Shown: positions 1 through 64,000 of the stretch, one piece after another
Layout: the number at the start of each line of letters is the position of its first letter
Numbering within the stretch: the stretch's first letter is position 1
NCBI GenBank assembly: GCA_947625765.1
Contig: CANQPP010000008.1
Location: 2,222-66,221 of the forward strand
DNA: 64,000 bases
Direction: 5' to 3'
From: an uncultured Clostridia bacterium
Lineage (GTDB): Bacteria > Bacillota > Clostridia > Christensenellales > UBA1750
Position numbers and translations under genes: made by a program
Notes under the pieces: model-generated
The model's input: the letters and a program-made list of their open reading frames with translations, nothing else
What the model was told of the DNA's origin: nothing
The model's database searches: none

Positions 1-1
1 G

Positions 2-742
2 CTGGCGGGCGCCTCCGCCTACCCGCGCATCATCGACTTTGCCCGCATGGCCGACATCGCCCACGAGGCGGGCTGCCTGTTCATGGTGGATATGGCCCAC
101 ATCGCGGGCCTGGTGGCGGCGGGCCTGCATCCCAGCCCCGTGCCCTACGCGGACGTGGTGACCACCACCACCCACAAGACCCTGCGCGGCCCCCGCGGCG
201 GGCTCATCCTGTGCAAGAAGAAGTACGCCAAGAAGATCGACTCCGCCATCTTCCCCGGCACCCAGGGCGGCCCGCTGATGCACGTGATCGCGGCCAAGGC
301 CGTGTGCTTAAAGGAAGCCATGGGCGAGGACTTCCGCGCCTACCAGGGCCGCATCGTGGAAAACGCAAAGGCGCTGGCCGAGACGCTCCTCTCCGAGGGG
401 CTGCGGCTGGTCTCCGGCGGCACCGACAACCACCTGATGCTGCTGGACGTCAGCCCCTTGGGGATCACCGGCAAGGACCTGGAGCAGCGCCTGGACGCGG
501 CCCACATCACCGCCAACAAGAACACCATCCCCTTTGAGACGCTCTCCCCCTTCGTCACCAGCGGCGTGCGGCTGGGCACCCCGGCCGTCACCACCCGCGG
601 CATGGGCGTGGAGGAGATGAAGCAGATCGGCCGCTTCATCGCCTGCCTGGCGAAGGAGGGCGACGGGGCCGTGGAGGAAGTCAAGCAGCAGGTGCTCTCC
701 CTCTGCGCCCGCTTCCCGCTGTACCCGGACGTGCAGATTTAA
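2..742 (+). CDS. glyA: serine hydroxymethyltransferase, C-terminal ~246 aa (5' end outside window)
   Basis: Frame open from base 2 ([24 protein letters not shown]...). The PLP-lysine motif [13 protein letters not shown] is typical of SHMT. Stop is TAA at 740-742. Confidence 0.9.
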
Positions 743-780
743 AAGGGGGGCGCCCCTAAACCTAAGCGTATATACAAAGA

Positions 781-817
781 GAAGGCTTCCGGCCGCGCGC
801 CGGGAGCCTTCCTTTTA
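781..817. terminator. GC-rich hairpin between convergent glyA and MFS genes
   Basis: GAAGGCTTCCGGC-cgcgc-GCCGGGAGCCTTC followed by CTTTT on the + strand. It lies between two convergent stop codons. Confidence 0.6.
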
Positions 818-849
818 AGTTAAGATCACAGACCGATCCGACGGCCGCT

Positions 850-1956
850 TTAGGAGAACCACCAGCCAAAAAGCGGGGACAGCGGCATCATGAAGGCCGA
901 AAAGAGCATGGAGGAGACGGAGATGAGCGTTGCCCGCTGGGCGGACGGGAAGCGGTCGTTCAGCCTCTTGTCGCTGACCAGCTGGAGGCTGTCGTCCAGA
1001 AGCCCCGCCAGCAGGCCGGAGGCCATCAGCACCGGCAGGCAGGCTCTCCGCGCCGCCAGGGCGCAGAGCAGGACGCCCGCGCCGGTGACGGCCGCTGCCT
1101 TGGGATAGGACAGGCGGTCCAGCCTGCCCGTCAGCAATCCCGCCAGGCCGCCGCCCAAGCTCAGCGCGAACAGCGCCGGACCCAGCAGCGCGGGGACCGT
1201 TACCGCCGCCTCCACCTTTTCCTGCAGGTAAAAACCCGTCAGCGTTGCGCAGGCCCCCACCAGGGCGTTGAGCGCCATGATCCGAACGGCCGTGCCGTCC
1301 GACTTGAGGAGCGCCCAGGCTTCATGGACCGTCCTGGCCAAGGCGGCGGGCAGCGTCCGCAGCGTGGCCCCGGGGGCGTCCCGCTTAGGTTCGGTCAGGG
1401 TCAGCGCGGCCGCCAAGCCGATAAGGGTAATGCCCACGTCCAGCAGATAGGCCCTCCGCCAGCCCAGGAGCACCGTGGCCCCCGCCAGCAGCATGGCGCC
1501 GCCGACGCTCAAGCGGTCCACCCCGTTTTGCAGGGAGGAGAATTTCAGATACCCCCTCTCTTTTCCCGCCTGCAGCATGGACTCATAGGTGATGGCCTCC
1601 CGCGTGCCGGACTTTAGGTTATATCCAAGGGCCGTAACCGCCAGGGACAGGCAGACCCCGGCCATTCCCCGGGAGAGCACCATCAGCAGGGCGGAGAGCA
1701 AGAACATCACGTGGCTGGCGATCAGTGTCCGCTTTCGTCCCAGCACATCCGCCAGAAGCCCCGAGGGCAGTTCACAGCAGAAGCTCACCGCGTGGAACAC
1801 CGCCTCCGCAAAGCCGATCTCCACCAGGGAGAAGCCCCGCAGGGCCAGCAGCAGGACCCACAAACTTCCCGCCGGACGGAAGCCTTCCGACCATTCCAGG
1901 ATCAAAAGGGCCGCCTTTTGCCTGAATAGAGAAAACCCTTTGTCGTTTTTGGGCAT
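850..1956 (-). CDS. MFS transporter
   Basis: 368 aa, multi-pass hydrophobic protein with an MFS-like loop (LADVLGRKRTL). ATG is preceded by AAAGGATGG. Confidence 0.75.
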   Translation of the reverse strand: MPKNDKGFSLFRQKAALLILEWSEGFRPAGSLWVLLLALRGFSLVEIGFAEAVFHAVSFCCELPSGLLADVLGRKRTLIASHVMFLLSALLMVLSRGMAGVCLSLAVTALGYNLKSGTREAITYESMLQAGKERGYLKFSSLQNGVDRLSVGGAMLLAGATVLLGWRRAYLLDVGITLIGLAAALTLTEPKRDAPGATLRTLPAALARTVHEAWALLKSDGTAVRIMALNALVGACATLTGFYLQEKVEAAVTVPALLGPALFALSLGGGLAGLLTGRLDRLSYPKAAAVTGAGVLLCALAARRACLPVLMASGLLAGLLDDSLQLVSDKRLNDRFPSAQRATLISVSSMLFSAFMMPLSPLFGWWFS

Positions 1957-2144
1957 AAAAATAGCGCCATCCTTTCTTTTTCCTCACAAGAAAAGGATCG
2001 GCGCGACCGTTTATCGCGACCCAAAGGTCAGCTAAAAAAGGGCGCACTGATCCCGTGGATGGCCCTGTTGCAGCCAAGACAACGCAGGATCAAGCCGTTC
2101 TGCATCCACCGCATCGCCGCGCCCTCCTTTCACAAACTTCAGGT

Positions 2145-2174
2145 ACTATACCATGCGCGAACAGGAACTGTCAA
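2145..2174 (-). promoter_or_regulatory. candidate sigma-A promoter for the MFS gene
   Basis: Minus strand reads TTGACA, 18 nt spacer, TATAGT. This leaves a ~190 nt leader before the start codon. Confidence 0.4.
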
Positions 2175-2301
2175 GGGGATCGGGCAGCGTCTATCGCAGT
2201 TTGGGACCCCTTAAGTCCTAGAATACGACTTTCATTTTATATCGCTGCACGACTTTTCCGTTTGCCATTCTTTCCCGCGCGGGCATATCCGTCCAAAGCG
2301 C

Positions 2302-2334
2302 GGGCCGCCCCCGCAAAGGCGTCGGGGGCGGCCC
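2302..2334 (-). terminator. hairpin downstream of the glycosidase gene
   Basis: Perfect 12-bp stem GGGCCGCCCCCG / CGGGGGCGGCCC, 34 nt after the stop at 2368. The U-tract is weak (GCGCTTTGG). Confidence 0.5.
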
Positions 2335-2367
2335 GGTTCCGTTTACTTAGAATGGGAGAGGCGGGGC

Positions 2368-3960
2368 TCAAAGCTCCATGCCCATGTTGGGGTTCATGCG
2401 GATGCGCACGGCCTGCCCGGCGTGGACGTAGAGCATGAAGTTGGACTCGTCGCCGTTGCGGATGTAGTCGACCACCCAGCGGCCATCCTCATCGAAGTGG
2501 CCCTCCTCCACGGAGAGGAAGTTGAGCTGCGTGGACTGGCGGGAATTCAGGTGGGCGAAGCGGTTCGGGTCCGCCGGGTCGGGCCTGCGGATGATGTCCA
2601 CGGCCACGCCGGTGCCCGCCAGGAAGAACTCGTCCTCCCCGGCCTCGATGAACAGGCCCCGGCCGCGCTCTTCGGTCAGGTGGCGGTTCTTCTCCGTGCG
2701 CAGGTTCACGCGGGAGCCGCGGCCGTGGTAGCGGGGATTGCCCCGGGAGAAGCTGGCCAAAACGTGGTACTTCTCCAGCCGCAGGTACTGGTCGGTGCTG
2801 AACTCGTCCTGCACGAAGGCGTGGACGCGGCCCGTCTTGCGGTAGCGGATGAGCAGGGGCTCCAGGGCGCGGATGGCGCGCATGGTGTAGGCCATGGTGC
2901 GGGCGTCGGGCAGCAGCTCGCCGTCGTCGTCCAGCGTGGACTCCGCACCGAAGCCGCACAGGCCGATGCAGCCGTAGTCCGCGAAGGCGAGCATGGCGTT
3001 CATGGCGAAGGCCTCGCCCATGGGCGAAGTCTCGGGGATGAACAGCGCGTTGTCCGGCCGGTCGTAGCGGGCGGCGATGCGGGTATAGCAGCGCTTGGCG
3101 GGCAGGTAGATGTCCGGGCACATCAGGTCCAGCGACGGGGCGACGCGCTTCCAGATGTCGATCACGCGGCCCACGCCCGCGCCCGCGTTGTAGCTGTATC
3201 CCGGCTCCTCGATGCCCGTCTCTCCTATGAACATGTTGAGGATGGTGGGGATCGGGTGCACCTTCTTGCCCGCGGCGGCCATTTCATCTATGTAGAGTGC
3301 GTGGTAATAGGCGGAGAAGGCCTCGTGGCCGTGGCGGCCGAAGCGGCCGTACCAGCCGGGCCCGCCGTCGTGCTCGCCCATGTCCTCAAGCTCTATGTCC
3401 GCGATCAAAGCGGGCACGCCCTTGTCGAAATCCGCCTGGGCCAGGTCGGAATAGTCCCTGTCGGTGTTGGCGTAGCCGAACTCGTTCTCGATCTGGATGG
3501 CGATGACGGTGCCCTCCGGGTCGTACTCGTGCAGAAACTCCATCACGCGCACATACGCCGCCTTGTCCCGCTCCAGCGTGGCGCGGCAGTGGGGCGAGAG
3601 GGAGGCAACCGGCACCTTGCCGGGGCCCTGGGCGATGCGGTAGGTCTCCGGGTGCAGCTTCACATAATCCGGCGCGTAGTTGGGGTGGGAGTTCTTGCTG
3701 GCCCCGAACCAGAGGATCACCAGCTTGAGCCCCGCCTGCCGCGTCTGGTCGATGAGCCCCTTGACCAAAGAGAGGTCGTAGCGGTCCTTCTCGGGCTCCA
3801 CCGCGTACCAGTACACCGGCGCCTCCAGCACGTTACCGCCGTAGAGCTTGACGGCGCGGATGGCCTTTTCGATCATCTCCGTGCCCGTGGAGGAATTGTG
3901 GGCCTGCAGCCCCAGTGCCAGGAAGGGGCGGCCCTGCTTGTCGCGGAAAAAGTCGTTCAT
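2368..3960 (-). CDS. glycoside hydrolase, beta-galactosidase-like (GH35/GH42-type TIM barrel with DUF5597-like C-terminal half)
   Basis: 530 aa. The N-terminus (FLALGLQAHNSS...VYWYAVEPEKDRYD...LVILWFGASKNS...IQIENEFG) matches the clan GH-A beta-galactosidase pattern. RBS is AAAGGAG. Confidence 0.65.
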   Translation of the reverse strand: MNDFFRDKQGRPFLALGLQAHNSSTGTEMIEKAIRAVKLYGGNVLEAPVYWYAVEPEKDRYDLSLVKGLIDQTRQAGLKLVILWFGASKNSHPNYAPDYVKLHPETYRIAQGPGKVPVASLSPHCRATLERDKAAYVRVMEFLHEYDPEGTVIAIQIENEFGYANTDRDYSDLAQADFDKGVPALIADIELEDMGEHDGGPGWYGRFGRHGHEAFSAYYHALYIDEMAAAGKKVHPIPTILNMFIGETGIEEPGYSYNAGAGVGRVIDIWKRVAPSLDLMCPDIYLPAKRCYTRIAARYDRPDNALFIPETSPMGEAFAMNAMLAFADYGCIGLCGFGAESTLDDDGELLPDARTMAYTMRAIRALEPLLIRYRKTGRVHAFVQDEFSTDQYLRLEKYHVLASFSRGNPRYHGRGSRVNLRTEKNRHLTEERGRGLFIEAGEDEFFLAGTGVAVDIIRRPDPADPNRFAHLNSRQSTQLNFLSVEEGHFDEDGRWVVDYIRNGDESNFMLYVHAGQAVRIRMNPNMGMEL

Positions 3961-4071
3961 CTTCTGTTTCTCCTTTCGCCGCCCGTCCGGCCGTGTGTGG
4001 AAAGGATGCGGGACGGGTCCATCTATCTAAACGATACCATGCGGGCCCGTTTCTTGCAAGCAGCTTTTTCC

Positions 4072-4101
4072 TTGACGGATGCGCCCCCGCCGGCCTACAA
4101 T
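4072..4101 (+). promoter_or_regulatory. candidate promoter for the alpha-galactosidase-like gene
   Basis: TTGACG (4072-4077), 18 nt spacer, TACAAT (4096-4101). It lies in the divergent intergenic region. Confidence 0.4.
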
Positions 4102-4162
4102 AGGCAAAAGAGGGGGATAACAAGTTAAAGCCCCCACAGAAGAAGGAGCGTGCAAACCTCAA

Positions 4163-5911
4163 ATGCTGCAACATAAGGACCTGACCCTGCTCTATCCCGA
4201 CAAGACACAGGCGGAGATCACGACGCTCTCGCCCCTGGTGGAGCGCATATCCCTGCGCTGGCAGGGGGAAAGCGTCTCCCCCGGCAGTTTGGAGCTGCGC
4301 TGGACCGTTCCCCTGATCGACACCCAGTTCGAGTGGCACCCTTCATGCGGTTTTGACCGTTCCCTGCGCGTGGACTGGCAGGCGCCCGTTTCCTTCAAAA
4401 TTTCCTCCTCCGCGCCGGTGTTCTGCTTCTACAACGCCGCGGGACGGAGCCGCTTCACCATGGCCCTGAGCGATGTCAAGACACTGCTTCACTGTTCCTT
4501 AGGCGTGCACGAGGAGGACGGCACGCTCTTGTGCCGCGTGGAGGTGCCCCTAAAGGCCGGCGAGGGAGAGCAGGCCTACGAGCTGCTCCTCTACCGCAGC
4601 TTTGAGGACCTCTCCTTCGCCGAGGCCCTGCGCCGCGTGACCGCCTGGTGGGAGAAGGACTGCGGCCTTGCCCCAAGCCCCGTGCCCACCGCCGCCAAGG
4701 AGCCCTTCTACTCCTGCTGGTACAGCTTCCACCAGGAGACCATCGCACAGGAGATCGAGGAGGAGAGCCGCCGCGCCGCGGCCCTTGGGATGAAGACTCT
4801 GATCGTGGACGACGGCTGGCAGACCGCCGACAGCCACCGGGGCTACGCCTACTGCGGCGACTGGCAGCCCGCCAAGGAAAAGATCCCCGACATGGCCGCG
4901 CACGTGCGCAAGGTGCATGAGAACGGTGTCAAGTACATGCTCTGGTACTCGGTGCCCTTCGTGGGCTACCGCTCCCGCCACTTCGTGGAGTTCCGCGACA
5001 AGCTGCTGACCATGAACGACGCGGCCCAGGCTGCCGTGCTGGACCCCCGCTACCCGGAGGTGCGCGCCTACCTCATCGGCGTTTACGAAAAGGCCCTGCT
5101 CGACTGGGACCTGGACGGCTTTAAGCTGGACTTCATCGACTCCTTTACGCCCGAGCGCGGAAAGCCCCTGCCGCCCAGGACACCGGGCATGGACTTCGAC
5201 CTGGTCGAGGACGCCGTGGACTGCTTAATGACCGAGGTACTTGGTCGTCTGCGCTCCATCAAGCCCGACATACTGATCGAGTTCCGCCAAAGCTACATCG
5301 GCCCCTGTATGCGGGGTTACGGCAACCTGTTCCGCGTCAGCGACTGCCCCAACGACGCCATCTCCAACCGCGTGGGCATCGTGGACCTGCGTATGACCAG
5401 CGGCAATACCGCCGTGCATTCCGACATGCTCATGTGGCACAGGGACGACACCCCGCAGGCCGTGGCGCTGCAGCTGCAGGGCGTGGTCTTCGGCGTGCCG
5501 CAGGTTTCCGTCCGTCTGGACAAATTGAGCGAGGAACAGGCCCGAACGCTCCGCTTCTGGCTAACCTTTATGCAGGAGGAAAAGGAGCTGCTTTTGGAGA
5601 CCCCGCTGGAGGTGGAATCGCCCCAGGAGCTCTATCCGCTGGTCAGCGCCCGGCGGGACGGCCGCGCCCTGCTGGCCGTGTACGCGGGCGGTCACGCGGC
5701 GCCCATCGAGCAGGGAGACCGGGAGGTCCTCGTGCTCAACGCCTCCCTGGCCGACGCGCTGGTCCTCATCTCCAAAACGCCCCGCCGCTTCCGCGCGGAG
5801 CTTCTGGACCACAAGGGAGACAGGGTAGAAACGCGCGAGCTGCTGGTGGACGGCGCATACCTGCTGCCCGCGCCGCCCTGCGGCCTGGCCCGTCTGACCG
5901 CTTTGGACTAA
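4163..5911 (+). CDS. alpha-galactosidase-like glycoside hydrolase (clan GH-D, GH36/GH27-like)
   Basis: 582 aa with LIVDDGWQ and FKLDFID motifs characteristic of melibiase-type enzymes. RBS is GAAGGAG. Confidence 0.6.
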   Translation: MLQHKDLTLLYPDKTQAEITTLSPLVERISLRWQGESVSPGSLELRWTVPLIDTQFEWHPSCGFDRSLRVDWQAPVSFKISSSAPVFCFYNAAGRSRFTMALSDVKTLLHCSLGVHEEDGTLLCRVEVPLKAGEGEQAYELLLYRSFEDLSFAEALRRVTAWWEKDCGLAPSPVPTAAKEPFYSCWYSFHQETIAQEIEEESRRAAALGMKTLIVDDGWQTADSHRGYAYCGDWQPAKEKIPDMAAHVRKVHENGVKYMLWYSVPFVGYRSRHFVEFRDKLLTMNDAAQAAVLDPRYPEVRAYLIGVYEKALLDWDLDGFKLDFIDSFTPERGKPLPPRTPGMDFDLVEDAVDCLMTEVLGRLRSIKPDILIEFRQSYIGPCMRGYGNLFRVSDCPNDAISNRVGIVDLRMTSGNTAVHSDMLMWHRDDTPQAVALQLQGVVFGVPQVSVRLDKLSEEQARTLRFWLTFMQEEKELLLETPLEVESPQELYPLVSARRDGRALLAVYAGGHAAPIEQGDREVLVLNASLADALVLISKTPRRFRAELLDHKGDRVETRELLVDGAYLLPAPPCGLARLTALD

Positions 5912-5924
5912 CAAAAAAGACATA

Positions 5925-5958
5925 CCGCCCCGCTGCATATCCTTTTGCAGCGGGGCGG
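5925..5958. terminator. bidirectional intrinsic terminator
   Basis: Perfect 12-bp stem CCGCCCCGCTGC / GCAGCGGGGCGG, flanked by an A-run on the left and a T-run on the right. It lies between convergent genes. Confidence 0.7.
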
Positions 5959-5977
5959 CGTCCGTTTTGGCGTCTGT

Positions 5978-6454
5978 TTATATTCTGCGGGCCTTGCCGG
6001 TCAGGCTTTCCACCTGCAATTTGAACACGCAGGTACGCGGCAGGGCGGCCTCGTTGAGGGGGAAGTCCTCCCGGTGGTAGTGGGCCAGCAGGCAGGCAAG
6101 GGCCCGCAGCCGCTCGGCCTCGTCCTCCACAAAGGACAGCCTTCCCCGCCCGATCACGGACTCGTAGGCCATGGTGCACATCTTTTTCTCCACATCTGCC
6201 GAGAGCTCATGTCCTCTGTCCATCTCGAAGCAGGCCCGCCCGTCCCGGCGCATGAGCTCGTACTTCTTCCCCTCCAAAGCGCCGTGGAAGTAGAGGGTCA
6301 GCTCCCCGTTTTCTCCCTGATACAGGCCGAAGTTCAGCGGCAGAAGATAGGGCCAGCCGTCCAGATCGTTGAGCGCCAGGCGGCACACGTCGCATGCCTC
6401 CATGACCCGTATGATCTCGTCTTTTTCCCTGATCTCCCTGTCCTTCCTGCGCAT
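5978..6454 (-). CDS. pyridoxamine 5'-phosphate oxidase family (FMN-binding split barrel) protein
   Basis: MRRKDREIREKDEIIRVMEACDVCRLALND... is a typical N-terminus for this family. Start was moved to ATG 6454, which has a GGGAGG RBS; the track ORF extends to 6556. Confidence 0.75.
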   Translation of the reverse strand: MRRKDREIREKDEIIRVMEACDVCRLALNDLDGWPYLLPLNFGLYQGENGELTLYFHGALEGKKYELMRRDGRACFEMDRGHELSADVEKKMCTMAYESVIGRGRLSFVEDEAERLRALACLLAHYHREDFPLNEAALPRTCVFKLQVESLTGKARRI

Positions 6455-6660
6455 GAAAATACGCCTCCCGTTTTGTTTTCTCTCCTGAAAGCCAGCATAC
6501 CACAGAGGCGGCCATCCTTCAAGGGCGGTTTTGTTTGGCCGCCTTTTCATTGACAACTTTACGCAAAAAGGCTAAACTAAAGGCAAATTGCCGAGGGCCT
6601 GGCTCAAGCCGTCGGCAAAAAGCAAATAGAAAATACAAACAAAAGGTGGAGAAATACTCT

Positions 6661-7818
6661 ATGGAACAGAAGGACTACGATTTTACCTCGGTGCTCGACC
6701 GCCGGGGCACCAACAGCGTCAAGTGGGACGCCGTCTCCGGGGACATGCTCCCCTTATGGGTCGCGGACATGGATTTTGCCTGCGCCCCTGCCATCGTGGA
6801 GGCCATCCAGCGCCGGGCGCAGCACCCTGCCTTCGGCTACACCCACATGGGCGAGGAGGACTATCGGGCGCTGATCGGCTTCTACCAGCGCCGCCATGGC
6901 TGGACCATCCAGAAGGAACAGCTGCTCTTTACCCCCGGCGTGGTGGACGCGCTGCTGCTCTGCGTGCAGGCGCTGACGGAGCCGGGCGACAAGGTGTGCA
7001 TACAGACGCCCGTGTACGGCCCCTTCTTCTCCGTGGTCAAGCGCAGCGGCGGCCGGGAGCTGGTGGAGAACCCGCTCCTCTTTACCGGCGACGACTGGCA
7101 CATGGACTTAAACGACCTGGACAAGAAGCTCGAGGGCTGCAGGCTCATGCTGCTCTGTTCGCCCCACAACCCCAGCGGCCGCGTCTGGCCCCGCGAGGTA
7201 CTGGAACAGGTGATCGCCCTCTGCAAAAAGCACGGCGCGTATCTGGTGACCGATGAGATCCACTGCGACTTCGTGTATTCCGGCTTTCACCACACGCCCA
7301 TTTTGACCCTTCCCGGGACGGAAACGGGCGTGGCGGCGGCGGTGTCCGCCTCCAAGACGTTCAACATCGCCGGGCTTTCCCATTCCAGCGTCGTGATCCC
7401 GGACGAGAACATGCGCGAGCTTGTCAAGGCGCAGGCCTCCCGCATGGGCATGAGCGGCGGCAACGTGATGGCCGTGACCGCCACCACCGCGGCCTATTCA
7501 CAGGGCGACGGCTGGCTGGACGCCCTTTTGCAGGTGCTGGAGCGCAACCGCGACAAGGCCGTGGAAACGCTGAACCGCTTAGGCTTCCCGACCTTAAAGC
7601 CCCAGGGCAGCTACCTTATCTACACCGATATGCGCGCGCTTTTCCCCACGAGCCAACAGATCGACGCCTTCCTAAAGGAAAAGGCCCATGTGATGCTCAA
7701 CAAGGGCACGGATTACGGCGCATTGGGCGAGGGCTTTATGCGTTTGAACCTGGCCTGCCCGCCCTGCGTGCTGGACGAGGCTCTTTCCCGCATCGAGAAG
7801 GCCGTCAAGGGGGCGTAA
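6661..7818 (+). CDS. PatB/MalY-type class I/II aminotransferase (cystathionine beta-lyase-like C-S lyase)
   Basis: MEQKDYDFTSVLDRRGTNSVKWD...SASKTFNIAG (PLP lysine). Start ATG 6661 follows AAAGGTGGAG. Confidence 0.8.
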   Translation: MEQKDYDFTSVLDRRGTNSVKWDAVSGDMLPLWVADMDFACAPAIVEAIQRRAQHPAFGYTHMGEEDYRALIGFYQRRHGWTIQKEQLLFTPGVVDALLLCVQALTEPGDKVCIQTPVYGPFFSVVKRSGGRELVENPLLFTGDDWHMDLNDLDKKLEGCRLMLLCSPHNPSGRVWPREVLEQVIALCKKHGAYLVTDEIHCDFVYSGFHHTPILTLPGTETGVAAAVSASKTFNIAGLSHSSVVIPDENMRELVKAQASRMGMSGGNVMAVTATTAAYSQGDGWLDALLQVLERNRDKAVETLNRLGFPTLKPQGSYLIYTDMRALFPTSQQIDAFLKEKAHVMLNKGTDYGALGEGFMRLNLACPPCVLDEALSRIEKAVKGA

Positions 7819-7825
7819 AGGGTAA

Positions 7826-8533
7826 ATGGAGACGATCATCCGCTATGAGCCCCACGCGCACACCTCCCCGGTGAGCCGCTGCGCCAGGATGACGGCGGCG
7901 CAGATGGTCCACGAGGTGCGGCAGGCGGGCTACGACGCCGTGGTGACCACGGACCACTTCGACCCGGAGTTCTTCGCGGGAGCGGAGTCGGGCGCGGCCT
8001 ACAAGGCGCGGCTGCATGACTTCTTCTCCGGCTACCGGGCCGCGGCTGAGGCGGGCCAGAAGGAGGGCCTGCTGGTGCTGCCCGCGCTGGAGATGCGCAA
8101 CATCTTCGGCATGGAGGACTACCTCATCTACGGCGTGACGGAGGACGACTTAAAGGAAATGGGCTGCCTGGCCTATCTGCCCTTAAAGACCAGCCTGGCC
8201 CTGGTGCATCAGGCGGGCGGGCTGCTGTTCCAGGCGCACCCCTTTCGGGGGTACCTAAACTGCATGCCCGCGGACTGCATGGACGGCGTGGAGGTGGTCA
8301 ACGCCAACCCCCGCCACGACAGCCACAACGACCGGGTCCTGCGCTTTGGGCGGGAGCACGGTCTGCTGTTCGTGGCCGGGTCGGACGTGCACCAGTTCGG
8401 GGACGCGGGCACGGCGGGCCTGCTGGCCCCGCGGGCGGAGGATATACGTCAGTTTTGCGGCATACTGCGTGCGGGGAAGCAGCGCTGCTTTGTGCGCGAG
8501 GACGGCCGCGACCGCTTCGTGGAGGCGCTATGA
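7826..8533 (+). CDS. PHP-domain metal-dependent phosphoesterase
   Basis: 235 aa with HAHTSPVS...TDH motifs of the PHP fold. Confidence 0.7.
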   Translation: METIIRYEPHAHTSPVSRCARMTAAQMVHEVRQAGYDAVVTTDHFDPEFFAGAESGAAYKARLHDFFSGYRAAAEAGQKEGLLVLPALEMRNIFGMEDYLIYGVTEDDLKEMGCLAYLPLKTSLALVHQAGGLLFQAHPFRGYLNCMPADCMDGVEVVNANPRHDSHNDRVLRFGREHGLLFVAGSDVHQFGDAGTAGLLAPRAEDIRQFCGILRAGKQRCFVREDGRDRFVEAL

Positions 8534-9306
8534 TCGACGCCGTGCTGTCCTCCTTGCGCGCCTCTCTGGAAAAGGCGCTGGGCGGCGGGTTTTCCCTGTA
8601 CCTGTACGGTTCCGCCGCCCGGGGCGACTATCGGCCCCCGTGGAGCGACATCGACGTGCTGGCCCTGACGGAGGCCCCGCTGACGAGGGAACAGGCCGAG
8701 GGGCTTTTGTGCTTAAGGCAGACGCTGGGGCAAGGGGAGCCGGGCCTTCCCTTCCGCGCGCTGGAGGGCGGCATACTGCCCGCGGACGCCTTCCTAAACG
8801 GAGAGGCGGCGCTCTGCGTGTACTGGGGCACCAGCGGGGAGAGGCTGACGGAGGGGTATGCGCTCAATTCCTTGAGCCGCCTGGACCTGCTGAATCATGG
8901 CAGGCTCCTCTGCGGACGGGAGATGCGGGCCTACCTTGCGCGCCCCTCTTTTGACGAGCTGCGCGCGGACGTTCGGCGGCACTATGAGAGCATACGCGCC
9001 TACGCGGGCCGCACCGCGCCGGGCTACTACGCCTACGGCTGGCTGCTGGACATCGCACGGGGGCTGTACACGCTTAAAACGGGAGGCATCCTGCCCAAGA
9101 CGGAGGCGGGAAAATGGGCGCTGGAAAGGGGCTTGTGCCCGGAGGGAGAAGCGCGGGCGGTGCTGAAGGCGGCGCTGCGGCTGCGGGAGGACCCCTCGCT
9201 CCTGCAAAAGGAGCCAGAGTTCCTGCGGGAGGCGGAAAAGCTCAATGGGCCCATCCAGGCCTTCGCGGACGTGCTGGAAGAAGCGCTTCAAGAAAGCGGT
9301 GGATAA
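8530..9306 (+). CDS. nucleotidyltransferase-domain protein (aminoglycoside adenylyltransferase / DUF4111-like)
   Basis: LYLYGSAARGDYRPPWSDIDVLAL is an NTase (Pol-beta fold) motif. Its ATG overlaps the PHP gene's stop (ATGA). Confidence 0.65.
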   Translation: MIDAVLSSLRASLEKALGGGFSLYLYGSAARGDYRPPWSDIDVLALTEAPLTREQAEGLLCLRQTLGQGEPGLPFRALEGGILPADAFLNGEAALCVYWGTSGERLTEGYALNSLSRLDLLNHGRLLCGREMRAYLARPSFDELRADVRRHYESIRAYAGRTAPGYYAYGWLLDIARGLYTLKTGGILPKTEAGKWALERGLCPEGEARAVLKAALRLREDPSLLQKEPEFLREAEKLNGPIQAFADVLEEALQESGG

Positions 9307-9343
9307 GGGGCTTCAAACCTTAAAAGGAGAAGGGAAGCAGGAC

Positions 9344-10693
9344 ATGCAGGCAGCGGACAAGCCCATCGCGGCCATCGCCACGGCGCCGGGGCTTTCGGGC
9401 ATCGCCATCGTGCGTGTGTCCGGGCCGGGGGCGCTGGAGGCGGCGCGGCGGGTGTTCCACAAGAAGGCAAAGGGGCCCTATGAGAGCCACCGGCTCTATT
9501 ACGGCCGGGCCATGGAGGAGAACACGCCCATCGACGAAGCCATGGGCGTATATTTTCGCGCCCCGCGCAGCTACACCGGCGAGGACGTGTTCGAGGTGCA
9601 GTGCCACGGGGGCGGCGTGGCGGCGCGCTCGGTGCTGGCCGCCCTGCTCAAGGCGGGCTGCCGCCTGGCCGAGCCGGGGGAGTTCACCAAGCGGGCCTTC
9701 CTGAACGGACGGCTGCGCCTGGACGAGGCCGAGGCCGTGATGGACCTGATCGCGGCGTCCAGCGAGGCCGCGGCCCGCAGCGCCTATGCCCGGATGAACG
9801 GGGCGCTGACCCGGCAGCTGGGGCCGCTGGAGGAGGAGCTGCTGGACATGGCGGCCTCCCTGGAGGCGCTGCTGGAATACCCGGACGAGGACGTGGAGGA
9901 AAAAACCGTCCGCGAAACGCTGGGCGGGCTGGAGCCCGCGATCCAAAAGCTGGAAAATGCCATACGCGGCGCGCGGGCGGCGGAGAAGCTGCGGCAGGGC
10001 GTGCGGGTGGTGCTGTTCGGGGAGCCGAACGCGGGCAAGTCCTCGCTGCTGAACGCGCTGCTGTTGCGGGAGCGGGCCATCGTGACCGAGCTGCCCGGCA
10101 CCACGCGGGACGTTTTGCGGGAGGAGATGAGCATCCGCGGCCTGCCGGTGGTGCTCTCGGACACCGCGGGGCTGCGGGAAGCGCGGGACCGGGCCGAGGA
10201 AATGGGCGTTAAGCTGAGCCGGACGGAGCTTATGCAGGCGGACGTCGCCCTGCTGGTGCTGGATGCCTCGACGGAAAGCCTGCCGGGATTGCCGCCCTTT
10301 ACCTGCCCGCTGCTCGTGTGCATGAACAAGAGCGACCTAAAACAGGCGCTGGATGAGAAAGAAGTGCTCAAGGCCTACAAGCCGGCGGCGCTCCTGCACA
10401 CGAGCGCCGTAAGCGGCGAGGGGCTGGAGAAACTCAAGGATGCCCTGTACCGGCAGGCGGTGCGCCTGACGGACGGGGAGGCCGCGGGCCTGGCCGGGGA
10501 ACGGCAAGAGGAGCTGGCCAAGGAGGCGCTCGCCGCCCTGACGGACGCGCGGGAGGCCCTCGGCCAAGGCACGCTGGACATGGCGGCCATCGCCATCAGG
10601 CAGGGCTATGCCTCCCTTTGCGCCATCTTCGGCAAAGATGCGGACGAGAGCGTGATCGACCGCATCTTCCAGAAGTTCTGTTTGGGAAAGTAG
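9344..10693 (+). CDS. mnmE: tRNA modification GTPase MnmE
   Basis: IAAIATAPG...IVRVSG, G-domain GEPNAGKSSLLNAL and the C-terminal FCLGK motif. ATG 9344 follows AAAGGAGAAGGG. Confidence 0.95.
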   Translation: MQAADKPIAAIATAPGLSGIAIVRVSGPGALEAARRVFHKKAKGPYESHRLYYGRAMEENTPIDEAMGVYFRAPRSYTGEDVFEVQCHGGGVAARSVLAALLKAGCRLAEPGEFTKRAFLNGRLRLDEAEAVMDLIAASSEAAARSAYARMNGALTRQLGPLEEELLDMAASLEALLEYPDEDVEEKTVRETLGGLEPAIQKLENAIRGARAAEKLRQGVRVVLFGEPNAGKSSLLNALLLRERAIVTELPGTTRDVLREEMSIRGLPVVLSDTAGLREARDRAEEMGVKLSRTELMQADVALLVLDASTESLPGLPPFTCPLLVCMNKSDLKQALDEKEVLKAYKPAALLHTSAVSGEGLEKLKDALYRQAVRLTDGEAAGLAGERQEELAKEALAALTDAREALGQGTLDMAAIAIRQGYASLCAIFGKDADESVIDRIFQKFCLGK

Positions 10694-10737
10694 CCGACCC
10701 GCTTATAAGGCAGCGTGACCACTGCGGGGGGGAAACC

Positions 10738-10777
10738 GGGAGGGAAGGAGGGAGAGGCTCCCCCCTCCTTCCCTCCC
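10738..10777. repeat. perfect 15-bp inverted repeat with polypurine/polypyrimidine arms
   Basis: GGGAGGGAAGGAGGG (10738-10752), a 10-nt loop, then CCCTCCTTCCCTCCC (10763-10777). It lies 45 nt after the mnmE stop. Confidence 0.9.
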
Positions 10778-10915
10778 GGACCCTCCTTTTCTCCTCCCGC
10801 GCTCCCAAGGGGCGTTTCTTCTAATATAGAGGGGCTGGCTTTTCCCTTCTTCCGCCTGCGGAGATCGCAGGCGGCATCTGACCTTCAAGGAAATGATCAG
10901 CGGAGGTTTAACAGA

Positions 10916-11362
10916 ATGAGAGCGCCATTTGAGATCTTGGCAATCCCTTTCAGAAAAATATCTTCGCAAGAGATGGAGTTTTGTGTTTTTCATCGCGCGG
11001 ACTTCGACCAGTGGCAGTTTGTTTCCGGCGGCGGCGAGGATGAGGAAACGCCGACAGAGGCGGCGAAAAGAGAAATTTGGGAAGAAACGGGGATAAAGAC
11101 AAACAGCATTATAAAGCTGACATCCATGACATATATCCCCGCAAATATTTTCCTGGAGCGATACCGAAAATATTGGGCAAAAAACACCTATGTTATTCCC
11201 GAATACCACTTCGCGTTTGAATGTGTTTCAGACATAAAGTTATCCGATGAACACATCGGCTGCGAGTGGCTGCGTTATGAAGACGCTCTGGCGCGCCTTA
11301 CTTGGGATTCCAACAAAACAGCTTTGTATGAATTGCGCTGCCGATTGCTTGAAAGAGCTTAA
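10916..11362 (+). CDS. NUDIX hydrolase
   Basis: NUDIX box GGGEDEETPTEAAKREIWEETG. ATG 10916 follows GGAGG. The gene is visibly AT-richer than its flanks. Confidence 0.8.
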   Translation: MRAPFEILAIPFRKISSQEMEFCVFHRADFDQWQFVSGGGEDEETPTEAAKREIWEETGIKTNSIIKLTSMTYIPANIFLERYRKYWAKNTYVIPEYHFAFECVSDIKLSDEHIGCEWLRYEDALARLTWDSNKTALYELRCRLLERA

Positions 11363-11442
11363 AACCGGTAAAGAAAGATGGTTTGCTTGTATTAAAGTCA
11401 ACAAAAGACCCATCATTTTTATGGAGGATACAGGAAACGGAT

Positions 11443-13320
11443 ATGGACCAGAGCTTTGCGGCAAGGGAATACGACGCGGTGGTGATCGGCGCGGGGCACG
11501 CGGGCTGCGAGGCAGCCCTGGCGCTGGCCCGGATGGGGCTGGAGACGCTGCTGCTGACGCTGAACCTGGACGCCGTGGCCATGATGCCCTGCAACCCGTC
11601 CATCGGCGGCACGGCCAAGGGGCACCTGGTGCGGGAGGTGGACGCGCTGGGCGGCGAGATGGGCCGCGCCATCGACGATACCTACCTGCAGAGCCGGATG
11701 CTGAACACGGGCAAGGGGCCGGCGGTGCACTCCCTGCGCGCCCAGGCGGACAAGAAGGCGTATCAAAAGCGGATGCTGCGCGCGCTGCTGGAGCAGGAGA
11801 GACTGACACTGCGCCAGGGAGAGGCCAGCCGGATCCTTTTGGACGGACAGGGCCGCGTGCGGGCGGTGCGCACCCGCACGGGCGGGGAATACGCCTGCCG
11901 GGCTGTGGTGGCGACCACGGGCGTGTACCTAAAGTCGCGGGTCATCATCGGGGAAACGATGCTGGAGCAGGGGCCCTCGGGCCTGTTCCCGGCCACGGAG
12001 CTGAGCCGGGACCTGACGGAGCTGGGCTTTAGCCTGCGCCGCTTTAAGACCGGCACCCCGGCGCGGGTGGACATACGCACCGTGGACCTTTCCAAGTTGG
12101 AGCGACAGGACGGCGACGTGCCGCCCACGCCCTTCTCCTTCCTGAGCGGGGACATCTCCCGGCCGCAGCTGCCCTGCTATCTGGGCTACACCAACGAGCG
12201 CACCCACGAGATCATACGCCGCAACCTGCACCGGGCGCCCATGTATTCCGGCGCGCTGCACTCCACGGGCACGCGCTACTGCCCTTCCATCGAGGACAAG
12301 GTGGTGCGCTTCCCGGACAGGGACCGGCACCCACTGTTCCTGGAGCCGGAGGGGGAGAACAGCCCCGAATGGTACGTGCAGGGCATGTCCACCTCCATGC
12401 CGGAGGAGGTGCAGTACGAGATCTACTGCTCCATGGCGGGGTTCGAGCGCGTGGAGTTCCTGCGTCTCGCCTACGCCATCGAGTACGACTGCATCGACCC
12501 GCTGGAGCTGGACGGGTGCTTAAGCTCCCGGCGCATCCCGGGGCTGTACTTTGCCGGGCAGATCAACGGCACCTCCGGCTACGAGGAGGCCGCCGCGCAG
12601 GGCATCTACGCGGGGATCAACGCGGCGCTGTTCCTAAAAGGGCAGGAGCCGCTGCGCCTGACGCGGGCGGACGCCTACATAGGCGTTTTGGTGGATGACC
12701 TTACGAGCAAGGGCACCAACGAGCCCTACCGCATGATGACCGCGCGGGCGGAGTACCGCCTGCTGCTGCGCCAGGACAACGCCGACCTCCGGCTGACGGA
12801 GCGCGCCTACCGGGCGGGATTGGCCTCACGGGAGCGGTACGAGAAGATGTTGAAGAAGCGGCAGGAGACGGAGGCGCTCATGGAGGCGCTCAAAAACACG
12901 CGCCTGCCCGCGGAGGCGGCCGCAAGGCTCACCGGGCAGGAGGAAAAGGGGCCCTCCAGCGCGTACATGCTGCTAAAGCGCGACAATATACACGTTTCCG
13001 ACCTGCGGCGGGAGGCGGAGCTGCCCATCTCCTCCCCGGAGGCGGAGGAGCAGGCGGAGATCGAGGCGCGGTACGAGGGGTACCTAACGCGCCAGAACGC
13101 GCAGGTGGAGCAGTTCCGCCGCTCGGAGGCGCTGCGGCTGCCGCCGGACCTTGACTTTATGGCCATGACGAACCTTAGGATCGAGGCGCGGCAGAAGCTG
13201 ACCGCCCTCCGGCCGGAAACGCTAGGCGCGGCCTCGCGCATCTCCGGCGTGTCGCCTGGGGACATCGCCGTGCTGCTGGTGGAATTGGAGCGGCGGCGCA
13301 GAAGGGAGGCCGGGGAATGA
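11443..13320 (+). CDS. mnmG: tRNA uridine 5-carboxymethylaminomethyl modification enzyme MnmG
   Basis: YDAVVIGAGHAGCEAALA FAD motif and a full-length GidA-like sequence. ATG 11443 follows GGAGGA. Confidence 0.95.
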   Translation: MDQSFAAREYDAVVIGAGHAGCEAALALARMGLETLLLTLNLDAVAMMPCNPSIGGTAKGHLVREVDALGGEMGRAIDDTYLQSRMLNTGKGPAVHSLRAQADKKAYQKRMLRALLEQERLTLRQGEASRILLDGQGRVRAVRTRTGGEYACRAVVATTGVYLKSRVIIGETMLEQGPSGLFPATELSRDLTELGFSLRRFKTGTPARVDIRTVDLSKLERQDGDVPPTPFSFLSGDISRPQLPCYLGYTNERTHEIIRRNLHRAPMYSGALHSTGTRYCPSIEDKVVRFPDRDRHPLFLEPEGENSPEWYVQGMSTSMPEEVQYEIYCSMAGFERVEFLRLAYAIEYDCIDPLELDGCLSSRRIPGLYFAGQINGTSGYEEAAAQGIYAGINAALFLKGQEPLRLTRADAYIGVLVDDLTSKGTNEPYRMMTARAEYRLLLRQDNADLRLTERAYRAGLASRERYEKMLKKRQETEALMEALKNTRLPAEAAARLTGQEEKGPSSAYMLLKRDNIHVSDLRREAELPISSPEAEEQAEIEARYEGYLTRQNAQVEQFRRSEALRLPPDLDFMAMTNLRIEARQKLTALRPETLGAASRISGVSPGDIAVLLVELERRRRREAGE

Positions 13321-14027
13321 CGACGTTCACGGAGGCGCTTCTGGAAGGCGCAAAGCGGATGGAGATTGAGCTGGACCCCGCCGCCGCTGAGCGGATGGAG
13401 GCCTTCCACAGGCTTTTGCAGGAGAAAAACAGGGTGATGAACCTGACCGCCGTGACCGAGGACGGCGAGGCCCTGCGCGTCCACTACCTGGACAGCCTAG
13501 CCCCGCTGGGCCTGGGGCTTGTGCGCGGGGATGAGCGCCTGGCCGACGTGGGCACGGGCGCGGGCTTTCCGGGGATGCCGCTTTTGATCGCGCGGCCCAC
13601 TTTGCAAGTCTGCTTCGTGGACAGCCTGCAGAAGCGGCTGAACTTCATCCAAGAGGCGCTGGAGGCGCTGGGCTTGCGGGCGGACTGCGTCCACCTGCGG
13701 GCGGAGGACTTTGGCCGCGAGCAAACACACAAGGAGCGCTACGACCTGGCCACGGCGCGGGCGGTGGCGTCCCTGCCGGTGCTGATGGAATACCTGCTGC
13801 CCTGCGTGCGCGTGGGCGGCGCGGCCCTCTGCTGGAAGGGGCCGGGCGTGGAGGAGGAAAAGGCCGACCGGGCCGCCGCGCTGCTGGGCGGCGGGAGGAT
13901 CGACCTTAAGCCCTACGAGCTGCCGGGCGGGGAGTTCCACCACCTGCTGGCGCGTGTAGAGAAGACGCGGCCCACGCCGCCCGCCTACCCGCGGAAGGCG
14001 GGCGTCCCGGCGAAAAAGCCCCTTTAA
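13317..14027 (+). CDS. rsmG: 16S rRNA (guanine527-N7)-methyltransferase RsmG
   Basis: 236 aa with DVGTGAGFPGMPL SAM motif. Its start overlaps the mnmG stop by 4 nt. Confidence 0.9.
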   Translation: MTTFTEALLEGAKRMEIELDPAAAERMEAFHRLLQEKNRVMNLTAVTEDGEALRVHYLDSLAPLGLGLVRGDERLADVGTGAGFPGMPLLIARPTLQVCFVDSLQKRLNFIQEALEALGLRADCVHLRAEDFGREQTHKERYDLATARAVASLPVLMEYLLPCVRVGGAALCWKGPGVEEEKADRAAALLGGGRIDLKPYELPGGEFHHLLARVEKTRPTPPAYPRKAGVPAKKPL

Positions 14028-14045
14028 TAAAGAAGGAGAGGTTTT

Positions 14046-15098
14046 ATGGGCCAGGTAAGCAGCGACCAAAGCCGCCCTGCGCGATGTGATCTTAAACAGC
14101 CAGCACCTGCTGCACAGGAGCGAGAAAAGCGTCGAGCGCATCGTGTCCGACCTCTGCGGCCTGCAGTACGACCCGAACCCTACGATCCAGTTAAACCAGT
14201 ACATCATGCTTTTTGCCCGCAAGCGGGACTTTAAGCCGAGCAGCTGGACCGGGCGGCCTACGAGGAGTTCCGCGTCACGGAGACCTGGACCTTCAAGCGG
14301 AACATGTTCTTCGTCCCGCGGGAGGAATACGCCCTATACAGGCACGCGACGAAGCGCTGGGCGTATCCTTTGAATGGCACAAGTACCGGCGGGAGCACGA
14401 CCAAAATTACAATTTGCCCATCTTCCGCGCCTTTTACAGGCTGTGCCGCCGGGGCGACCTTTTGACCTGCGGCCGGAACCCCGGCGCGTTCCGGGAGCCC
14501 GTCTACATATTGCGGGAAAAGGCGGGCTTCCCCGACTGGACGCAGGCGCCCATCGACGAAAAGCGGGCCGTCCGCTGGGCGGTGGAGAAGCTCATAAAGT
14601 CCTTCGGGATCAGCGACCCCGTCCATATTTCCCACATATCCGGGTACAGGACCGCCGACCTTCTGCCCATCTTCGCCAGCTGGAGGAGGAAGGACAAATC
14701 GAAAGGCTGCTCGGAAAGGTCAGCCGCAGGAGCTACTACATCCATGTCTCGAAAGCACCTTATCTGAACGGGCAGGCGCGGGAAGAGACGCCGGAGTTCA
14801 AGCTCCTCTCGCCCATGGACACGCTCGTGCGGGACAAGGCGTGGCTGGAGGCCTTCTTCGACTACTCCTTCTCCTTTGAGTATTTCAAGAAAAAGGGGAT
14901 GAAGTGGCCCCTTTCCATCCTCGTGGGGAACCGCTTCGTCGGCTTCCTCGGCTGCCGGATGGACTGGAAAAAAGGGAAATTCTTCATCAAGGAGAGGAAC
15001 TACCTCGACCCCGCCTTCGCCGGCCACCCGGGGATCAAGCAGGCCATCCGGGACTTGGCGCCTTCCACAACGCCAGGGAGATCGTGGAGGCGCGGTAA
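14046..15098 (+). pseudogene. frameshifted winged-helix DNA glycosylase-like gene (YcaQ/AlkZ, DUF1006 family)
   Basis: ATG 14046 has a strong AAGGAGAGG RBS. The recognisable protein must be assembled from frames 3>1>3>2>1>3, with switches near 14060-14070, 14236, 14355, 14680 and 15057. The C-terminal part (LLSPMDTLVRDKAWLEAFFDYSFSFEYFKKKGMKWPLSILVGNRFVGFLGCRMDWKK) is typical of this family. Confidence 0.7.
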
Positions 15099-15120
15099 AC
15101 ACACATATACATAAAATTTT

Positions 15121-15148
15121 AAGCGGCCTTCGATCAGGAAGGCCGCTT
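15121..15148. terminator. bidirectional intrinsic terminator
   Basis: AAGCGGCCTTC-gatcag-GAAGGCCGCTT followed by GGCGTTTTTTT, with an A/T run on the other side. Confidence 0.7.
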
Positions 15149-15173
15149 GGCGTTTTTTTGCGGGGCTTTCCGC

Positions 15174-15953
15174 TTACTCCGACAGGAGCATGCGGTCGTT
15201 TTCGATGTTGAACTTTTCCAGCAGGTCGCGGACGGTGAGGTTCTGCTTTTCCTCGCCGCGGATGTCGACCACCACGCGGCCAGCGTCCATCATGATGAGG
15301 CGGTTGCCGTAGCGGATGGCGTTGCGCATGTTGTGGGTGACCATCAGCGTGGTCAGGTGGCTGCCGGAGACGATCTCCTCGGTGAGCTGCAGCACCTTGT
15401 CCGCGGTCTTGGGGTCCAGGGCGGCGGTGTGCTCGTCCAGCAGAAGGAGCTCGGGCTGCTTGAGGGTGGCCATCAGCAGGGTGAGCGCCTGGCGCTGGCC
15501 GCCGGAGAGCAGGCCCACGCGGCTGGTGAGGCGGTCCTCCAGCCCCAGGCCCAGGCTGGCCAGCTTCTCGCGGTACAGCTCCCTTTCCGCGTTGGAGATG
15601 CCGCGGCCCAGGCCGCGCCTCTTTCCGCGGCGGTAGGCGAGGGCCAGGTTCTCCTCGATGCCCATGGTGGCGGCGGTGCCGGTCATGGGGTCCTGGAACA
15701 CGCGGCCCAGATACTTGGCACGCTTGTGCTCGGGCAGGTTGTTAAGGCGCACGCCGTTTAAGATGATGTCGCCCTGGTCGGCGGGGAAGACGCCGGCGAT
15801 GAGGTTGAGCATCGTGGACTTGCCCGCGCCGTTGCCGCCGATGACGGTGACGAAGTCGCCGTCCTGCAGCGTCAGGTCCAGGCCGTCGATGGCGCGCTTC
15901 TCGTTGACGGTGCCGGGGTTGAAGGTCTTATAGAGGTGTTTGAGTTCAAGCAT
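15174..15953 (-). CDS. ABC transporter ATP-binding protein (PF04392-associated importer)
   Basis: Walker A GGNGAGKST, signature LSGGQRQ and Walker B LLLLDEHTAALD. Confidence 0.85.
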   Translation of the reverse strand: MLELKHLYKTFNPGTVNEKRAIDGLDLTLQDGDFVTVIGGNGAGKSTMLNLIAGVFPADQGDIILNGVRLNNLPEHKRAKYLGRVFQDPMTGTAATMGIEENLALAYRRGKRRGLGRGISNAERELYREKLASLGLGLEDRLTSRVGLLSGGQRQALTLLMATLKQPELLLLDEHTAALDPKTADKVLQLTEEIVSGSHLTTLMVTHNMRNAIRYGNRLIMMDAGRVVVDIRGEEKQNLTVRDLLEKFNIENDRMLLSE

Positions 15954-16896
15954 GGGGATCGACCTCCTTCGCGCCGGACTTGCCGGCGGGGCGCAGGTAG
16001 CGGCTCTTCCAATAGGGCACGGCCAGGAACACGGCCACGACCACGGAGGAGAGGAGCTTGAGCAGGTTGGCGTCGATGCCCAGCTGGATGACCACCTGGA
16101 TGACGATGTAATAGATGATGGCGCCCAGGGAGACGGACAGCAGCTTTAAAGCGAAGTTGCGGAAGATGCGGCTGAACACCGCCTCGCCGATGATGACCGC
16201 GGCCAGGCCTATGACGATGGCGCCGCGGCCCATGCTCACGTCCGCAAAGCCCTGGTACTGGCTGAGCAGCGCGCCGGAGAAGGCCACGATGCCGTTGGAG
16301 AGCATAAGGCCGATGATCTTGTTGAACTCGATGTTGACGCCCTGGGCCCGGCTCATGTTGGGGTTGGCGCCGGTGGCACGGATGGAGCAGCCCAGCTCCG
16401 TGCCGAAGAACCAGTACAGCACCGCGATGAGCACCGCCGTGACCAGCAGGCCGGTCACCAGCGGGTTGTGCAGGGCGATCTCCTTGACCCAGCGCAGGGA
16501 GGTGAACAGCTCGTACTTATCCACGTTGATGGCCTGGTTGGCCTTGCCCATGATCTTAAGGTTCACCGAATATAAGGACAGCTGCGTTAAGATACCGGCC
16601 AAAATCGCGGGGATGCCCATGAACGTGTGGAACACGCCGGTCACGAGGCCCGCGAGCACGCCCGCGGCGAAGGCGCCCAGCATGGCGACCCAGACGTTGC
16701 AGCCCATGAGCATCAGCATGATGCAGACGGCGCCGCCGGTGGCCATGGAGCCGTCCACGGTCAGGTCCGCGATGTCCAGCACGCGGAAGGTGATGTAGAC
16801 GCCGATGGCCATCACGCCCCAGATGAGGCCCTGCGACACGGCGCCGGGCAGCGTTCCCGGTACGGTGGCCAGGCGGCCGAGCAAAACAGCAAGCAC
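15946..16896 (-). CDS. ABC transporter permease
   Basis: Polytopic protein. Start reassigned to GTG 16896, 8 nt after GGGGAGG; the longer track ORF to 17013 has no RBS. Confidence 0.8.
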   Translation of the reverse strand: MLAVLLGRLATVPGTLPGAVSQGLIWGVMAIGVYITFRVLDIADLTVDGSMATGGAVCIMLMLMGCNVWVAMLGAFAAGVLAGLVTGVFHTFMGIPAILAGILTQLSLYSVNLKIMGKANQAINVDKYELFTSLRWVKEIALHNPLVTGLLVTAVLIAVLYWFFGTELGCSIRATGANPNMSRAQGVNIEFNKIIGLMLSNGIVAFSGALLSQYQGFADVSMGRGAIVIGLAAVIIGEAVFSRIFRNFALKLLSVSLGAIIYYIVIQVVIQLGIDANLLKLLSSVVVAVFLAVPYWKSRYLRPAGKSGAKEVDPHA

Positions 16897-17107
16897 GAAA
16901 AACGTCCTCCCCTTCGTATGAAGAAATGTATGGGAAAATATGGGTGAGCACCGTCCTTTCCGCGGCCCTAAGCGAAAAAGAAACGCGGAAGGAGGAAGGG
17001 CATAAAGATGCACCTTCCTACATTATAACAAAAATCGCCGGGAAAGTAAGGCCTTTCCCGACGATTTTGTCCTGTTTTTTCGTGAGAGTTTTTGTAAAGC
17101 CCGGTTT

Positions 17108-18067
17108 TTACTCGGCCTCGATGGCTTCATAGCCGTCGGGAACGGTCAGGCCCAGGTCCTCGCAGATGGTGGGGTTGTACTTCTTGGTCGCGGGCGCGTA
17201 CTGGATGGGCATGGTGGAGATGTCAGCCTCGCCCTTCAGGATCTTGGCGGCCATCTCGCCGGTGGCGCAGCCCAGCTCATAGTAGCTGATGGACAGGGCG
17301 GCCACGCCGCAGCCGGAGGCGATGCCTTCCTCGCCGGCGATGACGGGCTTCTTCAGGGGACGGCAGATGTTATCCACGATGCCGGTGTTGCTGGCAACGG
17401 TGTTGTCGGTGGGCACGTACAGCACGTCGCTGGCCTCGGCCGCGGTGGTGCAGACGGCGGACAGATCGTTGGAATCCGCGAAGGCGTACAGGGTGCAGGT
17501 GTAGCCCAGCTTCTCAAGCTCGGCCTTCACCACGTCCACCTGGTACTGGGAGTTTGGCTCGGCGGAGCAGTACAGCAGGCCGACGTTCACCGCGTCGGGG
17601 AACCACTCCTTGACCATGGCGGCCTGCTCGGCCAGAGGGGCCAGGTCGGAGGTGCCGGAGATGTTGCCGCCCACGACGCCGTCAAAGTCGCTCAGCTCCA
17701 GGGCCACGCCGTACTCGGTGATGGAGGTGCCCAGGATGGGGATCTCGTCGGTGGCGGCGGCGGCGGACTGCAGGGCCGTGGTCGCGTTGGCCATGATCAG
17801 GTCCACGCCGTTGGAAACGAAGCTGTTGGCGATGGTGGCGCAGGTGGCGGGGTCATTCTGGGCGTTCTGCAGATCGATGCTCACGGCATCCTCGCCCAGT
17901 TCCGCAGTCAGAGTGTCGATGAAGCCCTGGGTCGCCTGATCCAGAGCGGGGTGCTCCAGCTGCTGGCAGATGCCTACGGTGTAGGTCTCGGGAGCGGGAG
18001 CGCTGCACGCGGCCAGACCGAAGATCATGACGCAGGCGAGCAGCAGGGCGAACAGCTTTTTGCTCAT
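17108..18067 (-). CDS. ABC transporter substrate-binding lipoprotein (ABC_sub_bind / BMP-like family)
   Basis: Lipobox LLACVMIFGLAAC-S, periplasmic-binding fold, first gene of a three-gene operon. Confidence 0.8.
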   Translation of the reverse strand: MSKKLFALLLACVMIFGLAACSAPAPETYTVGICQQLEHPALDQATQGFIDTLTAELGEDAVSIDLQNAQNDPATCATIANSFVSNGVDLIMANATTALQSAAAATDEIPILGTSITEYGVALELSDFDGVVGGNISGTSDLAPLAEQAAMVKEWFPDAVNVGLLYCSAEPNSQYQVDVVKAELEKLGYTCTLYAFADSNDLSAVCTTAAEASDVLYVPTDNTVASNTGIVDNICRPLKKPVIAGEEGIASGCGVAALSISYYELGCATGEMAAKILKGEADISTMPIQYAPATKKYNPTICEDLGLTVPDGYEAIEAE

Positions 18068-18184
18068 TGGGGGATCCTTCTTTCCTTGAAAAATGTATAG
18101 TGTGGGTCGATGCTGGGCGGAGAACAGGCTCCGTCCCGGACGGCGGGAGGCCGCAGCTGCCCGGCCGTCTTTTTTGCTGACCCT

Positions 18185-18213
18185 ATCTTAGCACCGGGAG
18201 GAAAAGAGGTCAA
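18185..18213 (-). promoter_or_regulatory. candidate promoter of the ABC importer operon
   Basis: Minus strand reads TTGACC, 17 nt spacer, TAAGAT, about 115 nt upstream of the start codon. Confidence 0.45.
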
Positions 18214-18267
18214 GAAAAAAGCATGTTGCATATACTTGCATATAAAACTTTAAGTTTATACAACAAG

Positions 18268-18304
18268 GCGCCCGGCCGCGTCTCTTAAGGCAGCGGCCGG
18301 GCGC
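18268..18304. terminator. hairpin downstream of the deacetylase gene
   Basis: Perfect 12-bp stem GCGCCCGGCCGC / GCGGCCGGGCGC. There is a T5 run on the + side and only CTTGTTGT on the - side. Confidence 0.55.
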
Positions 18305-18331
18305 TTTTTGCGGTTTTTGTTCGTTAGAGGC

Positions 18332-19126
18332 TTACAGCACGCGGACCTCGCCGTCCACCTCCACCCACAGCGGGGTGTTGCAGGGGTTGACGAGCTTGCC
18401 GCCCTGCACCTTCAGCTCGCGCATGGCAAGCAGGTAGCGGCAGATCTGCTGGTTGGTGGCGTACCAGACGTCCTCCTTGCCGGAGACCAAAGTGAGCAGG
18501 TCCTCCATGTTGTCCCAGTTGTCCTCCACGTCGAACTCGTAGCTGTGGCCCCAGACGTAGAACAGCGCCAGCTCCTGGTCGGTGGAGAGGAACTCCTGGG
18601 CCAGGGGCAGCAGGCCCGCGTAGTTGTGGTGGCAGCTGGGGTCCCAGGTGAGGAAGTCGTCCGGGACGGCAAAGTCGTGGGTCTCCTTGACGGTGCGGGC
18701 GTAGAGTATGCCCTCCTTCTCCAGGATGGGCGGGATGCGGCTGTCGAAGGTGCCGAAGGGATAGGCCATGCCCTCCACCGCGCTGCCGAAGCGGTCCTCC
18801 AGCGTCAGGCGGTCCTGGCGCACCTCGCTGATGATCTCCGCGGGGGTCAGGGACTCCAGATGGGGATGGTTCACGGTGTGCACGGCCACCTCGTGCCCGG
18901 CGTAGAGGGAGACGATCTCCTCTGCGGGCAGGTGGCGGATCTCCAGCCCGCAGGGATGGGTCCAGCCGTTGGCGTAGGACTGGCGGCCGCTGTTGAGGTT
19001 GAAGGTGGCCTTGACCTTGTATTGGTTAAACATGGCGACGAGCCTACGATCCTGGCAGACGCCGTCGTCGTAGCTCAGGGTGAACGCCTTGCGCTTCGCG
19101 CCGGGGTAAAGGCATTGAATATCCAT
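18332..19126 (-). CDS. polysaccharide deacetylase (NodB / CE4 family)
   Basis: FTLSYDDG...HTVNHPHL motifs of the CE4 metal site. Confidence 0.75.
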   Translation of the reverse strand: MDIQCLYPGAKRKAFTLSYDDGVCQDRRLVAMFNQYKVKATFNLNSGRQSYANGWTHPCGLEIRHLPAEEIVSLYAGHEVAVHTVNHPHLESLTPAEIISEVRQDRLTLEDRFGSAVEGMAYPFGTFDSRIPPILEKEGILYARTVKETHDFAVPDDFLTWDPSCHHNYAGLLPLAQEFLSTDQELALFYVWGHSYEFDVEDNWDNMEDLLTLVSGKEDVWYATNQQICRYLLAMRELKVQGGKLVNPCNTPLWVEVDGEVRVL

Positions 19127-19181
19127 CCTAGATCCTCATCCTTTCGCCTTAAAATTTCTTATGTGGGAAGCCAAAGTCTTT

Positions 19182-19745
19182 TCAGCTTCCGTAGAACCAG
19201 CGCATCTCGTCAAAGGGGAACACGGCCCCCATCACGAAGCCCATGAGATCGTCTCGTTTGATCGGGCCCACCATCCGGCTGTCCATGGAAACGGCGCGGT
19301 TATCACCCATGACGAAGAGCTCGTCCTCTGCTAAGGTAAAGGGAGCCACCGTTTCTTCAGAGGGATGCACCACATAGGGTTCCTCCAGCGGCTCGCCGTT
19401 TATGGAGACCTTTCCTTCCTCGATGGAGATCGTGTCCCCCGGCAGGCCGATGACGCGCTTTACGAAGAGCTTGCTGCCCTCGTTCGGGAAATAACAGGTC
19501 ACGATGTCGCCGCGGTCCGGCTCCACCAGGCGGTAATGCAGGCGGGAGACCGCCATCCATTGGCCGTCGTGCAGCGTCTCCAGCATGGAGGTCTCCTGGA
19601 CGGTGACGAATGTGAAGATGTATTCATGCAGGAGCAGCACGGCCGCCACCGGCACGATCACGGCCAGCGCCCATTCCAGTATCTCGCGTCCCACGCTCTT
19701 TTTTCCCTGATTCCCCTTTTCCCGGGGCTTCTCGTTTGGTTCCAT
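19182..19745 (-). CDS. lepB: signal peptidase I
   Basis: N-terminal TM segment, SM(L)ETL catalytic Ser box, KRVIGLPGD Lys box and GDNRAVSMDSR box. Confidence 0.85.
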   Translation of the reverse strand: MEPNEKPREKGNQGKKSVGREILEWALAVIVPVAAVLLLHEYIFTFVTVQETSMLETLHDGQWMAVSRLHYRLVEPDRGDIVTCYFPNEGSKLFVKRVIGLPGDTISIEEGKVSINGEPLEEPYVVHPSEETVAPFTLAEDELFVMGDNRAVSMDSRMVGPIKRDDLMGFVMGAVFPFDEMRWFYGS

Positions 19746-19794
19746 GTGCCGTCGCTTCCCTTAAAGTTTCCAGCCGGTATCCCTTTTTCCCCGG

Positions 19795-20403
19795 CTAATC
19801 CCCGGCCGCCTGCTGGGCGGCGCCGTTGACCATGTGCATCTGGTCCAGGGGATAGAGCACCGCGAACACCTTTCCCTCCAGCAGCGATAGGGGCAGCGGC
19901 CCTTCCGCGCGGGAATCGTGGGAATTGGCGCGGTTGTCGCCCATGACGAACACCTCGTCCTTACCAACGACGATGGGGCCGAAATCGTTCCAGGCGGGGT
20001 AGGCGATGTATTCCTCCGGCAGCAGCTCGCCGTTCAGGTAGGTGCGCCCGCCGCGGATCTCCAGCGTGTCGCCCTCCACGGCCACCACGCGCTTGACGAA
20101 GTTGCGCTCGTCCTGCGGGTAGTGACAGATCACGATGTCGCCGCGCTGCGGCCCGCTCAGGCGGTAGCTCAGCTTATCCACGGCCACGATCTGGTTGTCG
20201 TGCAGCGTCTCCTCCATGGACTGGCCGGAGACCAGGGTCAGCATGAACAGATAGTGGCGGATGAGGACGGCCAGGAGCACCACCAGGGCCAGCTCCGCCA
20301 GCAGGCGCAGGTTCTCCACGCGGCGCTTTTGCTTCATGCGCCGCCTGTCCTGCGCGCGGGAGCCCTCCCTTTCCTCCGTGGGTCCTTCCCTGCGCTCATC
20401 CAT
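19795..20403 (-). CDS. lepB: signal peptidase I (second paralog)
   Basis: SMEETL, KRVVAVEGD and GDNRANSHDSR boxes. Start is uncertain: ATG 20403 or ATG 20337; the track ORF runs to 20460. Confidence 0.8.
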   Translation of the reverse strand: MDERREGPTEEREGSRAQDRRRMKQKRRVENLRLLAELALVVLLAVLIRHYLFMLTLVSGQSMEETLHDNQIVAVDKLSYRLSGPQRGDIVICHYPQDERNFVKRVVAVEGDTLEIRGGRTYLNGELLPEEYIAYPAWNDFGPIVVGKDEVFVMGDNRANSHDSRAEGPLPLSLLEGKVFAVLYPLDQMHMVNGAAQQAAGD

Positions 20404-20605
20404 CGGCCGAACCTTCTTCTTCCGGGCCGCGCTCCAGGATCTTGCGGACGCGCTTTTCAAACTCCGGCCTCTCCAGCATGACCACGCGGCCGCAGCCCTG
20501 GCAGCGGATCTTGATGTCCGCGCCCACGCGGGTCACGGTCCAGCGGTCGCAGCCGCAGGGGTGCTTTTTCTTCATCTGCACCAGATCGCCCAGCCGAAGC
20601 AGCAC
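20396..20605 (-). CDS. DUF951 family small protein
   Basis: 69 aa, GDLVQMKKKHPCGCDRWTVTRVGADIKIRCQGCGRVVML. GTG start lies 7 nt after AAAGGGGG. Confidence 0.7.
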   Translation of the reverse strand: MLLRLGDLVQMKKKHPCGCDRWTVTRVGADIKIRCQGCGRVVMLERPEFEKRVRKILERGPEEEGSADG

Positions 20606-20849
20606 GTGCGCGCCCCCTTTCCCCGATGCGCGTGAAACGGAATAGCATCTAACATTATATCATGACCCGCCAGTTATCTCAACCGCTAAAGGACAGAAAA
20701 GCGGGGCGGGACGGGAAGATTTTTTCCCGGTAAAGTTTTATGGAAAAAGTCCCTCTCTTTGGGAACGAACGGGATCAGGGCAAAAACGAAAGCCTTTTCT
20801 TTCGGCGGCCGCCGCCCACTCTTTCCTTCCGTTAAATTTTATGGTTCAT

Positions 20850-20888
20850 AAAAAACCCGCTCCCCCGGTCCTGTTCCGGGAGAGCGGG
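20850..20888 (-). terminator. intrinsic terminator of metNIQ
   Basis: Minus strand reads CCCGCTCTCCCGG-aacagga-CCGGGGGAGCGGG followed by TTTTTT. Confidence 0.75.
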
Positions 20889-20927
20889 CGGACGCCTTCC
20901 TTATTATAAGGCCCTGCGTTTGGCCGA

Positions 20928-21743
20928 TCAGAACACCGGCACCACGCTGGAGTGGAAGGTGGTCTCGATGTAGTCGCGCACCTCGTCGGAGGTCAGGGCC
21001 TTGACCAGCGCCTGGATGTCCTCGCGGTCCTCGTCGCCGCTGCGGACCACCAGCACGTTGGCGTAGGTCTGCGCGCCGTCGGACTCGGGGCTCTCGGTCA
21101 CCAGCTGCTTATCCAGTATGCCGGCATCCAGTGCGTAGTTGCCGTTGCAGACGGCGAACTCCACGTCAGGCAGCGTGCGGGGCACCTGCGCGGCCTCGAT
21201 CTCCACGATCTCCACGTTGTGGGGGTTTTCCTCGATGTCCAGGGCCGTGGCCTCCAGGCCGGCGCCCTCCTTCAGGGTGAGGATGCCCACAGACTCAAGC
21301 AGCTGCAGGGCGCGGGCCTCGTTGGTGGTGTCGTTGGGCACGGCGATCTGCGCGCCGTCGGGGATGGCGGCAATGTCGGAGCACTTGCCAGCGTAGATGG
21401 CCAGGGGCTCAAAGTGCACAGCCACCACGGGCACCAGGTCCGTGCCGTTCTGGGCATTGAAGTCGTTCAGATAAGGCGTGTGCTGGAAGTAGTTGGCGTC
21501 CAGCTCGCCCTCGTCCAGGGCGGTGTTGGGCAGCACGTAGTCGGTGAACTCCTTGACCTCCAGGGTGATGCCTTGCTCCGCCAAAAGGTCCTTGACCACG
21601 TCGTTTAGGATCTGGGCGTGGGGAGCGGGGGACGCGCCCACCACCAACGTGCCGCCCTGGGCGGCGCCTGCGGGCGCGGACTGGCAGGCGGTGAAGCACA
21701 GCGCCAGCAGCAGGGACAGGATGAGTGCGGTCAGCTTTTTCAT
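20928..21743 (-). CDS. metQ: methionine ABC transporter substrate-binding lipoprotein (NlpA/MetQ family)
   Basis: Lipobox LLLALCFTAC-Q with MetQ-like sequence throughout. Confidence 0.85.
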   Translation of the reverse strand: MKKLTALILSLLLALCFTACQSAPAGAAQGGTLVVGASPAPHAQILNDVVKDLLAEQGITLEVKEFTDYVLPNTALDEGELDANYFQHTPYLNDFNAQNGTDLVPVVAVHFEPLAIYAGKCSDIAAIPDGAQIAVPNDTTNEARALQLLESVGILTLKEGAGLEATALDIEENPHNVEIVEIEAAQVPRTLPDVEFAVCNGNYALDAGILDKQLVTESPESDGAQTYANVLVVRSGDEDREDIQALVKALTSDEVRDYIETTFHSSVVPVF

Positions 21744-21789
21744 GGGAAATACCTCCTTGCGTTTTTTGGGGATGGGGTTTTGATCTATC

Positions 21790-22450
21790 TCAACGGTTGC
21801 GCTTGTCGATCCAACGGGCGCAAAGGTTGAAGACGCTTTGGATGATCTGCACGATCAGGATCATCAGGATCACGGTGATGAACATCATGTCCATCTGGTA
21901 GCGGTGGTAGCCATAGCGGATGGCCACGTCCCCCAGCCCGCCCGCGCCTACCGCACCGGCCATGGCCGAGTAGCCCACCAGCGTGATCACCGTGATGGAC
22001 GCCCCGCGCACCAGGGAGGGCACGGACTCCGGCAGCAGGACCTTACAAATGATCTGCCAGTCGGTTGCGCCCATGGAGCGGGCAGCCTCCATCACACCGC
22101 GGTCGATCTCGTTGAGGGAGCTTTCCACCAGGCGGGCGATGAAGGGCGCGGCAGCCACGGTCAGGGAGACCACGGCGGCCTTGGGGCCGATCATGGTGCC
22201 AACCAATGCGCGGGAGACGGGGATCAGGGCCAGCATCAGGATGACGAAGGGGATGGAGCGGCCGATGTTGACCAGCCAGCCCACCACCGACTGCACGGCC
22301 CGGTTGGGCCGCAGCCCGCCCGGCGCGGTCACGGTGAGCCAGACGCCCAGCGGCAAGCCGATCAAATAGGCCATGACCGCGGAGCCGAAGGTCATGAACA
22401 GCGTGCCCGCCGTGCTTTCCAGCAGCATCTGCCGGCTTTCGATCAGCGTT

Positions 22451-22458
<8 letters not shown>
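21790..22458 (-). CDS. metI: methionine ABC transporter permease
   Basis: 222 aa, five-TM MetI-like protein with an EAA loop (EAARSMGAT). Confidence 0.85.
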
Positions 22459-23203
<745 letters not shown>

Positions 23204-23239
23204 TTTCCTCTCCCCCGATCCTGCTCTTTGGATAAAAAG

Positions 23240-23547
23240 CCAAATAAAAAAGCCTCCGCCCCACATGTTCTGTGAGGACGAAGACCTGCGCGGCCCACGT
23301 TGTACCACCTCAGCGTTTCGCGCGCTCCCTCGCGGAAACGCGCCTCATCGGGTACGCCCCGCGTAAAATACGGCTGATACCCTATCGCTGTAACGGGCGA
23401 CCCCGTCGCGGCCTGAAGCTCGTCCCTGCTGGACGGCCCTCGACCGCGCGGCTCCGAAACCATGTTCGCGCGCCCCATCCGCTCCCGCTTGCACCAAAAC
23501 GCGGGCTCTCTGCGCCGGACCTGACGCCTACTCTTTTCATCCAAGCC
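23240..23547 (-). promoter_or_regulatory. T-box leader (probable Met specifier AUG) with terminator
   Basis: Elements on the minus-strand RNA, in order:
- GAUGA K-turn followed by AGUA
- AGAGAG bulge
- distal loop CCCGC-guuuuGGUGCAA-GCGGG
- specifier loop GAACAUGG
- 11-bp Stem III
- T-box motif GAGGUGGUACAACGUGG (plus-strand coordinates 23293-23314)
- 14-bp terminator stem (23252-23285) followed by UUUUUUAUUU. Confidence 0.65.
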
Positions 23548-23586
23548 TTCTTGTGCGGAAGAAAATCCTCCGCTTGACTGCCTCCC

Positions 23587-23616
23587 ATTATAGCCGCCCG
23601 CCCCGCCGCTTGTCAA
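23587..23616 (-). promoter_or_regulatory. consensus sigma-A promoter of the metNIQ leader
   Basis: Minus strand reads TTGACA (23616-23611), 18 nt spacer, TATAAT (23592-23587). Confidence 0.65.
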
Positions 23617-23827
23617 GCGAAAATTCTTCTTCTCTCGACAGGTCTCGCTCTAAAGGGGTCTTCTGGGCTTCCGGCAGCGGAAAGCCCGTTCCCGCCGCCC
23701 ACCGCTCCCCCGCTTGTCGGGCGAAAATTCTTCTGCCCTTTAGCAAAAGGCGCTTCAAAGGGGTTTTCAAGAGATAACGGCGGATAACGCTTCTGGATCT
23801 GCCGCTCGTCAAGCGAAACTTCTTCCC
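23606..23827. repeat. three degenerate direct repeats at ~100-nt period
   Basis: The three copies are CCGCTTGTCAAGCGAAAATTCTTCTTC (23606-23632), CCGCTTGTCGGGCGAAAATTCTTCTGC (23710-23736) and CCGCTCGTCAAGCGAAACTTCTTCCC (23802-23827). Confidence 0.6.
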
Positions 23828-23899
23828 ATGGACAAAGGGCGGGAAACGCTTCTTTTCCCGCCTTTTGCCAAAATCCGCAAGAGCTGAAAGTCCTATCCC

Positions 23900-24553
23900 T
23901 TATTTCTTCCCGCCGCGCTTTTTGTAGTCCTCGTCGATGCGCTTTTTCCAGCCCGCGCCCAGGGGCACGTTCCCGCGCACGGCGCTGATGGCCGAGCCCA
24001 CGACCTCATAGTTGAGCCGCGTGCCCACGGAGTCCGAGCGGTAGTTGACGGCGCGGTCTGCCCCGATGCCGAAGGCGCGGGCGGTCTTGACCGCGTCGAT
24101 GTTCGCCCCCAGGAACAGGAACTCCCAGCCGTACTTCTCCTTCTGCCGCGCGATCATCCCATGCACCTGCTCGCTTGAATAGCGGTGGCTGGCGTTCTCC
24201 ATGCCGTCGGTGGTGATGACGAACAGCGTGTGCTCCGGCACGTCCTCCTCGCGGGCGTACTTGTGCACGTTGCCGATGTGGTGGATCGCCCCGCCGATGG
24301 CGTCGATGAGCGCGGTGCCGCCGCCCACGAAGTATTCCTCGCCCGTCAGGGGCCGGATCTCCTTCACGTCCACCCGGTCGTGGATAACTTTGCTCTCGTT
24401 GTCGAAGAGCACGGTGGAAACAAGCGCCTCGCTCTCCGCCTTCCTCTGCTTTTCGATCATGGCGTTGAAGCCGCCGATGGTGTCCTTTTCCAAGCCCTCC
24501 ATGGAACCGCTGCGGTCCAGGATAAAGACCAGCTCCGTAAGACCCTTTTTCAT
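23900..24553 (-). CDS. von Willebrand factor A (vWA) domain protein
   Basis: 217 aa with the MIDAS motif in LVFILDRSGSM, plus TDG. No signal peptide. Confidence 0.8.
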   Translation of the reverse strand: MKKGLTELVFILDRSGSMEGLEKDTIGGFNAMIEKQRKAESEALVSTVLFDNESKVIHDRVDVKEIRPLTGEEYFVGGGTALIDAIGGAIHHIGNVHKYAREEDVPEHTLFVITTDGMENASHRYSSEQVHGMIARQKEKYGWEFLFLGANIDAVKTARAFGIGADRAVNYRSDSVGTRLNYEVVGSAISAVRGNVPLGAGWKKRIDEDYKKRGGKK

Positions 24554-24710
24554 TTCTTTCTACCTCCGCTAAAAAAGAATGGCCGCACGGCCGCGCTTAC
24601 TTTGCGCTTTCCCGACCGTGCAGCCACAGTATAGCGGAAATATGTTCCTCGTTGGTCGCCTGGCAGGCGACAAATGCGGAAACGCTTAAAAACCTAAATG
24701 GAGCGGGGCG

Positions 24711-25622
24711 TCACTTCAGCTCGTAGAGCACGCCATCGATGGACACGGCTGTCACGGCGAACTCCCCGTTTTCCTCGTGGTACCAGACCTTGGAAAAGAC
24801 CCAGTCCTTGGTGCCGAAGCCGTTCTGCGCATGGGCCTCACACTGCACGGCGTACTCGTCGTCCTCCCGTCCGACCGCCCAGGCGTCGTAGTAGGGCGGG
24901 AACTTAAAGTAGCTGTCCAAGACCGTCTCACATCTTTCCTGAAGCGCAAACCAGGTCTGCGGGTCCACCTTCGTTTCCGGCACATGGACGTCCGCGTAGG
25001 TCTTTAGGAAGCCGCCGTTTTCGGCGTCGTAGAGGTCCTCATCCCGGAAACCGACGTAGAAGACGACGCCGTCCTCGGTCGTAAAGTACAGGCGGCGGTT
25101 TTCCTCCGTGTAGCCGTTCGGATAGGCGACCACGCTGTAAAGCCCGTGCTCCGGGTCCTGCCCGGAGCCGTCGGCCCCGTCCACTGCCAGCGTTTCGATG
25201 CCGACCGTCCGCAGGATCGTCTCGATCTGCGCGGCGTGGTCGTAGCTGTACCCGATCTCGGTAAGCGCGTTGGTGATCGAACCGTCGATCGAGAGGAGCC
25301 CGCTTTCGTCGGCGTCTAAAAGCGCTTCTCCCTCGATGTCGTTTGGCTCATCCTGCTCCGGCGCGCGCGTATCTGGCGGGGCGGAAGCGCGAAGCTCGGT
25401 GCTTGCTTCTTCCGCGTTCGCGGTCCCTGCGGCCTTTTCCGCGGGCTCTTTGGAGGGGGTGAGGAAGATGCAGACGACGAACCCGGCCGCCAGGCAGAGG
25501 AGCGCGATCCCCCACGCGGCCTTGTTTTTCTTTTTTCTTATGGTCTGGACGAGCCAGCCGACGAAGCAGACTGGGACGCCAACCATGCACAAAAAAGCAG
25601 TCACAGAAATGAGAACGATCAT
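24711..25622 (-). CDS. hypothetical membrane-anchored protein
   Basis: 303 aa with two N-terminal hydrophobic segments, an acidic linker and a C-terminal globular region. I recognise no family. RBS is AAAGGAGGAAA. Confidence 0.6.
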   Translation of the reverse strand: MIVLISVTAFLCMVGVPVCFVGWLVQTIRKKKNKAAWGIALLCLAAGFVVCIFLTPSKEPAEKAAGTANAEEASTELRASAPPDTRAPEQDEPNDIEGEALLDADESGLLSIDGSITNALTEIGYSYDHAAQIETILRTVGIETLAVDGADGSGQDPEHGLYSVVAYPNGYTEENRRLYFTTEDGVVFYVGFRDEDLYDAENGGFLKTYADVHVPETKVDPQTWFALQERCETVLDSYFKFPPYYDAWAVGREDDEYAVQCEAHAQNGFGTKDWVFSKVWYHEENGEFAVTAVSIDGVLYELK

Positions 25623-25689
25623 GAGATTTCCTCCTTTACAAAGGAATTTTCAAAAAAGCGGTCCATGGGCCGTAAAAATACGATTTGTC

Positions 25690-26802
25690 TTATGCGCCCA
25701 GTAGGCTCTGGTCGAAGGCGAACAGCGCCTCGTTGATCTCGAAGACGTTGTAGTTGCCGTGCTCGATGAAGTATTCGATGATGATGTCGAACTTGCTGCT
25801 GTGCGAGAGGGCGAAGCCCGCGGTCCTGAGCAGCGCCTGCGTTTCGTCCAGGGAAAGCTCCAGCGCGATGGCGAAGGCGAGGGCCGTCGGCTTGGACGGC
25901 TTGTAAAACGTGTCGCTGCGAATTTTGGAGAACAGCTTGCGGTCGATGTTGGCCTTCTTGTAGCACTGCACATCCGTCAGGCCGCGCTCATCGATCTTGC
26001 GCAGGAGCATCTGGGAGAAGCTCTCGTCCAGCTTCCGCAGGGCCTCGTCCAGCGAGACGCTCTTGGGCAGCTCGCCGTATTTTTCCTCCTGCTTATTTCT
26101 CTTCCGGCCGCGCCGCAGCCTCTCCGCGATCTTCTTGGGCAGCGTCTTGGGCGTTGCTGCCTCTTCCGGCAGGGAAGCCTCGGACAGGGAAGGCGCGCCG
26201 TAGACCTTTGGGGAGAAGAGCTCCTGCGCCTGCCCCTGCCTGCGGAGGCGGACGGAGAGCGGCTCCTCGTGCTCCTCGGCGTAGCGGTCGTCGATGTAGG
26301 CCTCGATGTCCGCAAACAGCGCCTTGCCGATGTTGTAGGCGGCCTTGTCGAAGATCACCACATAGACCGTCATCTCGTTTTCGGAAAGGAAGTCCCCGAT
26401 GGCCCTGACCGCCACGGACAGCGCCTCGTCCTTCGGATAGCCATAGGCGCCGGCGGAGATGAGCGGGAAGGCCACGGTCTCGCAGCCGGACTTTCTCGCA
26501 AGCTCCAGGGAATTGCGGTAACAGGCGGCCAGCTGCTCCCGCTCGCCGCGCTTTCCGTCCTGCCAGATCGGGCCGACGGTGTGGATGACGTATTTGCAGG
26601 GCAGCTCGTACCCGCCGGTGAGCTTGGCCTCCCCAGTCTCGCAGCCGCCCAGCGTCCGGCACTCGGCCAGCAGTCCCGGACCCGCGGCCCTGTGGATCGC
26701 GCCGTCCACGCCCCCGCCGCCCAAAAGGGTGCTGTTCGCGGCGTTGACGATGGCATCGACCCGCATCTTCGTGATGTCGTTTCGGACGATCTGCATGGGC
26801 AT
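25690..26802 (-). CDS. macro-domain (ADP-ribose binding/hydrolase) protein with C-terminal HTH-like domain
   Basis: N-terminus [33 protein letters not shown] is a canonical macro domain. The C-terminus ([23 protein letters not shown]...[19 protein letters not shown]) resembles an XRE-type HTH. Confidence 0.85.
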
Positions 26803-26914
26803 GGCGGCTCATTCCCCCTTCTGTCGCATTATATCCACCAACCAGCTGCTTACACGATACAACGCCGCTTTTCGTCTGTCAAGGACGGGTCTTTTTTCTC
26901 CAGAGAAAGCAAAG

Positions 26915-26945
26915 GGCCGCCGGTCCCGCTTAAGGACCGGCGGCC
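26915..26945 (-). terminator. hairpin after the HlyD-like gene
   Basis: Perfect 12-bp stem GGCCGCCGGTCC / GGACCGGCGGCC, followed on the minus strand by CTTTGCTTTCTCT. Confidence 0.6.
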
Positions 26946-26965
26946 ATGAATGCCCTTTTTTCTCT

Positions 26966-28138
26966 TTATCCCGTCGCCAGCACCCTTCCCTCGTCGTTCA
27001 GGGGCGCGTTCGTTTCTATGATCGCCGTTTCCATCGTCGCGGCGTCCGACAGGAGGACGTTTTCCTCGTCGTAGTCCAGCCAGACGGCCTCCCGCTCGGC
27101 GGCGTAGTCCTCCGTCCCGAAGAAGCCCTGCCTCTGCTGCAGGACGTAATACCGGGCCAGGCCGTCTTCACCGACGGAAACGGCGCTGCGGGGCAGCACA
27201 TAGCCGCTGCCGGAGCTGAACTCCAGCTCCAGCACCGCGCCCGCGCCGTAGAACAACGGGCCGCCCGGCGCGGCCGCCTGCAGGGACTGCTTCCCGCCCT
27301 CCGCGCAGAGCATCGGCGGTTCGATGGGAAAGCGCGCGGCCCCCAAACGCAGGTCGCAGCGGGCGACGCCCTCGGCCATTTGGTAGTAGGCCGCCTGCTC
27401 GGCCGTCAGCGGGAACGACAGGCGGACCTCCTCCTCGGAGACGATCTTCGCTGCGGGCTGCGTCAGCGAAAATTCCTCGCCCACCCGTCCCGCGAGCATG
27501 AGCACCGTGCCCGCCCGCGGAGCGCGGACGGAGGAAAGGGCGTCGTACAGGCCTTGCAGATGCAAAACGCTTTCCTCATAAGCTTTCAGCCGCCTGTGCT
27601 TTTCCCGCAGCCGATCCAATTTTCCCTGCGACCCGTCCCCCTCGCACAGCTTCTCCAGCGCCGCCTTCTTTGCCCTGCAGTTTTCACGCAGACGCTCATC
27701 CTCCGGGGCGGCAAGGCAGGCGTCCTCGGCCTGCGTCCAGGCTTCATACGCCAAATACAGTTCCTCGTCTTCCTCCTGCAAAAGGGCGTACCGCGCGTCC
27801 TCCAGGGAGCGGCGCGCCGAGGCCAGGTCGTTTGTCAGCTCCCTGCAGGGACTTAAGCGCATGAGCTCCTGCCCTTCCTCCACGCTCTCGCCCACGGAAA
27901 CGCAGAGCTGTTCGACGCGGGCCGAATACCGGCTGTCCGCTTCCAGCACGACCAAAGTCTCCTCGTCCGCCCGGACCGAGCCGCTGAGCGTAAAGCGCTT
28001 GACGATGGAGCCCTTTTGAAAGCTGCCCGTTTTCACCTGCGGCAGGCCCGCCAGCGCCCAGGAGCGGCCCAAAAACAGGCAGACCGCAGCGGATAGCAGA
28101 AAGACGGTCAGCAGGCACAGGCAGAGCGGTTTCTTCAT
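26966..28138 (-). CDS. HlyD / membrane-fusion-protein-like periplasmic adaptor
   Basis: N-terminal TM segment, split lipoyl-like motifs (VSVGESVEEGQELMRL ... VRAPRAGTVLML) separated by a coiled-coil-like Glu/Arg/Leu-rich segment. RBS is AGAAGGAGAAAG. Confidence 0.6.
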   Translation of the reverse strand: MKKPLCLCLLTVFLLSAAVCLFLGRSWALAGLPQVKTGSFQKGSIVKRFTLSGSVRADEETLVVLEADSRYSARVEQLCVSVGESVEEGQELMRLSPCRELTNDLASARRSLEDARYALLQEEDEELYLAYEAWTQAEDACLAAPEDERLRENCRAKKAALEKLCEGDGSQGKLDRLREKHRRLKAYEESVLHLQGLYDALSSVRAPRAGTVLMLAGRVGEEFSLTQPAAKIVSEEEVRLSFPLTAEQAAYYQMAEGVARCDLRLGAARFPIEPPMLCAEGGKQSLQAAAPGGPLFYGAGAVLELEFSSGSGYVLPRSAVSVGEDGLARYYVLQQRQGFFGTEDYAAEREAVWLDYDEENVLLSDAATMETAIIETNAPLNDEGRVLATG

Positions 28139-28166
28139 CTTCTTTCTCCTTCTAAGGTGGGAGCGT

Positions 28167-29009
28167 TCACAGCTCCATCCGGTCGATGCCGTCCATCGTC
28201 TCGTCGCTGAAGGCCAGAAACAAAAGCAGGATGGGCACGAGCGCCAGCACGCAGACGGCGAACAGGCCGAACTGCCGCGCGTCCATCATCTCGTGGATAT
28301 ACAGCGAGAGCGGATACAGCCGCCGGGTCTGCAGGAGCAGCAGCGGCTGCTCGATCAGGTTCCACATCTTCGCCGACACGAGCACGCAGGCCGCCGCCAG
28401 GGCGGGCCTGCACAGGGGCAGCACGACGCTGCCATAGCAGCGCAGCCAGCCCGCGCCGTCGATGCGGGCGGCCTCCAGAACGGAGGCGGGGATGCCCTTC
28501 ATGAACTGCCGCAGGAAGAACACCGGCAGGGGCGAAAAGACCTCCGGCAGTATGAGCGCCCAGGGCGTATCCAAGAGACGAAGGGCGTCCATGGAGAGGT
28601 ACACGGGCACGCAGAGCACCTGAAAGGGCAGCAGCAGGACGAAGACGTACACAAGGAACAGCGCGTCGCGCCCCTTGAACTTCAGAAGCGCAAAGGCGAA
28701 GGCGGCGGCGGGCGCGGCCAGCAGCATCCCCAAAAGCGCCAGGAACACATACCCCGCGGAGTTGAGCAGGGTCGCAGGTACCTGCGGTCTCTCCAGCAGC
28801 AGCTCGCGGTATTGTTCCAGCGTCGCCTCCATGGGCGGCAGGGGCGAAGGCAGGAAGCCCTCGTCCGTGTAGCGGCCCATCCCCGCAAAGAGCCTGTCCG
28901 TCTCCCAGCGGCTCAAGAAGGAGGCGCCGAAGATAAAGAGCACGGGCAGGAGGAACAACAGCGCCGCAAAGACCGCCAGAACGCGCAGCCAAAGCCCCCG
29001 CTTACACAT
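28167..29009 (-). CDS. carbohydrate ABC transporter permease (MalG-like)
   Basis: Six-TM protein with an EAA-type loop (LEAARIDGAGWLRCYGSVVLP). ATG 29009 is preferred over GTG 29021. Confidence 0.8.
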   Translation of the reverse strand: MCKRGLWLRVLAVFAALLFLLPVLFIFGASFLSRWETDRLFAGMGRYTDEGFLPSPLPPMEATLEQYRELLLERPQVPATLLNSAGYVFLALLGMLLAAPAAAFAFALLKFKGRDALFLVYVFVLLLPFQVLCVPVYLSMDALRLLDTPWALILPEVFSPLPVFFLRQFMKGIPASVLEAARIDGAGWLRCYGSVVLPLCRPALAAACVLVSAKMWNLIEQPLLLLQTRRLYPLSLYIHEMMDARQFGLFAVCVLALVPILLLFLAFSDETMDGIDRMEL

Positions 29010-29835
29010 GCTTCTCACCACGGAACAGGAGCCACAGCAGGAGCAGAAGGAGGAGCAGCGGCAGATAACCCGCCGTCACCACGCCGGCGTAGTCCCCCGC
29101 GTGGAAGCGGTTGTAAAGGAAGTGCTGCAGGGTATAGATCTCCGGCGTGGGATAATTCCCCGCCAGCAGATAGGTCTCGCGAAAGATGTCCTGCGCCAGC
29201 ACGAAGGCGAAGACCAATGCAAAGAGGAGCGTCGGGAGCAGGTGCGGCAGGTACACAAAGCGCACGCAGCCCCGCCAGTTGGCGCCGTTCAAACGGGCTT
29301 CCTCCAGCTGTTCCTTGGGCGTGCCCGCAAGGCGGGCGGTCAGGAAGGCGACGAAGAAACCCGCGTTCTTCCACAAGAACACCGTGAGCACGGACAGCAG
29401 CGCCGCGGGGCCGGAGAGCAGGAAGGGCCGCGCAAGCCCGAACGCGGCGGCCAGGCGGCCGACAGGGCCGCGGTAGTCGAGCGCCCAGCGGAAGGCAAAG
29501 ACCACCGCCACCGTGGGCAAAACATAGGGCAGGAAGAACAGGCTCCGCAGCCAATGGGAGGCGCGCCCCACCTCGTGGAGCAGGAAGCTCAGGGAAAGGG
29601 AAAGGAGCAGCAGCAGGGGCACGCCCAGCAGGCAGAGAAGCGCCGTGTTGCCAAGGCCCAGCCGGAACATGCCGCTGGCAAGTGTCGAGCGCAGGGCGGT
29701 AGTCCCTAAAAAACCCTCGCCGGGCGACCAGACCAGGAAGCGCAGGCCGAACAGGAAAGGCAGCAGGCAAAAGGCCGACAGCCCCAAAAGGCTGGGCAGC
29801 AGAAACAGGTACGCCTGCCAGCTCCGAACGCGCAC
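29002..29835 (-). CDS. carbohydrate ABC transporter permease (MalF-like)
   Basis: EEARLNGANWRGCVRFVYLP loop. GTG start follows AAGGGAGGGAAGG. Confidence 0.8.
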   Translation of the reverse strand: MRVRSWQAYLFLLPSLLGLSAFCLLPFLFGLRFLVWSPGEGFLGTTALRSTLASGMFRLGLGNTALLCLLGVPLLLLLSLSLSFLLHEVGRASHWLRSLFFLPYVLPTVAVVFAFRWALDYRGPVGRLAAAFGLARPFLLSGPAALLSVLTVFLWKNAGFFVAFLTARLAGTPKEQLEEARLNGANWRGCVRFVYLPHLLPTLLFALVFAFVLAQDIFRETYLLAGNYPTPEIYTLQHFLYNRFHAGDYAGVVTAGYLPLLLLLLLLWLLFRGEKHV

Positions 29836-29850
29836 GGCCCTTCCCTCCCT

Positions 29851-31212
29851 TTATCCGCCCTGCTCCATGCGGTACATCTCATATCTCTGCTGCGTCAGGG
29901 CGGCGCACTGTGCAGCGTCGATCGCGCCGTCCAGATACATGGGGAATATCTCGTTGTGGAAGGCGGTGAGGAAGCCCGCAGACGAGGGGACCGCGAGCCG
30001 CTCGGTCAGGGCCAGCCAGCGCGCCTGGGCTTCCGGCTCCTCCCCCACGACCTCGACCAAATGCGCATTGTCCGCATAGCAGGCTGCGGAATATAGGCTG
30101 CCGTAGCGCATGGCCCCGTGGAGGACCGGGTCGTAATCGGGCCTTCCGTTTAGACCCACGTCCGCGGCCGCGGACAGGAAGCGGAAGGCGGCCTTCTTCC
30201 TCGTAGAAAAGGCGTTCACCGCAAGCTCGGTCACGGACGCGGCCAGGCGTCCCTTCTCGTCCACGGTCGGCGGCGCGAACACCTCCCGGTTCCTCTCCCG
30301 CACAGCCGTGGGCGGGGAAACGCTGCGGTCGATGAAATAGGTGGAGAAGCTGTTAAAATCGACCCGCAGGGGCGGCGCGGTCCCGTCCAGCGCGCCCGTC
30401 TCCGTTTCGCTGAAGCAGGCCTTCTTAAGCTCCAGAACGGAAACAAAGCCTTCCGTGTCGAAGGAAAAGCCTTCTTCGTCCATGCCCAGCACGTACTGTT
30501 CCAGCAGGGCGCTGGCGATCGCATCGCCGCTTACGTGCAGAAGGCGGAAACCGTCGTTGGAGAATGCGCCCATGAGTTCCTGCCAGGTATCGTATGGGCG
30601 TTTTTCCATCTCGTCCAATAACCGCGCGTCCGCATCGGTCACGACCGTAAAGTGCTCACGGCCATAGGTATCCAGCGAACCTGTCTGCCAGGCCTCGTAG
30701 AGCGCCCCGTCAAAGCTGAGCGTCTTTGTGCGCAGCTCGGTGGGCAGGGCGAAACAGCGCCCGTCCCGGCTCACGTGCGCCTGCAGCACCGGCAGCATCG
30801 CCTGGACCGCTTCCCGCACGCCTTCAACGTCCGTGATGTCCGCATAGAAGCCCTTGTCCACAAAGCCATCCGCGGAATAGTAGACGCCCATGCCCGAAAA
30901 GAGCTCCAGCACGTCGTAGGAGGCGCGCCCGGCCGCGAAGTCGGCGATCATGCGCTCGTCCGTTTCGTTGGATGTCTGGACCAGCTCCACGTCCGTCCCC
31001 AGCGCAGCGCCCATGGCCTCGGCATAAACGTTCGTGATCTCGCTCATCCCGACCACCACCAACGGGCCCGGGGCGTCCGCTTCCTCTATTTGTGCTTCCT
31101 GCGGCGCGGAGGCCGCGCTGCCCTGCGCTGAAGGCCCCGCGCAGGCGGTCAGGGAAAACAGCCACCACAGGGCGGCGGCCATCGATAGGCCGCGAAGGAA
31201 TGGTCCGCGCAT
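29851..31212 (-). CDS. divergent extracellular solute-binding lipoprotein (family 1-like)
   Basis: Lipobox FSLTAC-A, first gene of the operon. ATG 31212 follows AAAGGAG. Family assignment rests on context and size rather than on clear motifs. Confidence 0.6.
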   Translation of the reverse strand: MRGPFLRGLSMAAALWWLFSLTACAGPSAQGSAASAPQEAQIEEADAPGPLVVVGMSEITNVYAEAMGAALGTDVELVQTSNETDERMIADFAAGRASYDVLELFSGMGVYYSADGFVDKGFYADITDVEGVREAVQAMLPVLQAHVSRDGRCFALPTELRTKTLSFDGALYEAWQTGSLDTYGREHFTVVTDADARLLDEMEKRPYDTWQELMGAFSNDGFRLLHVSGDAIASALLEQYVLGMDEEGFSFDTEGFVSVLELKKACFSETETGALDGTAPPLRVDFNSFSTYFIDRSVSPPTAVRERNREVFAPPTVDEKGRLAASVTELAVNAFSTRKKAAFRFLSAAADVGLNGRPDYDPVLHGAMRYGSLYSAACYADNAHLVEVVGEEPEAQARWLALTERLAVPSSAGFLTAFHNEIFPMYLDGAIDAAQCAALTQQRYEMYRMEQGG

Positions 31213-31458
31213 GGCGTTTCGCTCCTTTTTCGTCGGGCCGAAAGGGGGAAAGCGGGCAAATACGGAAATATCGCTATCTTTATTAATGATGGTATCATAT
31301 TCAAAATGGCCTGTCAATTCCAATTATCTGCGATTTTCCATGAAAACCGCCATTACAATATATATATATAGGAAAATGATATTTTTAAATTCCATCCAAA
31401 TATTTTATATGCTCTATCCAGATTTTCGGCATCTATTCTTTCATTTCCATTTTAGGGC

Positions 31459-31493
31459 AAAAAAGGACCGGGCAGGGATCCTTCCCCGCCCGG
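31459..31493 (-). terminator. hairpin after parB
   Basis: Minus strand has a CCGGGCGGGGAAGGATCCCTGCCCGG stem region followed by TCCTTTTTT. Confidence 0.5.
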
Positions 31494-31512
31494 ATGTTCG
31501 TTCCTGCCTTCT

Positions 31513-32376
31513 TTATTCGATCTCGCCGCCCAGGGCTTCGTAGAGGCGCTGCAGTTCCTCGGCGCTGTTGTAGTGCAATATCAGCTTGCCGCGCGTCGGC
31601 CCGCCGATGGCCTCGGCCTTCACGCCCAGGCTGCGCCGCGCCGCACGCTCCAGCAGCTCCAGCTCCGGCAGGCGCTTGGAGGGTTTGTCGGCAGGCTTGT
31701 CCCCGCCTTCCCTGCGGGCGCGCACGATGGCCTCCGTCTGCCGCACGCTCAGGCCCTGGGCGCGCACGCGCTCCGCCAGGGCGATCTGCTCCTTCTCGTC
31801 CTCCAGGCCCAGGATCGCGCGGCCGTGGCCCTCGCTGACGGAGCCGTCCTCCAGCAGCTCCAGCACCGCCTGCGGCAGGGATAGCAGGCGCAGCAGGTTC
31901 GCCACCGCCGGGCGGCTCTTGCCCACGCGGGCGGCGGCCTCCTCCTGGGTGATGGCGCACTCCGTGATCAGCTCCCGCAGGCCCATCGCCGTCTCCACCG
32001 GGTTGAGGTCGTCCCGCTGCAGGTTCTCGATCAGCGCGATCTCCATCCGCTGTATCTTCTCCGCCTCGCGCACGATGCAGGGCGCGGTCTCCAATCCCGC
32101 CAGCCGCGCCGCCCTCCAGCGGCGCTCGCCCGCGATGATCTGGTACCGGCTCCCCTTCTGCGCCACCACCAGCGGCTGCAAAATGCCCACCTGCCGGATC
32201 GACTGGGCCAGCTGCTCCAGCTTCTCCTGGTCGAAGCGCTTGCGGGGCTGCTCGCGGTTGGGGTCGATCTCGTCCAAGCGGATCTGCTCCACGCGCCCCT
32301 CCTCCGCGGCCGCCTCCTCCTTGTATTCCGTAAACAGCACGTCGATGCCCCGTCCCAGGGCCGGCCGCTTCTTCAT
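31513..32376 (-). CDS. parB: chromosome partitioning protein ParB/Spo0J
   Basis: IDPNREQPRKRFD, LQPLVV and IIAGERRWRAA ParB boxes. Confidence 0.9.
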   Translation of the reverse strand: MKKRPALGRGIDVLFTEYKEEAAAEEGRVEQIRLDEIDPNREQPRKRFDQEKLEQLAQSIRQVGILQPLVVAQKGSRYQIIAGERRWRAARLAGLETAPCIVREAEKIQRMEIALIENLQRDDLNPVETAMGLRELITECAITQEEAAARVGKSRPAVANLLRLLSLPQAVLELLEDGSVSEGHGRAILGLEDEKEQIALAERVRAQGLSVRQTEAIVRARREGGDKPADKPSKRLPELELLERAARRSLGVKAEAIGGPTRGKLILHYNSAEELQRLYEALGGEIE

Positions 32377-33197
32377 CTGCCACCCTCCTCATTCCTGCGT
32401 AAAAATTCGTCGCACAGCTTCTCGTACGCCACCGCGCCCGTGCTCTTTGGGTCGTATACGCAGATCGGTTCCCCAAAGCTGGGCGCCTCGCCCAGGCGCA
32501 CGTTGCGGGGAATGATCGTCTTGTACACCTTCGCGCCGAACACCTTGCGCACCTCCTCCACCACCTGCACGCCCAGGTTCGTCCGGCCGTCCAGCATCGT
32601 CAGCGCGACGCCCTCCACCTCCAGGGCCCGGTTCAGCCTGCGCTTGACCAGGCGCACCGTGTTCATCAGCTGCGTCAGGCCCTCCAGGGCGTAATACTCG
32701 CACTGGATCGGGATGAGCACGCTGTCCGCCGCCGTCAGCGCGTTGAGCGTCAATAACCCCAAGGACGGCGGGCAGTCGATGAACAGATAGTCGTACAGCG
32801 GCAGCACGCCCTGCAGCCTCTGCCGCAGCAGCCGCTCCCGCCCCTGCACGTTCACCAGCTCCAGCTCCGCGCCCGCCAGCGAGATGTTCGACGTCAGGGC
32901 GTACAGCCCCTTCACCGCCGTGGGCGCGACCGCCTCCTGGGCCTCCAATGCGCCGGAGAGCACCTCGTACACCGAGCCCGCCGCCTGCGCCTTGTCCACG
33001 CCTGCGCCGGAGCTGGCGTTCCCCTGGGGATCCAGGTCGATCAACAGCACCTGCTTCCCCCGCCGCGCCACGCTCGCCGCCAGGTTCACCGCCGTGGTGG
33101 TCTTGCCCACCCCGCCCTTCTGGTTCGATACCGCTACGATCTTGGACAAAAAAAGGCCCGCCTTTCCAAACGATGTAATGCCGGTGCGCCCATCCAA
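32373..33197 (-). CDS. parA: chromosome partitioning ATPase ParA/Soj
   Basis: KIVAVSNQKGGVGKTTT deviant Walker A. An alternative TTG start at 33149 would give MSKIVAV. Confidence 0.9.
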   Translation of the reverse strand: MDGRTGITSFGKAGLFLSKIVAVSNQKGGVGKTTTAVNLAASVARRGKQVLLIDLDPQGNASSGAGVDKAQAAGSVYEVLSGALEAQEAVAPTAVKGLYALTSNISLAGAELELVNVQGRERLLRQRLQGVLPLYDYLFIDCPPSLGLLTLNALTAADSVLIPIQCEYYALEGLTQLMNTVRLVKRRLNRALEVEGVALTMLDGRTNLGVQVVEEVRKVFGAKVYKTIIPRNVRLGEAPSFGEPICVYDPKSTGAVAYEKLCDEFLRRNEEGGR

Positions 33198-33359
33198 AAA
33201 GGGCGTCCATGGCTATTATACCGTTTCTTGGCGGGAAAGAGAAGGGGGATGGCTCAATTCCCGGAACCAAAATCTGCCCGGGCGCAGAGAGATGTGCGGA
33301 AGTTACCGCCCGCGCGTTTCACGTGCAACGGCGCGGGGCCTGCGGGAACGCGCCTTGTT

Positions 33360-34208
33360 TCACGTGGAACGCCGCGGGATCACCAAGCGGATCTCCAGCC
33401 CGCGGTCGGTCTCGGTGGCGGCGTAATCGGGCTTTAGGCCCGCGGACTGCATCTGCTGGACCACGGTGCGGATGGAGTTCAAATAAAGCCTCGCGTCGCG
33501 CACCACGGGGGACATCTTCTTCTGGGGCTTGTCCTCCTTTTCGATGCCGTACATGCGGGCGATGGTGCGCTCGACCAGCTCCTCGGTGGCCTTGACGTTT
33601 AAGGAATTCTCCACGATGACGTTGGCGATCTGGATCTGCATGCGCTCGTCGTGCAGGCGCAAAAGGGCGCGGGCGTGGCGCTCGGTGAGGTTGTACTTGA
33701 GCAGCAGTGCCTTGACGGAATCGGGGAGCTTCAGTATGCGCATCTTGTTGGCGATGGTGGACTGGTTCTTGCCCAGGCGGCGGGCCAGCTCCTCCTGGGA
33801 GAGGCTGTGGTCGCGGATGAGGTTCTGGTAGCCCTCGGCCTCCTCCATGTAGTGCAGGTTCTCCCTTTGCAGATTCTCCATCATGGCAATGACGGCGCTG
33901 TCCTGCTCGTAGGCGGAAAAGACGATGGCGTCGATGGAGGTCATGCCGGCCATGCGGCAGGCGCGCAGGCGGCGCTCCCCGGCGATGAGCTCGTAGCTTT
34001 CGCCGCCGGCGGCCTTGCGCACGGAGATGGGCTGCAGCAGGCCGTACTGCCGGATGGACTGGCACAGCTCCTCCAGGCCGCTCTCGGAGAAGACGCGGCG
34101 CGGCTGGTAGGGATTGGGCCGGATGAGGTCGATGGGGATGCGCGCCACCTCCCTTTGCCTCATGCGGATGTTTCTCCTCGCGGTGGGAACCTGGTTCTGC
34201 AGCATCAT
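33360..34208 (-). CDS. noc: ParB-like nucleoid occlusion protein
   Basis: IDLIRPNPYQPRRVF, LLQPISVR and LIAGERRLRA boxes. ATG 34208 follows AAAGGGG. It lies upstream of parA-parB as in other Firmicutes. Confidence 0.8.
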   Translation of the reverse strand: MMLQNQVPTARRNIRMRQREVARIPIDLIRPNPYQPRRVFSESGLEELCQSIRQYGLLQPISVRKAAGGESYELIAGERRLRACRMAGMTSIDAIVFSAYEQDSAVIAMMENLQRENLHYMEEAEGYQNLIRDHSLSQEELARRLGKNQSTIANKMRILKLPDSVKALLLKYNLTERHARALLRLHDERMQIQIANVIVENSLNVKATEELVERTIARMYGIEKEDKPQKKMSPVVRDARLYLNSIRTVVQQMQSAGLKPDYAATETDRGLEIRLVIPRRST

Positions 34209-34306
34209 GGTATTTCGCCCCTTTGGTCTCTTTTTGGAAGTCTTTTTTTGAGATGCTGGGCATAGATTCTTTGTTCCGCGCGGGAAATCCTTTCGCGCGG
34301 GCTGCC

Positions 34307-34351
34307 AAAAAAAGCCCCTTCTTCCGGCCTTTTTCGGCAGGAAGGAGGGGC
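34307..34351 (-). terminator. intrinsic terminator downstream of rhaA
   Basis: Minus strand reads GCCCCTCCTTCCTGCCG-loop-CGGAAGAAGGGGC followed by TTTTTTT. Confidence 0.65.
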
Positions 34352-34462
34352 TTTTGGCAGGATGTTCTTCTTTCCGAGCGGATATTTGCGCGAACGGGGT
34401 CGAAGGGCGTCGCATCTTGGGGAAAAGTTTTTCTTTTCTTTCTCGGAAGGTTCTTTTCTTTT

Positions 34463-35716
34463 TTATCCGCGCGCGCTTAAGATGTCTTTTTCATAGGCGC
34501 GCACCTCGTCCAGCCAGTCATCTCCCGGCAGGCCCTTGCACTCTAAGTACATGTTCCAGACCTCGGCAAAGGGCAGCGTGCGGAACTGCTCGCCATAAGC
34601 CAGGCGGGCGGTGAGATCGCCCTCGCTCTCCACCTGTTTCAGGGTCTGGTAGGGCTCCAACAGGGCCTTGAGCAGGGCCTTCTTGGCGTTGCGGGAGCCG
34701 ATGACCCAGGCGGCGACGCGGTTGATGGAGGCGTCGAAGTAGTCCAGGGCCACGGCCACGCGCTGGGCATAGCCGCCGCGCACGATCTCCTGGGCGATGC
34801 GTTCCAGCTCGTTGTCCAGCGCGACCACGTGGTCGGAGTCCCAGCGCACGCCGCGGGAGACGTGCAAAAGGATCTTGGGGCAGTACTGCAGGCAGGCGGA
34901 GATCTTGTCGGAGATGTACTCCAGAGGATGGAAGTGCCCGGCGTCCAGGCAGTAGAGCTTGCCCCTGGTCAGCGCATAGCCGTAGAGCAGCTCGTGGGAG
35001 CCCACGGTGTAGCTCTCCACGCCGATGCCGAACAGCTTGGACTCCACGGCATCCAGCACGCGCGGGGAGATGGTCCTGTCGCTGAAGATCTCGTCCAGGC
35101 TGCGCACCATGCGCTCCCTTGGCGCGGTGAGGTCGGCGGGGGTGTCCTTGTAGCCGTCGGGCATCCAGAAGTTGACCACGCAGTCCTCGTTGAGCTCCTT
35201 CACAAAGTAATCCGCGATCTCGCGGCAGCGCTTGCCGTGCTCCACCCAAAACCTGCGAATGTTCTCGTCCGCGGAGGCGATCGTGAAGCCCTCGGCGGCC
35301 TTCGGGTGGGAGAAGAAGCTGGGGTTAAAGTCGAGGCCCACGCCCTGCGCCTTGGCCCAGTCGACCCAGCCGCGGAAGTTGTCAGGGCCGATGGCGTCGC
35401 GGTCCACGCGGGGGCCGCTCAGCTCGGCGTACATGGCGTGCAGGTTCAGCTTCTTGGGGCCGGGGATCAGGGAGAACGCCTTTTCGATATCGGCCTTCAG
35501 CTCCTCGGCGTTGCGGGCGCGGCCGGGATAGTTGCCGGTGGCCGCGATGCCGCCGGAGAGCGCCTCGTCGCTGTCGAAGCCGCGCACGTCGTCGCCCTGC
35601 CAGCAGTGGATGGAAAGGGGGATGCGGTCGAGCTCCTCCATGGCCTTCTCCACATCCACGCCCAGGGCCGCGTAGCGCTCCTTTGCGTACTCAAAGCCCT
35701 TCTGTGTGATCGACAT
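34463..35716 (-). CDS. rhaA: L-rhamnose isomerase
   Basis: 417 aa. N-terminus [40 protein letters not shown] and the overall length match RhaA. Confidence 0.8.
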
Positions 35717-35764
35717 TTTTAGATGACCTCCTTTTCATGGGTCTCCTGTCGCACTATTTTAACA

Positions 35765-35796
35765 TAAAAAACAGGGCCGCGAAAGCCCTGTTTTTT
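35765..35796. terminator. bidirectional hairpin after alaX-like gene
   Basis: AAAAAA-CAGGGC-cgcgaaa-GCCCTG-TTTTTT. Confidence 0.65.
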
Positions 35797-35798
35797 CT

Positions 35799-36989
35799 CT
35801 ATTTGTAGAGACCTTCGAGCGCCTCCAGCGCCCCGTCCCGGTCGGCCGTCTCCAGCAGCCCCTGCGCCATGTCCGCCCGGCCGCCGCCCTTGCCGGGAAA
35901 ACGGGCCTTGAGCGCCTTGAACGCCGCTCCCGCGTCGAAGGGCGGCCGAGCGGCGACCACGGCCTGCACGCCCTTTTCGCCTTCTGACAAAAGGCACGCG
36001 ATCCCCGCGCCCTGCTTGACCAGCTCCGCGGCCAGCTCCTGCAGCTGCCTGCCGTCCAGCCCGTCCAGCCGCTCGACCACCGCGTTCCCTTCCTTGAGCT
36101 TGACGGGCCGCGCCTCGCGGATCTTCTGCAGGGCCAGCTCCTTCTTTGCCAGGTTCAGCGCATGCTGGCTCTCCTGCAGCTCGCTTTTCAGCTTCTCCAC
36201 CTGGTTTTCCAGGTTCGGCACTCCGCAGGAGAGCGTCTTGGCCGCGTTTTCCGCCGCGTCCGCAGCGGTGCGCAGGTACTTGACCGCCCGATCCCCGGCC
36301 AGGAAGAAGATGCGCAGGTTCCCGTGGCTCCGCGCGCAGCCGGTGATGCGTACCAGCCGCGCTTCCGCCGTGTTGTTCAGGTGCGTGCCGCAGCAGGCCA
36401 CCGCCTCCTGCCCCGCGTGCACGATGCGCAGGTGCGCGTGGTAGGGCGGCTTCTTGCGCAGGGGCAGCGCGGCCAGCTCCTCCTCCGTGGGGAAGAATTG
36501 ATGGATCGGCAGCCCCGCGGTGATGAGCGCGTCCGCGTCCCGCTCCAATCTTTCGATAGTCGCGCGGTCCAGGTCCAGATGTGTTTCGTCTGTCCGCACG
36601 TCCACGTAGGCGTCCTGCTCCCCCACGTGCAGGCCTAAGGAATAGCCGCCGAACAGCTCGTACACCGCGTGGGACAAAAGATGCTGTCCAGTGTGCTGCT
36701 GCATGTGGTCGTACCTGCGCGCCCAGTCGATCTGCCCCGCTACCTCCCCGCAAAGGGGCACATCGGACAGCACCGTGTGCACGATGGGCCCGTCCTCTTC
36801 TGTCTGGCTCACGTCCGTTACCTTGTGGCCGTCCAGCGTCCCCAGGTCGCAGGGTTGCCCGCCGCCCGTGGGGTAAAAGCAGGTGTTTTCCAGCGTCAAG
36901 GCGTACACGCCCGGCTTTATAAGCTCGCAGGAGACCACGCGGCTCCTGAAAGACTTCATATAGGGGTCCAAATGATACAGCGCCGTCAT
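35799..36989 (-). CDS. alaX: alanyl-tRNA editing protein AlaX-L-like (SAD plus DHHA1 domains)
   Basis: FYPTGGGQPCDLG, HTGQHLL and CCGTH zinc/editing motifs. ATG 36989 follows AAGGAGGG. Confidence 0.8.
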   Translation of the reverse strand: MTALYHLDPYMKSFRSRVVSCELIKPGVYALTLENTCFYPTGGGQPCDLGTLDGHKVTDVSQTEEDGPIVHTVLSDVPLCGEVAGQIDWARRYDHMQQHTGQHLLSHAVYELFGGYSLGLHVGEQDAYVDVRTDETHLDLDRATIERLERDADALITAGLPIHQFFPTEEELAALPLRKKPPYHAHLRIVHAGQEAVACCGTHLNNTAEARLVRITGCARSHGNLRIFFLAGDRAVKYLRTAADAAENAAKTLSCGVPNLENQVEKLKSELQESQHALNLAKKELALQKIREARPVKLKEGNAVVERLDGLDGRQLQELAAELVKQGAGIACLLSEGEKGVQAVVAARPPFDAGAAFKALKARFPGKGGGRADMAQGLLETADRDGALEALEGLYK

Positions 36990-37006
36990 CTTGCGCCCTC
37001 CTTTTC

Positions 37007-37672
37007 TTAACAGAAGCACATCCGCCCGCCGCAGCAGCCGGAACAGGCCATGCACTGCAGGATCGTGCAGAGCATCTGGTTCCAGTCCCCGCCCATGAAG
37101 GAGCGGCCCTGCGTCCGCTGGAACACCGCCTCGATCTGCTCGAGCGCCGCGCGGTACTCCCCGTTGTTCGGGTCCATCGCGCAGGCGGTCTCGAAGCTCT
37201 GCTTGGCCCTGTCGTACCAGCCGCGCCGCATGCACACAACGCCATATAAGTAGTGCCACTCGGCGTCGCGCACGCTGCGGTTAAGGAGCGCCTGCTCGGC
37301 CTGGGCCACCAGACCGCGCGCCAGCAGCTCACGGATATCCGCGTACTGACCGCCGCCCGTATACCCGCCGCCGTAGCTGCCGTAACCGTCGTAGCCCCCG
37401 CCATATCCGCCGTAGCCCCCGGCGTTCCCGTAGCCTCCGTATCCGCCCGCGCTTCCATAGCCGCCCGCGCTCTGCTTGCCGCTGCGCTGGTTCTGTATGG
37501 CCTCGTAGGCCGCGTTGATCTCCTTGGCCTTCTCGGAGGCCTGCTTCTGCACCTCCGCCGGGGCCTGAGCGTAGCGGTCCGGGTGGTACTTCTTCACCAG
37601 CGCGCGGTAGGCCTTTTTGATCTCCTCGTCGCTGGCGTTGGGGGATACGCCCAATACCTTATAAGGGTCCAT
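37007..37672 (-). CDS. J-domain protein with Gly/Tyr-rich linker, TPR-like segment and Cys-rich tail
   Basis: [30 protein letters not shown] (HPD motif), GGYG repeats, and C-terminal [20 protein letters not shown]. Confidence 0.85.
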
Positions 37673-38495
37673 CTGTGTTTCGCCTTTCTTGTATCACCTG
37701 GGCCGCCGCGCGGGGCAGGCCCAGCTCCAGCACGTTGCGCACGATGCCGTCGTTGCGTTCCACCTGCAGGCTATCCCAGGCGGCCAGCGCCTGGTCCTGG
37801 CAGAGGGCCAGCAGCGGCTGCAGCCGCTCCGCCGCCTGCTCGCGGGAAAGCCCCATCTGGATCAGCACGTTGTACTTGCCCTGTTCCCTGTCCTTGCGAT
37901 GATCGTCCAGCGCGTCCATCCAGCTGATCCAGCGGCCCAGGTTCCGGCCCATCCAGGCAAGGGCCGGCGCGTCCTCTTGACGCGCTCCATAGGCGAACAG
38001 GCCGCCCAGCAGCGCCGAGAAGGGTTCCGCGCTCTCGTCCAGGTCCGCGCAGCCTTCTTTCTCAAGCCTTACCTGCTCCCTGTCCATCCGCAGGATCATC
38101 TCCTCCGCCTCGCCGAAGCCGGAAGATATTACCTTCTGCGCGGGCAGGGCCAGCAGCGGCGAAAGCAGGCGCCCCGCGCCGCCGTCGCGCCGGTCGTCCC
38201 GGCACTTTTCCTGGGCCAGGAGCACGTGCAGCGCCGCCAGATACGCCGCGTCCGGCCCCTCGACGGAGGCGACCGTCCGGCATTTCCAGGGGCAAAGGCG
38301 GCGGCAAAGGACGGGCTCCGTCTCCGTCAGCGCGCAGCGCACCGCATACAGGAAGGTGAGGTCGTACCTGAGCAGCGCCCGGCAGGGGAGCCCGTAGGCG
38401 GACAGCGCCCGGCACAGCCCGCAGTAATGGGCCTTGAACAGCATATCTTCCCGCAGCTTGAGCTCCGGCCGATAGGGCCGCACATAGCCGAACAT
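37659..38495 (-). CDS. DUF5685-like Cys-containing protein
   Basis: [31 protein letters not shown]... Its 3' end overlaps the J-domain gene start by 14 nt. RBS is GGGAGG. Confidence 0.65.
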
Positions 38496-38602
38496 CGCCT
38501 CGCCTCCCTTCCTGCTCCATTGTAACAAGAGCGGGCCCGCTTGACCAGATACGAGTTGAAAACCTTTTGTGAATTATCAAACTTTCCCCCAAGAAGAAGT
38601 CA

Positions 38603-38846
38603 CGCCGAACACGCGCGGGGGAATTGCCAAGGGGGGCGACGAGCCCCTCTTGGCCGGCCCCGGCCCGGCAAGGCCGGGGAACCGCCGCCTCAAACGCTTA
38701 AAAATCAAAAAGTGCCAACAAAAACAAGCAAGGCCGGAGAAGCGCCTCTGCAAACGCCTAAGAAGAAAAAGAGCCACCACACAGCAGACCAACGCCGAAC
38801 CAACGCAGGCAGGGGAATTGCTAAGGGGGGCGGCAGCCCTTCTTAG
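38603..38846. repeat. degenerate intergenic duplications carrying hairpins
   Basis: ACGCCGAAC..GGGGAATTGCCAAGGGGGGCGACGAGCCCCTCTTGGCC (38603-38660) resembles ACGCCGAACC..GGGGAATTGCTAAGGGGGGCGGCAGCCCTTCTTAGCC (38791-38848). Two AAGGCCGG(G/A)GAA..CAAACGC.TAA.AA..AAAAAG units lie between them. Confidence 0.5.
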
Positions 38847-38867
38847 CCCGCTCCCCCCGCCGTAAGG

Positions 38868-38915
38868 CCTAGAGAAGAAAAGGGGGCGGCGGGCCCTTGT
38901 CCGGCCCGCTGCCCC
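38868..38915 (-). terminator. intrinsic terminator of gyrBA
   Basis: Minus strand reads GGGGCAGCGGGCC-ggacaag-GGCCCGCCGCCCC followed by CTTTTCTTCTCT. Confidence 0.7.
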
Positions 38916-38945
38916 GCTCTGCTCAATGCTTATATCGTTGTAAGA

Positions 38946-41441
38946 TTACTCGCCGTCCGCAGGCTCCGGCGCCTCGGGATTCTCCACGCCTTCCTGCACG
39001 TTTATCTCCTCCTCGTCGGAGGGCTCCTCGTGCTCGGCCACGGTCAGCGCCACCACCTTCGCGTTTTCGCCCAGCCGCATGAGCCTCACGCCCTGGGTGG
39101 AGCGTCCCTGCTCCCGCACGCTCTCGATGGGCGTGCGGATCACGGTGCCGTCGTCGGTGATGAGCAGCATATCCATGTCCGCGCGCACCATGCGCAGCGC
39201 CACCAAATCGCCGGTCTTCGCGCTCAGCTGCATGGCCTTGATGCCCTTTCCGGCCCTGGACTGCAGGCGGTACTCCTCCAAGGGGCTCCGCTTGCCGTAG
39301 CCGTTCTCGGTCACGGCCAGCAGCTCGTATTCCTCCTCCTCGGGAGAGGCCAGGCACAGGGAGACCACGCAGTCCCCTTCGTCCAGCTCGATGGACTTAA
39401 CGCCCATGGCGCCGCGGCCCGTGGCGCGGATGCCGTCCTCCCGGAAGCGGATGGACTGCCCCTTGCGGGTGGCGACCAGCACGTCGTTTTCCCCGGTGGA
39501 CAGGGCCACGCCGATCAGCTCGTCCTCCTCGCGCAGGGAGATGGCGATCAGCCCGCTTGCGCGCACGTTGTCGAACTCCGAGAACTCCGTGCGCTTGATG
39601 AGGCCATTCCTGGTGGCCAGGATCAGGTGGGAGCTGCCGCCCTCGGGCACGGGGATCACGGCCTGCACCTTCTCGCCGCCGTCCAGCTGTAGCAGGTTCA
39701 CGATGGCCGTTCCCTTTGCGGTGCGCCCGGCCTCGGGGATCTCGTAGCACATCTTGACGAAGACCCTGCCGCGGGAGGTAAAGAACATGAGCTTGGAATG
39801 GGTGGAGGTGACGAACAGGTCCTCCACGAAGTCCTCCTCGCGGGTGGTGAGGCCCGCGATGCCCTTGCCGCCCCTGCGCTGGGCCCGGTAGGTGTCGGCG
39901 GATACGCGCTTGATGTAGCCAAAGTGGGTCAGCGTCACCGCCATGTCCTCTTCCTGGATCATGTCGGCCAACACGATCTCGTCCTCCACCGGCTCTATGC
40001 CCGTGCGGCGGGGATCGGCGTACTTGTTCTTAAGGGCCGTGATCTCGGTCTTGATGATGCCGCGCACCATTTCGTCGGACTCAAGCACCGCACGGAAATA
40101 CGCGATCTGCTCCATCAGCTCGTCGTATTCGGCCTGCAGCCTCTCGCGTTCCAAGCCCGTCAGCCTTTGCAGGCGCATATCCAAAATGGCCTGCGCCTGC
40201 TTTTCGGAAAAGGCAAACTCCTCCATCAGGGCGTCCTTGGCCTCCTGGCCGGTGCGGGAGGAGCGGATCAGCTGTATGATGCGGTCGATGTGGTCCAGGG
40301 CCTTGAGCAGGCCTTCCAGTATGTGGGCGCGGGCCTCGGCCTTGCTCAGGTCGTACTTGGTGCGCCGGACGATCACGTCCTTCTGGTGCTCGATGTAGTA
40401 ATAGAGCATCTGCTGCAGGTTCAGCACGCGAGGCTCGCCGTTGACCAGGGCCAGCATGATGACGCCGAAGGTATCCTGCAGCTGGGTGTGCTTAAAGAGC
40501 GTGTTGAGCACGATGTTGGCGTTCACGTCGCGCTTAAGTTCGATCACGATGCGCATGCCCTTGCGGTCGGACTCGTCGCGCAGGTCGGAGATGCCCTCCA
40601 CGCGCTTTTCGTGCACAAGCTCCGCGATCTTCTCCACCAGTCGCGCCTTGTTGACCTGGTAGGGGATCTCGGTCACGACGATGCGGGAGCGGTTAGGGCC
40701 CATCTGCTCGATCTCGGTGCGGGCGCGGGTCACGATCCTTCCCTTGCCGGTCATGTAGGCCTGGCGGATGCCGGAGAGGCCCATGATGACGCCGCCGGTG
40801 GGGAAGTCCGGGCCGGGGATATACTCCATCAGCTCGGGCACGGTGATGTCGGGCTTGTCCAGCATGGCGACCACGCCGTCGATCACCTCGCCCAGGTTGT
40901 GGGGCGGTATGTTGGTGGCCATGCCCACGGCGATGCCGCCGGAGCCGTTGACCAGCAGGTTCGGGAAGCGGGAGGGCAGCACCTCCGGCTGCATCAGGGA
41001 CTCGTCGAAGTTGGGATAGAAATCGACGGTCTCCTTGTCGATGTCCGCGACCATCTCCATGGCCATCTTGGAAAGCCGCGCCTCGGTGTATCGCATGGCG
41101 GCGGCGCCGTCGCCGTCCACGGAGCCGAAGTTTCCCTGTCCCTCCACCAGCAGGCAGCGGGTGGAAAAGTCCTGCGCTAAACGCACCATGGCGTCGTAGA
41201 CCGCGGTGTCCCCGTGGGGATGGTACTTACCCAGGACCTCGCCCACGATGCGGGCGGACTTCTTAAACGGCTTATCGGGGGTCATGCCCAGCTCGTTCAT
41301 GGCGTACAGTATACGCCGATGCACGGGCTTTAGGCCGTCGCGCACGTCCGGCAGGGCGCGGTTGATGATCACGGCCATAGCGTAGGAGATAAAGGAGTGT
41401 TTGAGCTCCTCCTCCAGATCTATGGGTTTCAGCCTGTCCAT
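38946..41441 (-). CDS. gyrA: DNA gyrase subunit A
   Basis: Full-length GyrA ([30 protein letters not shown], active-site AAMRYTE). ATG 41441 lies 5 nt after GAAGGAGG. Confidence 0.95.
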
Positions 41442-41487
41442 GTTGGCCTCCTTCAACTCTCAAGCAAAAAGACTTCTTTGTTTGGTG

Positions 41488-43464
<1,977 letters not shown>

Positions 43465-43477
43465 TTATTTCTCGTTT

Positions 43478-43735
43478 TTATTTCTCGTCCGCCTTGAAGG
43501 GCGCCTCGGCCCGCTCCAGGAGCGTGGCCGACGAGACGGGCGACCAATAGACCTTTGCGCGCTTATCCCTTTTGCCCTTGCACAGGACCGCGGACTTGAC
43601 GCCTCCCTCCGGCCCCTCGCCGCCCGCCAGCTGCAAAAAGCGCTGGGTGTCGGGGCTTAAGGCCGTGGACAGGTCCAGGATCATCAGGATGTCCCGGGAA
43701 AGGACGGAAACGTCGCCGCCGATGTGGAGCAGCAT
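43478..43735 (-). CDS. remB: DUF370 / RemB-like small protein
   Basis: 85 aa, MLLHIGGDVSVLSRDILMILDL..., located immediately upstream of gyrB as in other Firmicutes. Confidence 0.7.
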   Translation of the reverse strand: MLLHIGGDVSVLSRDILMILDLSTALSPDTQRFLQLAGGEGPEGGVKSAVLCKGKRDKRAKVYWSPVSSATLLERAEAPFKADEK

Positions 43736-43774
43736 CCTTTTCTCCCCTTTCCGCCTTTTTCCTACTTATATTAT

Positions 43775-43783
43775 ATTATACCA
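43775..43783 (-). promoter_or_regulatory. extended -10 element upstream of remB
   Basis: Minus strand reads TGGTATAAT inside a markedly AT-rich stretch (43745-43900). Confidence 0.4.
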
Positions 43784-44076
43784 TTTTTGCCTCCCTTTTA
43801 AAAGGGGCATAAAGACCTGAAAATCAAAAGGACAGACCATCAAAAAAGCCCAAAATAAAGGGATTTTTGGCCTTTCAATTTGATAACGAAAATTTAATTG
43901 AAGAAACTCCTTTTTCCCGCCGGAAAGGGAAGCGGACAAAGAGCCGTTTTCGCGTCCATTTTTCGTTTTTTCTGCGGTTTCAAACCGAAAAAGAGAAGGG
44001 GCTTCCCTCGATCATTTCCCGGAAAGCCCCGTATCCGATCCCTTGCAGACTGTGACGATTTAAGATAAAGTAGCCG

Positions 44077-44347
44077 TAATAGTAGTAGTACGGTGGAAAG
44101 AGTGGAAAAGTGGAAAAAACCCGAGAAGGGAGCCGTGTTTTCGACCACAGGGGGTTGTGGAAAACGTGGGAGGTTTATCCACAGCCGCGCTTGTTTATCC
44201 ACAACGGCCAAATGCAAGTGCCGATTTTCAAGTGCAGTTTTCAAGTGCTGTCGATGGGGTGAGGACCCATCTTGTAAAAGGCTGTTTGCAAAGTGCATGG
44301 GCTTTTCCACTTATCCACTCACAAGGGGAAGGACCCCCTGTGGACAA
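44077..44347. promoter_or_regulatory. DnaA-box cluster with adjacent TAG-trio run and CAAGTGC direct repeats (oriC-like element)
   Basis: Elements in order along the + strand:
- TAATAGTAGTAGTAC (44077-44091)
- three GTGGAAA-core 9-mers (44092-44118)
- TGTGGAAAA (44156-44164)
- perfect TTATCCACA at 44175-44183 and 44195-44203
- three CAAGTGC repeats (44215-44248)
- TTTTCCACT and TTATCCACT (44303-44319)
- TGTGGACAA (44339-44347). Confidence 0.6.
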
Positions 44348-44359
44348 AATGTGGGGTGT

Positions 44360-45124
44360 TTACCGCAGGATGCGGTGGACGGTGTACGTCCCCTCCAGCT
44401 GGTAGCCGAGCTTCTGGCTCAGGTGCAGGGAGAGCTCGTTGGCGGCGTCCCAGTTGGCCAGCTTGCCCCGGCGCTTGACCTCCAAGACCAGACGGGCCGC
44501 CGCGGCCGCGGCAAGGCCCCTGCGGCGATAGGCGGGGTTCGTGGCGATGCCGACCTCGATGCCGCCGTCGAACACGCTGAAGGCCGGCGCGATGGCGGCC
44601 AGTTTCTCACCCTTCAACACAACGAAGCCGAAGCCCTGCCTCTCAAAGTCCTCCCTGGAGGCGTACTGCTCCACGTATTCGTAGGCCCAGGGCAGGGAGC
44701 GGGCCGTGAGGTAATGCTCGCCCGTCATGGCCGAAAGCGTGAATCCCTCCGGCAGTTCGGCAAAAAGGGACATTAAATGATTCTCGTTCAAGGCCTCCAT
44801 ATCCTTCTTCAGCATGAACCGCGTAAGGACGGCCGACCTTTCTCCCACCGCGCGGTCGAATAAGGCCTTCCACCTTTCCTCAAAGGAGACGAGGTAGGCG
44901 CCGACGGGAAGGCCCTCGATCAGCTTCTCCGCCTCCGGGTCGGTCTCGTCGCCGCCGAAGTAGTGGTACTCGCCGCACCAGGCGTGTACAAAGCGCAGGG
45001 GGGTCGTATCCCCCGTTTCCGCCCCGCCCATGTAGCCCTGCAGGGCCGAGCAGAGAGCGGTATCCTGTATGCCCGGAAACAGGTATAGGAGCGAGCGGGA
45101 AACTTCCGTTGTCAGTGGCTGCAT
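44360..45124 (-). CDS. GNAT family N-acetyltransferase
   Basis: C-terminal acetyl-CoA binding pattern VGIATNPAYRRRGLAAAAAARLV. Confidence 0.7.
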   Translation of the reverse strand: MQPLTTEVSRSLLYLFPGIQDTALCSALQGYMGGAETGDTTPLRFVHAWCGEYHYFGGDETDPEAEKLIEGLPVGAYLVSFEERWKALFDRAVGERSAVLTRFMLKKDMEALNENHLMSLFAELPEGFTLSAMTGEHYLTARSLPWAYEYVEQYASREDFERQGFGFVVLKGEKLAAIAPAFSVFDGGIEVGIATNPAYRRRGLAAAAAARLVLEVKRRGKLANWDAANELSLHLSQKLGYQLEGTYTVHRILR

Positions 45125-45130
45125 GTCTCT

Positions 45131-45811
45131 TTACTCCCTTGCCTCGAACATGGACTTGGGCACGCCGCAGACCGGGCAGGTCCAGTCGTCGGGCAGATCC
45201 TCAAAGGGTATATCGCCGCTGTACTCATAGCCGCAGATGGCGCAGACGTATTTTTTGCCGGAAGGAGCCGCCTCCGCGCTTTTTGCGGGGGCCGCTTCTT
45301 GGCTCCTGCTCTCCTCGGGGACATAGGTGGGCGCCAGCGCCGGGCTCTTGCCCTTGCGCTCCGTCTGGTAGTAGGCGTAGGACATCGGGCGGCCGGCAGA
45401 GACCGTCTCGCCGCTTATCAGGCGCGCAAAGAACACGTCGTGGGTGCCCATATGCAGCTGCTCACACACGGCGAACTCCATGTAGGCGCACAGGCCTTCT
45501 TTCAGGCGCGGCAGGCCGTTTTGTGTCAGGACCATGCCGGAAGACTTATCAGTGTCGCGGGACGACTTAAAGCCGTACAGGCCGATGGTCTCGCTCGGGC
45601 AGTCCTCCGTCAAAACGCTGGCCGTGAACAGCCCCGCCTTTTCGATCATCCCGCAGGTGTTGTTCTGGGTGTTCACGCACACGGCGAACACCGCGGGCTC
45701 CGACGTCACCTGGAACAGCGTGTTCACCACGCAGCCGCCTACCTGCTCCCTCGTCTTGACCCCCAGCACATACAGGCCGTAGGTCATGGAATGAAAGACC
45801 TTCGCATCCAT
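45131..45811 (-). CDS. flavin reductase-rubredoxin fusion (high-molecular-weight rubredoxin type)
   Basis: N-terminal flavin reductase-like domain (YGLYVLGV...GGCVVNT) and C-terminal rubredoxin with CAICGYEY...WTCPVCG. Confidence 0.8.
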
Positions 45812-46023
45812 AAAAGCATCCTCCTTAAAGGGTCTGAACTTTCGCTGATCCTATCATAACACGAAACCGGCGCGAAAAAAACTGCCTGGCACGTGGAAAA
45901 ACTCCCCCTGCCGCGTTAAGCCTTCATAAAGAATCTGCCCGCCTTTGAATTTTTCAGAATACACCCGAAAGAGCTTCCATTTTTTCTTGAACCGTTCTTT
46001 ATATACAGAAACAATATTATAAT

Positions 46024-46065
46024 ATAAAAATGAGAGAAAGGAGCGACCCCAAGGCCGCTCCTTTC
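46024..46065 (-). terminator. intrinsic terminator of the surface-protein gene
   Basis: Minus strand reads GAAAGGAGCG-gccttggggt-CGCTCCTTTC followed by TCTCATTTTTAT. Confidence 0.7.
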
Positions 46066-46080
46066 CAGTGTCAGTTTGTT

Positions 46081-49000
46081 TTATTCCGTGATCTCCAAAT
46101 AGGGCAGGTAGGGCAGCAGGTTTTCCTGCGCGCAGTCCAGATACATCGCGCTGACCCAGGCCGGGCGGCCCTTCCAGTCGATTTGCACCCAGCCGTCCTC
46201 CGGCGCGGAGGCGTACACCCATTCCCCGCGCTTGAGCGTCCCCAGCCGCCGATCCTCCGTCCCCGGCCCGCTGCGCACGTTCAGCGTCCGCGCGATCACG
46301 CACAGGCAGTCGGACAGGGGCGCGATGTACTCCATCGAGACATAGCCCGTCCGCCCATCGGGCAGGAGCACGAAGCCCCAGCGCTCGGCGCCGCTTCCCG
46401 TCTCCGTTTCGCTTTTTTCGATGAGCAGCAGCCTCTGCCCTTTCTTGAGGCTCCCGCTCTTTTCATACCCGGTCCCCGGGCCGGAACGCAGGTTGAGCTT
46501 CTCGCACAGCACCACGTGCTCCCGGATGGGCTCTTCCTCCTCCTCTTCCTCGCTCCATAGGAGGATGCCGGCGACGGGCTGCAGGGGGATCTCCTCAAAG
46601 ACCGCGCCGATGACCATATCGTGGGCGGGCATGTCGAAGCCGTAGCCCGTCTTGCCCTCGGACAGTGTAACATAGGTATTTTCCCGATCGGCCGGGTCGT
46701 AGGCGTAGACCTCCTTCACCCGCCAGCCCATGTCGGCCTGGGGCGTTACGCGCACCCACAGCCCTTCCTCGGCCTGCGTGAGGCTCGGGAGCAGGCTCCC
46801 GTGCCGGATATCTTCCTCCAGCGTGACCGCATACGTTTTCGCGGGCAGGGGGCCGTTGGTCACGCAGATTACGCCGCCGGTCGAGCTTGTCCCGCCGGAC
46901 TTCGCCGCATAGGGTTCTATCGGGAGGGTGAAGCCCTCCGTGTCGGCCAGCTCCCAGCGGAAGCGGTTCACCGCCCCCGCCTCGGCGGAGAAGCTCCCCT
47001 CCAGCGTCCAGAGAACGGGCAGCTCCACGGCCTCCTCCCGGTCGGAGAGGAAAGCCTGCACGGAGCTGCGCTGCTTATACAGCTCCCGCAGCGTATCCTC
47101 CGCGCTCTTTAGTGGCGCGGTCAGCACCAGGTCCTCGATGGCCTTAACGCTTTTTAGCACCGGCTTCTTCGGCGGCGCGGGGGCGACGGGCTCCGACGCC
47201 GGGCTGACCGCTTCGCCTCTCCAAATTCCAAGTCCGACCACCCGCACCCGCAGACAACTGCCCACGTCTCCTTCATTCGGGATGTAGCCAAGGCCCGTCG
47301 CGCCCGCGATCTGCTGGAAGCGCAGGCCGTTCTTCGGCCGCTTCTCCCAGACCGCGAGAAAGCTGTCCTTCTCCGTCGCGCCCTCGACGACGGCGGTCAG
47401 AGGAAGGCCGACCTGGGGCGCGCCTTCCAGATACACGGTGACGGCCAGCGCGCGCCCCTTTACCGGGCCGATGGGCTCGCTGTACATCTCCAGCTCCGGC
47501 GCCCAGGCGCGGAAGAACAGGCCCTCGTCGCGCTCCTGCAGGGTGTATTCTCCATTTCCGCTTCCGGGCAGCGTTTCGTAGACGCCGTCGGCCAGCGCGG
47601 CCCGCTGCCAGTAAACCTCAATTTCGTCCTGTTTCGCGGCCTCTCCGATAAGCACGGCGCGAGCGCGCAGCGTTTCGCCCAGCAGCGCCTCGCCCTCGAT
47701 CTCGAACCGCACGCTTTCGTTTCCCGGCAGCAGCGGGCCGATGACCGGGCTCAACAGGTTGTTGCCGTAGTTCTCCCTGCCCACGACCACCAGGCGCAGG
47801 TATTTGCCGATCAGCGCCGCGCCGGGCGTGAAGCTCTCGGCGTAGGCGTTCGGGATGGGCTCAAAATCACCGTCGGGGCGGTCGCAGACCTCCCACTGGA
47901 AGCCCAGCCAGTCCTTGTGAAGGCCTAAAGGCAGGCGGACGCGCAGCGTTTCCCCCGTTCGGTAGCTCGCCGCGTCCTTAGCCTGCACCCGCTCGATCTG
48001 GACGTTTCCCTCCAGGGGCAGCAGTCGCACCGGGCCCACGGGCTCGCTCACGACCTCGCCTTCCCGGCCCTCGGCCGTGACGCGCAGGCGCAGAAACTTG
48101 CCCGTCCACAGGGCCAGGACCGTCAGCTCCTCCCCTTCCGCGCCTGGGATGTCGCGGAACTCGCCAAAGGGCTTGCCGCCCAGGGATTCCGCGATCTGCC
48201 AGTGAAAGACCGCGTTTTCGGGCAGATCTGCGCCCTTGGCTTGCTGCTTGTTCGTGGCGAGGGGTTCGCCCTGTATTTGTACGCTGCCGCTCATGGGCGG
48301 CGTGGGAGGAAGTTCCACGGGCCCGACCGCCGCACTGCATACGGCCTCGTCCTCGCGGCCCTCCTGCCAGACGCGGACGCGCAGGCGGTAGTCGAGGTCT
48401 TCGACATCGATCTCATACGACGGCCCCTCCGCGCCCGAGATCGTCTTGTATTCGCCGCCCGCGCCGCGCTCCCAGGCGTAGAACAGGGCGGGCTTTTCCG
48501 TTCCCTCCATCCCCTCGCGGACCGTCAGCTGCGCGGTGAGCGTGCTGCCCACGAGCGCTTCCCCCTCCAGCGTCACGCCGCTGAGGTAGAGGGGCGGCTT
48601 TTCGCTCACGGTCAGACCGCCGTCCTTGAGCGAAAAAGCCCTGCCGCCGGGCAGGGAGAAGGCGGCCGCGTCGGCGGCGTTCAATGTATGGCCCGCCGTG
48701 CCCGCAAACACCGCGCTGTCTTTGGGGGTTTTCTCCGATATGGCCAGCTCCACGCGGCCCGTGAGCGCCGAGGCCAGCGGGATGGGCAGGTTCCAGCCGT
48801 CCAGCTGCAGGCCCTCCGCCTGCTCGTTCGCCGCGTTTCCCTCGATGGTCAAATTCCCGCCCAGCGTAAGGGACGGGGACGGATAGGAGGGCAAAGTCTC
48901 CAAACAAAGAACGGCGGACTCATCCGCCGCGTTGTCTTGGATCGTGCCGCCCAGCAGCTCCACGCTTGCCGCCGCGCCGTAGGGCTCCACATAAACGGCG

Positions 49001-49638
49001 CCGCCCCGCGATGCCCGGTTGCCCGAGAGCTCGCCGTCCTCCAAACGCAGGTAAGCGCCGCCCAACAATGCCGCCGCGCCGCCCTTTTCCGCGCCGCAGC
49101 CGCGGATCGTGCCGCCCTCGAGTATGAGAGAGGCCTCATTCACGCAGACGCCACCGCCCAGGAGATCGGAGGCGTCCGAGCTCAAGATGTTCCCCTCCAG
49201 CACAGCGTTTTCGCCCAATACGCAGGTGGAGCCCGTCTGCAGCGCGATCAGCGGCGTGGAGGCGTTTTCCGTGCCCACCAGGCGCACGTTGCGCAGCGTC
49301 AGGCGGGAGCCCGGGTACACCGTGAAACCAGTGCCGTATTTTCCATCCGTAAAAATAGAAACGCCGTCGCCCGCGCCTTCGATCAGAATATCCTGGTCTT
49401 CATAAATATAGATCGGGAGGTCCAACGTGAAGTCATTCGTTACCGTGATGGTCGCGGAACCATAAATCGAAGCGAGCTCCTTCTCCAGCTCAGCGCTGCT
49501 TGAAGCGGTCTTGGCATCCGCCGCCGCCCGCTCGGGGACAATTAAACAGCCCATAAAAAGGACAAGGGCCAGCAGCAGGGCCGGAACGCGGCGGAAAGGT
49601 CTGGAAAAACGGGAAAAGCGCGGCAGCATGGGCCTCAT
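46081..49638 (-). CDS. large secreted cell-surface protein (beta-helix region, five Ig-like repeats, InlB-B-like repeat, two SH3b domains)
   Basis: Signal peptide is VPALLLALVLFMGCLIV. GG(x)xxV/N repeats in aa 150-300 suggest a parallel beta-helix. C-terminal LNLRSGPGTGY... and LNVRSGPGTEDRRLG...GWVQIDWKGRPAWV are SH3b-like. Start is ambiguous (49677 GTG, 49638 ATG or 49629 ATG). Confidence 0.8.
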   Translation of the reverse strand: MRPMLPRFSRFSRPFRRVPALLLALVLFMGCLIVPERAAADAKTASSSAELEKELASIYGSATITVTNDFTLDLPIYIYEDQDILIEGAGDGVSIFTDGKYGTGFTVYPGSRLTLRNVRLVGTENASTPLIALQTGSTCVLGENAVLEGNILSSDASDLLGGGVCVNEASLILEGGTIRGCGAEKGGAAALLGGAYLRLEDGELSGNRASRGGAVYVEPYGAAASVELLGGTIQDNAADESAVLCLETLPSYPSPSLTLGGNLTIEGNAANEQAEGLQLDGWNLPIPLASALTGRVELAISEKTPKDSAVFAGTAGHTLNAADAAAFSLPGGRAFSLKDGGLTVSEKPPLYLSGVTLEGEALVGSTLTAQLTVREGMEGTEKPALFYAWERGAGGEYKTISGAEGPSYEIDVEDLDYRLRVRVWQEGREDEAVCSAAVGPVELPPTPPMSGSVQIQGEPLATNKQQAKGADLPENAVFHWQIAESLGGKPFGEFRDIPGAEGEELTVLALWTGKFLRLRVTAEGREGEVVSEPVGPVRLLPLEGNVQIERVQAKDAASYRTGETLRVRLPLGLHKDWLGFQWEVCDRPDGDFEPIPNAYAESFTPGAALIGKYLRLVVVGRENYGNNLLSPVIGPLLPGNESVRFEIEGEALLGETLRARAVLIGEAAKQDEIEVYWQRAALADGVYETLPGSGNGEYTLQERDEGLFFRAWAPELEMYSEPIGPVKGRALAVTVYLEGAPQVGLPLTAVVEGATEKDSFLAVWEKRPKNGLRFQQIAGATGLGYIPNEGDVGSCLRVRVVGLGIWRGEAVSPASEPVAPAPPKKPVLKSVKAIEDLVLTAPLKSAEDTLRELYKQRSSVQAFLSDREEAVELPVLWTLEGSFSAEAGAVNRFRWELADTEGFTLPIEPYAAKSGGTSSTGGVICVTNGPLPAKTYAVTLEEDIRHGSLLPSLTQAEEGLWVRVTPQADMGWRVKEVYAYDPADRENTYVTLSEGKTGYGFDMPAHDMVIGAVFEEIPLQPVAGILLWSEEEEEEEPIREHVVLCEKLNLRSGPGTGYEKSGSLKKGQRLLLIEKSETETGSGAERWGFVLLPDGRTGYVSMEYIAPLSDCLCVIARTLNVRSGPGTEDRRLGTLKRGEWVYASAPEDGWVQIDWKGRPAWVSAMYLDCAQENLLPYLPYLEITE
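47182..48585 (-). repeat. five tandem ~90-aa coding repeats inside the surface-protein gene
   Basis: Each unit follows the pattern G(E/S)xL...(Y/F)xW...I(P/S)GAxGxxY...D.G..LRVRV...PVGPV. Approximate unit boundaries are aa 365-455, 463-552, 556-650, 656-741 and 745-832. Confidence 0.6.
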
Positions 49639-49767
49639 CCTTTCGGTGGGAAATTGGTATTTTTTTCCAGTATACACCGAAAGACGAAGAAGTACATAAT
49701 AAATTTAAAGAAAATATAAAATCTGGTCATATAAATTAGAGGAAAATGACAAATTTAAAAAGATAGC

Positions 49768-49811
49768 GTACTATTAGTACAGATTTTATCCAGAAAATGT
49801 ACTATTAGTAC
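49768..49811. promoter_or_regulatory. two identical 13-bp palindromes (candidate operator pair)
   Basis: GTACTATTAGTAC at 49768-49780 and again at 49799-49811, 31 bp centre to centre. They lie in the AT-rich region upstream of the surface-protein gene. Confidence 0.55.
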
Positions 49812-49941
49812 GCTTTCCGAAAACCTTTCCTCGCAGCCCTTAAAAGCAAAACAAAGGGTAAAAAACGCCCCCTGCGTAGTCGTTCTCCTACAACAGGGGG
49901 CGTTGTCTATTGTCTGTTCTTTCTGAGGCGTACGTCTTTTT

Positions 49942-51108
49942 TTAGGCGATGACGCGGACGCGGAGCACGCCGTCCACGCCGCGCAGCTTTTCCAAAGCGG
50001 ATTCGGGCGCGGGGCTGTCCAGGTCCAGCACGGTGTAGGCCACCGCCTGGTGGGAGCGGTTCACCATATTGCCGATGTTCACGCCCTCGGCGGCCATGGC
50101 GGCGGTGATCTGGGAGATCATGTTGGGGATGTTCTTGTGGATCACGGTCACGCGGTGCCCCTCCGGCGCGCCCAGCTCCAGGGCGGGCAGGTTGACAGAG
50201 TTGCGGATGGAGCCGTACAGCAGGTAGTCGCGGGCCTGCGCGGCGGCCATCTGCGCGCAGTTCTCCTCGGACTCGGGGGTGGAAGCGCCCAGGTGCGGGA
50301 TGCAGATCACGCCGGGCACGCCCAGCAGGTCGTCGCTGGGGAAGTCCACCACGTACTTGCGCAGCTGGCCGCTCGCAAGCGCTTCCTTCACGGCCTCGTT
50401 GTCGGCCAGCTCGTTGCGGCTCAGGTTGAGCAGCACCGCGCCCTTCTTCATCTTAGACAGGAAGGAAGCGTCCACCATGTGGCGGGTATCCTTGTTGTAG
50501 GGCACGTGGATGGTCAGGTAATCGGCCGCCGCGATCAGCGCGTCCTGGGAGGCGGCGCGGGTGATGGACCTGGACAGCGCCCAGGCGTTCTCCACGGAAA
50601 GGTAGGGGTCGTAGCCCTGCACCTTCATGTGCAGGTGGGTGGCGGTGTTGGCGATGCGCACGCCGATGGCCCCAAGGCCCAAAACGCCTAAAGTCTTGCC
50701 GTCCAGCTCCGGGCCCACGAACTGGCCCTTGCCCTTTTCCACCAGGGGCTGGACCTCCTCACCCTTGCCCTTGAGCGTCAAGGCCCACTCGATGCCGCCC
50801 ACGATGTCGCGGGAGGCCAGCAGCAGCGCGGCCACGGCCAGCTCCTTGACGGCGTTGGCATTGGCGCCGGGGGTGTTGAACACCGCCACGCCCTGCTCGG
50901 TCATCTGCTCCACGGGGATGTTGTTGTAGCCCGCGCCCGCGCGCACCACGCAGGCAAGGCTTTCGGGGATGGGCATATCGTGCATCTTGGCCGAGCGCAC
51001 CAGGATCGCGTCGGGCGCTTGGGCCTCGGCGTCCACGGTGAACAGCTTCTCATCCAGCTCGCTGTGGATGATGGGGGAAATGGAATTGAGCGTCTTTATG
51101 GTAAACAT
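49942..51108 (-). CDS. serA: D-3-phosphoglycerate dehydrogenase (short clostridial type with ACT domain)
   Basis: GLGAIGVRIA NAD motif, 2-hydroxyacid dehydrogenase core and a C-terminal ACT-like segment. Confidence 0.85.
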   Translation of the reverse strand: MFTIKTLNSISPIIHSELDEKLFTVDAEAQAPDAILVRSAKMHDMPIPESLACVVRAGAGYNNIPVEQMTEQGVAVFNTPGANANAVKELAVAALLLASRDIVGGIEWALTLKGKGEEVQPLVEKGKGQFVGPELDGKTLGVLGLGAIGVRIANTATHLHMKVQGYDPYLSVENAWALSRSITRAASQDALIAAADYLTIHVPYNKDTRHMVDASFLSKMKKGAVLLNLSRNELADNEAVKEALASGQLRKYVVDFPSDDLLGVPGVICIPHLGASTPESEENCAQMAAAQARDYLLYGSIRNSVNLPALELGAPEGHRVTVIHKNIPNMISQITAAMAAEGVNIGNMVNRSHQAVAYTVLDLDSPAPESALEKLRGVDGVLRVRVIA

Positions 51109-51113
51109 GGCTT

Positions 51114-52202
51114 TTATGCGTTCTCCTTCTCAAAGCGGTCCATGAACTGCACGAGCTTCTCCACGCCCTCGATGGGCATGGCGTTGTAGATGCTGGCGCG
51201 CATGCCGCCCACGGTGCGGTGGCCCTTGATGTTGACAAAGCCCGCGGCCTCGGCTTCCTTGCAGAACTTCTTGTCCAGGTCCGCGTCCCCGGTGACGAAG
51301 GTGACGTTCATGATGGAGCGGTCGCACTTGCGCACGGGGTTCTTGAACAGCTTGGACTGGTCCAGGTACTCGTACAGGACGGCGGCCTTCTTCTCGTTGT
51401 ACTTCTTCATCTCCGTCAGGCCGCCGTTGGCCAGCAGCCACTCGAAGGTGAGGCCCGCCATGTAGATGCCAAAGCACGGCGGCGTGTTGTACATGGAGCC
51501 GGCGTTGGCCATGGTCTCGTACTTGAGCATCACGGGCGCGATGTCCAGCGCGTGGCCGATCAGGTCCTCCCGGATGATGACGATGGTCACGCCCGCGGGG
51601 GCCACGTTCTTCTGCGCGCCGGCCAGGATCAGGCCGTATTTGGAAACGTCGGTGGGCTCGGACAGTATGCAGGAGGACATATCCGCAACCAGCGGCACCT
51701 TGCCGGTGTCGGGCAGCTTCGTAAAGCGGGTGCCGTAGATGGTGTTGTTCTGGCAGATGTAGAAGTAATCCGCGTCGGGGCGGAACTCCTTCTCGTCCCA
51801 GTCGGGGATGTGGGTGTAGTTGTCCTCGCGGGAGGAGGCGACCACCTTGATGTCGCCGAAGCGCGAGGCCTCCTTGATGGCCAGGTTGGCGAAGTTGCCG
51901 GAGTTGATGTAGTCCGCCTTGCCGGTCTTATAGGCCGAGAGCAGGTTCAGGGGCACCTGGGCGAACTGCATGGACGCGCCGCCCTGCAAAAAGAGCACCT
52001 TGTAGTTCTCCGGGATGGCCATCAGGGTGCGAAGATCCGCCTCGGCCCGGGCGATGATGTCCTCGAACATCGCGGAGCGGTGGCTCATCTCGGTGACGCT
52101 CATGCCCGCGTCGCCATAGCAGACAAATTCCCTTTGCGCCTTTTCCAGGACGGGCAGGGGGAGCGTGGAGGGGCCGGCCGAAAAGTTGTATACGCGGTTC
52201 AT
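51114..52202 (-). CDS. serC: phosphoserine aminotransferase
   Basis: MNRVYNFSAGPSTLP...GGMRASIYNAMP. ATG 52202 is preferred over the longer track ORF. Confidence 0.9.
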   Translation of the reverse strand: MNRVYNFSAGPSTLPLPVLEKAQREFVCYGDAGMSVTEMSHRSAMFEDIIARAEADLRTLMAIPENYKVLFLQGGASMQFAQVPLNLLSAYKTGKADYINSGNFANLAIKEASRFGDIKVVASSREDNYTHIPDWDEKEFRPDADYFYICQNNTIYGTRFTKLPDTGKVPLVADMSSCILSEPTDVSKYGLILAGAQKNVAPAGVTIVIIREDLIGHALDIAPVMLKYETMANAGSMYNTPPCFGIYMAGLTFEWLLANGGLTEMKKYNEKKAAVLYEYLDQSKLFKNPVRKCDRSIMNVTFVTGDADLDKKFCKEAEAAGFVNIKGHRTVGGMRASIYNAMPIEGVEKLVQFMDRFEKENA

Positions 52203-52492
52203 GAGCTTGATCTGCCTCCTTGTTCGTTTGCGGCCGGGCGCGTTTTTAAAAAGAATGCCCGGCCGGGTATCTTCCATTATAGTCCCAACAAGGGATCTCT
52301 TACAAGATGCGGCGGGGACTTTTTTGCAGGAATAAAGTTAAAACTTCGCATAAAAAGCGAAGGCTGCCGCCTGCCTGTCCCCGAAAATCCGCTGAAAATC
52401 CGTTTCCGGCAAAAGATAGGCGCTCCAAAAATGCAGGATGGATAAGCGCTTTGATTCATTAAATGCAGCGCTTCCTCCCAAAGCGCTTTTCC

Positions 52493-53323
52493 TTAGTCCG
52501 CCGCGCCGTCCAGGTAGATGTGCGTGGCGGGGACGGAGCCGTCCAGCAGCTCCTTGATGTGGAAGCGGGGGCTGCCGATCACCACGTGCGTGCCCTGCAG
52601 GGCGCAGGGCAGTATGTACTCCAGCTTGGCGAAGGCCCCGCCCGCGCCCGCGCGGGAGGCGCCCACGCAGCTGCGCTGCAGCTGCCGCACTTCCTTTTCC
52701 AGCGTTTCCGGGTCCCGGGCGTGCAGCTCGCGCACGATGGTGGCGGGGTCGTCCGGGTCGCGGTAGATGCCGTCGGCGGAGGTGAGGATGAGCAGCCTCT
52801 TGGCGTTCACCAGCCGTGCGACCACCGCGGCGGTCTCGTCGTTGTCCACGCACTCCACCACGTCCGCCTTGCTTTTGCGCAGCAGGCGCAGCTCCATCTT
52901 GCGGTTCTCCTCGAAGGAGACCGGGTCGTTGTAGTTGATGATGGGCACGGCGTTCTGCTCCGGGCAGCGCAGCAGGAAGCGCCGGATGAAGGCGGCCGTC
53001 TCCGGGTTGTTGAAGTGGGTGTGCTCCACCAGCAGCTGGCGCAGGGAATATTCCGGGGCCAGGAAGCGGCGGTAGTTCTCCATCAGGATGGCCTGCCCCT
53101 GGGCGGCGTAGTCGGTCTTGACCTCCTCCGCAGAGCCGGTCAGCTCCCGTCCCGTGCGCCGTATGTAGTCGAGCCTGCCGATCTCCGTGGCGCCGGAGGA
53201 GACCCAGACCATGCCGGGCTTAAGCTCCCTTCCCAATCGCGCGATGATATTGTAGTCCATATCCATTTCGGCCCGCTGGATCAGGGCCATGGAGCCGATC
53301 TTTCCCACCAGTTCGATCGCCAT
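52493..53323 (-). CDS. amino-acid-kinase fold protein (glutamate-5-kinase-like, no PUA domain)
   Basis: VGKIGSMAL, VSSGA and DNDETAA motifs resemble the ProB/AAK family. Substrate is not inferable. Confidence 0.6.
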   Translation of the reverse strand: MAIELVGKIGSMALIQRAEMDMDYNIIARLGRELKPGMVWVSSGATEIGRLDYIRRTGRELTGSAEEVKTDYAAQGQAILMENYRRFLAPEYSLRQLLVEHTHFNNPETAAFIRRFLLRCPEQNAVPIINYNDPVSFEENRKMELRLLRKSKADVVECVDNDETAAVVARLVNAKRLLILTSADGIYRDPDDPATIVRELHARDPETLEKEVRQLQRSCVGASRAGAGGAFAKLEYILPCALQGTHVVIGSPRFHIKELLDGSVPATHIYLDGAAD

Positions 53324-53580
53324 CGAATCCGCTCCTTTCCGCGTCTTATTTTCTCGTACTGGACCTTAAGTATAGCACAAAAACAGCGCTTCACACCATG
53401 GTAAACTGCATTCAATATGGAAATAACCTGCACAGTTCCGCACAACGGAACTCATTTGCAGGCAGGGCCGAAAACGGGCGAAAACATAAGCAAAAGCCGG
53501 AAATAGAAAAATATTCCCTTAAAAACGGCAGGTGGGTGGACGAGGTGCCGGGAATCGAGAAAAACGCGAGAAATAAGGGT

Positions 53581-53609
53581 TTGACGCGGGCAGGAACTTC
53601 AAGTAGAGT
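53581..53609 (+). promoter_or_regulatory. candidate promoter of the ABC exporter pair
   Basis: TTGACG (53581-53586), 17 nt spacer, TAGAGT (53604-53609). Confidence 0.4.
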
Positions 53610-53737
53610 ATACAGGTGCCTTTGGACCTTTGCATATGCAAGGAGAAAAAAGCCCAAGGACCAAACGGGGAAGGGCCAAAAGCCCTTCGGACGGGCCGCA
53701 GGCAAACAGCGGCCCCACCGGGGAGGAGAGACAAGGT

Positions 53738-55483
53738 TTGAACGTGTTTAAACGCATAGCGCAGCTGTGCAAACCCCACGCGCGGTACGTCGTGATCGGC
53801 ACCATCTTCCTGCTCCTGGCCAACGCCACCAGGCTGATCGCCCCGCGCATCACGGGCTATCTGGTGGACGACGTGATCGAGGGCGGCCAGGATGGGCTCC
53901 TGATGCCCCTGTGCGTCGCGCTGATCGTGCTGACCGTCCTGCGCGCCGTGGGCAACTACGTGCGCGGCGTCTGCTTTGAGCGGCTGAGCCAGAACTTCGT
54001 GTTCGACATGCGCACCACGCTCTACGACCACCTGCAGGAGATGTCCTACAGCTTCTACGACACCAACTACATCGGCGAGATCATGTCCCGCATGACCGGC
54101 GATATCGAGGGCCTGCGCAACATGCTGGCCGGCGGCATCGTGCAGCTGAGCGAGAACCTGATCTGGTTCGTGGGCTCCCTCATCCTGCTGTTCTTCCTAA
54201 GCTGGCGCCTGGCGCTGCTGATGGTGCTGGTGGCGCCCATCGTGGCCATCGTGGCGGTCCTGTTCCGCCGCAAGATCCACCCGGCCTTCCGCGACCTGCG
54301 CGAGCAGAACGCCGTGCTTTCCACCCGCACCCAGGAGAACATCTCCGGCGCGCGCGTGGTCAAGGCCTTCGCCCAGGAAGAATACGAAAAGAAGATGTTC
54401 CGCCACGAGAACCAGGAGCAGCTGCGCCTGGCGCTGCGCACCACCTTCATCTGGTCGGACTACGTGCCCGTTCTGGACGTGCTGGGCAACCTCTGCACGC
54501 CCTTGCTTCTGGGCGTGGGCGGCCTGATGGTGATCCGCGGCTCCATGTCCCTGGGCGAGCTCATCACCTTCAACGGCTACATCTGGATGATCACCGGCCC
54601 AATGCGCTCCCTGGGCAACCTGATGAACATGTTCACCAACGCCCATACCTCCGCGGAAAAGCTGTTCTACTATAAGGACCTGGGCGCCAGCATCCGCGAC
54701 AAGCAGCAGACCCGCTTCCCGGAGAAATTTAAGGGCCACGTGGTGTTCGACCACGTGAACTTCAGCTACGGCGACCAGATGGTCTTAAAGGACATCTGCA
54801 TCGACGTGCCCGCCGGCTCCACCATCGCGGTGATGGGCGAGACCGGCAGCGGCAAGACCTCCGTGGTGAACCTGCTTGGCCGCTTCTACGAGTGCCAGAG
54901 CGGCAGCGTCTCCATAGACGGCGTGGACGTCAAGGACATGCCCATGAAGAAGCTGCGCGACCGCGTGGGCTACGTCATGCAGGAGACCTTCCTCTTCTCC
55001 GAGAGCATCGAGAACAACATCCGCTTCGGCAGGCCCGAGGCGCCAATGGACGAGGTCAAACGCGCCGCCGAGGCCGCGCAGGCCCGGGAGTTCATCGAGG
55101 AGATGCCCGACACCTACGACACCATCGTGGGCGAGAGGGGCATGGGCCTCTCCGGCGGCCAGAAGCAGCGCATCGCCATCGCCCGCGCCATCCAGTACGA
55201 CCCCGCGATCCTGGTGCTGGACGACTCCACCTCCGCCGTGGATATGGAGACCGAGCACGAGATACAGCAAAGGCTCAAGGACGTGATGAAGGACCGCACC
55301 ACGTTCATCATCGCGCACCGCATCTCCTCGGTCAAGAACGCCGACCAGATCGTGGTGCTCAAGGAAGGCCGCATCGTCGAGCGCGGCAACCACAGGTCGC
55401 TGCTCGAGCAGAAGGGCCTGTACTACCGCATGGTGCAGGACCAGTACAAGGATGCGGCCAGCCTCGGAAAGGGGGTGCTGTAA
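53738..55483 (+). CDS. ABC exporter, fused permease/ATPase (type I, heterodimer partner 1)
   Basis: Six-TM domain plus [23 protein letters not shown] and LVLDDSTSAVD. TTG 53738 lies 8 nt after GGAGGAGAG; the track ORF starts at 53630 without an RBS. Confidence 0.85.
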   Translation: MNVFKRIAQLCKPHARYVVIGTIFLLLANATRLIAPRITGYLVDDVIEGGQDGLLMPLCVALIVLTVLRAVGNYVRGVCFERLSQNFVFDMRTTLYDHLQEMSYSFYDTNYIGEIMSRMTGDIEGLRNMLAGGIVQLSENLIWFVGSLILLFFLSWRLALLMVLVAPIVAIVAVLFRRKIHPAFRDLREQNAVLSTRTQENISGARVVKAFAQEEYEKKMFRHENQEQLRLALRTTFIWSDYVPVLDVLGNLCTPLLLGVGGLMVIRGSMSLGELITFNGYIWMITGPMRSLGNLMNMFTNAHTSAEKLFYYKDLGASIRDKQQTRFPEKFKGHVVFDHVNFSYGDQMVLKDICIDVPAGSTIAVMGETGSGKTSVVNLLGRFYECQSGSVSIDGVDVKDMPMKKLRDRVGYVMQETFLFSESIENNIRFGRPEAPMDEVKRAAEAAQAREFIEEMPDTYDTIVGERGMGLSGGQKQRIAIARAIQYDPAILVLDDSTSAVDMETEHEIQQRLKDVMKDRTTFIIAHRISSVKNADQIVVLKEGRIVERGNHRSLLEQKGLYYRMVQDQYKDAASLGKGVL

Positions 55484-55484
55484 G

Positions 55485-57278
55485 ATGCCAAGACTGCGCG
55501 TCATCGACGACGAGGTCATCGAAAGACCGTTTAACGCCAAGGAGCTTCTGCGCCTGTTCAGCTACCTAAAGCCCTACAAGTGGTCCGTGGTCATCGCCTG
55601 CACGCTGATGGTGATCGCGGCCGTGGCCAGCCTGGCCATGCCGTACCTTATGTCCATCGCCGTGGACGACATCACCGTGGGGGATTTGAGCCGCTTCCCC
55701 GTTTTGATCATCTCCATGGTGGTCGTGGCCCTGGTCTCCGGCCTGTGCATCCGCTACCGCGCCAGGATCCTGGACACCGCCGGCCGCAAGGCCATCGCGG
55801 ACTTAAGGCAGCACCTGTTCAACCACGTGCAGGACCTGAGCTTCTCCTTCTTCGACAGCCGCAGCGCCGGCAAGATCATGGTGCGCATCATCAACGACGT
55901 CAACTCCCTGATGGACCTGCTCACCAACGGCATCGTGAACGTCTTGATCGACTGCGTGACGCTGATCCTGCTGGTGGTGCTCATGTTCACCGTGGACTGG
56001 AAGCTCACGCTCATCTCCATGTCCACGCTGCCCATCATGCTGCTCATCCTCTTTGGCCTAAAGCGCAAGATGCGCAAGAACTGGCAGACCGTGCGCGCCA
56101 AGATCTCCAACATGAACGGCTATCTGCACGAGAGCCTCTCCGGCATGCGCGTCACCCAGGCCTTCACCCGCGAAAAGGTGAACTCCGAGATCTTCACCGA
56201 CACCAACATGGACATCCGCGAGTCCTGGGTCAAGGCCATCAAGTTGAACGGCCTGTTCTGGCCCTGCCTGGACACCATCTCCGCCATCGGCACGGTGCTG
56301 GTCTACATATTCGGCGTGGCCATGCTCCAGAGCCGCATAGGGCCGCAGGGTATCACCGTGGGCACGCTCATGCTGATCCTCTGGTACTTGGGCCGCTTCT
56401 GGGAGCCCCTTAACAACCTCTCCAACTTCTACAACAACCTGCTGGTGGCCATGGCCTCCACAGAGCGCATCTTCGAGATACTGGATACCCCCGTGGAGAT
56501 CGCCTCCAAGGAGGGCGCAAAGGATCTGCCCCCCATCGAGGGCCACGTGGAGTTCGACCACGTCACCTTCAGCTACGATAAGGACAAGGTGGTCCTAAAG
56601 GACGTCAGCTTCAACGTCACGCCCGGCCAGACCATCGCCCTGGTAGGCCCCACCGGCGCGGGCAAGTCCACCGTGGTCAACCTGATCTCCCGCTTCTACG
56701 ACGTGACCGGCGGCAGCGTCCGCATCGACGGCCACGACGTGCGCGACGTGGACCTGCACTCCCTGCGCGACCAGATGTCGGTCATGATGCAGGACAGCTT
56801 CATCTTCTCCGGCACCATCATGGACAACATCCGCTACGGCCGCCTGGACGCCACCGACGAGGAGGTCATGGAGGCCGCCAAGGCCGTCAACGTGCACGAC
56901 ACCATCATGGAGATGGAAAAGGGCTACTACACCGAGGTCAACGAGCGCGGCTCCCGCCTGTCCGTGGGCCAGAGGCAGCTCATCTCCTTCGCGCGCGCCC
57001 TGCTCAACGACCCGCGCATCCTGATCCTGGACGAGGCCACCTCTTCCATCGACACCCACACCGAGATCCTCATCCAGCAGGCGCTGGAAGTGCTGCTGCG
57101 CGGCCGCACCTCCTTCGTCATCGCCCACCGCCTTTCCACCATCCGCAAGGCGGACTGCATCATGGTGGTGCAGGACGGCAAGATCCTGGAGCGCGGCACC
57201 CATGACGAGCTGATCGCCGCCAAGGGCGAATACTTCAAGCTCTGCGACGCCCAGTACCGCTTCCTCCGCGAGGCTTAA
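55485..57278 (+). CDS. ABC exporter, fused permease/ATPase (heterodimer partner 2)
   Basis: GPTGAGKST, LSVGQRQLISFARA and LILDEATSSID. ATG lies 1 nt after the upstream stop. Confidence 0.85.
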   Translation: MPRLRVIDDEVIERPFNAKELLRLFSYLKPYKWSVVIACTLMVIAAVASLAMPYLMSIAVDDITVGDLSRFPVLIISMVVVALVSGLCIRYRARILDTAGRKAIADLRQHLFNHVQDLSFSFFDSRSAGKIMVRIINDVNSLMDLLTNGIVNVLIDCVTLILLVVLMFTVDWKLTLISMSTLPIMLLILFGLKRKMRKNWQTVRAKISNMNGYLHESLSGMRVTQAFTREKVNSEIFTDTNMDIRESWVKAIKLNGLFWPCLDTISAIGTVLVYIFGVAMLQSRIGPQGITVGTLMLILWYLGRFWEPLNNLSNFYNNLLVAMASTERIFEILDTPVEIASKEGAKDLPPIEGHVEFDHVTFSYDKDKVVLKDVSFNVTPGQTIALVGPTGAGKSTVVNLISRFYDVTGGSVRIDGHDVRDVDLHSLRDQMSVMMQDSFIFSGTIMDNIRYGRLDATDEEVMEAAKAVNVHDTIMEMEKGYYTEVNERGSRLSVGQRQLISFARALLNDPRILILDEATSSIDTHTEILIQQALEVLLRGRTSFVIAHRLSTIRKADCIMVVQDGKILERGTHDELIAAKGEYFKLCDAQYRFLREA

Positions 57279-57291
57279 AAACCCCGACAGA

Positions 57292-57322
57292 AACGGACCC
57301 CCGACATAACGCCGGGGGTCCG
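57292..57322. terminator. bidirectional intrinsic terminator
   Basis: ACGGACCCCCG-acataacgc-CGGGGGTCCGT followed by TTTCG. It lies between convergent genes. Confidence 0.75.
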
Positions 57323-57356
57323 TTTTCGTGCGCTTCTTTTTATTAGGAGCGGCGGC

Positions 57357-57989
57357 CTAATGGTGGCCGTGGTGCCCGCTCTCGTGCTCGCTCCCGTGGC
57401 CGCTCTCGTGGCTGTCCTCGTGGCTGTCCTCTTCCTCGTGGTGGGCCGCCGTCTGGTGGTGGTGGCTTTCCTCGGTGCAGTCCAGCGGGCAGCTGTGGTG
57501 GTGCTCATAGTCCGTGCAGTCCGCCGGGCAGTCGTGGTGGTGCGCCGGGTCGGTGCAGGTCGGATCGCTGCAGCCCATGCCGCTTATGAACGTGACGGTC
57601 TCATGCTCGGCCTCGTGGTCCTCCTCGTGGTGGGCTGTTGTCGTCTGGTGGTGGTGGCTTTCCTCCGTGCAGTCCAGCGGGCAGTCGTGGTGGTGCTCGT
57701 AGTTGGAGCAGTCCGCCGGGCAGTCGTGGTGGTGCGTGGGGTCGGTGCAGGTCGGGTCGCTGCAGCCCATGCCGCTCACGAACGAAACGGGCTTGTTGAC
57801 CATGGCGGTCCCCGCGCTCTCGATCGTCTTGAGCGCTTCCGCGGTCTCCGCCGGCTCCGCGGCCTCCGCGCTCTGACTTAAGGTCTCCGGCTCCTCCGGG
57901 GCCGGGCTCGCGGGGCCCGCGTGCGCCGCGCTGCAGCCGGCAAGCGCGACCGTACAAACGAGCAGCAACAGCATCGCATATTTCTTCAT
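57357..57989 (-). CDS. Cys/His-rich tandem-repeat lipoprotein (putative metal-binding)
   Basis: Lipobox LLLVCTVALAGC-S. There are two ~60-aa repeats of sequence GMGCSDPTCTDP(T/A)HHHDCPADC..YEHHH(D/S)CPLDCTEESHHHQ, followed by a His/Glu/Ser-rich tail ending in GHHGHH. ATG 57989 follows GGAGATG. Confidence 0.75.
   Translation of the reverse strand: MKKYAMLLLLVCTVALAGCSAAHAGPASPAPEEPETLSQSAEAAEPAETAEALKTIESAGTAMVNKPVSFVSGMGCSDPTCTDPTHHHDCPADCSNYEHHHDCPLDCTEESHHHQTTTAHHEEDHEAEHETVTFISGMGCSDPTCTDPAHHHDCPADCTDYEHHHSCPLDCTEESHHHQTAAHHEEEDSHEDSHESGHGSEHESGHHGHH
57441..57793 (-). repeat. tandem ~189-bp coding repeat (two copies) in the lipoprotein gene
   Basis: 57441-57600 and 57630-57793 align with few substitutions, for example GTCCAGCGGGCAG(C/T)(T/C)GTGGTGGTGCTC and GCAGTCCGCCGGGCAGTCGTGGTGGTGCG. 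Confidence 0.8.
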
Positions 57990-58083
57990 CTTTACAACAT
58001 CTCCGTCTCTTTCCGTTGAGCCTTTTTTCCCTGCGAATGCTTCTTCCCCAAAAAGGGCCCGCAGAGGGACCCCCTTCCTTTCT

Positions 58084-58112
58084 GTGATAGCACTTGCGCC
58101 TTCCCCTGTCAA
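58084..58112 (-). promoter_or_regulatory. candidate promoter of the lipoprotein gene
   Basis: Minus strand reads TTGACA, 17 nt spacer, TATCAC. The ~95-nt leader contains GGGTCCC-tctgc-GGGCCC followed by TTTTT. Confidence 0.4.
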
Positions 58113-58174
58113 TGCTTCCGCCTTGTCTTCTTTTCACCATTTTTTCGTTTTTTGATTTTGGGGCATGTCTAAGC

Positions 58175-58217
58175 ATAAAAGAAGCGGACGAGAAGGGTCA
58201 TTCCCTCTCTCGTCCGC
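58175..58217 (-). terminator. intrinsic terminator after the desulfhydrase-like gene
   Basis: Minus strand reads GCGGACGAGAGAGGGA-atga-CCCTTCTCGTCCGC followed by TTCTTTTAT. Confidence 0.7.
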
Positions 58218-58232
58218 GTATCTCTCACATAT

Positions 58233-59315
58233 TTAGATGGGCCCCAGGATCTCCCGCTCGGCGAACAGGGCCGTGGTGCCGCCCGTGTGCAGGAACACCA
58301 CCGTGGCGCCTTTGGGGACCTCGCCCCGGGCGATGTGGTCCAGCATCCCGGCGAAGGCCTTGCCCGTGTAGACCGGGTCCAGCAGCAGCCCCTCCGTCCG
58401 CGCCAGGCGGCGGATGGCCTCGGTCGCGGCGGGGTTGGGCTTTTCGTACCCGGGGGCGAAGTAGCGCGCGTCGGTGTGGATGTCCTCCGGCTCCACCCGC
58501 TCCGGGCGGCCGAGCCAGGCAAGCGCCTCGCAGCTTAAAGTCGCGCACTTCCTGTGGTAGGCGTCCCTGTCCTTTTCACTCACGTTGATAGAGACGATGT
58601 CCGTTTCCCCGCCGGGCAGGCCCGCGGCCTTCAGCAAGGCCCTTCCCGCGACCAGGCCCGCCAGCGTGCCGCCGGTGCCCGCGGCGTGGAACAGGAAGTC
58701 CGCCTGTTTATCTAAGGCCGCCAGCTGCCCGCACAGCTCCAGATACCCCTCCGCGAAGGCCGCCGAGCCCGCCGCGTCGGCCCCGCCCATGGGCACCTCG
58801 CAGCAGCGCATGCCGACCTCCTCCAGGTCCCGCATGTGCTCCCGGGCCATGGCGAAGGAGCGCTCCTCCGCGTCCTCCTCGCTCTCGCCGGGAAGCTGCT
58901 CCACGATGTGCACCTCCGCGCCCAGGATTCGGTCCAGCAGCAGGTTGGCCCGCAGGTCCGCCTCGTCGGGCTTGACCAGCGCCACCAGGTACAAAACGGG
59001 CTTTAAGCCCAGCCTGCGGCAGGCGGTGGCCGTCTGCATGGCGTGGTTGGACTGCGTGGCCCCGTAGGTGAACACCGCCGTGCAGCCCATTGCCTGCGCC
59101 CGCCCCAGGATGAACTGCAGCTTGCGCACCTTGTTGCCCCCAAAGAGGCTCATCCCGGAGAGGTCGTCGCGCTTGATGTAGAGCTCGACCCCTAATTCCG
59201 CCGACAGCCGCTCCAGCTTGTGCAGGGGCGTGGGGTAAAAGCCCAGCGCGGCCCGCTTCACGCCGCCGAAGACCTCCGCCCGTAGCTCGCGGATACGTTC
59301 CATCTCTTTCGCCAC
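58233..59315 (-). CDS. D-cysteine desulfhydrase / ACC deaminase family PLP enzyme
   Basis: GGNKVRKLQFILG and YGATQSNHAMQTA motifs of this fold-type II family. Confidence 0.8.
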   Translation of the reverse strand: MAKEMERIRELRAEVFGGVKRAALGFYPTPLHKLERLSAELGVELYIKRDDLSGMSLFGGNKVRKLQFILGRAQAMGCTAVFTYGATQSNHAMQTATACRRLGLKPVLYLVALVKPDEADLRANLLLDRILGAEVHIVEQLPGESEEDAEERSFAMAREHMRDLEEVGMRCCEVPMGGADAAGSAAFAEGYLELCGQLAALDKQADFLFHAAGTGGTLAGLVAGRALLKAAGLPGGETDIVSINVSEKDRDAYHRKCATLSCEALAWLGRPERVEPEDIHTDARYFAPGYEKPNPAATEAIRRLARTEGLLLDPVYTGKAFAGMLDHIARGEVPKGATVVFLHTGGTTALFAEREILGPI

Positions 59316-59372
59316 TTTCAGGTCACGCTCCTGTTTTTCGTATGCTGTACAAGGCAGCTTACAGGAAGTATA

Positions 59373-59984
59373 TCATAACTCTCTTCTCTTGTACAGCCAG
59401 ATGGACAGCTGCCAGGAGAGCGCGTACAGCGCCGCGCCGATGAGCGGGGCCCAGTACAGCCCGATGTGCGGGACGTTCGACAGGTTCCCGGCGACACCGC
59501 CCACCGCGCCCATCACGCCGCAGACCAGGGAGATGCAGACGATGTAGATCAGGCGGCCCCTCTGCGCGCCGAAGCGGAACAGGATGGGGAGGCTCAGCAT
59601 GGGCACGGACATGGACAGCGGCACGGCCAAGGACAGGAACGCGCCGATCTGCAAAGGCAGGCCGTTGATGGAATGCCCGATCAGCAGCGCCAGGACGCAC
59701 ACGCCCCAGTTGAGGACCATGTAAAAGATGCTCACCAGATACCTGGCGCTCACCACCTGCGCGCGGGTCACGGGCAGCGCGGCGGCAAAGCGAGGCCAGC
59801 CGTAGCTCTCGTCCAGGCTCTGCAGGCTCATGGGCTGCACGCCGATCATCACGCAGGTGAACAGCAGGAAGAACTGCGCCGCTTCCCCGAAAACACCGCA
59901 GACCAGGTAAACGATGTTCAGCAGGAACAGCGCCCGCATGTTTTTAAAGCACAAAAGAACGTCCTTGTAGATAAGGCCCTTCAC
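59373..59984 (-). CDS. ABC-2 type transporter permease
   Basis: 203 aa, six hydrophobic segments. GTG 59984 follows AAGGAGGGAGAG and overlaps the ATPase stop (GTGA). The track ORF to 60419 is an out-of-gene extension. Confidence 0.7.
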   Translation of the reverse strand: MKGLIYKDVLLCFKNMRALFLLNIVYLVCGVFGEAAQFFLLFTCVMIGVQPMSLQSLDESYGWPRFAAALPVTRAQVVSARYLVSIFYMVLNWGVCVLALLIGHSINGLPLQIGAFLSLAVPLSMSVPMLSLPILFRFGAQRGRLIYIVCISLVCGVMGAVGGVAGNLSNVPHIGLYWAPLIGAALYALSWQLSIWLYKRREL

Positions 59985-60826
59985 CTTTTCTCTCCCTCCT
60001 TTGTCAGCAGCAGGAACATTTCCTCCACGCCCACGCTGGACAGGGCTGCGCCTTCCGGCATCCTGTCCCGGCGCACCAGCGCCCGCTCCCCGTAGGGCGT
60101 GTGCTTGACGCCCTGCACGGCCCCCTTCGGCAGGGCGTCCAGCTCCTCCGCCGTGCCCAGGAACAGGGCCAGCTCCTCCTGCAGCCTGTCCTTTTCCTCC
60201 ACGAGCAGCAGGCGGCCCTTGTGCAGGAAGGCGACGTAGTCGCAGAGCCTCTCCAGGTCGCTGACGATGTGGGAGGAGATGAGCACCGAGCGCTCCTCGC
60301 TGCGGGTGTAATCCTCCAGCATCTCCATCACCTGGTCCCGGGCCAGCGGGTCCAGACCGCCGGTGGGTTCGTCCAGCAGCAGGAGCTTGGGGTCGTGGCT
60401 CAGGGCTGCGGCGATGCACATCTTCTGCCGCATGCCGCGGGAGTAGTCCTTGAAGGGCTTCTTCTCCGGCAGGTCGAAGGCCTTGATGAGGGAGAAGAAC
60501 TTCTCCTCGTCCCAGGCCTTGTGGATGCCCGCCAGCATGCGGTCCATCTCCAGGGCGTTAAAGCTCAGGGGCAGGCCGGTGGCGTCCGGCACCACGCCCA
60601 GGTCCTCGCGGATGCCGTCCAGCTCCTTTTCGTCCCGGCCCAGCACGCGGACGCTGCCGCCGTCTTTTTTGAGCATCTGCAGGATCAGGCGCAGGAGCGT
60701 GGTCTTGCCCGCCCCGTTTTCGCCGATCAGGCCCAAGACGCAGCCGCCGGGCAGCGTCAGGTCCAGCGGCCCCAAGGTAAAGTCCTTAAACTTCCGGGTC
60801 AGTCCCCGAATTTCCAGCGCGTTCAT
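59981..60826 (-). CDS. ABC transporter ATP-binding protein
   Basis: GENGAGKTT, LSRGMRQK-type signature (YSRGMRQKMCIAAAL) and LLLDEPTGGLD. Confidence 0.85.
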   Translation of the reverse strand: MNALEIRGLTRKFKDFTLGPLDLTLPGGCVLGLIGENGAGKTTLLRLILQMLKKDGGSVRVLGRDEKELDGIREDLGVVPDATGLPLSFNALEMDRMLAGIHKAWDEEKFFSLIKAFDLPEKKPFKDYSRGMRQKMCIAAALSHDPKLLLLDEPTGGLDPLARDQVMEMLEDYTRSEERSVLISSHIVSDLERLCDYVAFLHKGRLLLVEEKDRLQEELALFLGTAEELDALPKGAVQGVKHTPYGERALVRRDRMPEGAALSSVGVEEMFLLLTKEGEKR

Positions 60827-61206
60827 TTCTCGTCCTCCAGTTGAAACCTCACCATCTCGAGCAGCTCCGCCTCCGACAGGCCGCAGGCGGCCGCCAGGCG
60901 GGCGATCTCGGAGATGTGCGTTTCGATCTCCTTCAGGTTCTGTTCGCGGATCAGCTCCGTGTTCTTGGGCGCCACGTAGCAGCCCTTGGCGGGAACGGTG
61001 TAGAGGAAGCCCTCCTTTTCCAGTTCCTCGTAGGCCCGCTTGGTGGTGATGAAGCTGATGGAAAGGTCCTTGGCCAGCGCGCGGATGGAGGGGAGCGCTT
61101 CGTTCTCGCGCAACTCCCCCCGCAGGATCTGCTCCTTGATCTGGGTGTAGATCTGGTTGTAGATCGGCGCGCCGCTGCGGTTGTCGATCAGGATGTGCAT
61201 GGCCAT
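60823..61206 (-). CDS. GntR family (YtrA-type) transcriptional regulator
   Basis: 127 aa, PIYNQIYTQIKEQILRGELRENEALPSIRALAKDLSISFITTKRAYEELE. Overlaps the ATPase start by 4 nt. Confidence 0.85.
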   Translation of the reverse strand: MAMHILIDNRSGAPIYNQIYTQIKEQILRGELRENEALPSIRALAKDLSISFITTKRAYEELEKEGFLYTVPAKGCYVAPKNTELIREQNLKEIETHISEIARLAAACGLSEAELLEMVRFQLEDEK

Positions 61207-61218
61207 GCCTCCGTCCTA

Positions 61219-61245
61219 AACTGTGTATGGATAGTATATACAGTT
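61219..61245. promoter_or_regulatory. inverted repeat, candidate GntR operator
   Basis: AACTGTGTAT (61219-61228), 7 nt spacer, ATATACAGTT (61236-61245), 9/10 complementary. It lies 13 nt upstream of the regulator start codon. Confidence 0.45.
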
Positions 61246-61367
61246 ATATCAGCTCTGTCAACACCCCTGGCAAAATTTTTTCCCGCTTTTCTTTTGCCGC
61301 CCGCTTTGCTATACTTTTGACGAACGGGAAGCCAAAACAAAACTTGCGAAGGGGAGGGCGAGGGGCC

Positions 61368-63260
61368 GTGGCGGAACAGGAGAAGCTCGTCTGCGTTTTG
61401 TGCGAAAAGCCCTCCGTGGGCAGGGACGTGGCCCGCGTGCTGGGCGCGGACAAGAAGGGCGAGGGCTGCCTGTACGGCGGCGGCTACGTGGTCACCTGGG
61501 GCTTTGGGCACCTTGCCTCCCCCGCCATGCCGGAGGAGATCGACCCAAATTGGAAAAAGTGGAGTTTTTCCACGCTGCCCATGCTGCCGGAGGACATCCC
61601 CTTGAAGGTCCTGCCCTCGGGCAAGAAGCAGTTTTCGATCATCCGCTCCCTGTTTCTGGATCCGCGCGTCGTCTCCCTCATCTGCGCCACGGACGCCGGA
61701 CGCGAGGGGGAGCTGATCTTCCGGCGCATCTACCAGCTCACCGGCTGCCGCAAGCCGGTGATGCGGCTTTGGATCTCCTCCATGACGGACCAGGCCATCC
61801 GGCAGGGCTTTCGGGAGCTTAAGCCCATGAGCGATTACGACGGCCTGTACAAGAGCGCCAACTGCCGGGCCGAGGCCGACTGGCTGGTGGGCATGAACGG
61901 CTCCCGCGCCTTCACGCTGCGCTACGACGCCCTGCTTTCCGTGGGGCGGGTGCAGACGCCCACGCTGTCCCTGCTGGTCAAGCGCAAGAAGGAGATCGAG
62001 GCCTTCCGGCCGGAGGACTATTATGAAGTGCGCGCCGACTTCGGCGATCACGAGGGGCTGTATATAAAGGACGGCGTCTCCCGGATCGCAAAAAAGGAGG
62101 AGGCCGAGGCCATCGCCGCCCAGGTCCGAGGCAAGCCCGCCCGCGTGTCTTCCGTGCGCGTGGAGGAAAAGCGCCAGCCGCCGCCCTATTTATATGACCT
62201 TACGACACTGCAGCGGGAGGCCAACGCCCGCTTCGGGCTCACCGCGGCCAAGACGCTGGAGACCGCCCAGTCCTTATACGAGAAGCACAAGCTGCTCACC
62301 TACCCCCGCACCGACAGCCGCCACCTGCCGCAGGACCAGCGGCCGGTGGTGCTGCGCCTCCTGCAGGGCCTGCCAGAGGGGCTGTGCTCCCTTTTGCCCC
62401 AGCCGCTGCGCGAGCCGGGCGGCCGGGTGTTCGACGATAGCAAGGTGAGCGACCACCACGCCCTGCTGCCCACGGGCCGCACGCCCCCGGCAAACCTCAC
62501 GCAGGCAGAAAGTCAGATCTACGAGCTGGTGACCCGCCGCCTGGCCGCCGCCTTCATGGACGACTACCGATACGAGCAGACCGAGGTCGTGACCGAGTGC
62601 GCGGGATACGCGTTTATGAGCCGGGGCCGCGTGGTATTGGACGAGGGCTGGCAGAGGGCCTGCCCGCCCGTCCGCGTAAAGTCGAAAGAGGACGCGGAGG
62701 ACGAAAAGGCCCTGCCGCGCCTAAAGCAAGGCGAGATAAGGCAGACGCGCGGCGCGAAGGTGCAGCGCAAACAGACCAAGCCGCCCTCTCCCTACACGGA
62801 GAACACGCTTCTGGACGCCATGGAGCACGCGGGCCGCTTCGTCACCGACGAGCGCCTGCGCCAACAGCTCAAGGAGCGGGGCCTGGGCACGCCGTCCACC
62901 CGGGCGGCCACGCTGGAGCGGCTCATCGAGGTGGGCTACGTGGTCCGGCGCAAGCGCAGCCTGCTGGCCACGGACAAGGGCGAAAAGCTGATCGAGGCCG
63001 TGCCCTGGCAGCTGGCCTCCCCGGAGACCACGGGCCGCTGGGAGAAGGGGCTCAAGGACATCGAGAGCGGGACCATGGACCCGGGCCGCTTCATGGAATC
63101 CATCCGCCGCTACGCCGCCTATCTGGTGGACGCGGCCAGGACCGCGCCGCCCGTGGACTTTCCGAGGGAAGAGAGGAAGCCGCGCCGCGCGCCCGCAAAG
63201 GCCGCTTCGACGGCGACAAAGCCCCGCCGCGCCCCTGCGAAGGGGAAGCCGAAAACGTAA
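61368..63260 (+). CDS. topB: DNA topoisomerase III
   Basis: LCEKPSVGRDVA (Toprim), DAGREGELIFR and LTYPRTDSRHL (active-site Tyr region), plus a Lys/Pro/Arg-rich tail. GTG 61368 follows GGGGAGGG. Confidence 0.9.
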   Translation: MAEQEKLVCVLCEKPSVGRDVARVLGADKKGEGCLYGGGYVVTWGFGHLASPAMPEEIDPNWKKWSFSTLPMLPEDIPLKVLPSGKKQFSIIRSLFLDPRVVSLICATDAGREGELIFRRIYQLTGCRKPVMRLWISSMTDQAIRQGFRELKPMSDYDGLYKSANCRAEADWLVGMNGSRAFTLRYDALLSVGRVQTPTLSLLVKRKKEIEAFRPEDYYEVRADFGDHEGLYIKDGVSRIAKKEEAEAIAAQVRGKPARVSSVRVEEKRQPPPYLYDLTTLQREANARFGLTAAKTLETAQSLYEKHKLLTYPRTDSRHLPQDQRPVVLRLLQGLPEGLCSLLPQPLREPGGRVFDDSKVSDHHALLPTGRTPPANLTQAESQIYELVTRRLAAAFMDDYRYEQTEVVTECAGYAFMSRGRVVLDEGWQRACPPVRVKSKEDAEDEKALPRLKQGEIRQTRGAKVQRKQTKPPSPYTENTLLDAMEHAGRFVTDERLRQQLKERGLGTPSTRAATLERLIEVGYVVRRKRSLLATDKGEKLIEAVPWQLASPETTGRWEKGLKDIESGTMDPGRFMESIRRYAAYLVDAARTAPPVDFPREERKPRRAPAKAASTATKPRRAPAKGKPKT

Positions 63261-63362
63261 ACCCGCTTCTTTCCTTTCAGAAGCTCGAAGGAGAAGGCAA
63301 AGGCAAAGGCACAGGGCCGCTTCCCTTTCAATAGAAAAGCGAAGGAAAGCCGATCACCAAAT

Positions 63363-63576
63363 GCCGCGCCGCCTTATCCACGAACCCGCTTGGTGGAGGC
63401 CGCTTCCAAAGAAAAAGGGAAGCGAAGGCCGTTTGGGCGGCGGCAAAACCCCTCTGTGCCTCCGCTAAGGGGAAAATCCGCAAAGCCGTTTTCCTTTCTT
63501 TCATCTAAAAAATGAAGGGACGGTCAACAGCGCCGCGCCCCTTTTCCACGAGCCCGCTTCGGTGGAAGCCGCCTTT
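63363..63576. repeat. two ~45-nt direct repeats with DnaA-box-like core
   Basis: GCCGCGCCGCCTTATCCACGAACCCGCTTGGTGGAGGCCGC (63363-) and GCCGCGCCCCTTTTCCACGAGCCCGCTTCGGTGGAAGCCGC (63532-) differ at about 4 positions over the 33-nt core. Confidence 0.5.
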
Positions 63577-63805
63577 ATTTCATAAGGCGACGGCGCAAAA
63601 GCGCCGATCGTTCACCGAAGAAACGAGCAACCGGGAGCGTTTCCCCGCCGCGGCTCGTTTGATAAAGGGAACGCTTCCCCGTCCCGAGACCAAGCCTGGA
63701 AAAAACGCCGGTACGTCTTGCAAGGCGCGGGGTCTGTGTGCGATAATAGAAAAAAGGGGCCCCCAAGCGGCCCGCGCTTCTTTCACGCAACGGGAGGTTT
63801 TGACC

Positions 63806-64000
63806 ATGCTATATTCCGCCAAGGACAGGGCCGTGCTGCGCGGCCAGCTGTTCCGCCGTCTGTCTCTGGACGCGCTCATCTTCCTCGTTCCCTTTGCGAT
63901 CGGGCTGGTGCTCATGTACACCTGCCGCATCGAGTGGCTGTCCATGCTCTTGTCCATGCTCGGCATGGTGGCGGCGGTGTTCTATTACGGCATGTGCGTT
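63806..64000 (+). CDS. hypothetical membrane protein, N-terminal fragment (runs off the window)
   Basis: ATG follows GGGAGG by 8 nt. The frame is open to the window end with high third-position GC and two hydrophobic segments (LIFLVPFAIGLVLMY, MLLSMLGMVAAVFYY). It is not in the ORF track because no stop is reached. Confidence 0.45.
   Translation, partial: MLYSAKDRAVLRGQLFRRLSLDALIFLVPFAIGLVLMYTCRIEWLSMLLSMLGMVAAVFYYGMCV

Follow-up and report, generated by a model that had tools for sequence, protein, structure and literature searches.

The DNA analysed here (the window) is a stretch of 64,000 nt from a 63% GC genome of the Christensenellales (Clostridia). The best matches of its GyrB, at 90% identity, are MAGs labelled Clostridia or Christensenellales. 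The feature under study lies in the non-coding gap between a remB-like gene and a GNAT acetyltransferase gene, which measures 624 bp (43736-44359) and not about 270 bp, as the original prediction had it. The genes that matter for the argument are given below, and other loci are cited by number (L001 and so on).

38946-41456, minus strand: gyrA (Pfam)
41488-43410, minus strand: gyrB (Pfam)
43478-43735, minus strand: remB-like gene, 85 aa, with a weak PF04025 RemA-like match (E = 0.043)
44360-45124, minus strand: GNAT acetyltransferase gene (Pfam)
44360 to 45811, minus strand: GNAT and flavin reductase/rubredoxin genes (Pfam), the foreign side of the junction, in the position of recF in L003 and L088
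9.2-14 kb, plus strand: mnmE-gidA-gidB
34.4-31.5 kb, minus strand: noc-soj-spo0J

The remB-gyrB-gyrA neighbourhood and the GNAT gene are thus as predicted. For the remB-like gene, the weak PF04025 match is complemented by orthologues that lie upstream of gyrB at many loci, those of L087 and L089 being annotated with PF04025. This gene marks the conserved remB-gyrB-gyrA side of the junction. On the other side, L001 and L092 too have the GNAT and flavin reductase pair attached at the box end of their modules.

Neither dnaA, dnaN nor recF was found within the 64-kb window, by Pfam on the called genes or by tblastn with the proteins of relatives, in agreement with the original prediction. The distance to dnaA-dnaN-recF is therefore more than 19.6 kb if these genes lie to the right, and more than 44 kb if they lie to the left. 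Origin-proximal genes are present in the window, yet scattered, with mnmE-gidA-gidB and noc-soj-spo0J within 35 kb of the module. At 7826-14027, mnmE-gidA-gidB (plus strand) lacks the usual upstream jag-yidC-rnpA-rpmH and is accompanied instead by an AadA-like nucleotidyltransferase ORF and a PHP-like ORF. Origin-proximal gene blocks are shuffled across the whole clade (also in L083, L088 and L094). Two parS-like sites, CGTTTCACGTGCAACG (33315-33330) and TGTTTCACGTGGAACG (33356-33371), stand at the noc/soj junction, about 11 kb from the module, where 0.14 would be expected by chance. On the other side of the module, the gene of a 1198-aa SH3-repeat protein (46081-49677) is flanked by 45995-46034 and 49697-49736, two of the three least stable and most AT-rich 40-mers of the window. 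This gene is missing from L001 and may be a recently acquired surface-protein gene.

The intergenic gap holds the following elements, in order of position.

43775 to 43802, minus strand: promoter-like site TTTAAA-16-TG-TATAAT for remB-gyrB-gyrA, bordering the module and outside the module proper
43991 to 44009, minus strand: terminator-like hairpin with a T run, between the trios and the remB promoter (consensus scan only)
44040 to 44076, on the trio side: moderately AT-rich stretch gatttaagataaagtag, 58-65% AT in the 63% GC genome
44068 to 44091, plus strand: DnaA-trio run, 5'->3' AAG TAG ccg TAA TAG TAG TAG TAC
44092 to 44117, minus strand: three co-oriented tandem DnaA boxes, head-to-tail, directly adjoining the trios
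44092-44100: tandem box 1, GGTGGAAAG, three mismatches to TGTGGATAA
44101-44109: tandem box 2, AGTGGAAAA, two mismatches to TGTGGATAA
44109-44117: tandem box 3, AGTGGAAAA, two mismatches to TGTGGATAA
44156 to 44347, mixed strands: further DnaA-box array, the predicted platform for double-strand DnaA assembly
44156-44164, minus strand: box TGTGGAAAA
44175-44183, plus strand: perfect box TTATCCACA
44195-44203, plus strand: perfect box TTATCCACA
44303-44311, plus strand: box TTTTCCACT
44311-44319, plus strand: box TTATCCACT
44339-44347, minus strand: box TGTGGACAA

All the trios, tandem boxes and further boxes of the original prediction were found in place when the sequence was read again. The five trios nearest to the boxes (TAA TAG TAG TAG TAC, 44077-44091) are contiguous and in phase, three of them being exact TAG; beyond them there is one break and then two more trios. 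The trio run is the predicted single-strand track for a DnaA filament and the predicted start of unwinding, while the tandem pair or triplet at 44092-44117 would direct DnaA onto it. From its position relative to the trios, the AT-rich stretch at 44040 to 44076 is predicted to continue the unwound region and to serve as the helicase entry site. The trio region is a local minimum of duplex stability, at -47 kcal per 40 bp where the window averages -61 (SD 4.7), a deviation of about 3 SD.

The extended -10 motif upstream of gyrB is kept in L002, L003, L087, L088 and L089, and the hairpin could end read-through transcription from the GNAT gene that crosses the whole box cluster. The gap (43736-44359) gave no protein family match in Pfam and no Rfam match above noise, and the cluster region showed no plasmid or phage similarity. 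An ORF overlapping the cluster (43894-44310, minus strand) was rejected as a gene, as it belongs to no family and resembles the ORF of L002 only in the translated boxes and trios. Two tandem copies of a 13-bp repeat, TTTTCAAGTGC[A/T]G, and copies of CAAGTGC and CAAAGTGC occupy 44215-44250 and 44289-44296, inside the box cluster. The repeat is no DnaA box, is not conserved in L001, L002 or L003, and differs in one copy (44232 G>T) among other strains; it may be neutral or a binding site particular to the species.

These elements can be compared with the basal unwinding system (BUS) of bacterial origins. Pelliciari et al. (2021) searched for three or more central-A (NAN) trios and, no more than 16 bp from them, a box with up to two mismatches; a tandem second box with up to four mismatches was optional, and the trio-distal box is the better match in BUS origins (PMC8287927). 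In the window, box AGTGGAAAA at 44101-44109 has two mismatches and lies 9 bp from the last trio, within the 0-16 bp allowed to a TTATCCACA-type box. For the second box (at most four mismatches, gap of at most 3 bp), GGTGGAAAG has three mismatches and is directly adjacent, and the third box, AGTGGAAAA, qualifies too. The trio run, where at least three consecutive 3'-NAN-5' trios are asked for and 3'-GAT-5' is preferred, counts five. Polarity is also standard, the trios being 5' of the TGTGGATAA-type boxes on the same strand. We checked this on the dnaA-dnaN origins of L013, L063, L065, L078 and L090, in all of which the boxes face dnaA and the trios face dnaN; the polarity in the window is identical, with the boxes toward the upstream gene and the trios toward remB-gyrB. 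As expected of an oriC, the DnaA-box cluster (8 boxes in 247 bp) lies beside a helically unstable region in non-coding DNA. What the window does not have is the Firmicutes bipartite arrangement, two clusters split by dnaA and spanning up to ~2 kb: neither dnaA nor a second cluster occurs in the 19.6 kb on the right of the module or the 44 kb on its left. At the level of sequence, we regard the site as a BUS-type module with high confidence.

The signature is rare. Boxes with at most one mismatch number 21 in the window against 4.05 expected, a count that none of 100 shuffles reached, and five of them fall inside 192 bp at this site. At two mismatches or fewer, 8 boxes lie in 44101-44347 (247 bp), compared with a window mean of 0.58 per 320 bp and no more than three in any other 320-bp stretch of the window. 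A strict scan, which required a box with no more than two mismatches and, 16 nt or less away, three or more TA[GA] trios, matched the window only once, and matched none of 300 Markov-simulated windows. When 1.4 Mb of loci were scanned on both strands for the trio-plus-box pattern in a relaxed tandem-pair form, the nine matches were either dnaA-dnaN gaps (L026, L063, L069, L090) or members of the clade with the module upstream of gyrB (the window, L001, L003, L088, L092). The pattern TAGTAGNNCGGTGGANANNGTGGAWAAG had four matches in 241 million metagenome records: L090 and L091, both between dnaA and dnaN; L092, a flavin reductase-GNAT-[module] contig from human gut; and L093, a chance match inside an ORF of a 32% GC organism.

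The module, meaning trios, GC spacer, tandem box pair and further boxes, is present in five Christensenellales assemblies (L001, L002, L003, L088 and L092). GyrB identity to the window is 90% for L001 and L002 and 80-81% for L003 and L088, while L092 is identical to L001 over the module. Each relative has TAG-type trios, a spacer that is GGC, TGC or none, two abutting boxes (0-bp gap) with the distal one as the better match, and further boxes at conserved positions. Conservation of the boxes and trios, which the original prediction had named as a check, is borne out, the remaining spacer having diverged: when four species are aligned, the invariant share is 41% for positions in boxes and trios and 9% for the others (p = 4e-12). 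Across the strains of four metagenome runs, 44012-44359 has 4-6 variable sites against 23 in 43736-44011 (p <= 1.6e-4), and none of the variable sites falls within the trios or tandem boxes. Near-identical modules occupy the standard dnaA-dnaN gap in other Clostridia. The module of L090, TAGTAGTAGTAC GGTGGAAAC GGTGGAAAA, is located in this gap and is almost the same as that of the window, so that the window element is homologous to the one marking the standard clostridial origin. The number of boxes differs with the context: modules detached from dnaA have 8-9, attached ones 5-7, and the module in the dnaA-dnaN gap of L090 has 3. The dnaA loci of relatives carry 3-5 boxes upstream of dnaA and no trios there.

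Synteny with relatives gives a history for this arrangement. L088 has the order jag<yidC<yidD<rnpA<rpmH, 4-5 boxes, dnaA>dnaN>recF>[module]>gyrB>gyrA>mnmE, and L003 likewise keeps dnaA-dnaN-recF-[module]-gyrB. In both, dnaA-dnaN-recF (~3.6 kb) separates the module from the small cluster upstream of dnaA, and the dnaA-dnaN gap is only 44-48 bp (L003 635-683, L088 4550-4594). From this order and this short gap it follows that the clade keeps its unwinding element between recF and gyrB. In L083-L086 and L081, where gyrB is no longer downstream, the order is rpmH, boxes, dnaA-dnaN-recF-hydrolase-hrcA-grpE-dnaK-dnaJ, with dnaA-dnaN gaps of 83-86 bp (L083 9918-10001; L081 566-652). Gaps of 44-86 bp, as found in these relatives, are too short for a standard oriC2. 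L083-L085 have 3-4 boxes upstream of dnaA, without trios, and no trios were found anywhere in the recovered DNA of the dnaA loci of L083-L086 and L081.

Upstream of the module, the window and L002 have unrelated DNA. The 3' end of the GNAT and flavin reductase pair occupies this place in the window, L001 and L092. L083 and the window share a block from DUF5685 to rhamnose isomerase at 73-80% nucleotide identity, and the homologues of DUF5685 in relatives have different genes upstream. In L001 (6697-8443, compared with window 44077-45811), [module-GNAT-flavin reductase] has the opposite orientation with respect to remB-gyrB, so that the putative origin lies within a small inversion. The original prediction had the cluster sitting in the place of recF, dnaN and dnaA. 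The GNAT gene does now hold the position that recF has in L003 and L088, but there was no replacement by the cluster: since relatives hold the module between recF and gyrB, dnaA-dnaN-recF must have been cut off upstream.

We hypothesize the following sequence of events. In the ancestor of the clade, the module would have stood not in the dnaA-dnaN gap but between recF and gyrB, and dnaA-dnaN-recF would have formed the spacer of a two-part origin. Later, in the lineage to which the window, L001 and L002 belong, a rearrangement would have cut between recF and the module, so that the module remained with remB-gyrB-gyrA, and dnaA-dnaN-recF, with the small box cluster upstream of dnaA, would now be located more than 19.6 kb (right) or more than 44 kb (left) away. 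The module, with its 8-9 boxes, would now work alone as a self-contained origin. Detachment seems recent, because its state differs among the related assemblies compared (75-90% GyrA/GyrB identity).

Neither gene strand nor GC skew switches at this site in the window. A run of 31 consecutive genes on the minus strand (15174-53323) has the module inside it and not at its edge. A fork moving rightward would thus meet the six genes that follow the module on that side (44.4-53.3 kb) head-on. The missing strand switch, cited in the original prediction as counter-evidence, is therefore real in the window, but L001 and L002 do have a divergence of gene strands at the module or near it, as does L088 within 4 kb. 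The cumulative GC skew, a check that had been proposed for the whole replicon, has no minimum at 44 kb in the window. In the per-gene analysis, third-position skew tracks the coding strand (C3>G3) in most genes of either orientation. Being dominated by codon usage, GC skew is uninformative for replication direction over 64 kb, and it was dropped as such a signal, both overall and at third codon positions. Marker frequency from metagenome depth was rejected as well, the expected gradient being <2% across 64 kb and the Logan contig depths flat by construction.

Taken together, 44040-44347 is most likely an oriC2/incC-type unwinding module, equivalent to the BUS of B. subtilis. We consider that this module is the DnaA-dependent unwinding origin of the chromosome, self-contained and far from dnaA, and we would give this reading, which draws on sequence comparison, a probability of about 0.68. 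Of the possibilities raised by the original prediction, a working origin uncoupled from dnaA is thus the one that the comparative data favour. We infer that DnaA would bind the module, unwind it and fire replication there. In the proposed mechanism, DnaA-ATP would fill the eight 9-mer boxes, and the co-oriented tandem boxes (44092-44117) would position a DnaA filament, which could extend 3'->5' along the plus strand over the trios, from 44091 back to 44068. The locally AT-rich region 44040-44091 would then melt, allowing helicase loading and, after it, bidirectional replication. It is tempting to propose, and we lean slightly towards this view, that the clade moved the essential unwinding half of its origin from the dnaA-dnaN gap to the space between recF and gyrB, and that in some species, including that of the window, this half was uncoupled from dnaA and the dnaA-proximal cluster, a BUS with extra boxes alone being the origin.

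Other explanations have to be weighed against a self-contained origin. Chance clustering of box-like 9-mers, or a chimeric assembly of unrelated DNA, would account for the unusual gene context, and nothing else speaks for it. It is refuted by the present results: shuffles and simulations never reproduce the cluster, the module is conserved in relatives, and independent contigs from other metagenome runs cover both junctions. The junctions are no assembly artefact, because independent rabbit-gut metagenome contigs of 4.7-5.7 kb span gyrB, remB, the cluster, the GNAT gene and the flavin reductase gene. Contig depth at 43002-43335 is 300-600x, compared with 7-10x on either side; as this is a strongly conserved gyrB stretch common to many community members, the jump is a mapping artefact and no amplification. 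The module could also be a retired or auxiliary DnaA-binding cluster, the relic of an origin half, that titrates DnaA or modulates remB-gyrB-gyrA while the true origin lies next to dnaA. The lack of a strand or skew switch at 44 kb would agree with this, B. subtilis is known to have DnaA-box clusters that are not origins, and the window genome's own dnaA locus, beside which a second trio-bearing origin might lie, is outside the 64 kb compared, the evidence on dnaA loci being that of relatives. We nevertheless find it unlikely. Five species and four strains keep the trios invariant and in phase while the adjacent spacer decays, and we know of no role for DnaA-trios outside unwinding. Moreover, trios are missing from the dnaA loci of the nearest relatives, in which the dnaA-dnaN gap also leaves no space for them. 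As a repressor or activator site the cluster is poorly placed, because it lies 275-570 bp upstream of the remB promoter with the terminator-like hairpin in between.

A somewhat less probable alternative is a long-range split origin of which the module is one half, or a pair of origins of which it is one; it would then need, or share firing with, a cluster upstream of the distant dnaA. Two clusters flanking dnaA-dnaN-recF are indeed the ancestral state (L088), and in C. difficile as in B. subtilis the two halves each take part in origin function (PMC7561715; PMC4285127). A lone oriC2-type module might even be insufficient, because melting of the C. difficile origin in vitro required both box clusters (PMC7561715). 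However, the partner would be at least 19.6 kb away, whereas bipartite origins reach a length of up to ~2 kb (PMC4285127). No second DnaA-box cluster exists elsewhere in the 64 kb, and detached modules are richer in boxes than attached ones. The half of a split origin, which the original prediction had also considered, thus holds as history, given the two-part layout of L003 and L088, but not as the favoured present-day reading, which remains that of a self-contained origin.

Among known systems, the module can be compared with the unwinding region of B. subtilis, where incC/BUS (boxes 6 and 7, trios, AT-rich region) sits between dnaA and dnaN. Common to both are co-oriented tandem boxes, a short GC spacer, 3'-GAT-5' trios on the same strand and a trio-distal box that matches better. 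The polarity (upstream gene, boxes, trios, downstream gene) and the presence of three boxes beside the trios are also shared. Unlike in B. subtilis, the window module is upstream of remB-gyrB and has no dnaA-proximal partner cluster within 20-44 kb; its tandem boxes abut or overlap (gap 0 or -1 bp); and in place of the long AT-rich 27-mer there are ~35-50 bp of moderately AT-rich DNA in a 63% GC genome. E. coli oriC, located between gidA and mioC about 42 kb from dnaA, is likewise continuous and unlinked to dnaA, and the polarity of its unwinding element to the adjacent box (DUE-R1) is matched in the window, although it belongs to another phylum and has other accessory elements. As a dense array of consensus DnaA boxes away from dnaA, the module also resembles the DBCs of B. 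subtilis and datA of E. coli. It differs from these, as described, by its in-phase trios abutting a tandem box pair, a combination with which, to our knowledge, neither has been described.

In C. difficile and other clostridial bipartite origins, oriC1 is in the rpmH-dnaA region and oriC2 in dnaA-dnaN (PMC7561715). The window shares with the C. difficile origin the class Clostridia and an oriC2-type trio-plus-box module, and relatives (L083, L088) have a small cluster upstream of dnaA. Three boxes beside the trio are found in B. subtilis and C. difficile too (PMC7561715). Unlike in C. difficile, L003 and L088 have oriC2 beyond dnaN and recF, and the oriC2 of the window is fully detached from dnaA and oriC1. 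Origin organization has been reported to be conserved in Firmicutes, with rnpA-rpmH-dnaA-dnaN and unwinding in the dnaA-dnaN gap (PMC7561715), and the layout of the window departs from it. In many bacteria, oriC can occur in other gene contexts, according to reviews (PMC4285127). In the literature searched, we found no report of an oriC between recF and gyrB or upstream of gyrB, nor of Christensenellaceae origins.

If the module is a self-contained origin, this lineage would be a natural experiment indicating that the two-part, dnaA-linked layout is dispensable in Firmicutes. Its members would offer natural variants with which to ask whether the second cluster and cis linkage to dnaA are needed, how many additional boxes a BUS module requires to suffice by itself, and how origins move during genome rearrangement. 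Tools that anchor on dnaA to predict origins or to estimate growth rates would place the origin wrongly in these common gut bacteria.

Follow-up and report, generated by a model that had tools for sequence, protein, structure and literature searches.

Positions 57357-57989 on the minus strand of the window, the 64,000-nucleotide stretch of DNA from an uncultured Clostridia bacterium analysed here, hold a complete ORF of 210 codons followed by a TAG stop. The 210-aa product is a Cys/His-repeat lipoprotein. Once mature, it contains 33 His, 41 Asp/Glu and 2 Lys but no Arg, and 12 Cys in addition to the one that anchors the lipid. An earlier note, made from the letters alone, had translated this ORF correctly and proposed an unrecognised extracytoplasmic metal-binding protein. 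It is extremely improbable that the repeat is decaying or spurious, or that the ORF goes unexpressed. The window gene is in none of the listed RNA runs and metagenome assemblies break inside its repeat, both of which would fit that reading; against it stand a third-position GC (GC3) of 0.91, a dN of 0.077 below the dS of 0.288 between repeat cores 1 and 2, and complete expression signals. In addition, the inter-module spacer of a strain variant from a rabbit gut metagenome carries indels that total +3 nt and leave the frame intact. The potential ligands are also invariant across homologous modules from bacteria of very different base composition (see below), and a mouse-gut metatranscriptome contains a separate 729-nt contig that covers a homologue, a hint that this homologue is expressed. 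The lipoprotein ORF is a real, intact coding gene.

The N-terminus, MKKYAMLLLLVCTVALAG followed by Cys, comprises a basic n-region, a hydrophobic core and the lipobox L-A-G-C, arranged as MKK-YAMLLLLVCTVA-LAG-C19 (aa 1-19, 57933-57989, minus strand; read from the sequence as ending in LAG-C). Sec/SPase II lipoprotein substrates have this layout of a basic n-region, an h-region and a lipobox of the form [LVI][ASTVI][GAS]-C within about the first 15-35 residues, and Cys19 would be the lipidated first residue of the mature protein. Pfam LPAM_1 gave a weak match below its cut-off (E 0.13, 13.2 bits against 20). Among the 128 family proteins, 71 contain a lipobox-like motif by regular expression, and the members inspected start with a lipobox, a signal peptide or a membrane anchor, obvious fragments excepted. 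A Pro/Glu/Ala-rich linker follows (aa 20-66, 57792-57932, minus strand), as the earlier note had said of both lipobox and linker; in alignment A3 the linker is weakly conserved and variable in length across homologues, and its AlphaFold2 pLDDT is mostly about 55 or less. The His/Glu/Ser tail that had been reported, SHEDSHESGHGSEHESGHHGHH, is likewise present at the C-terminus (57360-57455, minus strand), ending in GHHGHH and consisting partly of 12-nt tandem repeats (TRF, 57372-57431). The HH...HHG..HH pattern of this tail is kept family-wide, with H202, H206 and H207 at least 90% conserved in alignment A3.

Between linker and tail lie two repeats (aa 67-130 and 131-194). They had been described as near-identical and about 60 aa long; the repeats themselves are there, with a period of 64 aa, and "near-identical" is slightly generous for 47 of 64 residues alike. 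Identity between the copies reaches 84% in a repeat core of 51 aa and, as DNA, 86% over 176 nt at a spacing of 192 nt. Module 1 (aa 67-114, PVSFVSGMGC..., 57648-57791, minus strand) and module 2 (aa 131-178, TVTFISGMGC..., 57456-57599, minus strand) each consist of three C-x3/4-C-x4-H-x-H units, and repeat comparison places a His/Glu-rich spacer, QTTTAHHEEDHEAEHE, between them (57600-57647, minus strand). The pairs C-x4-C, C-x3-C and C-x3-C occur in each repeat exactly as claimed, and the inner sub-repeat noticed earlier was recovered independently by TRF as a 39-nt (13-aa) period, at 57648-57734 in module 1 and 57472-57558 in module 2. The true building block, which the earlier note overlooked, is a Cys2His2 element of 13-14 aa, C-x3/4-C-x-[D/E]-x-x-H-x-H, present three times per module. 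The slightly wider pattern C-x3/4-C-x-[DEN]-x-x-H-x-H is found six times in the lipoprotein ORF and nowhere else in the 89,068 residues of the six-frame ORFs of the window. Six copies in one ORF, together with Cys/His conservation in 88 modules, argue against a chance pattern.

The conservation of the module was analysed in a gap-free alignment (A1) of 88 homologous modules from bacteria of 37-65% G+C. M8, G9, C10, C15, H20, H22, C28, H33, H35, C37, C41 and H46 are invariant and D17, C24 and H48 at least 90% conserved, so that six Cys and six His per module are invariant or nearly so; both window modules fit every invariant column. Conservation beyond the ligands is mainly confined to F4, M8-G9, T16, D17, P25 and L39. 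The column conservation of A1 therefore identifies nearly all conserved positions as soft or borderline metal ligands, and the Cys and His residues put forward as potential ligands are exactly those that the module conserves. The three HHH triplets per repeat reported earlier are present in the window protein; in relatives the middle residue is H or Y and only the outer two His are kept, so the conserved motif is HxH. The number of units varies: P0040 has extra units, P0034 has lost one, P0117 carries arrays of a single unit type and remote members have a two-unit core. The units thus behave as independent elements, as their gain and loss, the single-type arrays and the 39-nt DNA period indicate. 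The number of modules also differs within one 90% cluster, whose members are 269-387 aa long.

The window protein has at least 60 homologues at E <= 0.01, the 60th with an E of 5.8e-8. The family is rare, with 77 clusters among 1.84 billion representatives, and all members found come from uncultured gut bacteria, which carry the label Clostridia in nearly every case; the members are unnamed, or "hypothetical" wherever a descriptive name is given. Pfam and NCBIfam yielded no relevant match to the window protein beyond sub-threshold noise and the weak lipoprotein-signal match, and Pfam assigned no family to ten remote members at meaningful significance. A sequence-profile search of the PDB with the module alignment gave no match at E <= 10, which agrees with the earlier statement that the motif is unrecognised. 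Foldseek against the PDB produced one meaningless match (E 5). AlphaFold2 reached a pLDDT of 64.6 on the module and 52 on the whole protein, too uncertain to interpret and as low as expected for a fold that requires metal. Nor was any description of the family found in the literature on its motif strings, on His/Cys-rich lipoproteins or on M56 metal sensors. Judged by these searches, this appears to be a rare, nameless family of gut Clostridia with a module unrelated to any described family. We propose to define an exported Cys6His6 "MGC" family by at least one module of the form hydrophobic-x-F-hydrophobic-x-x-M-G-C-x4-C-T-D-x-x-H-x-H continuing as x-C-P-x-D-C-x-D-x-x-H-x-H-x-C-x-L-D-C-x-E-x-x-H-x-H, with an export signal or membrane anchor before it and a His-rich tail after it; the window protein has the modules, the signal and the tail.

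Exported His/Cys-rich metal binders are already known; what is new here is a module unlike that of any described family. SmtA is cytoplasmic and combines Cys and His around Zn in a Zn4Cys9His2 cluster, whereas SmbP is an exported periplasmic protein, His-rich, helical and free of Cys. Like SmtA/BmtA and SmbP, the window protein is small and conserves essentially only metal ligands, but it has no Pfam match to SmtA or SmbP; a bacterial metallothionein (SmtA/BmtA) was rejected on the lack of a Pfam or NCBIfam match and the presence of an export signal. Classical Cys2His2 zinc fingers are spaced C-x2-4-C-x12-H-x3-5-H, and Sco1/SenC proteins, anchored outside the cytoplasmic membrane, hold copper in a CxxxC+His site on a thioredoxin fold. 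Both resemble the unit in their ligand set of two Cys a few residues apart and two His (one in Sco), but differ in spacing, fold and location, with no sequence or fold match to the window protein. An HMA/CopZ-type metallochaperone with an MxCxxC loop was discarded (no HMA match, no CxxC in the sequence), as was a SCIFF/ranthipeptide RiPP precursor (no NCBIfam match, a signal peptide, no conserved radical-SAM neighbour). On inspection, the spacings of heme CxxCH, ferredoxin-type Fe-S, thioredoxin CxxC and sulfatase C-x-P-x-R motifs do not fit. Streptococcal Pht proteins such as PhtD bind Zn through repeated His motifs and are thought to scavenge Zn and pass it to an importer (PMC3842936). They share with the window protein surface exposure, a Gram-positive host, a lipoprotein-type signal peptide and repeated short His motifs, but theirs is HxxHxH without Cys in much larger repeats and pht genes are linked to adcAII, whereas the unit here is C-x3/4-C-x4-HxH and there is no transporter linkage. 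A polyhistidine-triad protein was accordingly rejected, with no histidine-triad Pfam match even at E <= 10 and HxH placed after C-x3/4-C. The Helicobacter pylori proteins Hpn and Hpn-like are also small and very rich in His, contain some Cys, bind several Ni ions and serve in metal storage or buffering (PMC5312948). Unlike the window protein, they are cytoplasmic, lack a signal peptide, consist of low-complexity His runs and show no sequence relationship; Hpn-type Ni storage was rejected on the signal peptide and lipobox and on an ordered 13-14-aa unit across 88 modules.

The gene is flanked as the earlier note described, by a PLP-enzyme gene upstream and a convergent ABC exporter pair downstream, an ORF of which ends at 57278. 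A G+C-rich bidirectional hairpin with T-runs on both strands (57291-57325) is the terminator common to the lipoprotein gene and the convergent exporter gene; the fold of 57270-57362 reaches -42.4 kcal/mol (z = -4.44), and none of 200 shuffles was as stable. The intrinsic terminator of the PLP-enzyme gene (58175-58217, minus strand) has a stem of 10 + 4 bp (58217-58184) followed by UUCUUUUAU, with the U-run at 58183-58175, and separates that gene from the lipoprotein gene. Downstream of it, a promoter-like site (58084-58112, minus strand) was read by eye: TTGACA at 58112-58107, a 17-nt spacer and TG-n-TATCAC with the -10 element at 58089-58084. The promoter-like element claimed for the gene is thus found, by eye only; a simple sigma-70 consensus scan reported no site upstream of the gene, since this -10 ends in C. 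A Shine-Dalgarno GGAG (58001-58004, minus strand) stands 11 nt 5' of the ATG, and homologue genes have promoter-like sites of their own. The "leader hairpin plus U-run" did not survive: the convincing one (58217-58175) is the PLP-gene terminator, upstream of the promoter-like site, a small hairpin at 58076-58051 has its U's within the stem, and shuffled versions of the leader fold just as well as the real one (z = +0.67). With that ordinary fold, and with no Rfam match at the gathering threshold in the whole window and only chance-level matches to unrelated families in 57200-58400, a metal-sensing riboswitch in the leader (for example NiCo/czcD) is not supported.

No neighbourhood is conserved, as six homologues on long contigs lie in six different contexts, and a tblastx comparison of the sequence flanking the gene in the window with all loci detected no synteny. 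Neither the window gene nor the homologues examined have a metal-homeostasis gene, a metalloregulator site or a riboswitch associated with them. Thiol-disulfide oxidoreductase genes are linked neither to the window gene nor to the six homologues, and the six homologues show no transporter linkage. One homologue adjoins an acetyl-CoA synthase/CODH gene, which we treat as an anecdote.

In at least 10 of the 77 clusters (P0063, P0066, P0076, P0080, P0086, P0087, P0089, P0095, P0104 and P0120), the module also forms the very C-terminal end of a Peptidase_M56 (BlaR1-type) receptor, and long proteins from all of these but P0076, nine in number, match PF05569 with E 1e-32 to 1e-52. Four genome loci carry such a fusion (L017, L018, L020 and L032), each with a Penicillinase_R (PF03965) BlaI-type repressor gene directly upstream. 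These relatives have the features of BlaR1/MecR1-type transducers; the window protein has no M56 domain. Over 146 aa spanning two modules, spacer and tail, the free lipoprotein P0010 aligns gap-free with the L017 receptor's C-terminus at 79% identity, and one MAG encodes both a fused and a free form (L018, L023). Other module carriers are also of envelope-signalling types, namely a Toastrack DUF4097 protein (P0117) and P0100. The N-terminal membrane anchor of P0100 looks anti-sigma-like on reading, and Pfam finds no family in it. Genes beside the M56 fusions are related to the cell wall (M23 peptidase, IseA-like inhibitor), and none is a metal-homeostasis gene. The module doubles as the extracytoplasmic C-terminal domain of BlaI-paired M56 receptors, a point that the earlier note missed. 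BlaR1 itself carries an extracellular C-terminal sensor on an M56 receptor (PMC9834060, PMC3356374). Its sensor and that of MecR1, taken with class D beta-lactamases, offer a parallel in that one domain occurs both free and exported and fused to M56 beside a BlaI-type repressor, but the BlaR1 sensor is a penicillin-binding fold of about 250 aa acylated by beta-lactams, whereas the module here has 48 aa, Cys6His6 and no similarity to it. The penicillin-sensor/class D beta-lactamase fold with SxxK was rejected, as Pfam matched neither Transpeptidase nor beta-lactamase in the module or the C-terminal parts of the M56 fusions and the PDB profile search gave no match.

The earlier note had offered Ni, Co, Zn or Cu buffering or delivery at the cell surface as possible roles. 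On balance, we somewhat favour the view that the window protein is a membrane-anchored extracytoplasmic metal binder, made by an uncultured Clostridia bacterium of the rabbit gut and acting as a buffer or scavenger. The lack of associated metal-homeostasis genes, metalloregulator sites and riboswitches, and the cell-wall rather than metal context of the M56 fusions, count against this view. We infer metal binding, its stoichiometry, the identity of the metal and the choice between buffering and delivery. Judged by its signal sequence, the protein would be exported unfolded through Sec and lipidated at Cys19, and the flexible, acidic 47-residue linker would hold the two modules off the membrane. 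Each module may form three autonomous knuckles of 13-14 residues, each supplying Cys2His2 ligands; that would amount to about three sites in a module and about six tight metal sites in the protein, while the His/Glu spacers and the HH...HHGHH tail could add weaker capture sites. The apo-protein would probably be largely unfolded and fold around metal, and the reducing gut habitat would keep its thiols reduced. Ligand chemistry points to Zn(II) as the most likely ligand, with Ni(II), Co(II) and Cu(I) as alternatives, and surface metal buffering or scavenging would be the most likely role.

With the same cassette present on BlaR1-type M56 receptors, sensing becomes a further possible role besides buffering or delivery. 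The cassette may conceivably be the ligand-binding domain of an unrecognised BlaR1/BlaI-type class that senses an extracellular transition metal, or an oxidant acting on metal-thiolate sites, as a cue in place of beta-lactam, with the free lipoprotein as buffer or decoy; we offer this tentatively. That the cassette serves mainly in ligand sensing, the M56 receptor detecting an extracellular cue that leads to cleavage of the BlaI-type repressor, and that the free lipoprotein is a stand-alone paralogue modulating, competing for or presenting the same cue, both seem to us unlikely. The fusions, their upstream repressor genes, the near match of P0010 to a receptor, the MAG with both forms and the other envelope-signalling carriers all speak for such a role, but the window contains no M56 or BlaI gene, and it is by analogy with BlaR1 (PMC9834060) that the C-terminal domain of atypical M56 proteins is taken for the sensor. 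In the upstream regions of 37 loci, no BlaI/CopY-type TACAnnTGTA box precedes any free lipoprotein gene or the blaI genes, no palindrome is shared, and lineage-specific palindromes precede some loci only. Most members are moreover free lipoproteins with a variable number of modules, which suits binding capacity better than sensing.

Two further readings were weighed. Metal, probably Zn, may only staple the small knuckles so as to stabilise an extracellular domain, in place of disulfides in an anaerobe, while the real function is to bind something else, with the cell wall, a host or dietary polymer or a partner protein as candidates; for both the idea and its candidate partners we find this quite unlikely. 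Cys2His2 sets are classically structural, and the module is attached to a variety of extracytoplasmic proteins, among them receptors containing M23 peptidase and proteins with unrelated N-terminal domains, yet little is conserved beyond the ligands from which a specific binding surface could be made, copy number varies within one 90% cluster, and the spacers and tail, acidic and rich in His, look suited to capturing cations. It is very unlikely that the Zn-thiolate or free-thiol units form an extracytoplasmic redox buffer or oxidant sensor of a strict anaerobe, in which oxidation would release metal and form disulfides. Zinc-thiolate switches are known from RsrA and Hsp33, the 12 closely spaced Cys (C-x3/4-C) belong to an exported protein of an anaerobe, and the envelope-signalling association would suit a stress sensor. 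A thiol switch, however, needs neither six strictly kept His per module nor a His-only tail, and the missing linkage to thiol-disulfide oxidoreductase genes also counts against it.

If metal is bound as predicted, the unit would be a compact Cys2His2 knuckle of 13 aa that can be repeated and functions outside the cells of strict anaerobes, and a clue to how Zn, Ni, Co or Cu is handled at the surface of gut Clostridia. The signals of "atypical" BlaR/BlaI systems are currently unknown (bioRxiv 10.64898/2026.08.03.742534), and the BlaR1-type fusions would then supply a concrete candidate signal for them. The gut setting of the family is sulfide-rich and host-restricted.

Translation of the minus-strand ORF at 57357-57989 gave a protein of 210 residues with the layout that the earlier note had described: a signal peptide with a lipobox (LAG followed by Cys19), a Pro/Glu/Ala linker (residues 20-66), two repeats with a period of 64 residues (67-130 and 131-194) and a His/Glu/Ser tail ending in GHHGHH. 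The repeats have 47 of 64 residues in common and their 51-residue cores are 84% identical; the DNA of the two copies, spaced 192 nt apart, is 86% identical across 176 nt. Tandem Repeats Finder also detected a 39-nt (13-codon) period within each repeat (57472-57558 and 57648-57734) and a 12-nt period in the tail (57372-57431), so that the repeat structure is hierarchical, with short periods inside a larger design. The mature protein is strongly acidic, with 41 Asp/Glu, two Lys and no Arg. The ORF is certainly coding and the gene intact, as seen from its GC3 (0.91, against 63% G+C for the window), the comparison of the repeat cores (dN 0.077 versus dS 0.288) and a strain variant from a second rabbit-gut metagenome assembly, in which indels in the His/Glu spacer total +3 nt and preserve the frame.

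No meaningful match to the window protein was found in Pfam or NCBIfam. A word-indexed search of 5.8 billion proteins returned 60 relatives (best 51-64% identity), mostly without a source name and, where descriptively named, all "hypothetical protein" (e.g. MBD5494715.1, MDE6433509.1). Within each 48-residue module, strong conservation is confined to six Cys and six His, which form three self-contained Cys2His2 sets. In a gapless alignment of 88 modules from relatives, columns M8, G9, C10, C15, H20, H22, C28, H33, H35, C37, C41 and H46 are invariant, and D17, C24 and H48 are conserved at 90% or above. The central residue of the "HHH" triplets is H or Y among relatives, and the conserved motif is therefore HxH. 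The three units of a module read C-x4-C-T-D-x-x-H-x-H, C-P-x-D-C-x-D-x-x-H-x-H and C-x-L-D-C-x-E-x-x-H-x-H, with an identical distance between the second Cys and the first His in all three. Across 89,068 residues of six-frame ORFs from the window, the pattern C-x3/4-C-x-[DEN]-x-x-H-x-H matched six times in this ORF and nowhere else. The units act as independent elements. One homologue (P0040) has additional units, another (P0034) lacks one, a third (P0117) carries nine copies of the first unit type only, behind a Toastrack DUF4097 domain, and remote family members have a two-unit core only.

The family is rare: in a full HMMER scan with the module profile, just 77 of 1.84 billion cluster representatives scored at E <= 1e-3. 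Among 185,579 species-representative genomes, 33 loci were located, all in MAGs and mostly labelled Clostridia, Lachnospiraceae, Oscillospiraceae, Acetatifactor, Roseburia, Subdoligranulum or Erysipelotrichaceae, with three labelled Bacteroides or Prevotella; isolate names suggest that many of these MAGs come from rabbit or rodent gut. The "uncultured Bacteroides sp." and "Prevotella sp." labels (L001/L022 on contig CAZRKN010000006.1, L028 and L040) belong to contigs carrying a gene otherwise found only in Clostridia, and the neighbours at L001/L022 look Firmicute-like (a LytTR two-component system and an FtsX-type ABC); we suspect mis-binned or mislabelled contigs. Every inspected member, obvious fragments excepted, has a lipobox, a membrane anchor or an ordinary signal peptide at its N-terminus, so the domain is always extracytoplasmic, and the His-rich C-terminal tail (HH...HHG..HH) is conserved across the family. 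Proteins carry one to four modules, and this number varies even within the 90%-identity cluster of P0002 (members of 269, 323, 328, 354 and 387 aa), which implies recent gain and loss of whole modules among closely related strains.

The lipoprotein gene forms a single-gene unit on the minus strand. Upstream, the gene for a PLP enzyme extends to 58233, and beyond it stands a strong hairpin with a U-run (58217-58175). In the intergenic region this is the only convincing structure of the kind that the earlier note had placed in the leader, and it belongs to the PLP-enzyme gene as its terminator. Downstream of it lies a promoter-like site (TTGACA at 58112-58107, a 17-nt spacer and TG-n-TATCAC at 58089-58084), which a simple consensus scan did not report because its -10 element ends in C, and GGAG stands 11 nt upstream of the ATG. 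A small hairpin at 58076-58051 falls near the predicted mRNA 5' end and has its U's within the stem. The proposed metal-sensing leader found no support: Rfam gave no match at the gathering threshold in the entire window and chance-level matches only on 57200-58400, and the leader folds no more stably than shuffled sequence (z = +0.67 and -0.14). The 3' end is marked by a hairpin of high stability (57291-57325, z = -4.4) that has T-runs on either side and appears to act as a bidirectional terminator for this gene and the convergent ABC exporter gene. The neighbours are as previously named, namely a PALP-family enzyme, a GntR/ABC/ABC-2 operon and two ABC exporter genes. The operon, directly upstream of the PLP-enzyme gene, is compact with overlapping ends (59373-61206, minus strand) and is a typical small exporter module of GntR-family regulator, ABC ATPase and ABC-2 permease; its listed ORF 59373-60419 is over-extended, the ABC2_membrane_5 match falling inside 59373-60014.

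Six homologues on long contigs lie in six unrelated neighbourhoods, each gene having its own promoter-like site and terminator, and synteny with the window was absent outside the lipoprotein gene. In a mouse-gut metatranscriptome, a 729-nt contig of its own covers the homologue in L024, apart from the contigs over neighbouring genes, which hints at single-gene transcription of family members; a look-up of RNA runs listed none for the window gene. Upstream of the homologue loci there was no shared operator, TACAnnTGTA box or common palindrome; in a few, lineage-specific palindromes overlap the promoters. These perfect or near-perfect palindromes (TCATATTAATATGA, AAGAGAATGTTCTCTT and ATTATACAGTATATAAT) differ between lineages, lie at about -60 (L001) and -59 (L023), -103 (L006) and -40 (L033), and -54 (L009) from the start codon, and fit no assignable operator consensus. 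At L002 alone, the divergent neighbour (5570-7699, minus strand) encodes a subunit of the nickel enzyme acetyl-CoA synthase/CO dehydrogenase.

Nearly all long proteins among the 77 representatives are membrane proteins of the Peptidase_M56 (BlaR1) type in which the module, with the same His-rich tail after it, forms the extreme C-terminal end (P0063, P0066, P0080, P0086, P0087, P0089, P0095, P0104, P0120 and the fragment P0076); three also contain Peptidase_M23. Such fusions are encoded at four genome loci (L017, L018, L020 and L032), all four with a Penicillinase_R (BlaI/MecI-type) repressor gene immediately upstream. Free and fused forms are closely related: the free lipoprotein P0010 and the L017 receptor C-terminus are 79% identical over 146 gapless residues spanning both modules, spacer and tail; window module 1 shares 70% identity with its counterpart in the M56-M23 fusion P0087, and one MAG encodes both a fusion (L018) and a free lipoprotein (L023). 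BlaR1 senses through its extracellular C-terminal domain and relays the signal through its M56 domain, leading to loss of BlaI repression (PMC9834060, PMC3356374). As the Cys/His cassette occupies this position, it is a candidate sensor domain. The receptor/repressor pairs have cell-wall-related genes beside them, one for an M23 peptidase and one for a further M56 protein bearing an IseA-like inhibitor domain, and no metal-related neighbours. At L018 (3608-7711), a single BlaI-type repressor gene precedes a tandem pair of M56 receptor genes, the first ending in the Cys/His cassette and the second in an IseA-type DL-endopeptidase-inhibitor domain; one repressor ahead of two receptors with differing outward domains is unusual.

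On balance, we lean towards a lipid-anchored extracytoplasmic metal-binding protein. It would cross the membrane unfolded via Sec and be loaded outside the cell, with about one tetrahedral site per unit, hence about six per protein, and with spacers and tail as low-affinity capture arms. Zn(II) would be favoured on ligand chemistry, with Ni(II), Co(II) and Cu(I) as possible alternatives, and the protein could act in either detoxification or acquisition. A variable module number fits a capacity function, i.e. buffering or scavenging. The earlier interpretation stands in part: it holds as regards an uncharacterised, putative metal binder, given the ligand conservation and the lack of known relatives, and falls as regards a regulatory leader. 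In how it works, the protein resembles His/Cys-rich metal binders that are exported or stored (Pht proteins, Hpn, SmbP and bacterial metallothioneins); membership in each was rejected, its defining motif or model being absent. We class the window protein as a new domain family inside a known kind of protein.

A module that senses or modulates in BlaR1-type signalling is the foremost alternative, albeit an unlikely one: the receptor fusions speak for it, and the window contains no M56 or BlaI gene. Less probable again is a purely structural, zinc-stapled domain that binds some other ligand. Searching all PDB sequences with a profile yielded no match and Foldseek nothing significant, and AlphaFold2 modelled the module at pLDDT 64.6 and the whole protein at 52; these outcomes would be expected for a small metal-dependent fold or a new fold and are positive evidence for neither. 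An extracytoplasmic thiol or zinc-thiolate redox role we rate slightly lower still, and a non-functional sequence is barely credible beside the coding signals. Compared with these, metal binding remains our preferred reading. The module is clean, rare and testable rather than established biology, and by itself not yet surprising; its recurrence in BlaR1/BlaI-type systems, as their outward-facing domain, raises its interest. Atypical BlaR/BlaI pairs with unknown signals are on record (bioRxiv 10.64898/2026.08.03.742534), and the module is plausibly linked to the question of what such receptors sense.

The window DNA is present in rabbit gut metagenomes. The GyrB encoded in it shares 90% identity with unnamed metagenomic proteins and about 70-72% with proteins that carry the label Clostridia bacterium or Candidatus Avichristensenella, which places the host among the uncultured Clostridia. 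Most Clostridia are monoderm and, if the host is too, the lipoprotein would be located on the outer face of the cytoplasmic membrane. Pfam matches identified gyrA, gyrB, mnmE and mnmG, genes that lie near the replication origin in many bacteria, and the window may be origin-proximal given this content. These genes occupy 38946-43410 (minus strand) and 9245-13320 (plus strand), with gyrB and gyrA next to each other. A 1198-aa ORF at 46081-49677 (minus strand), with two bacterial SH3_3 domains toward its C-terminus and one Ig-like (AIR9) repeat, probably encodes a large cell-surface or wall-associated protein.
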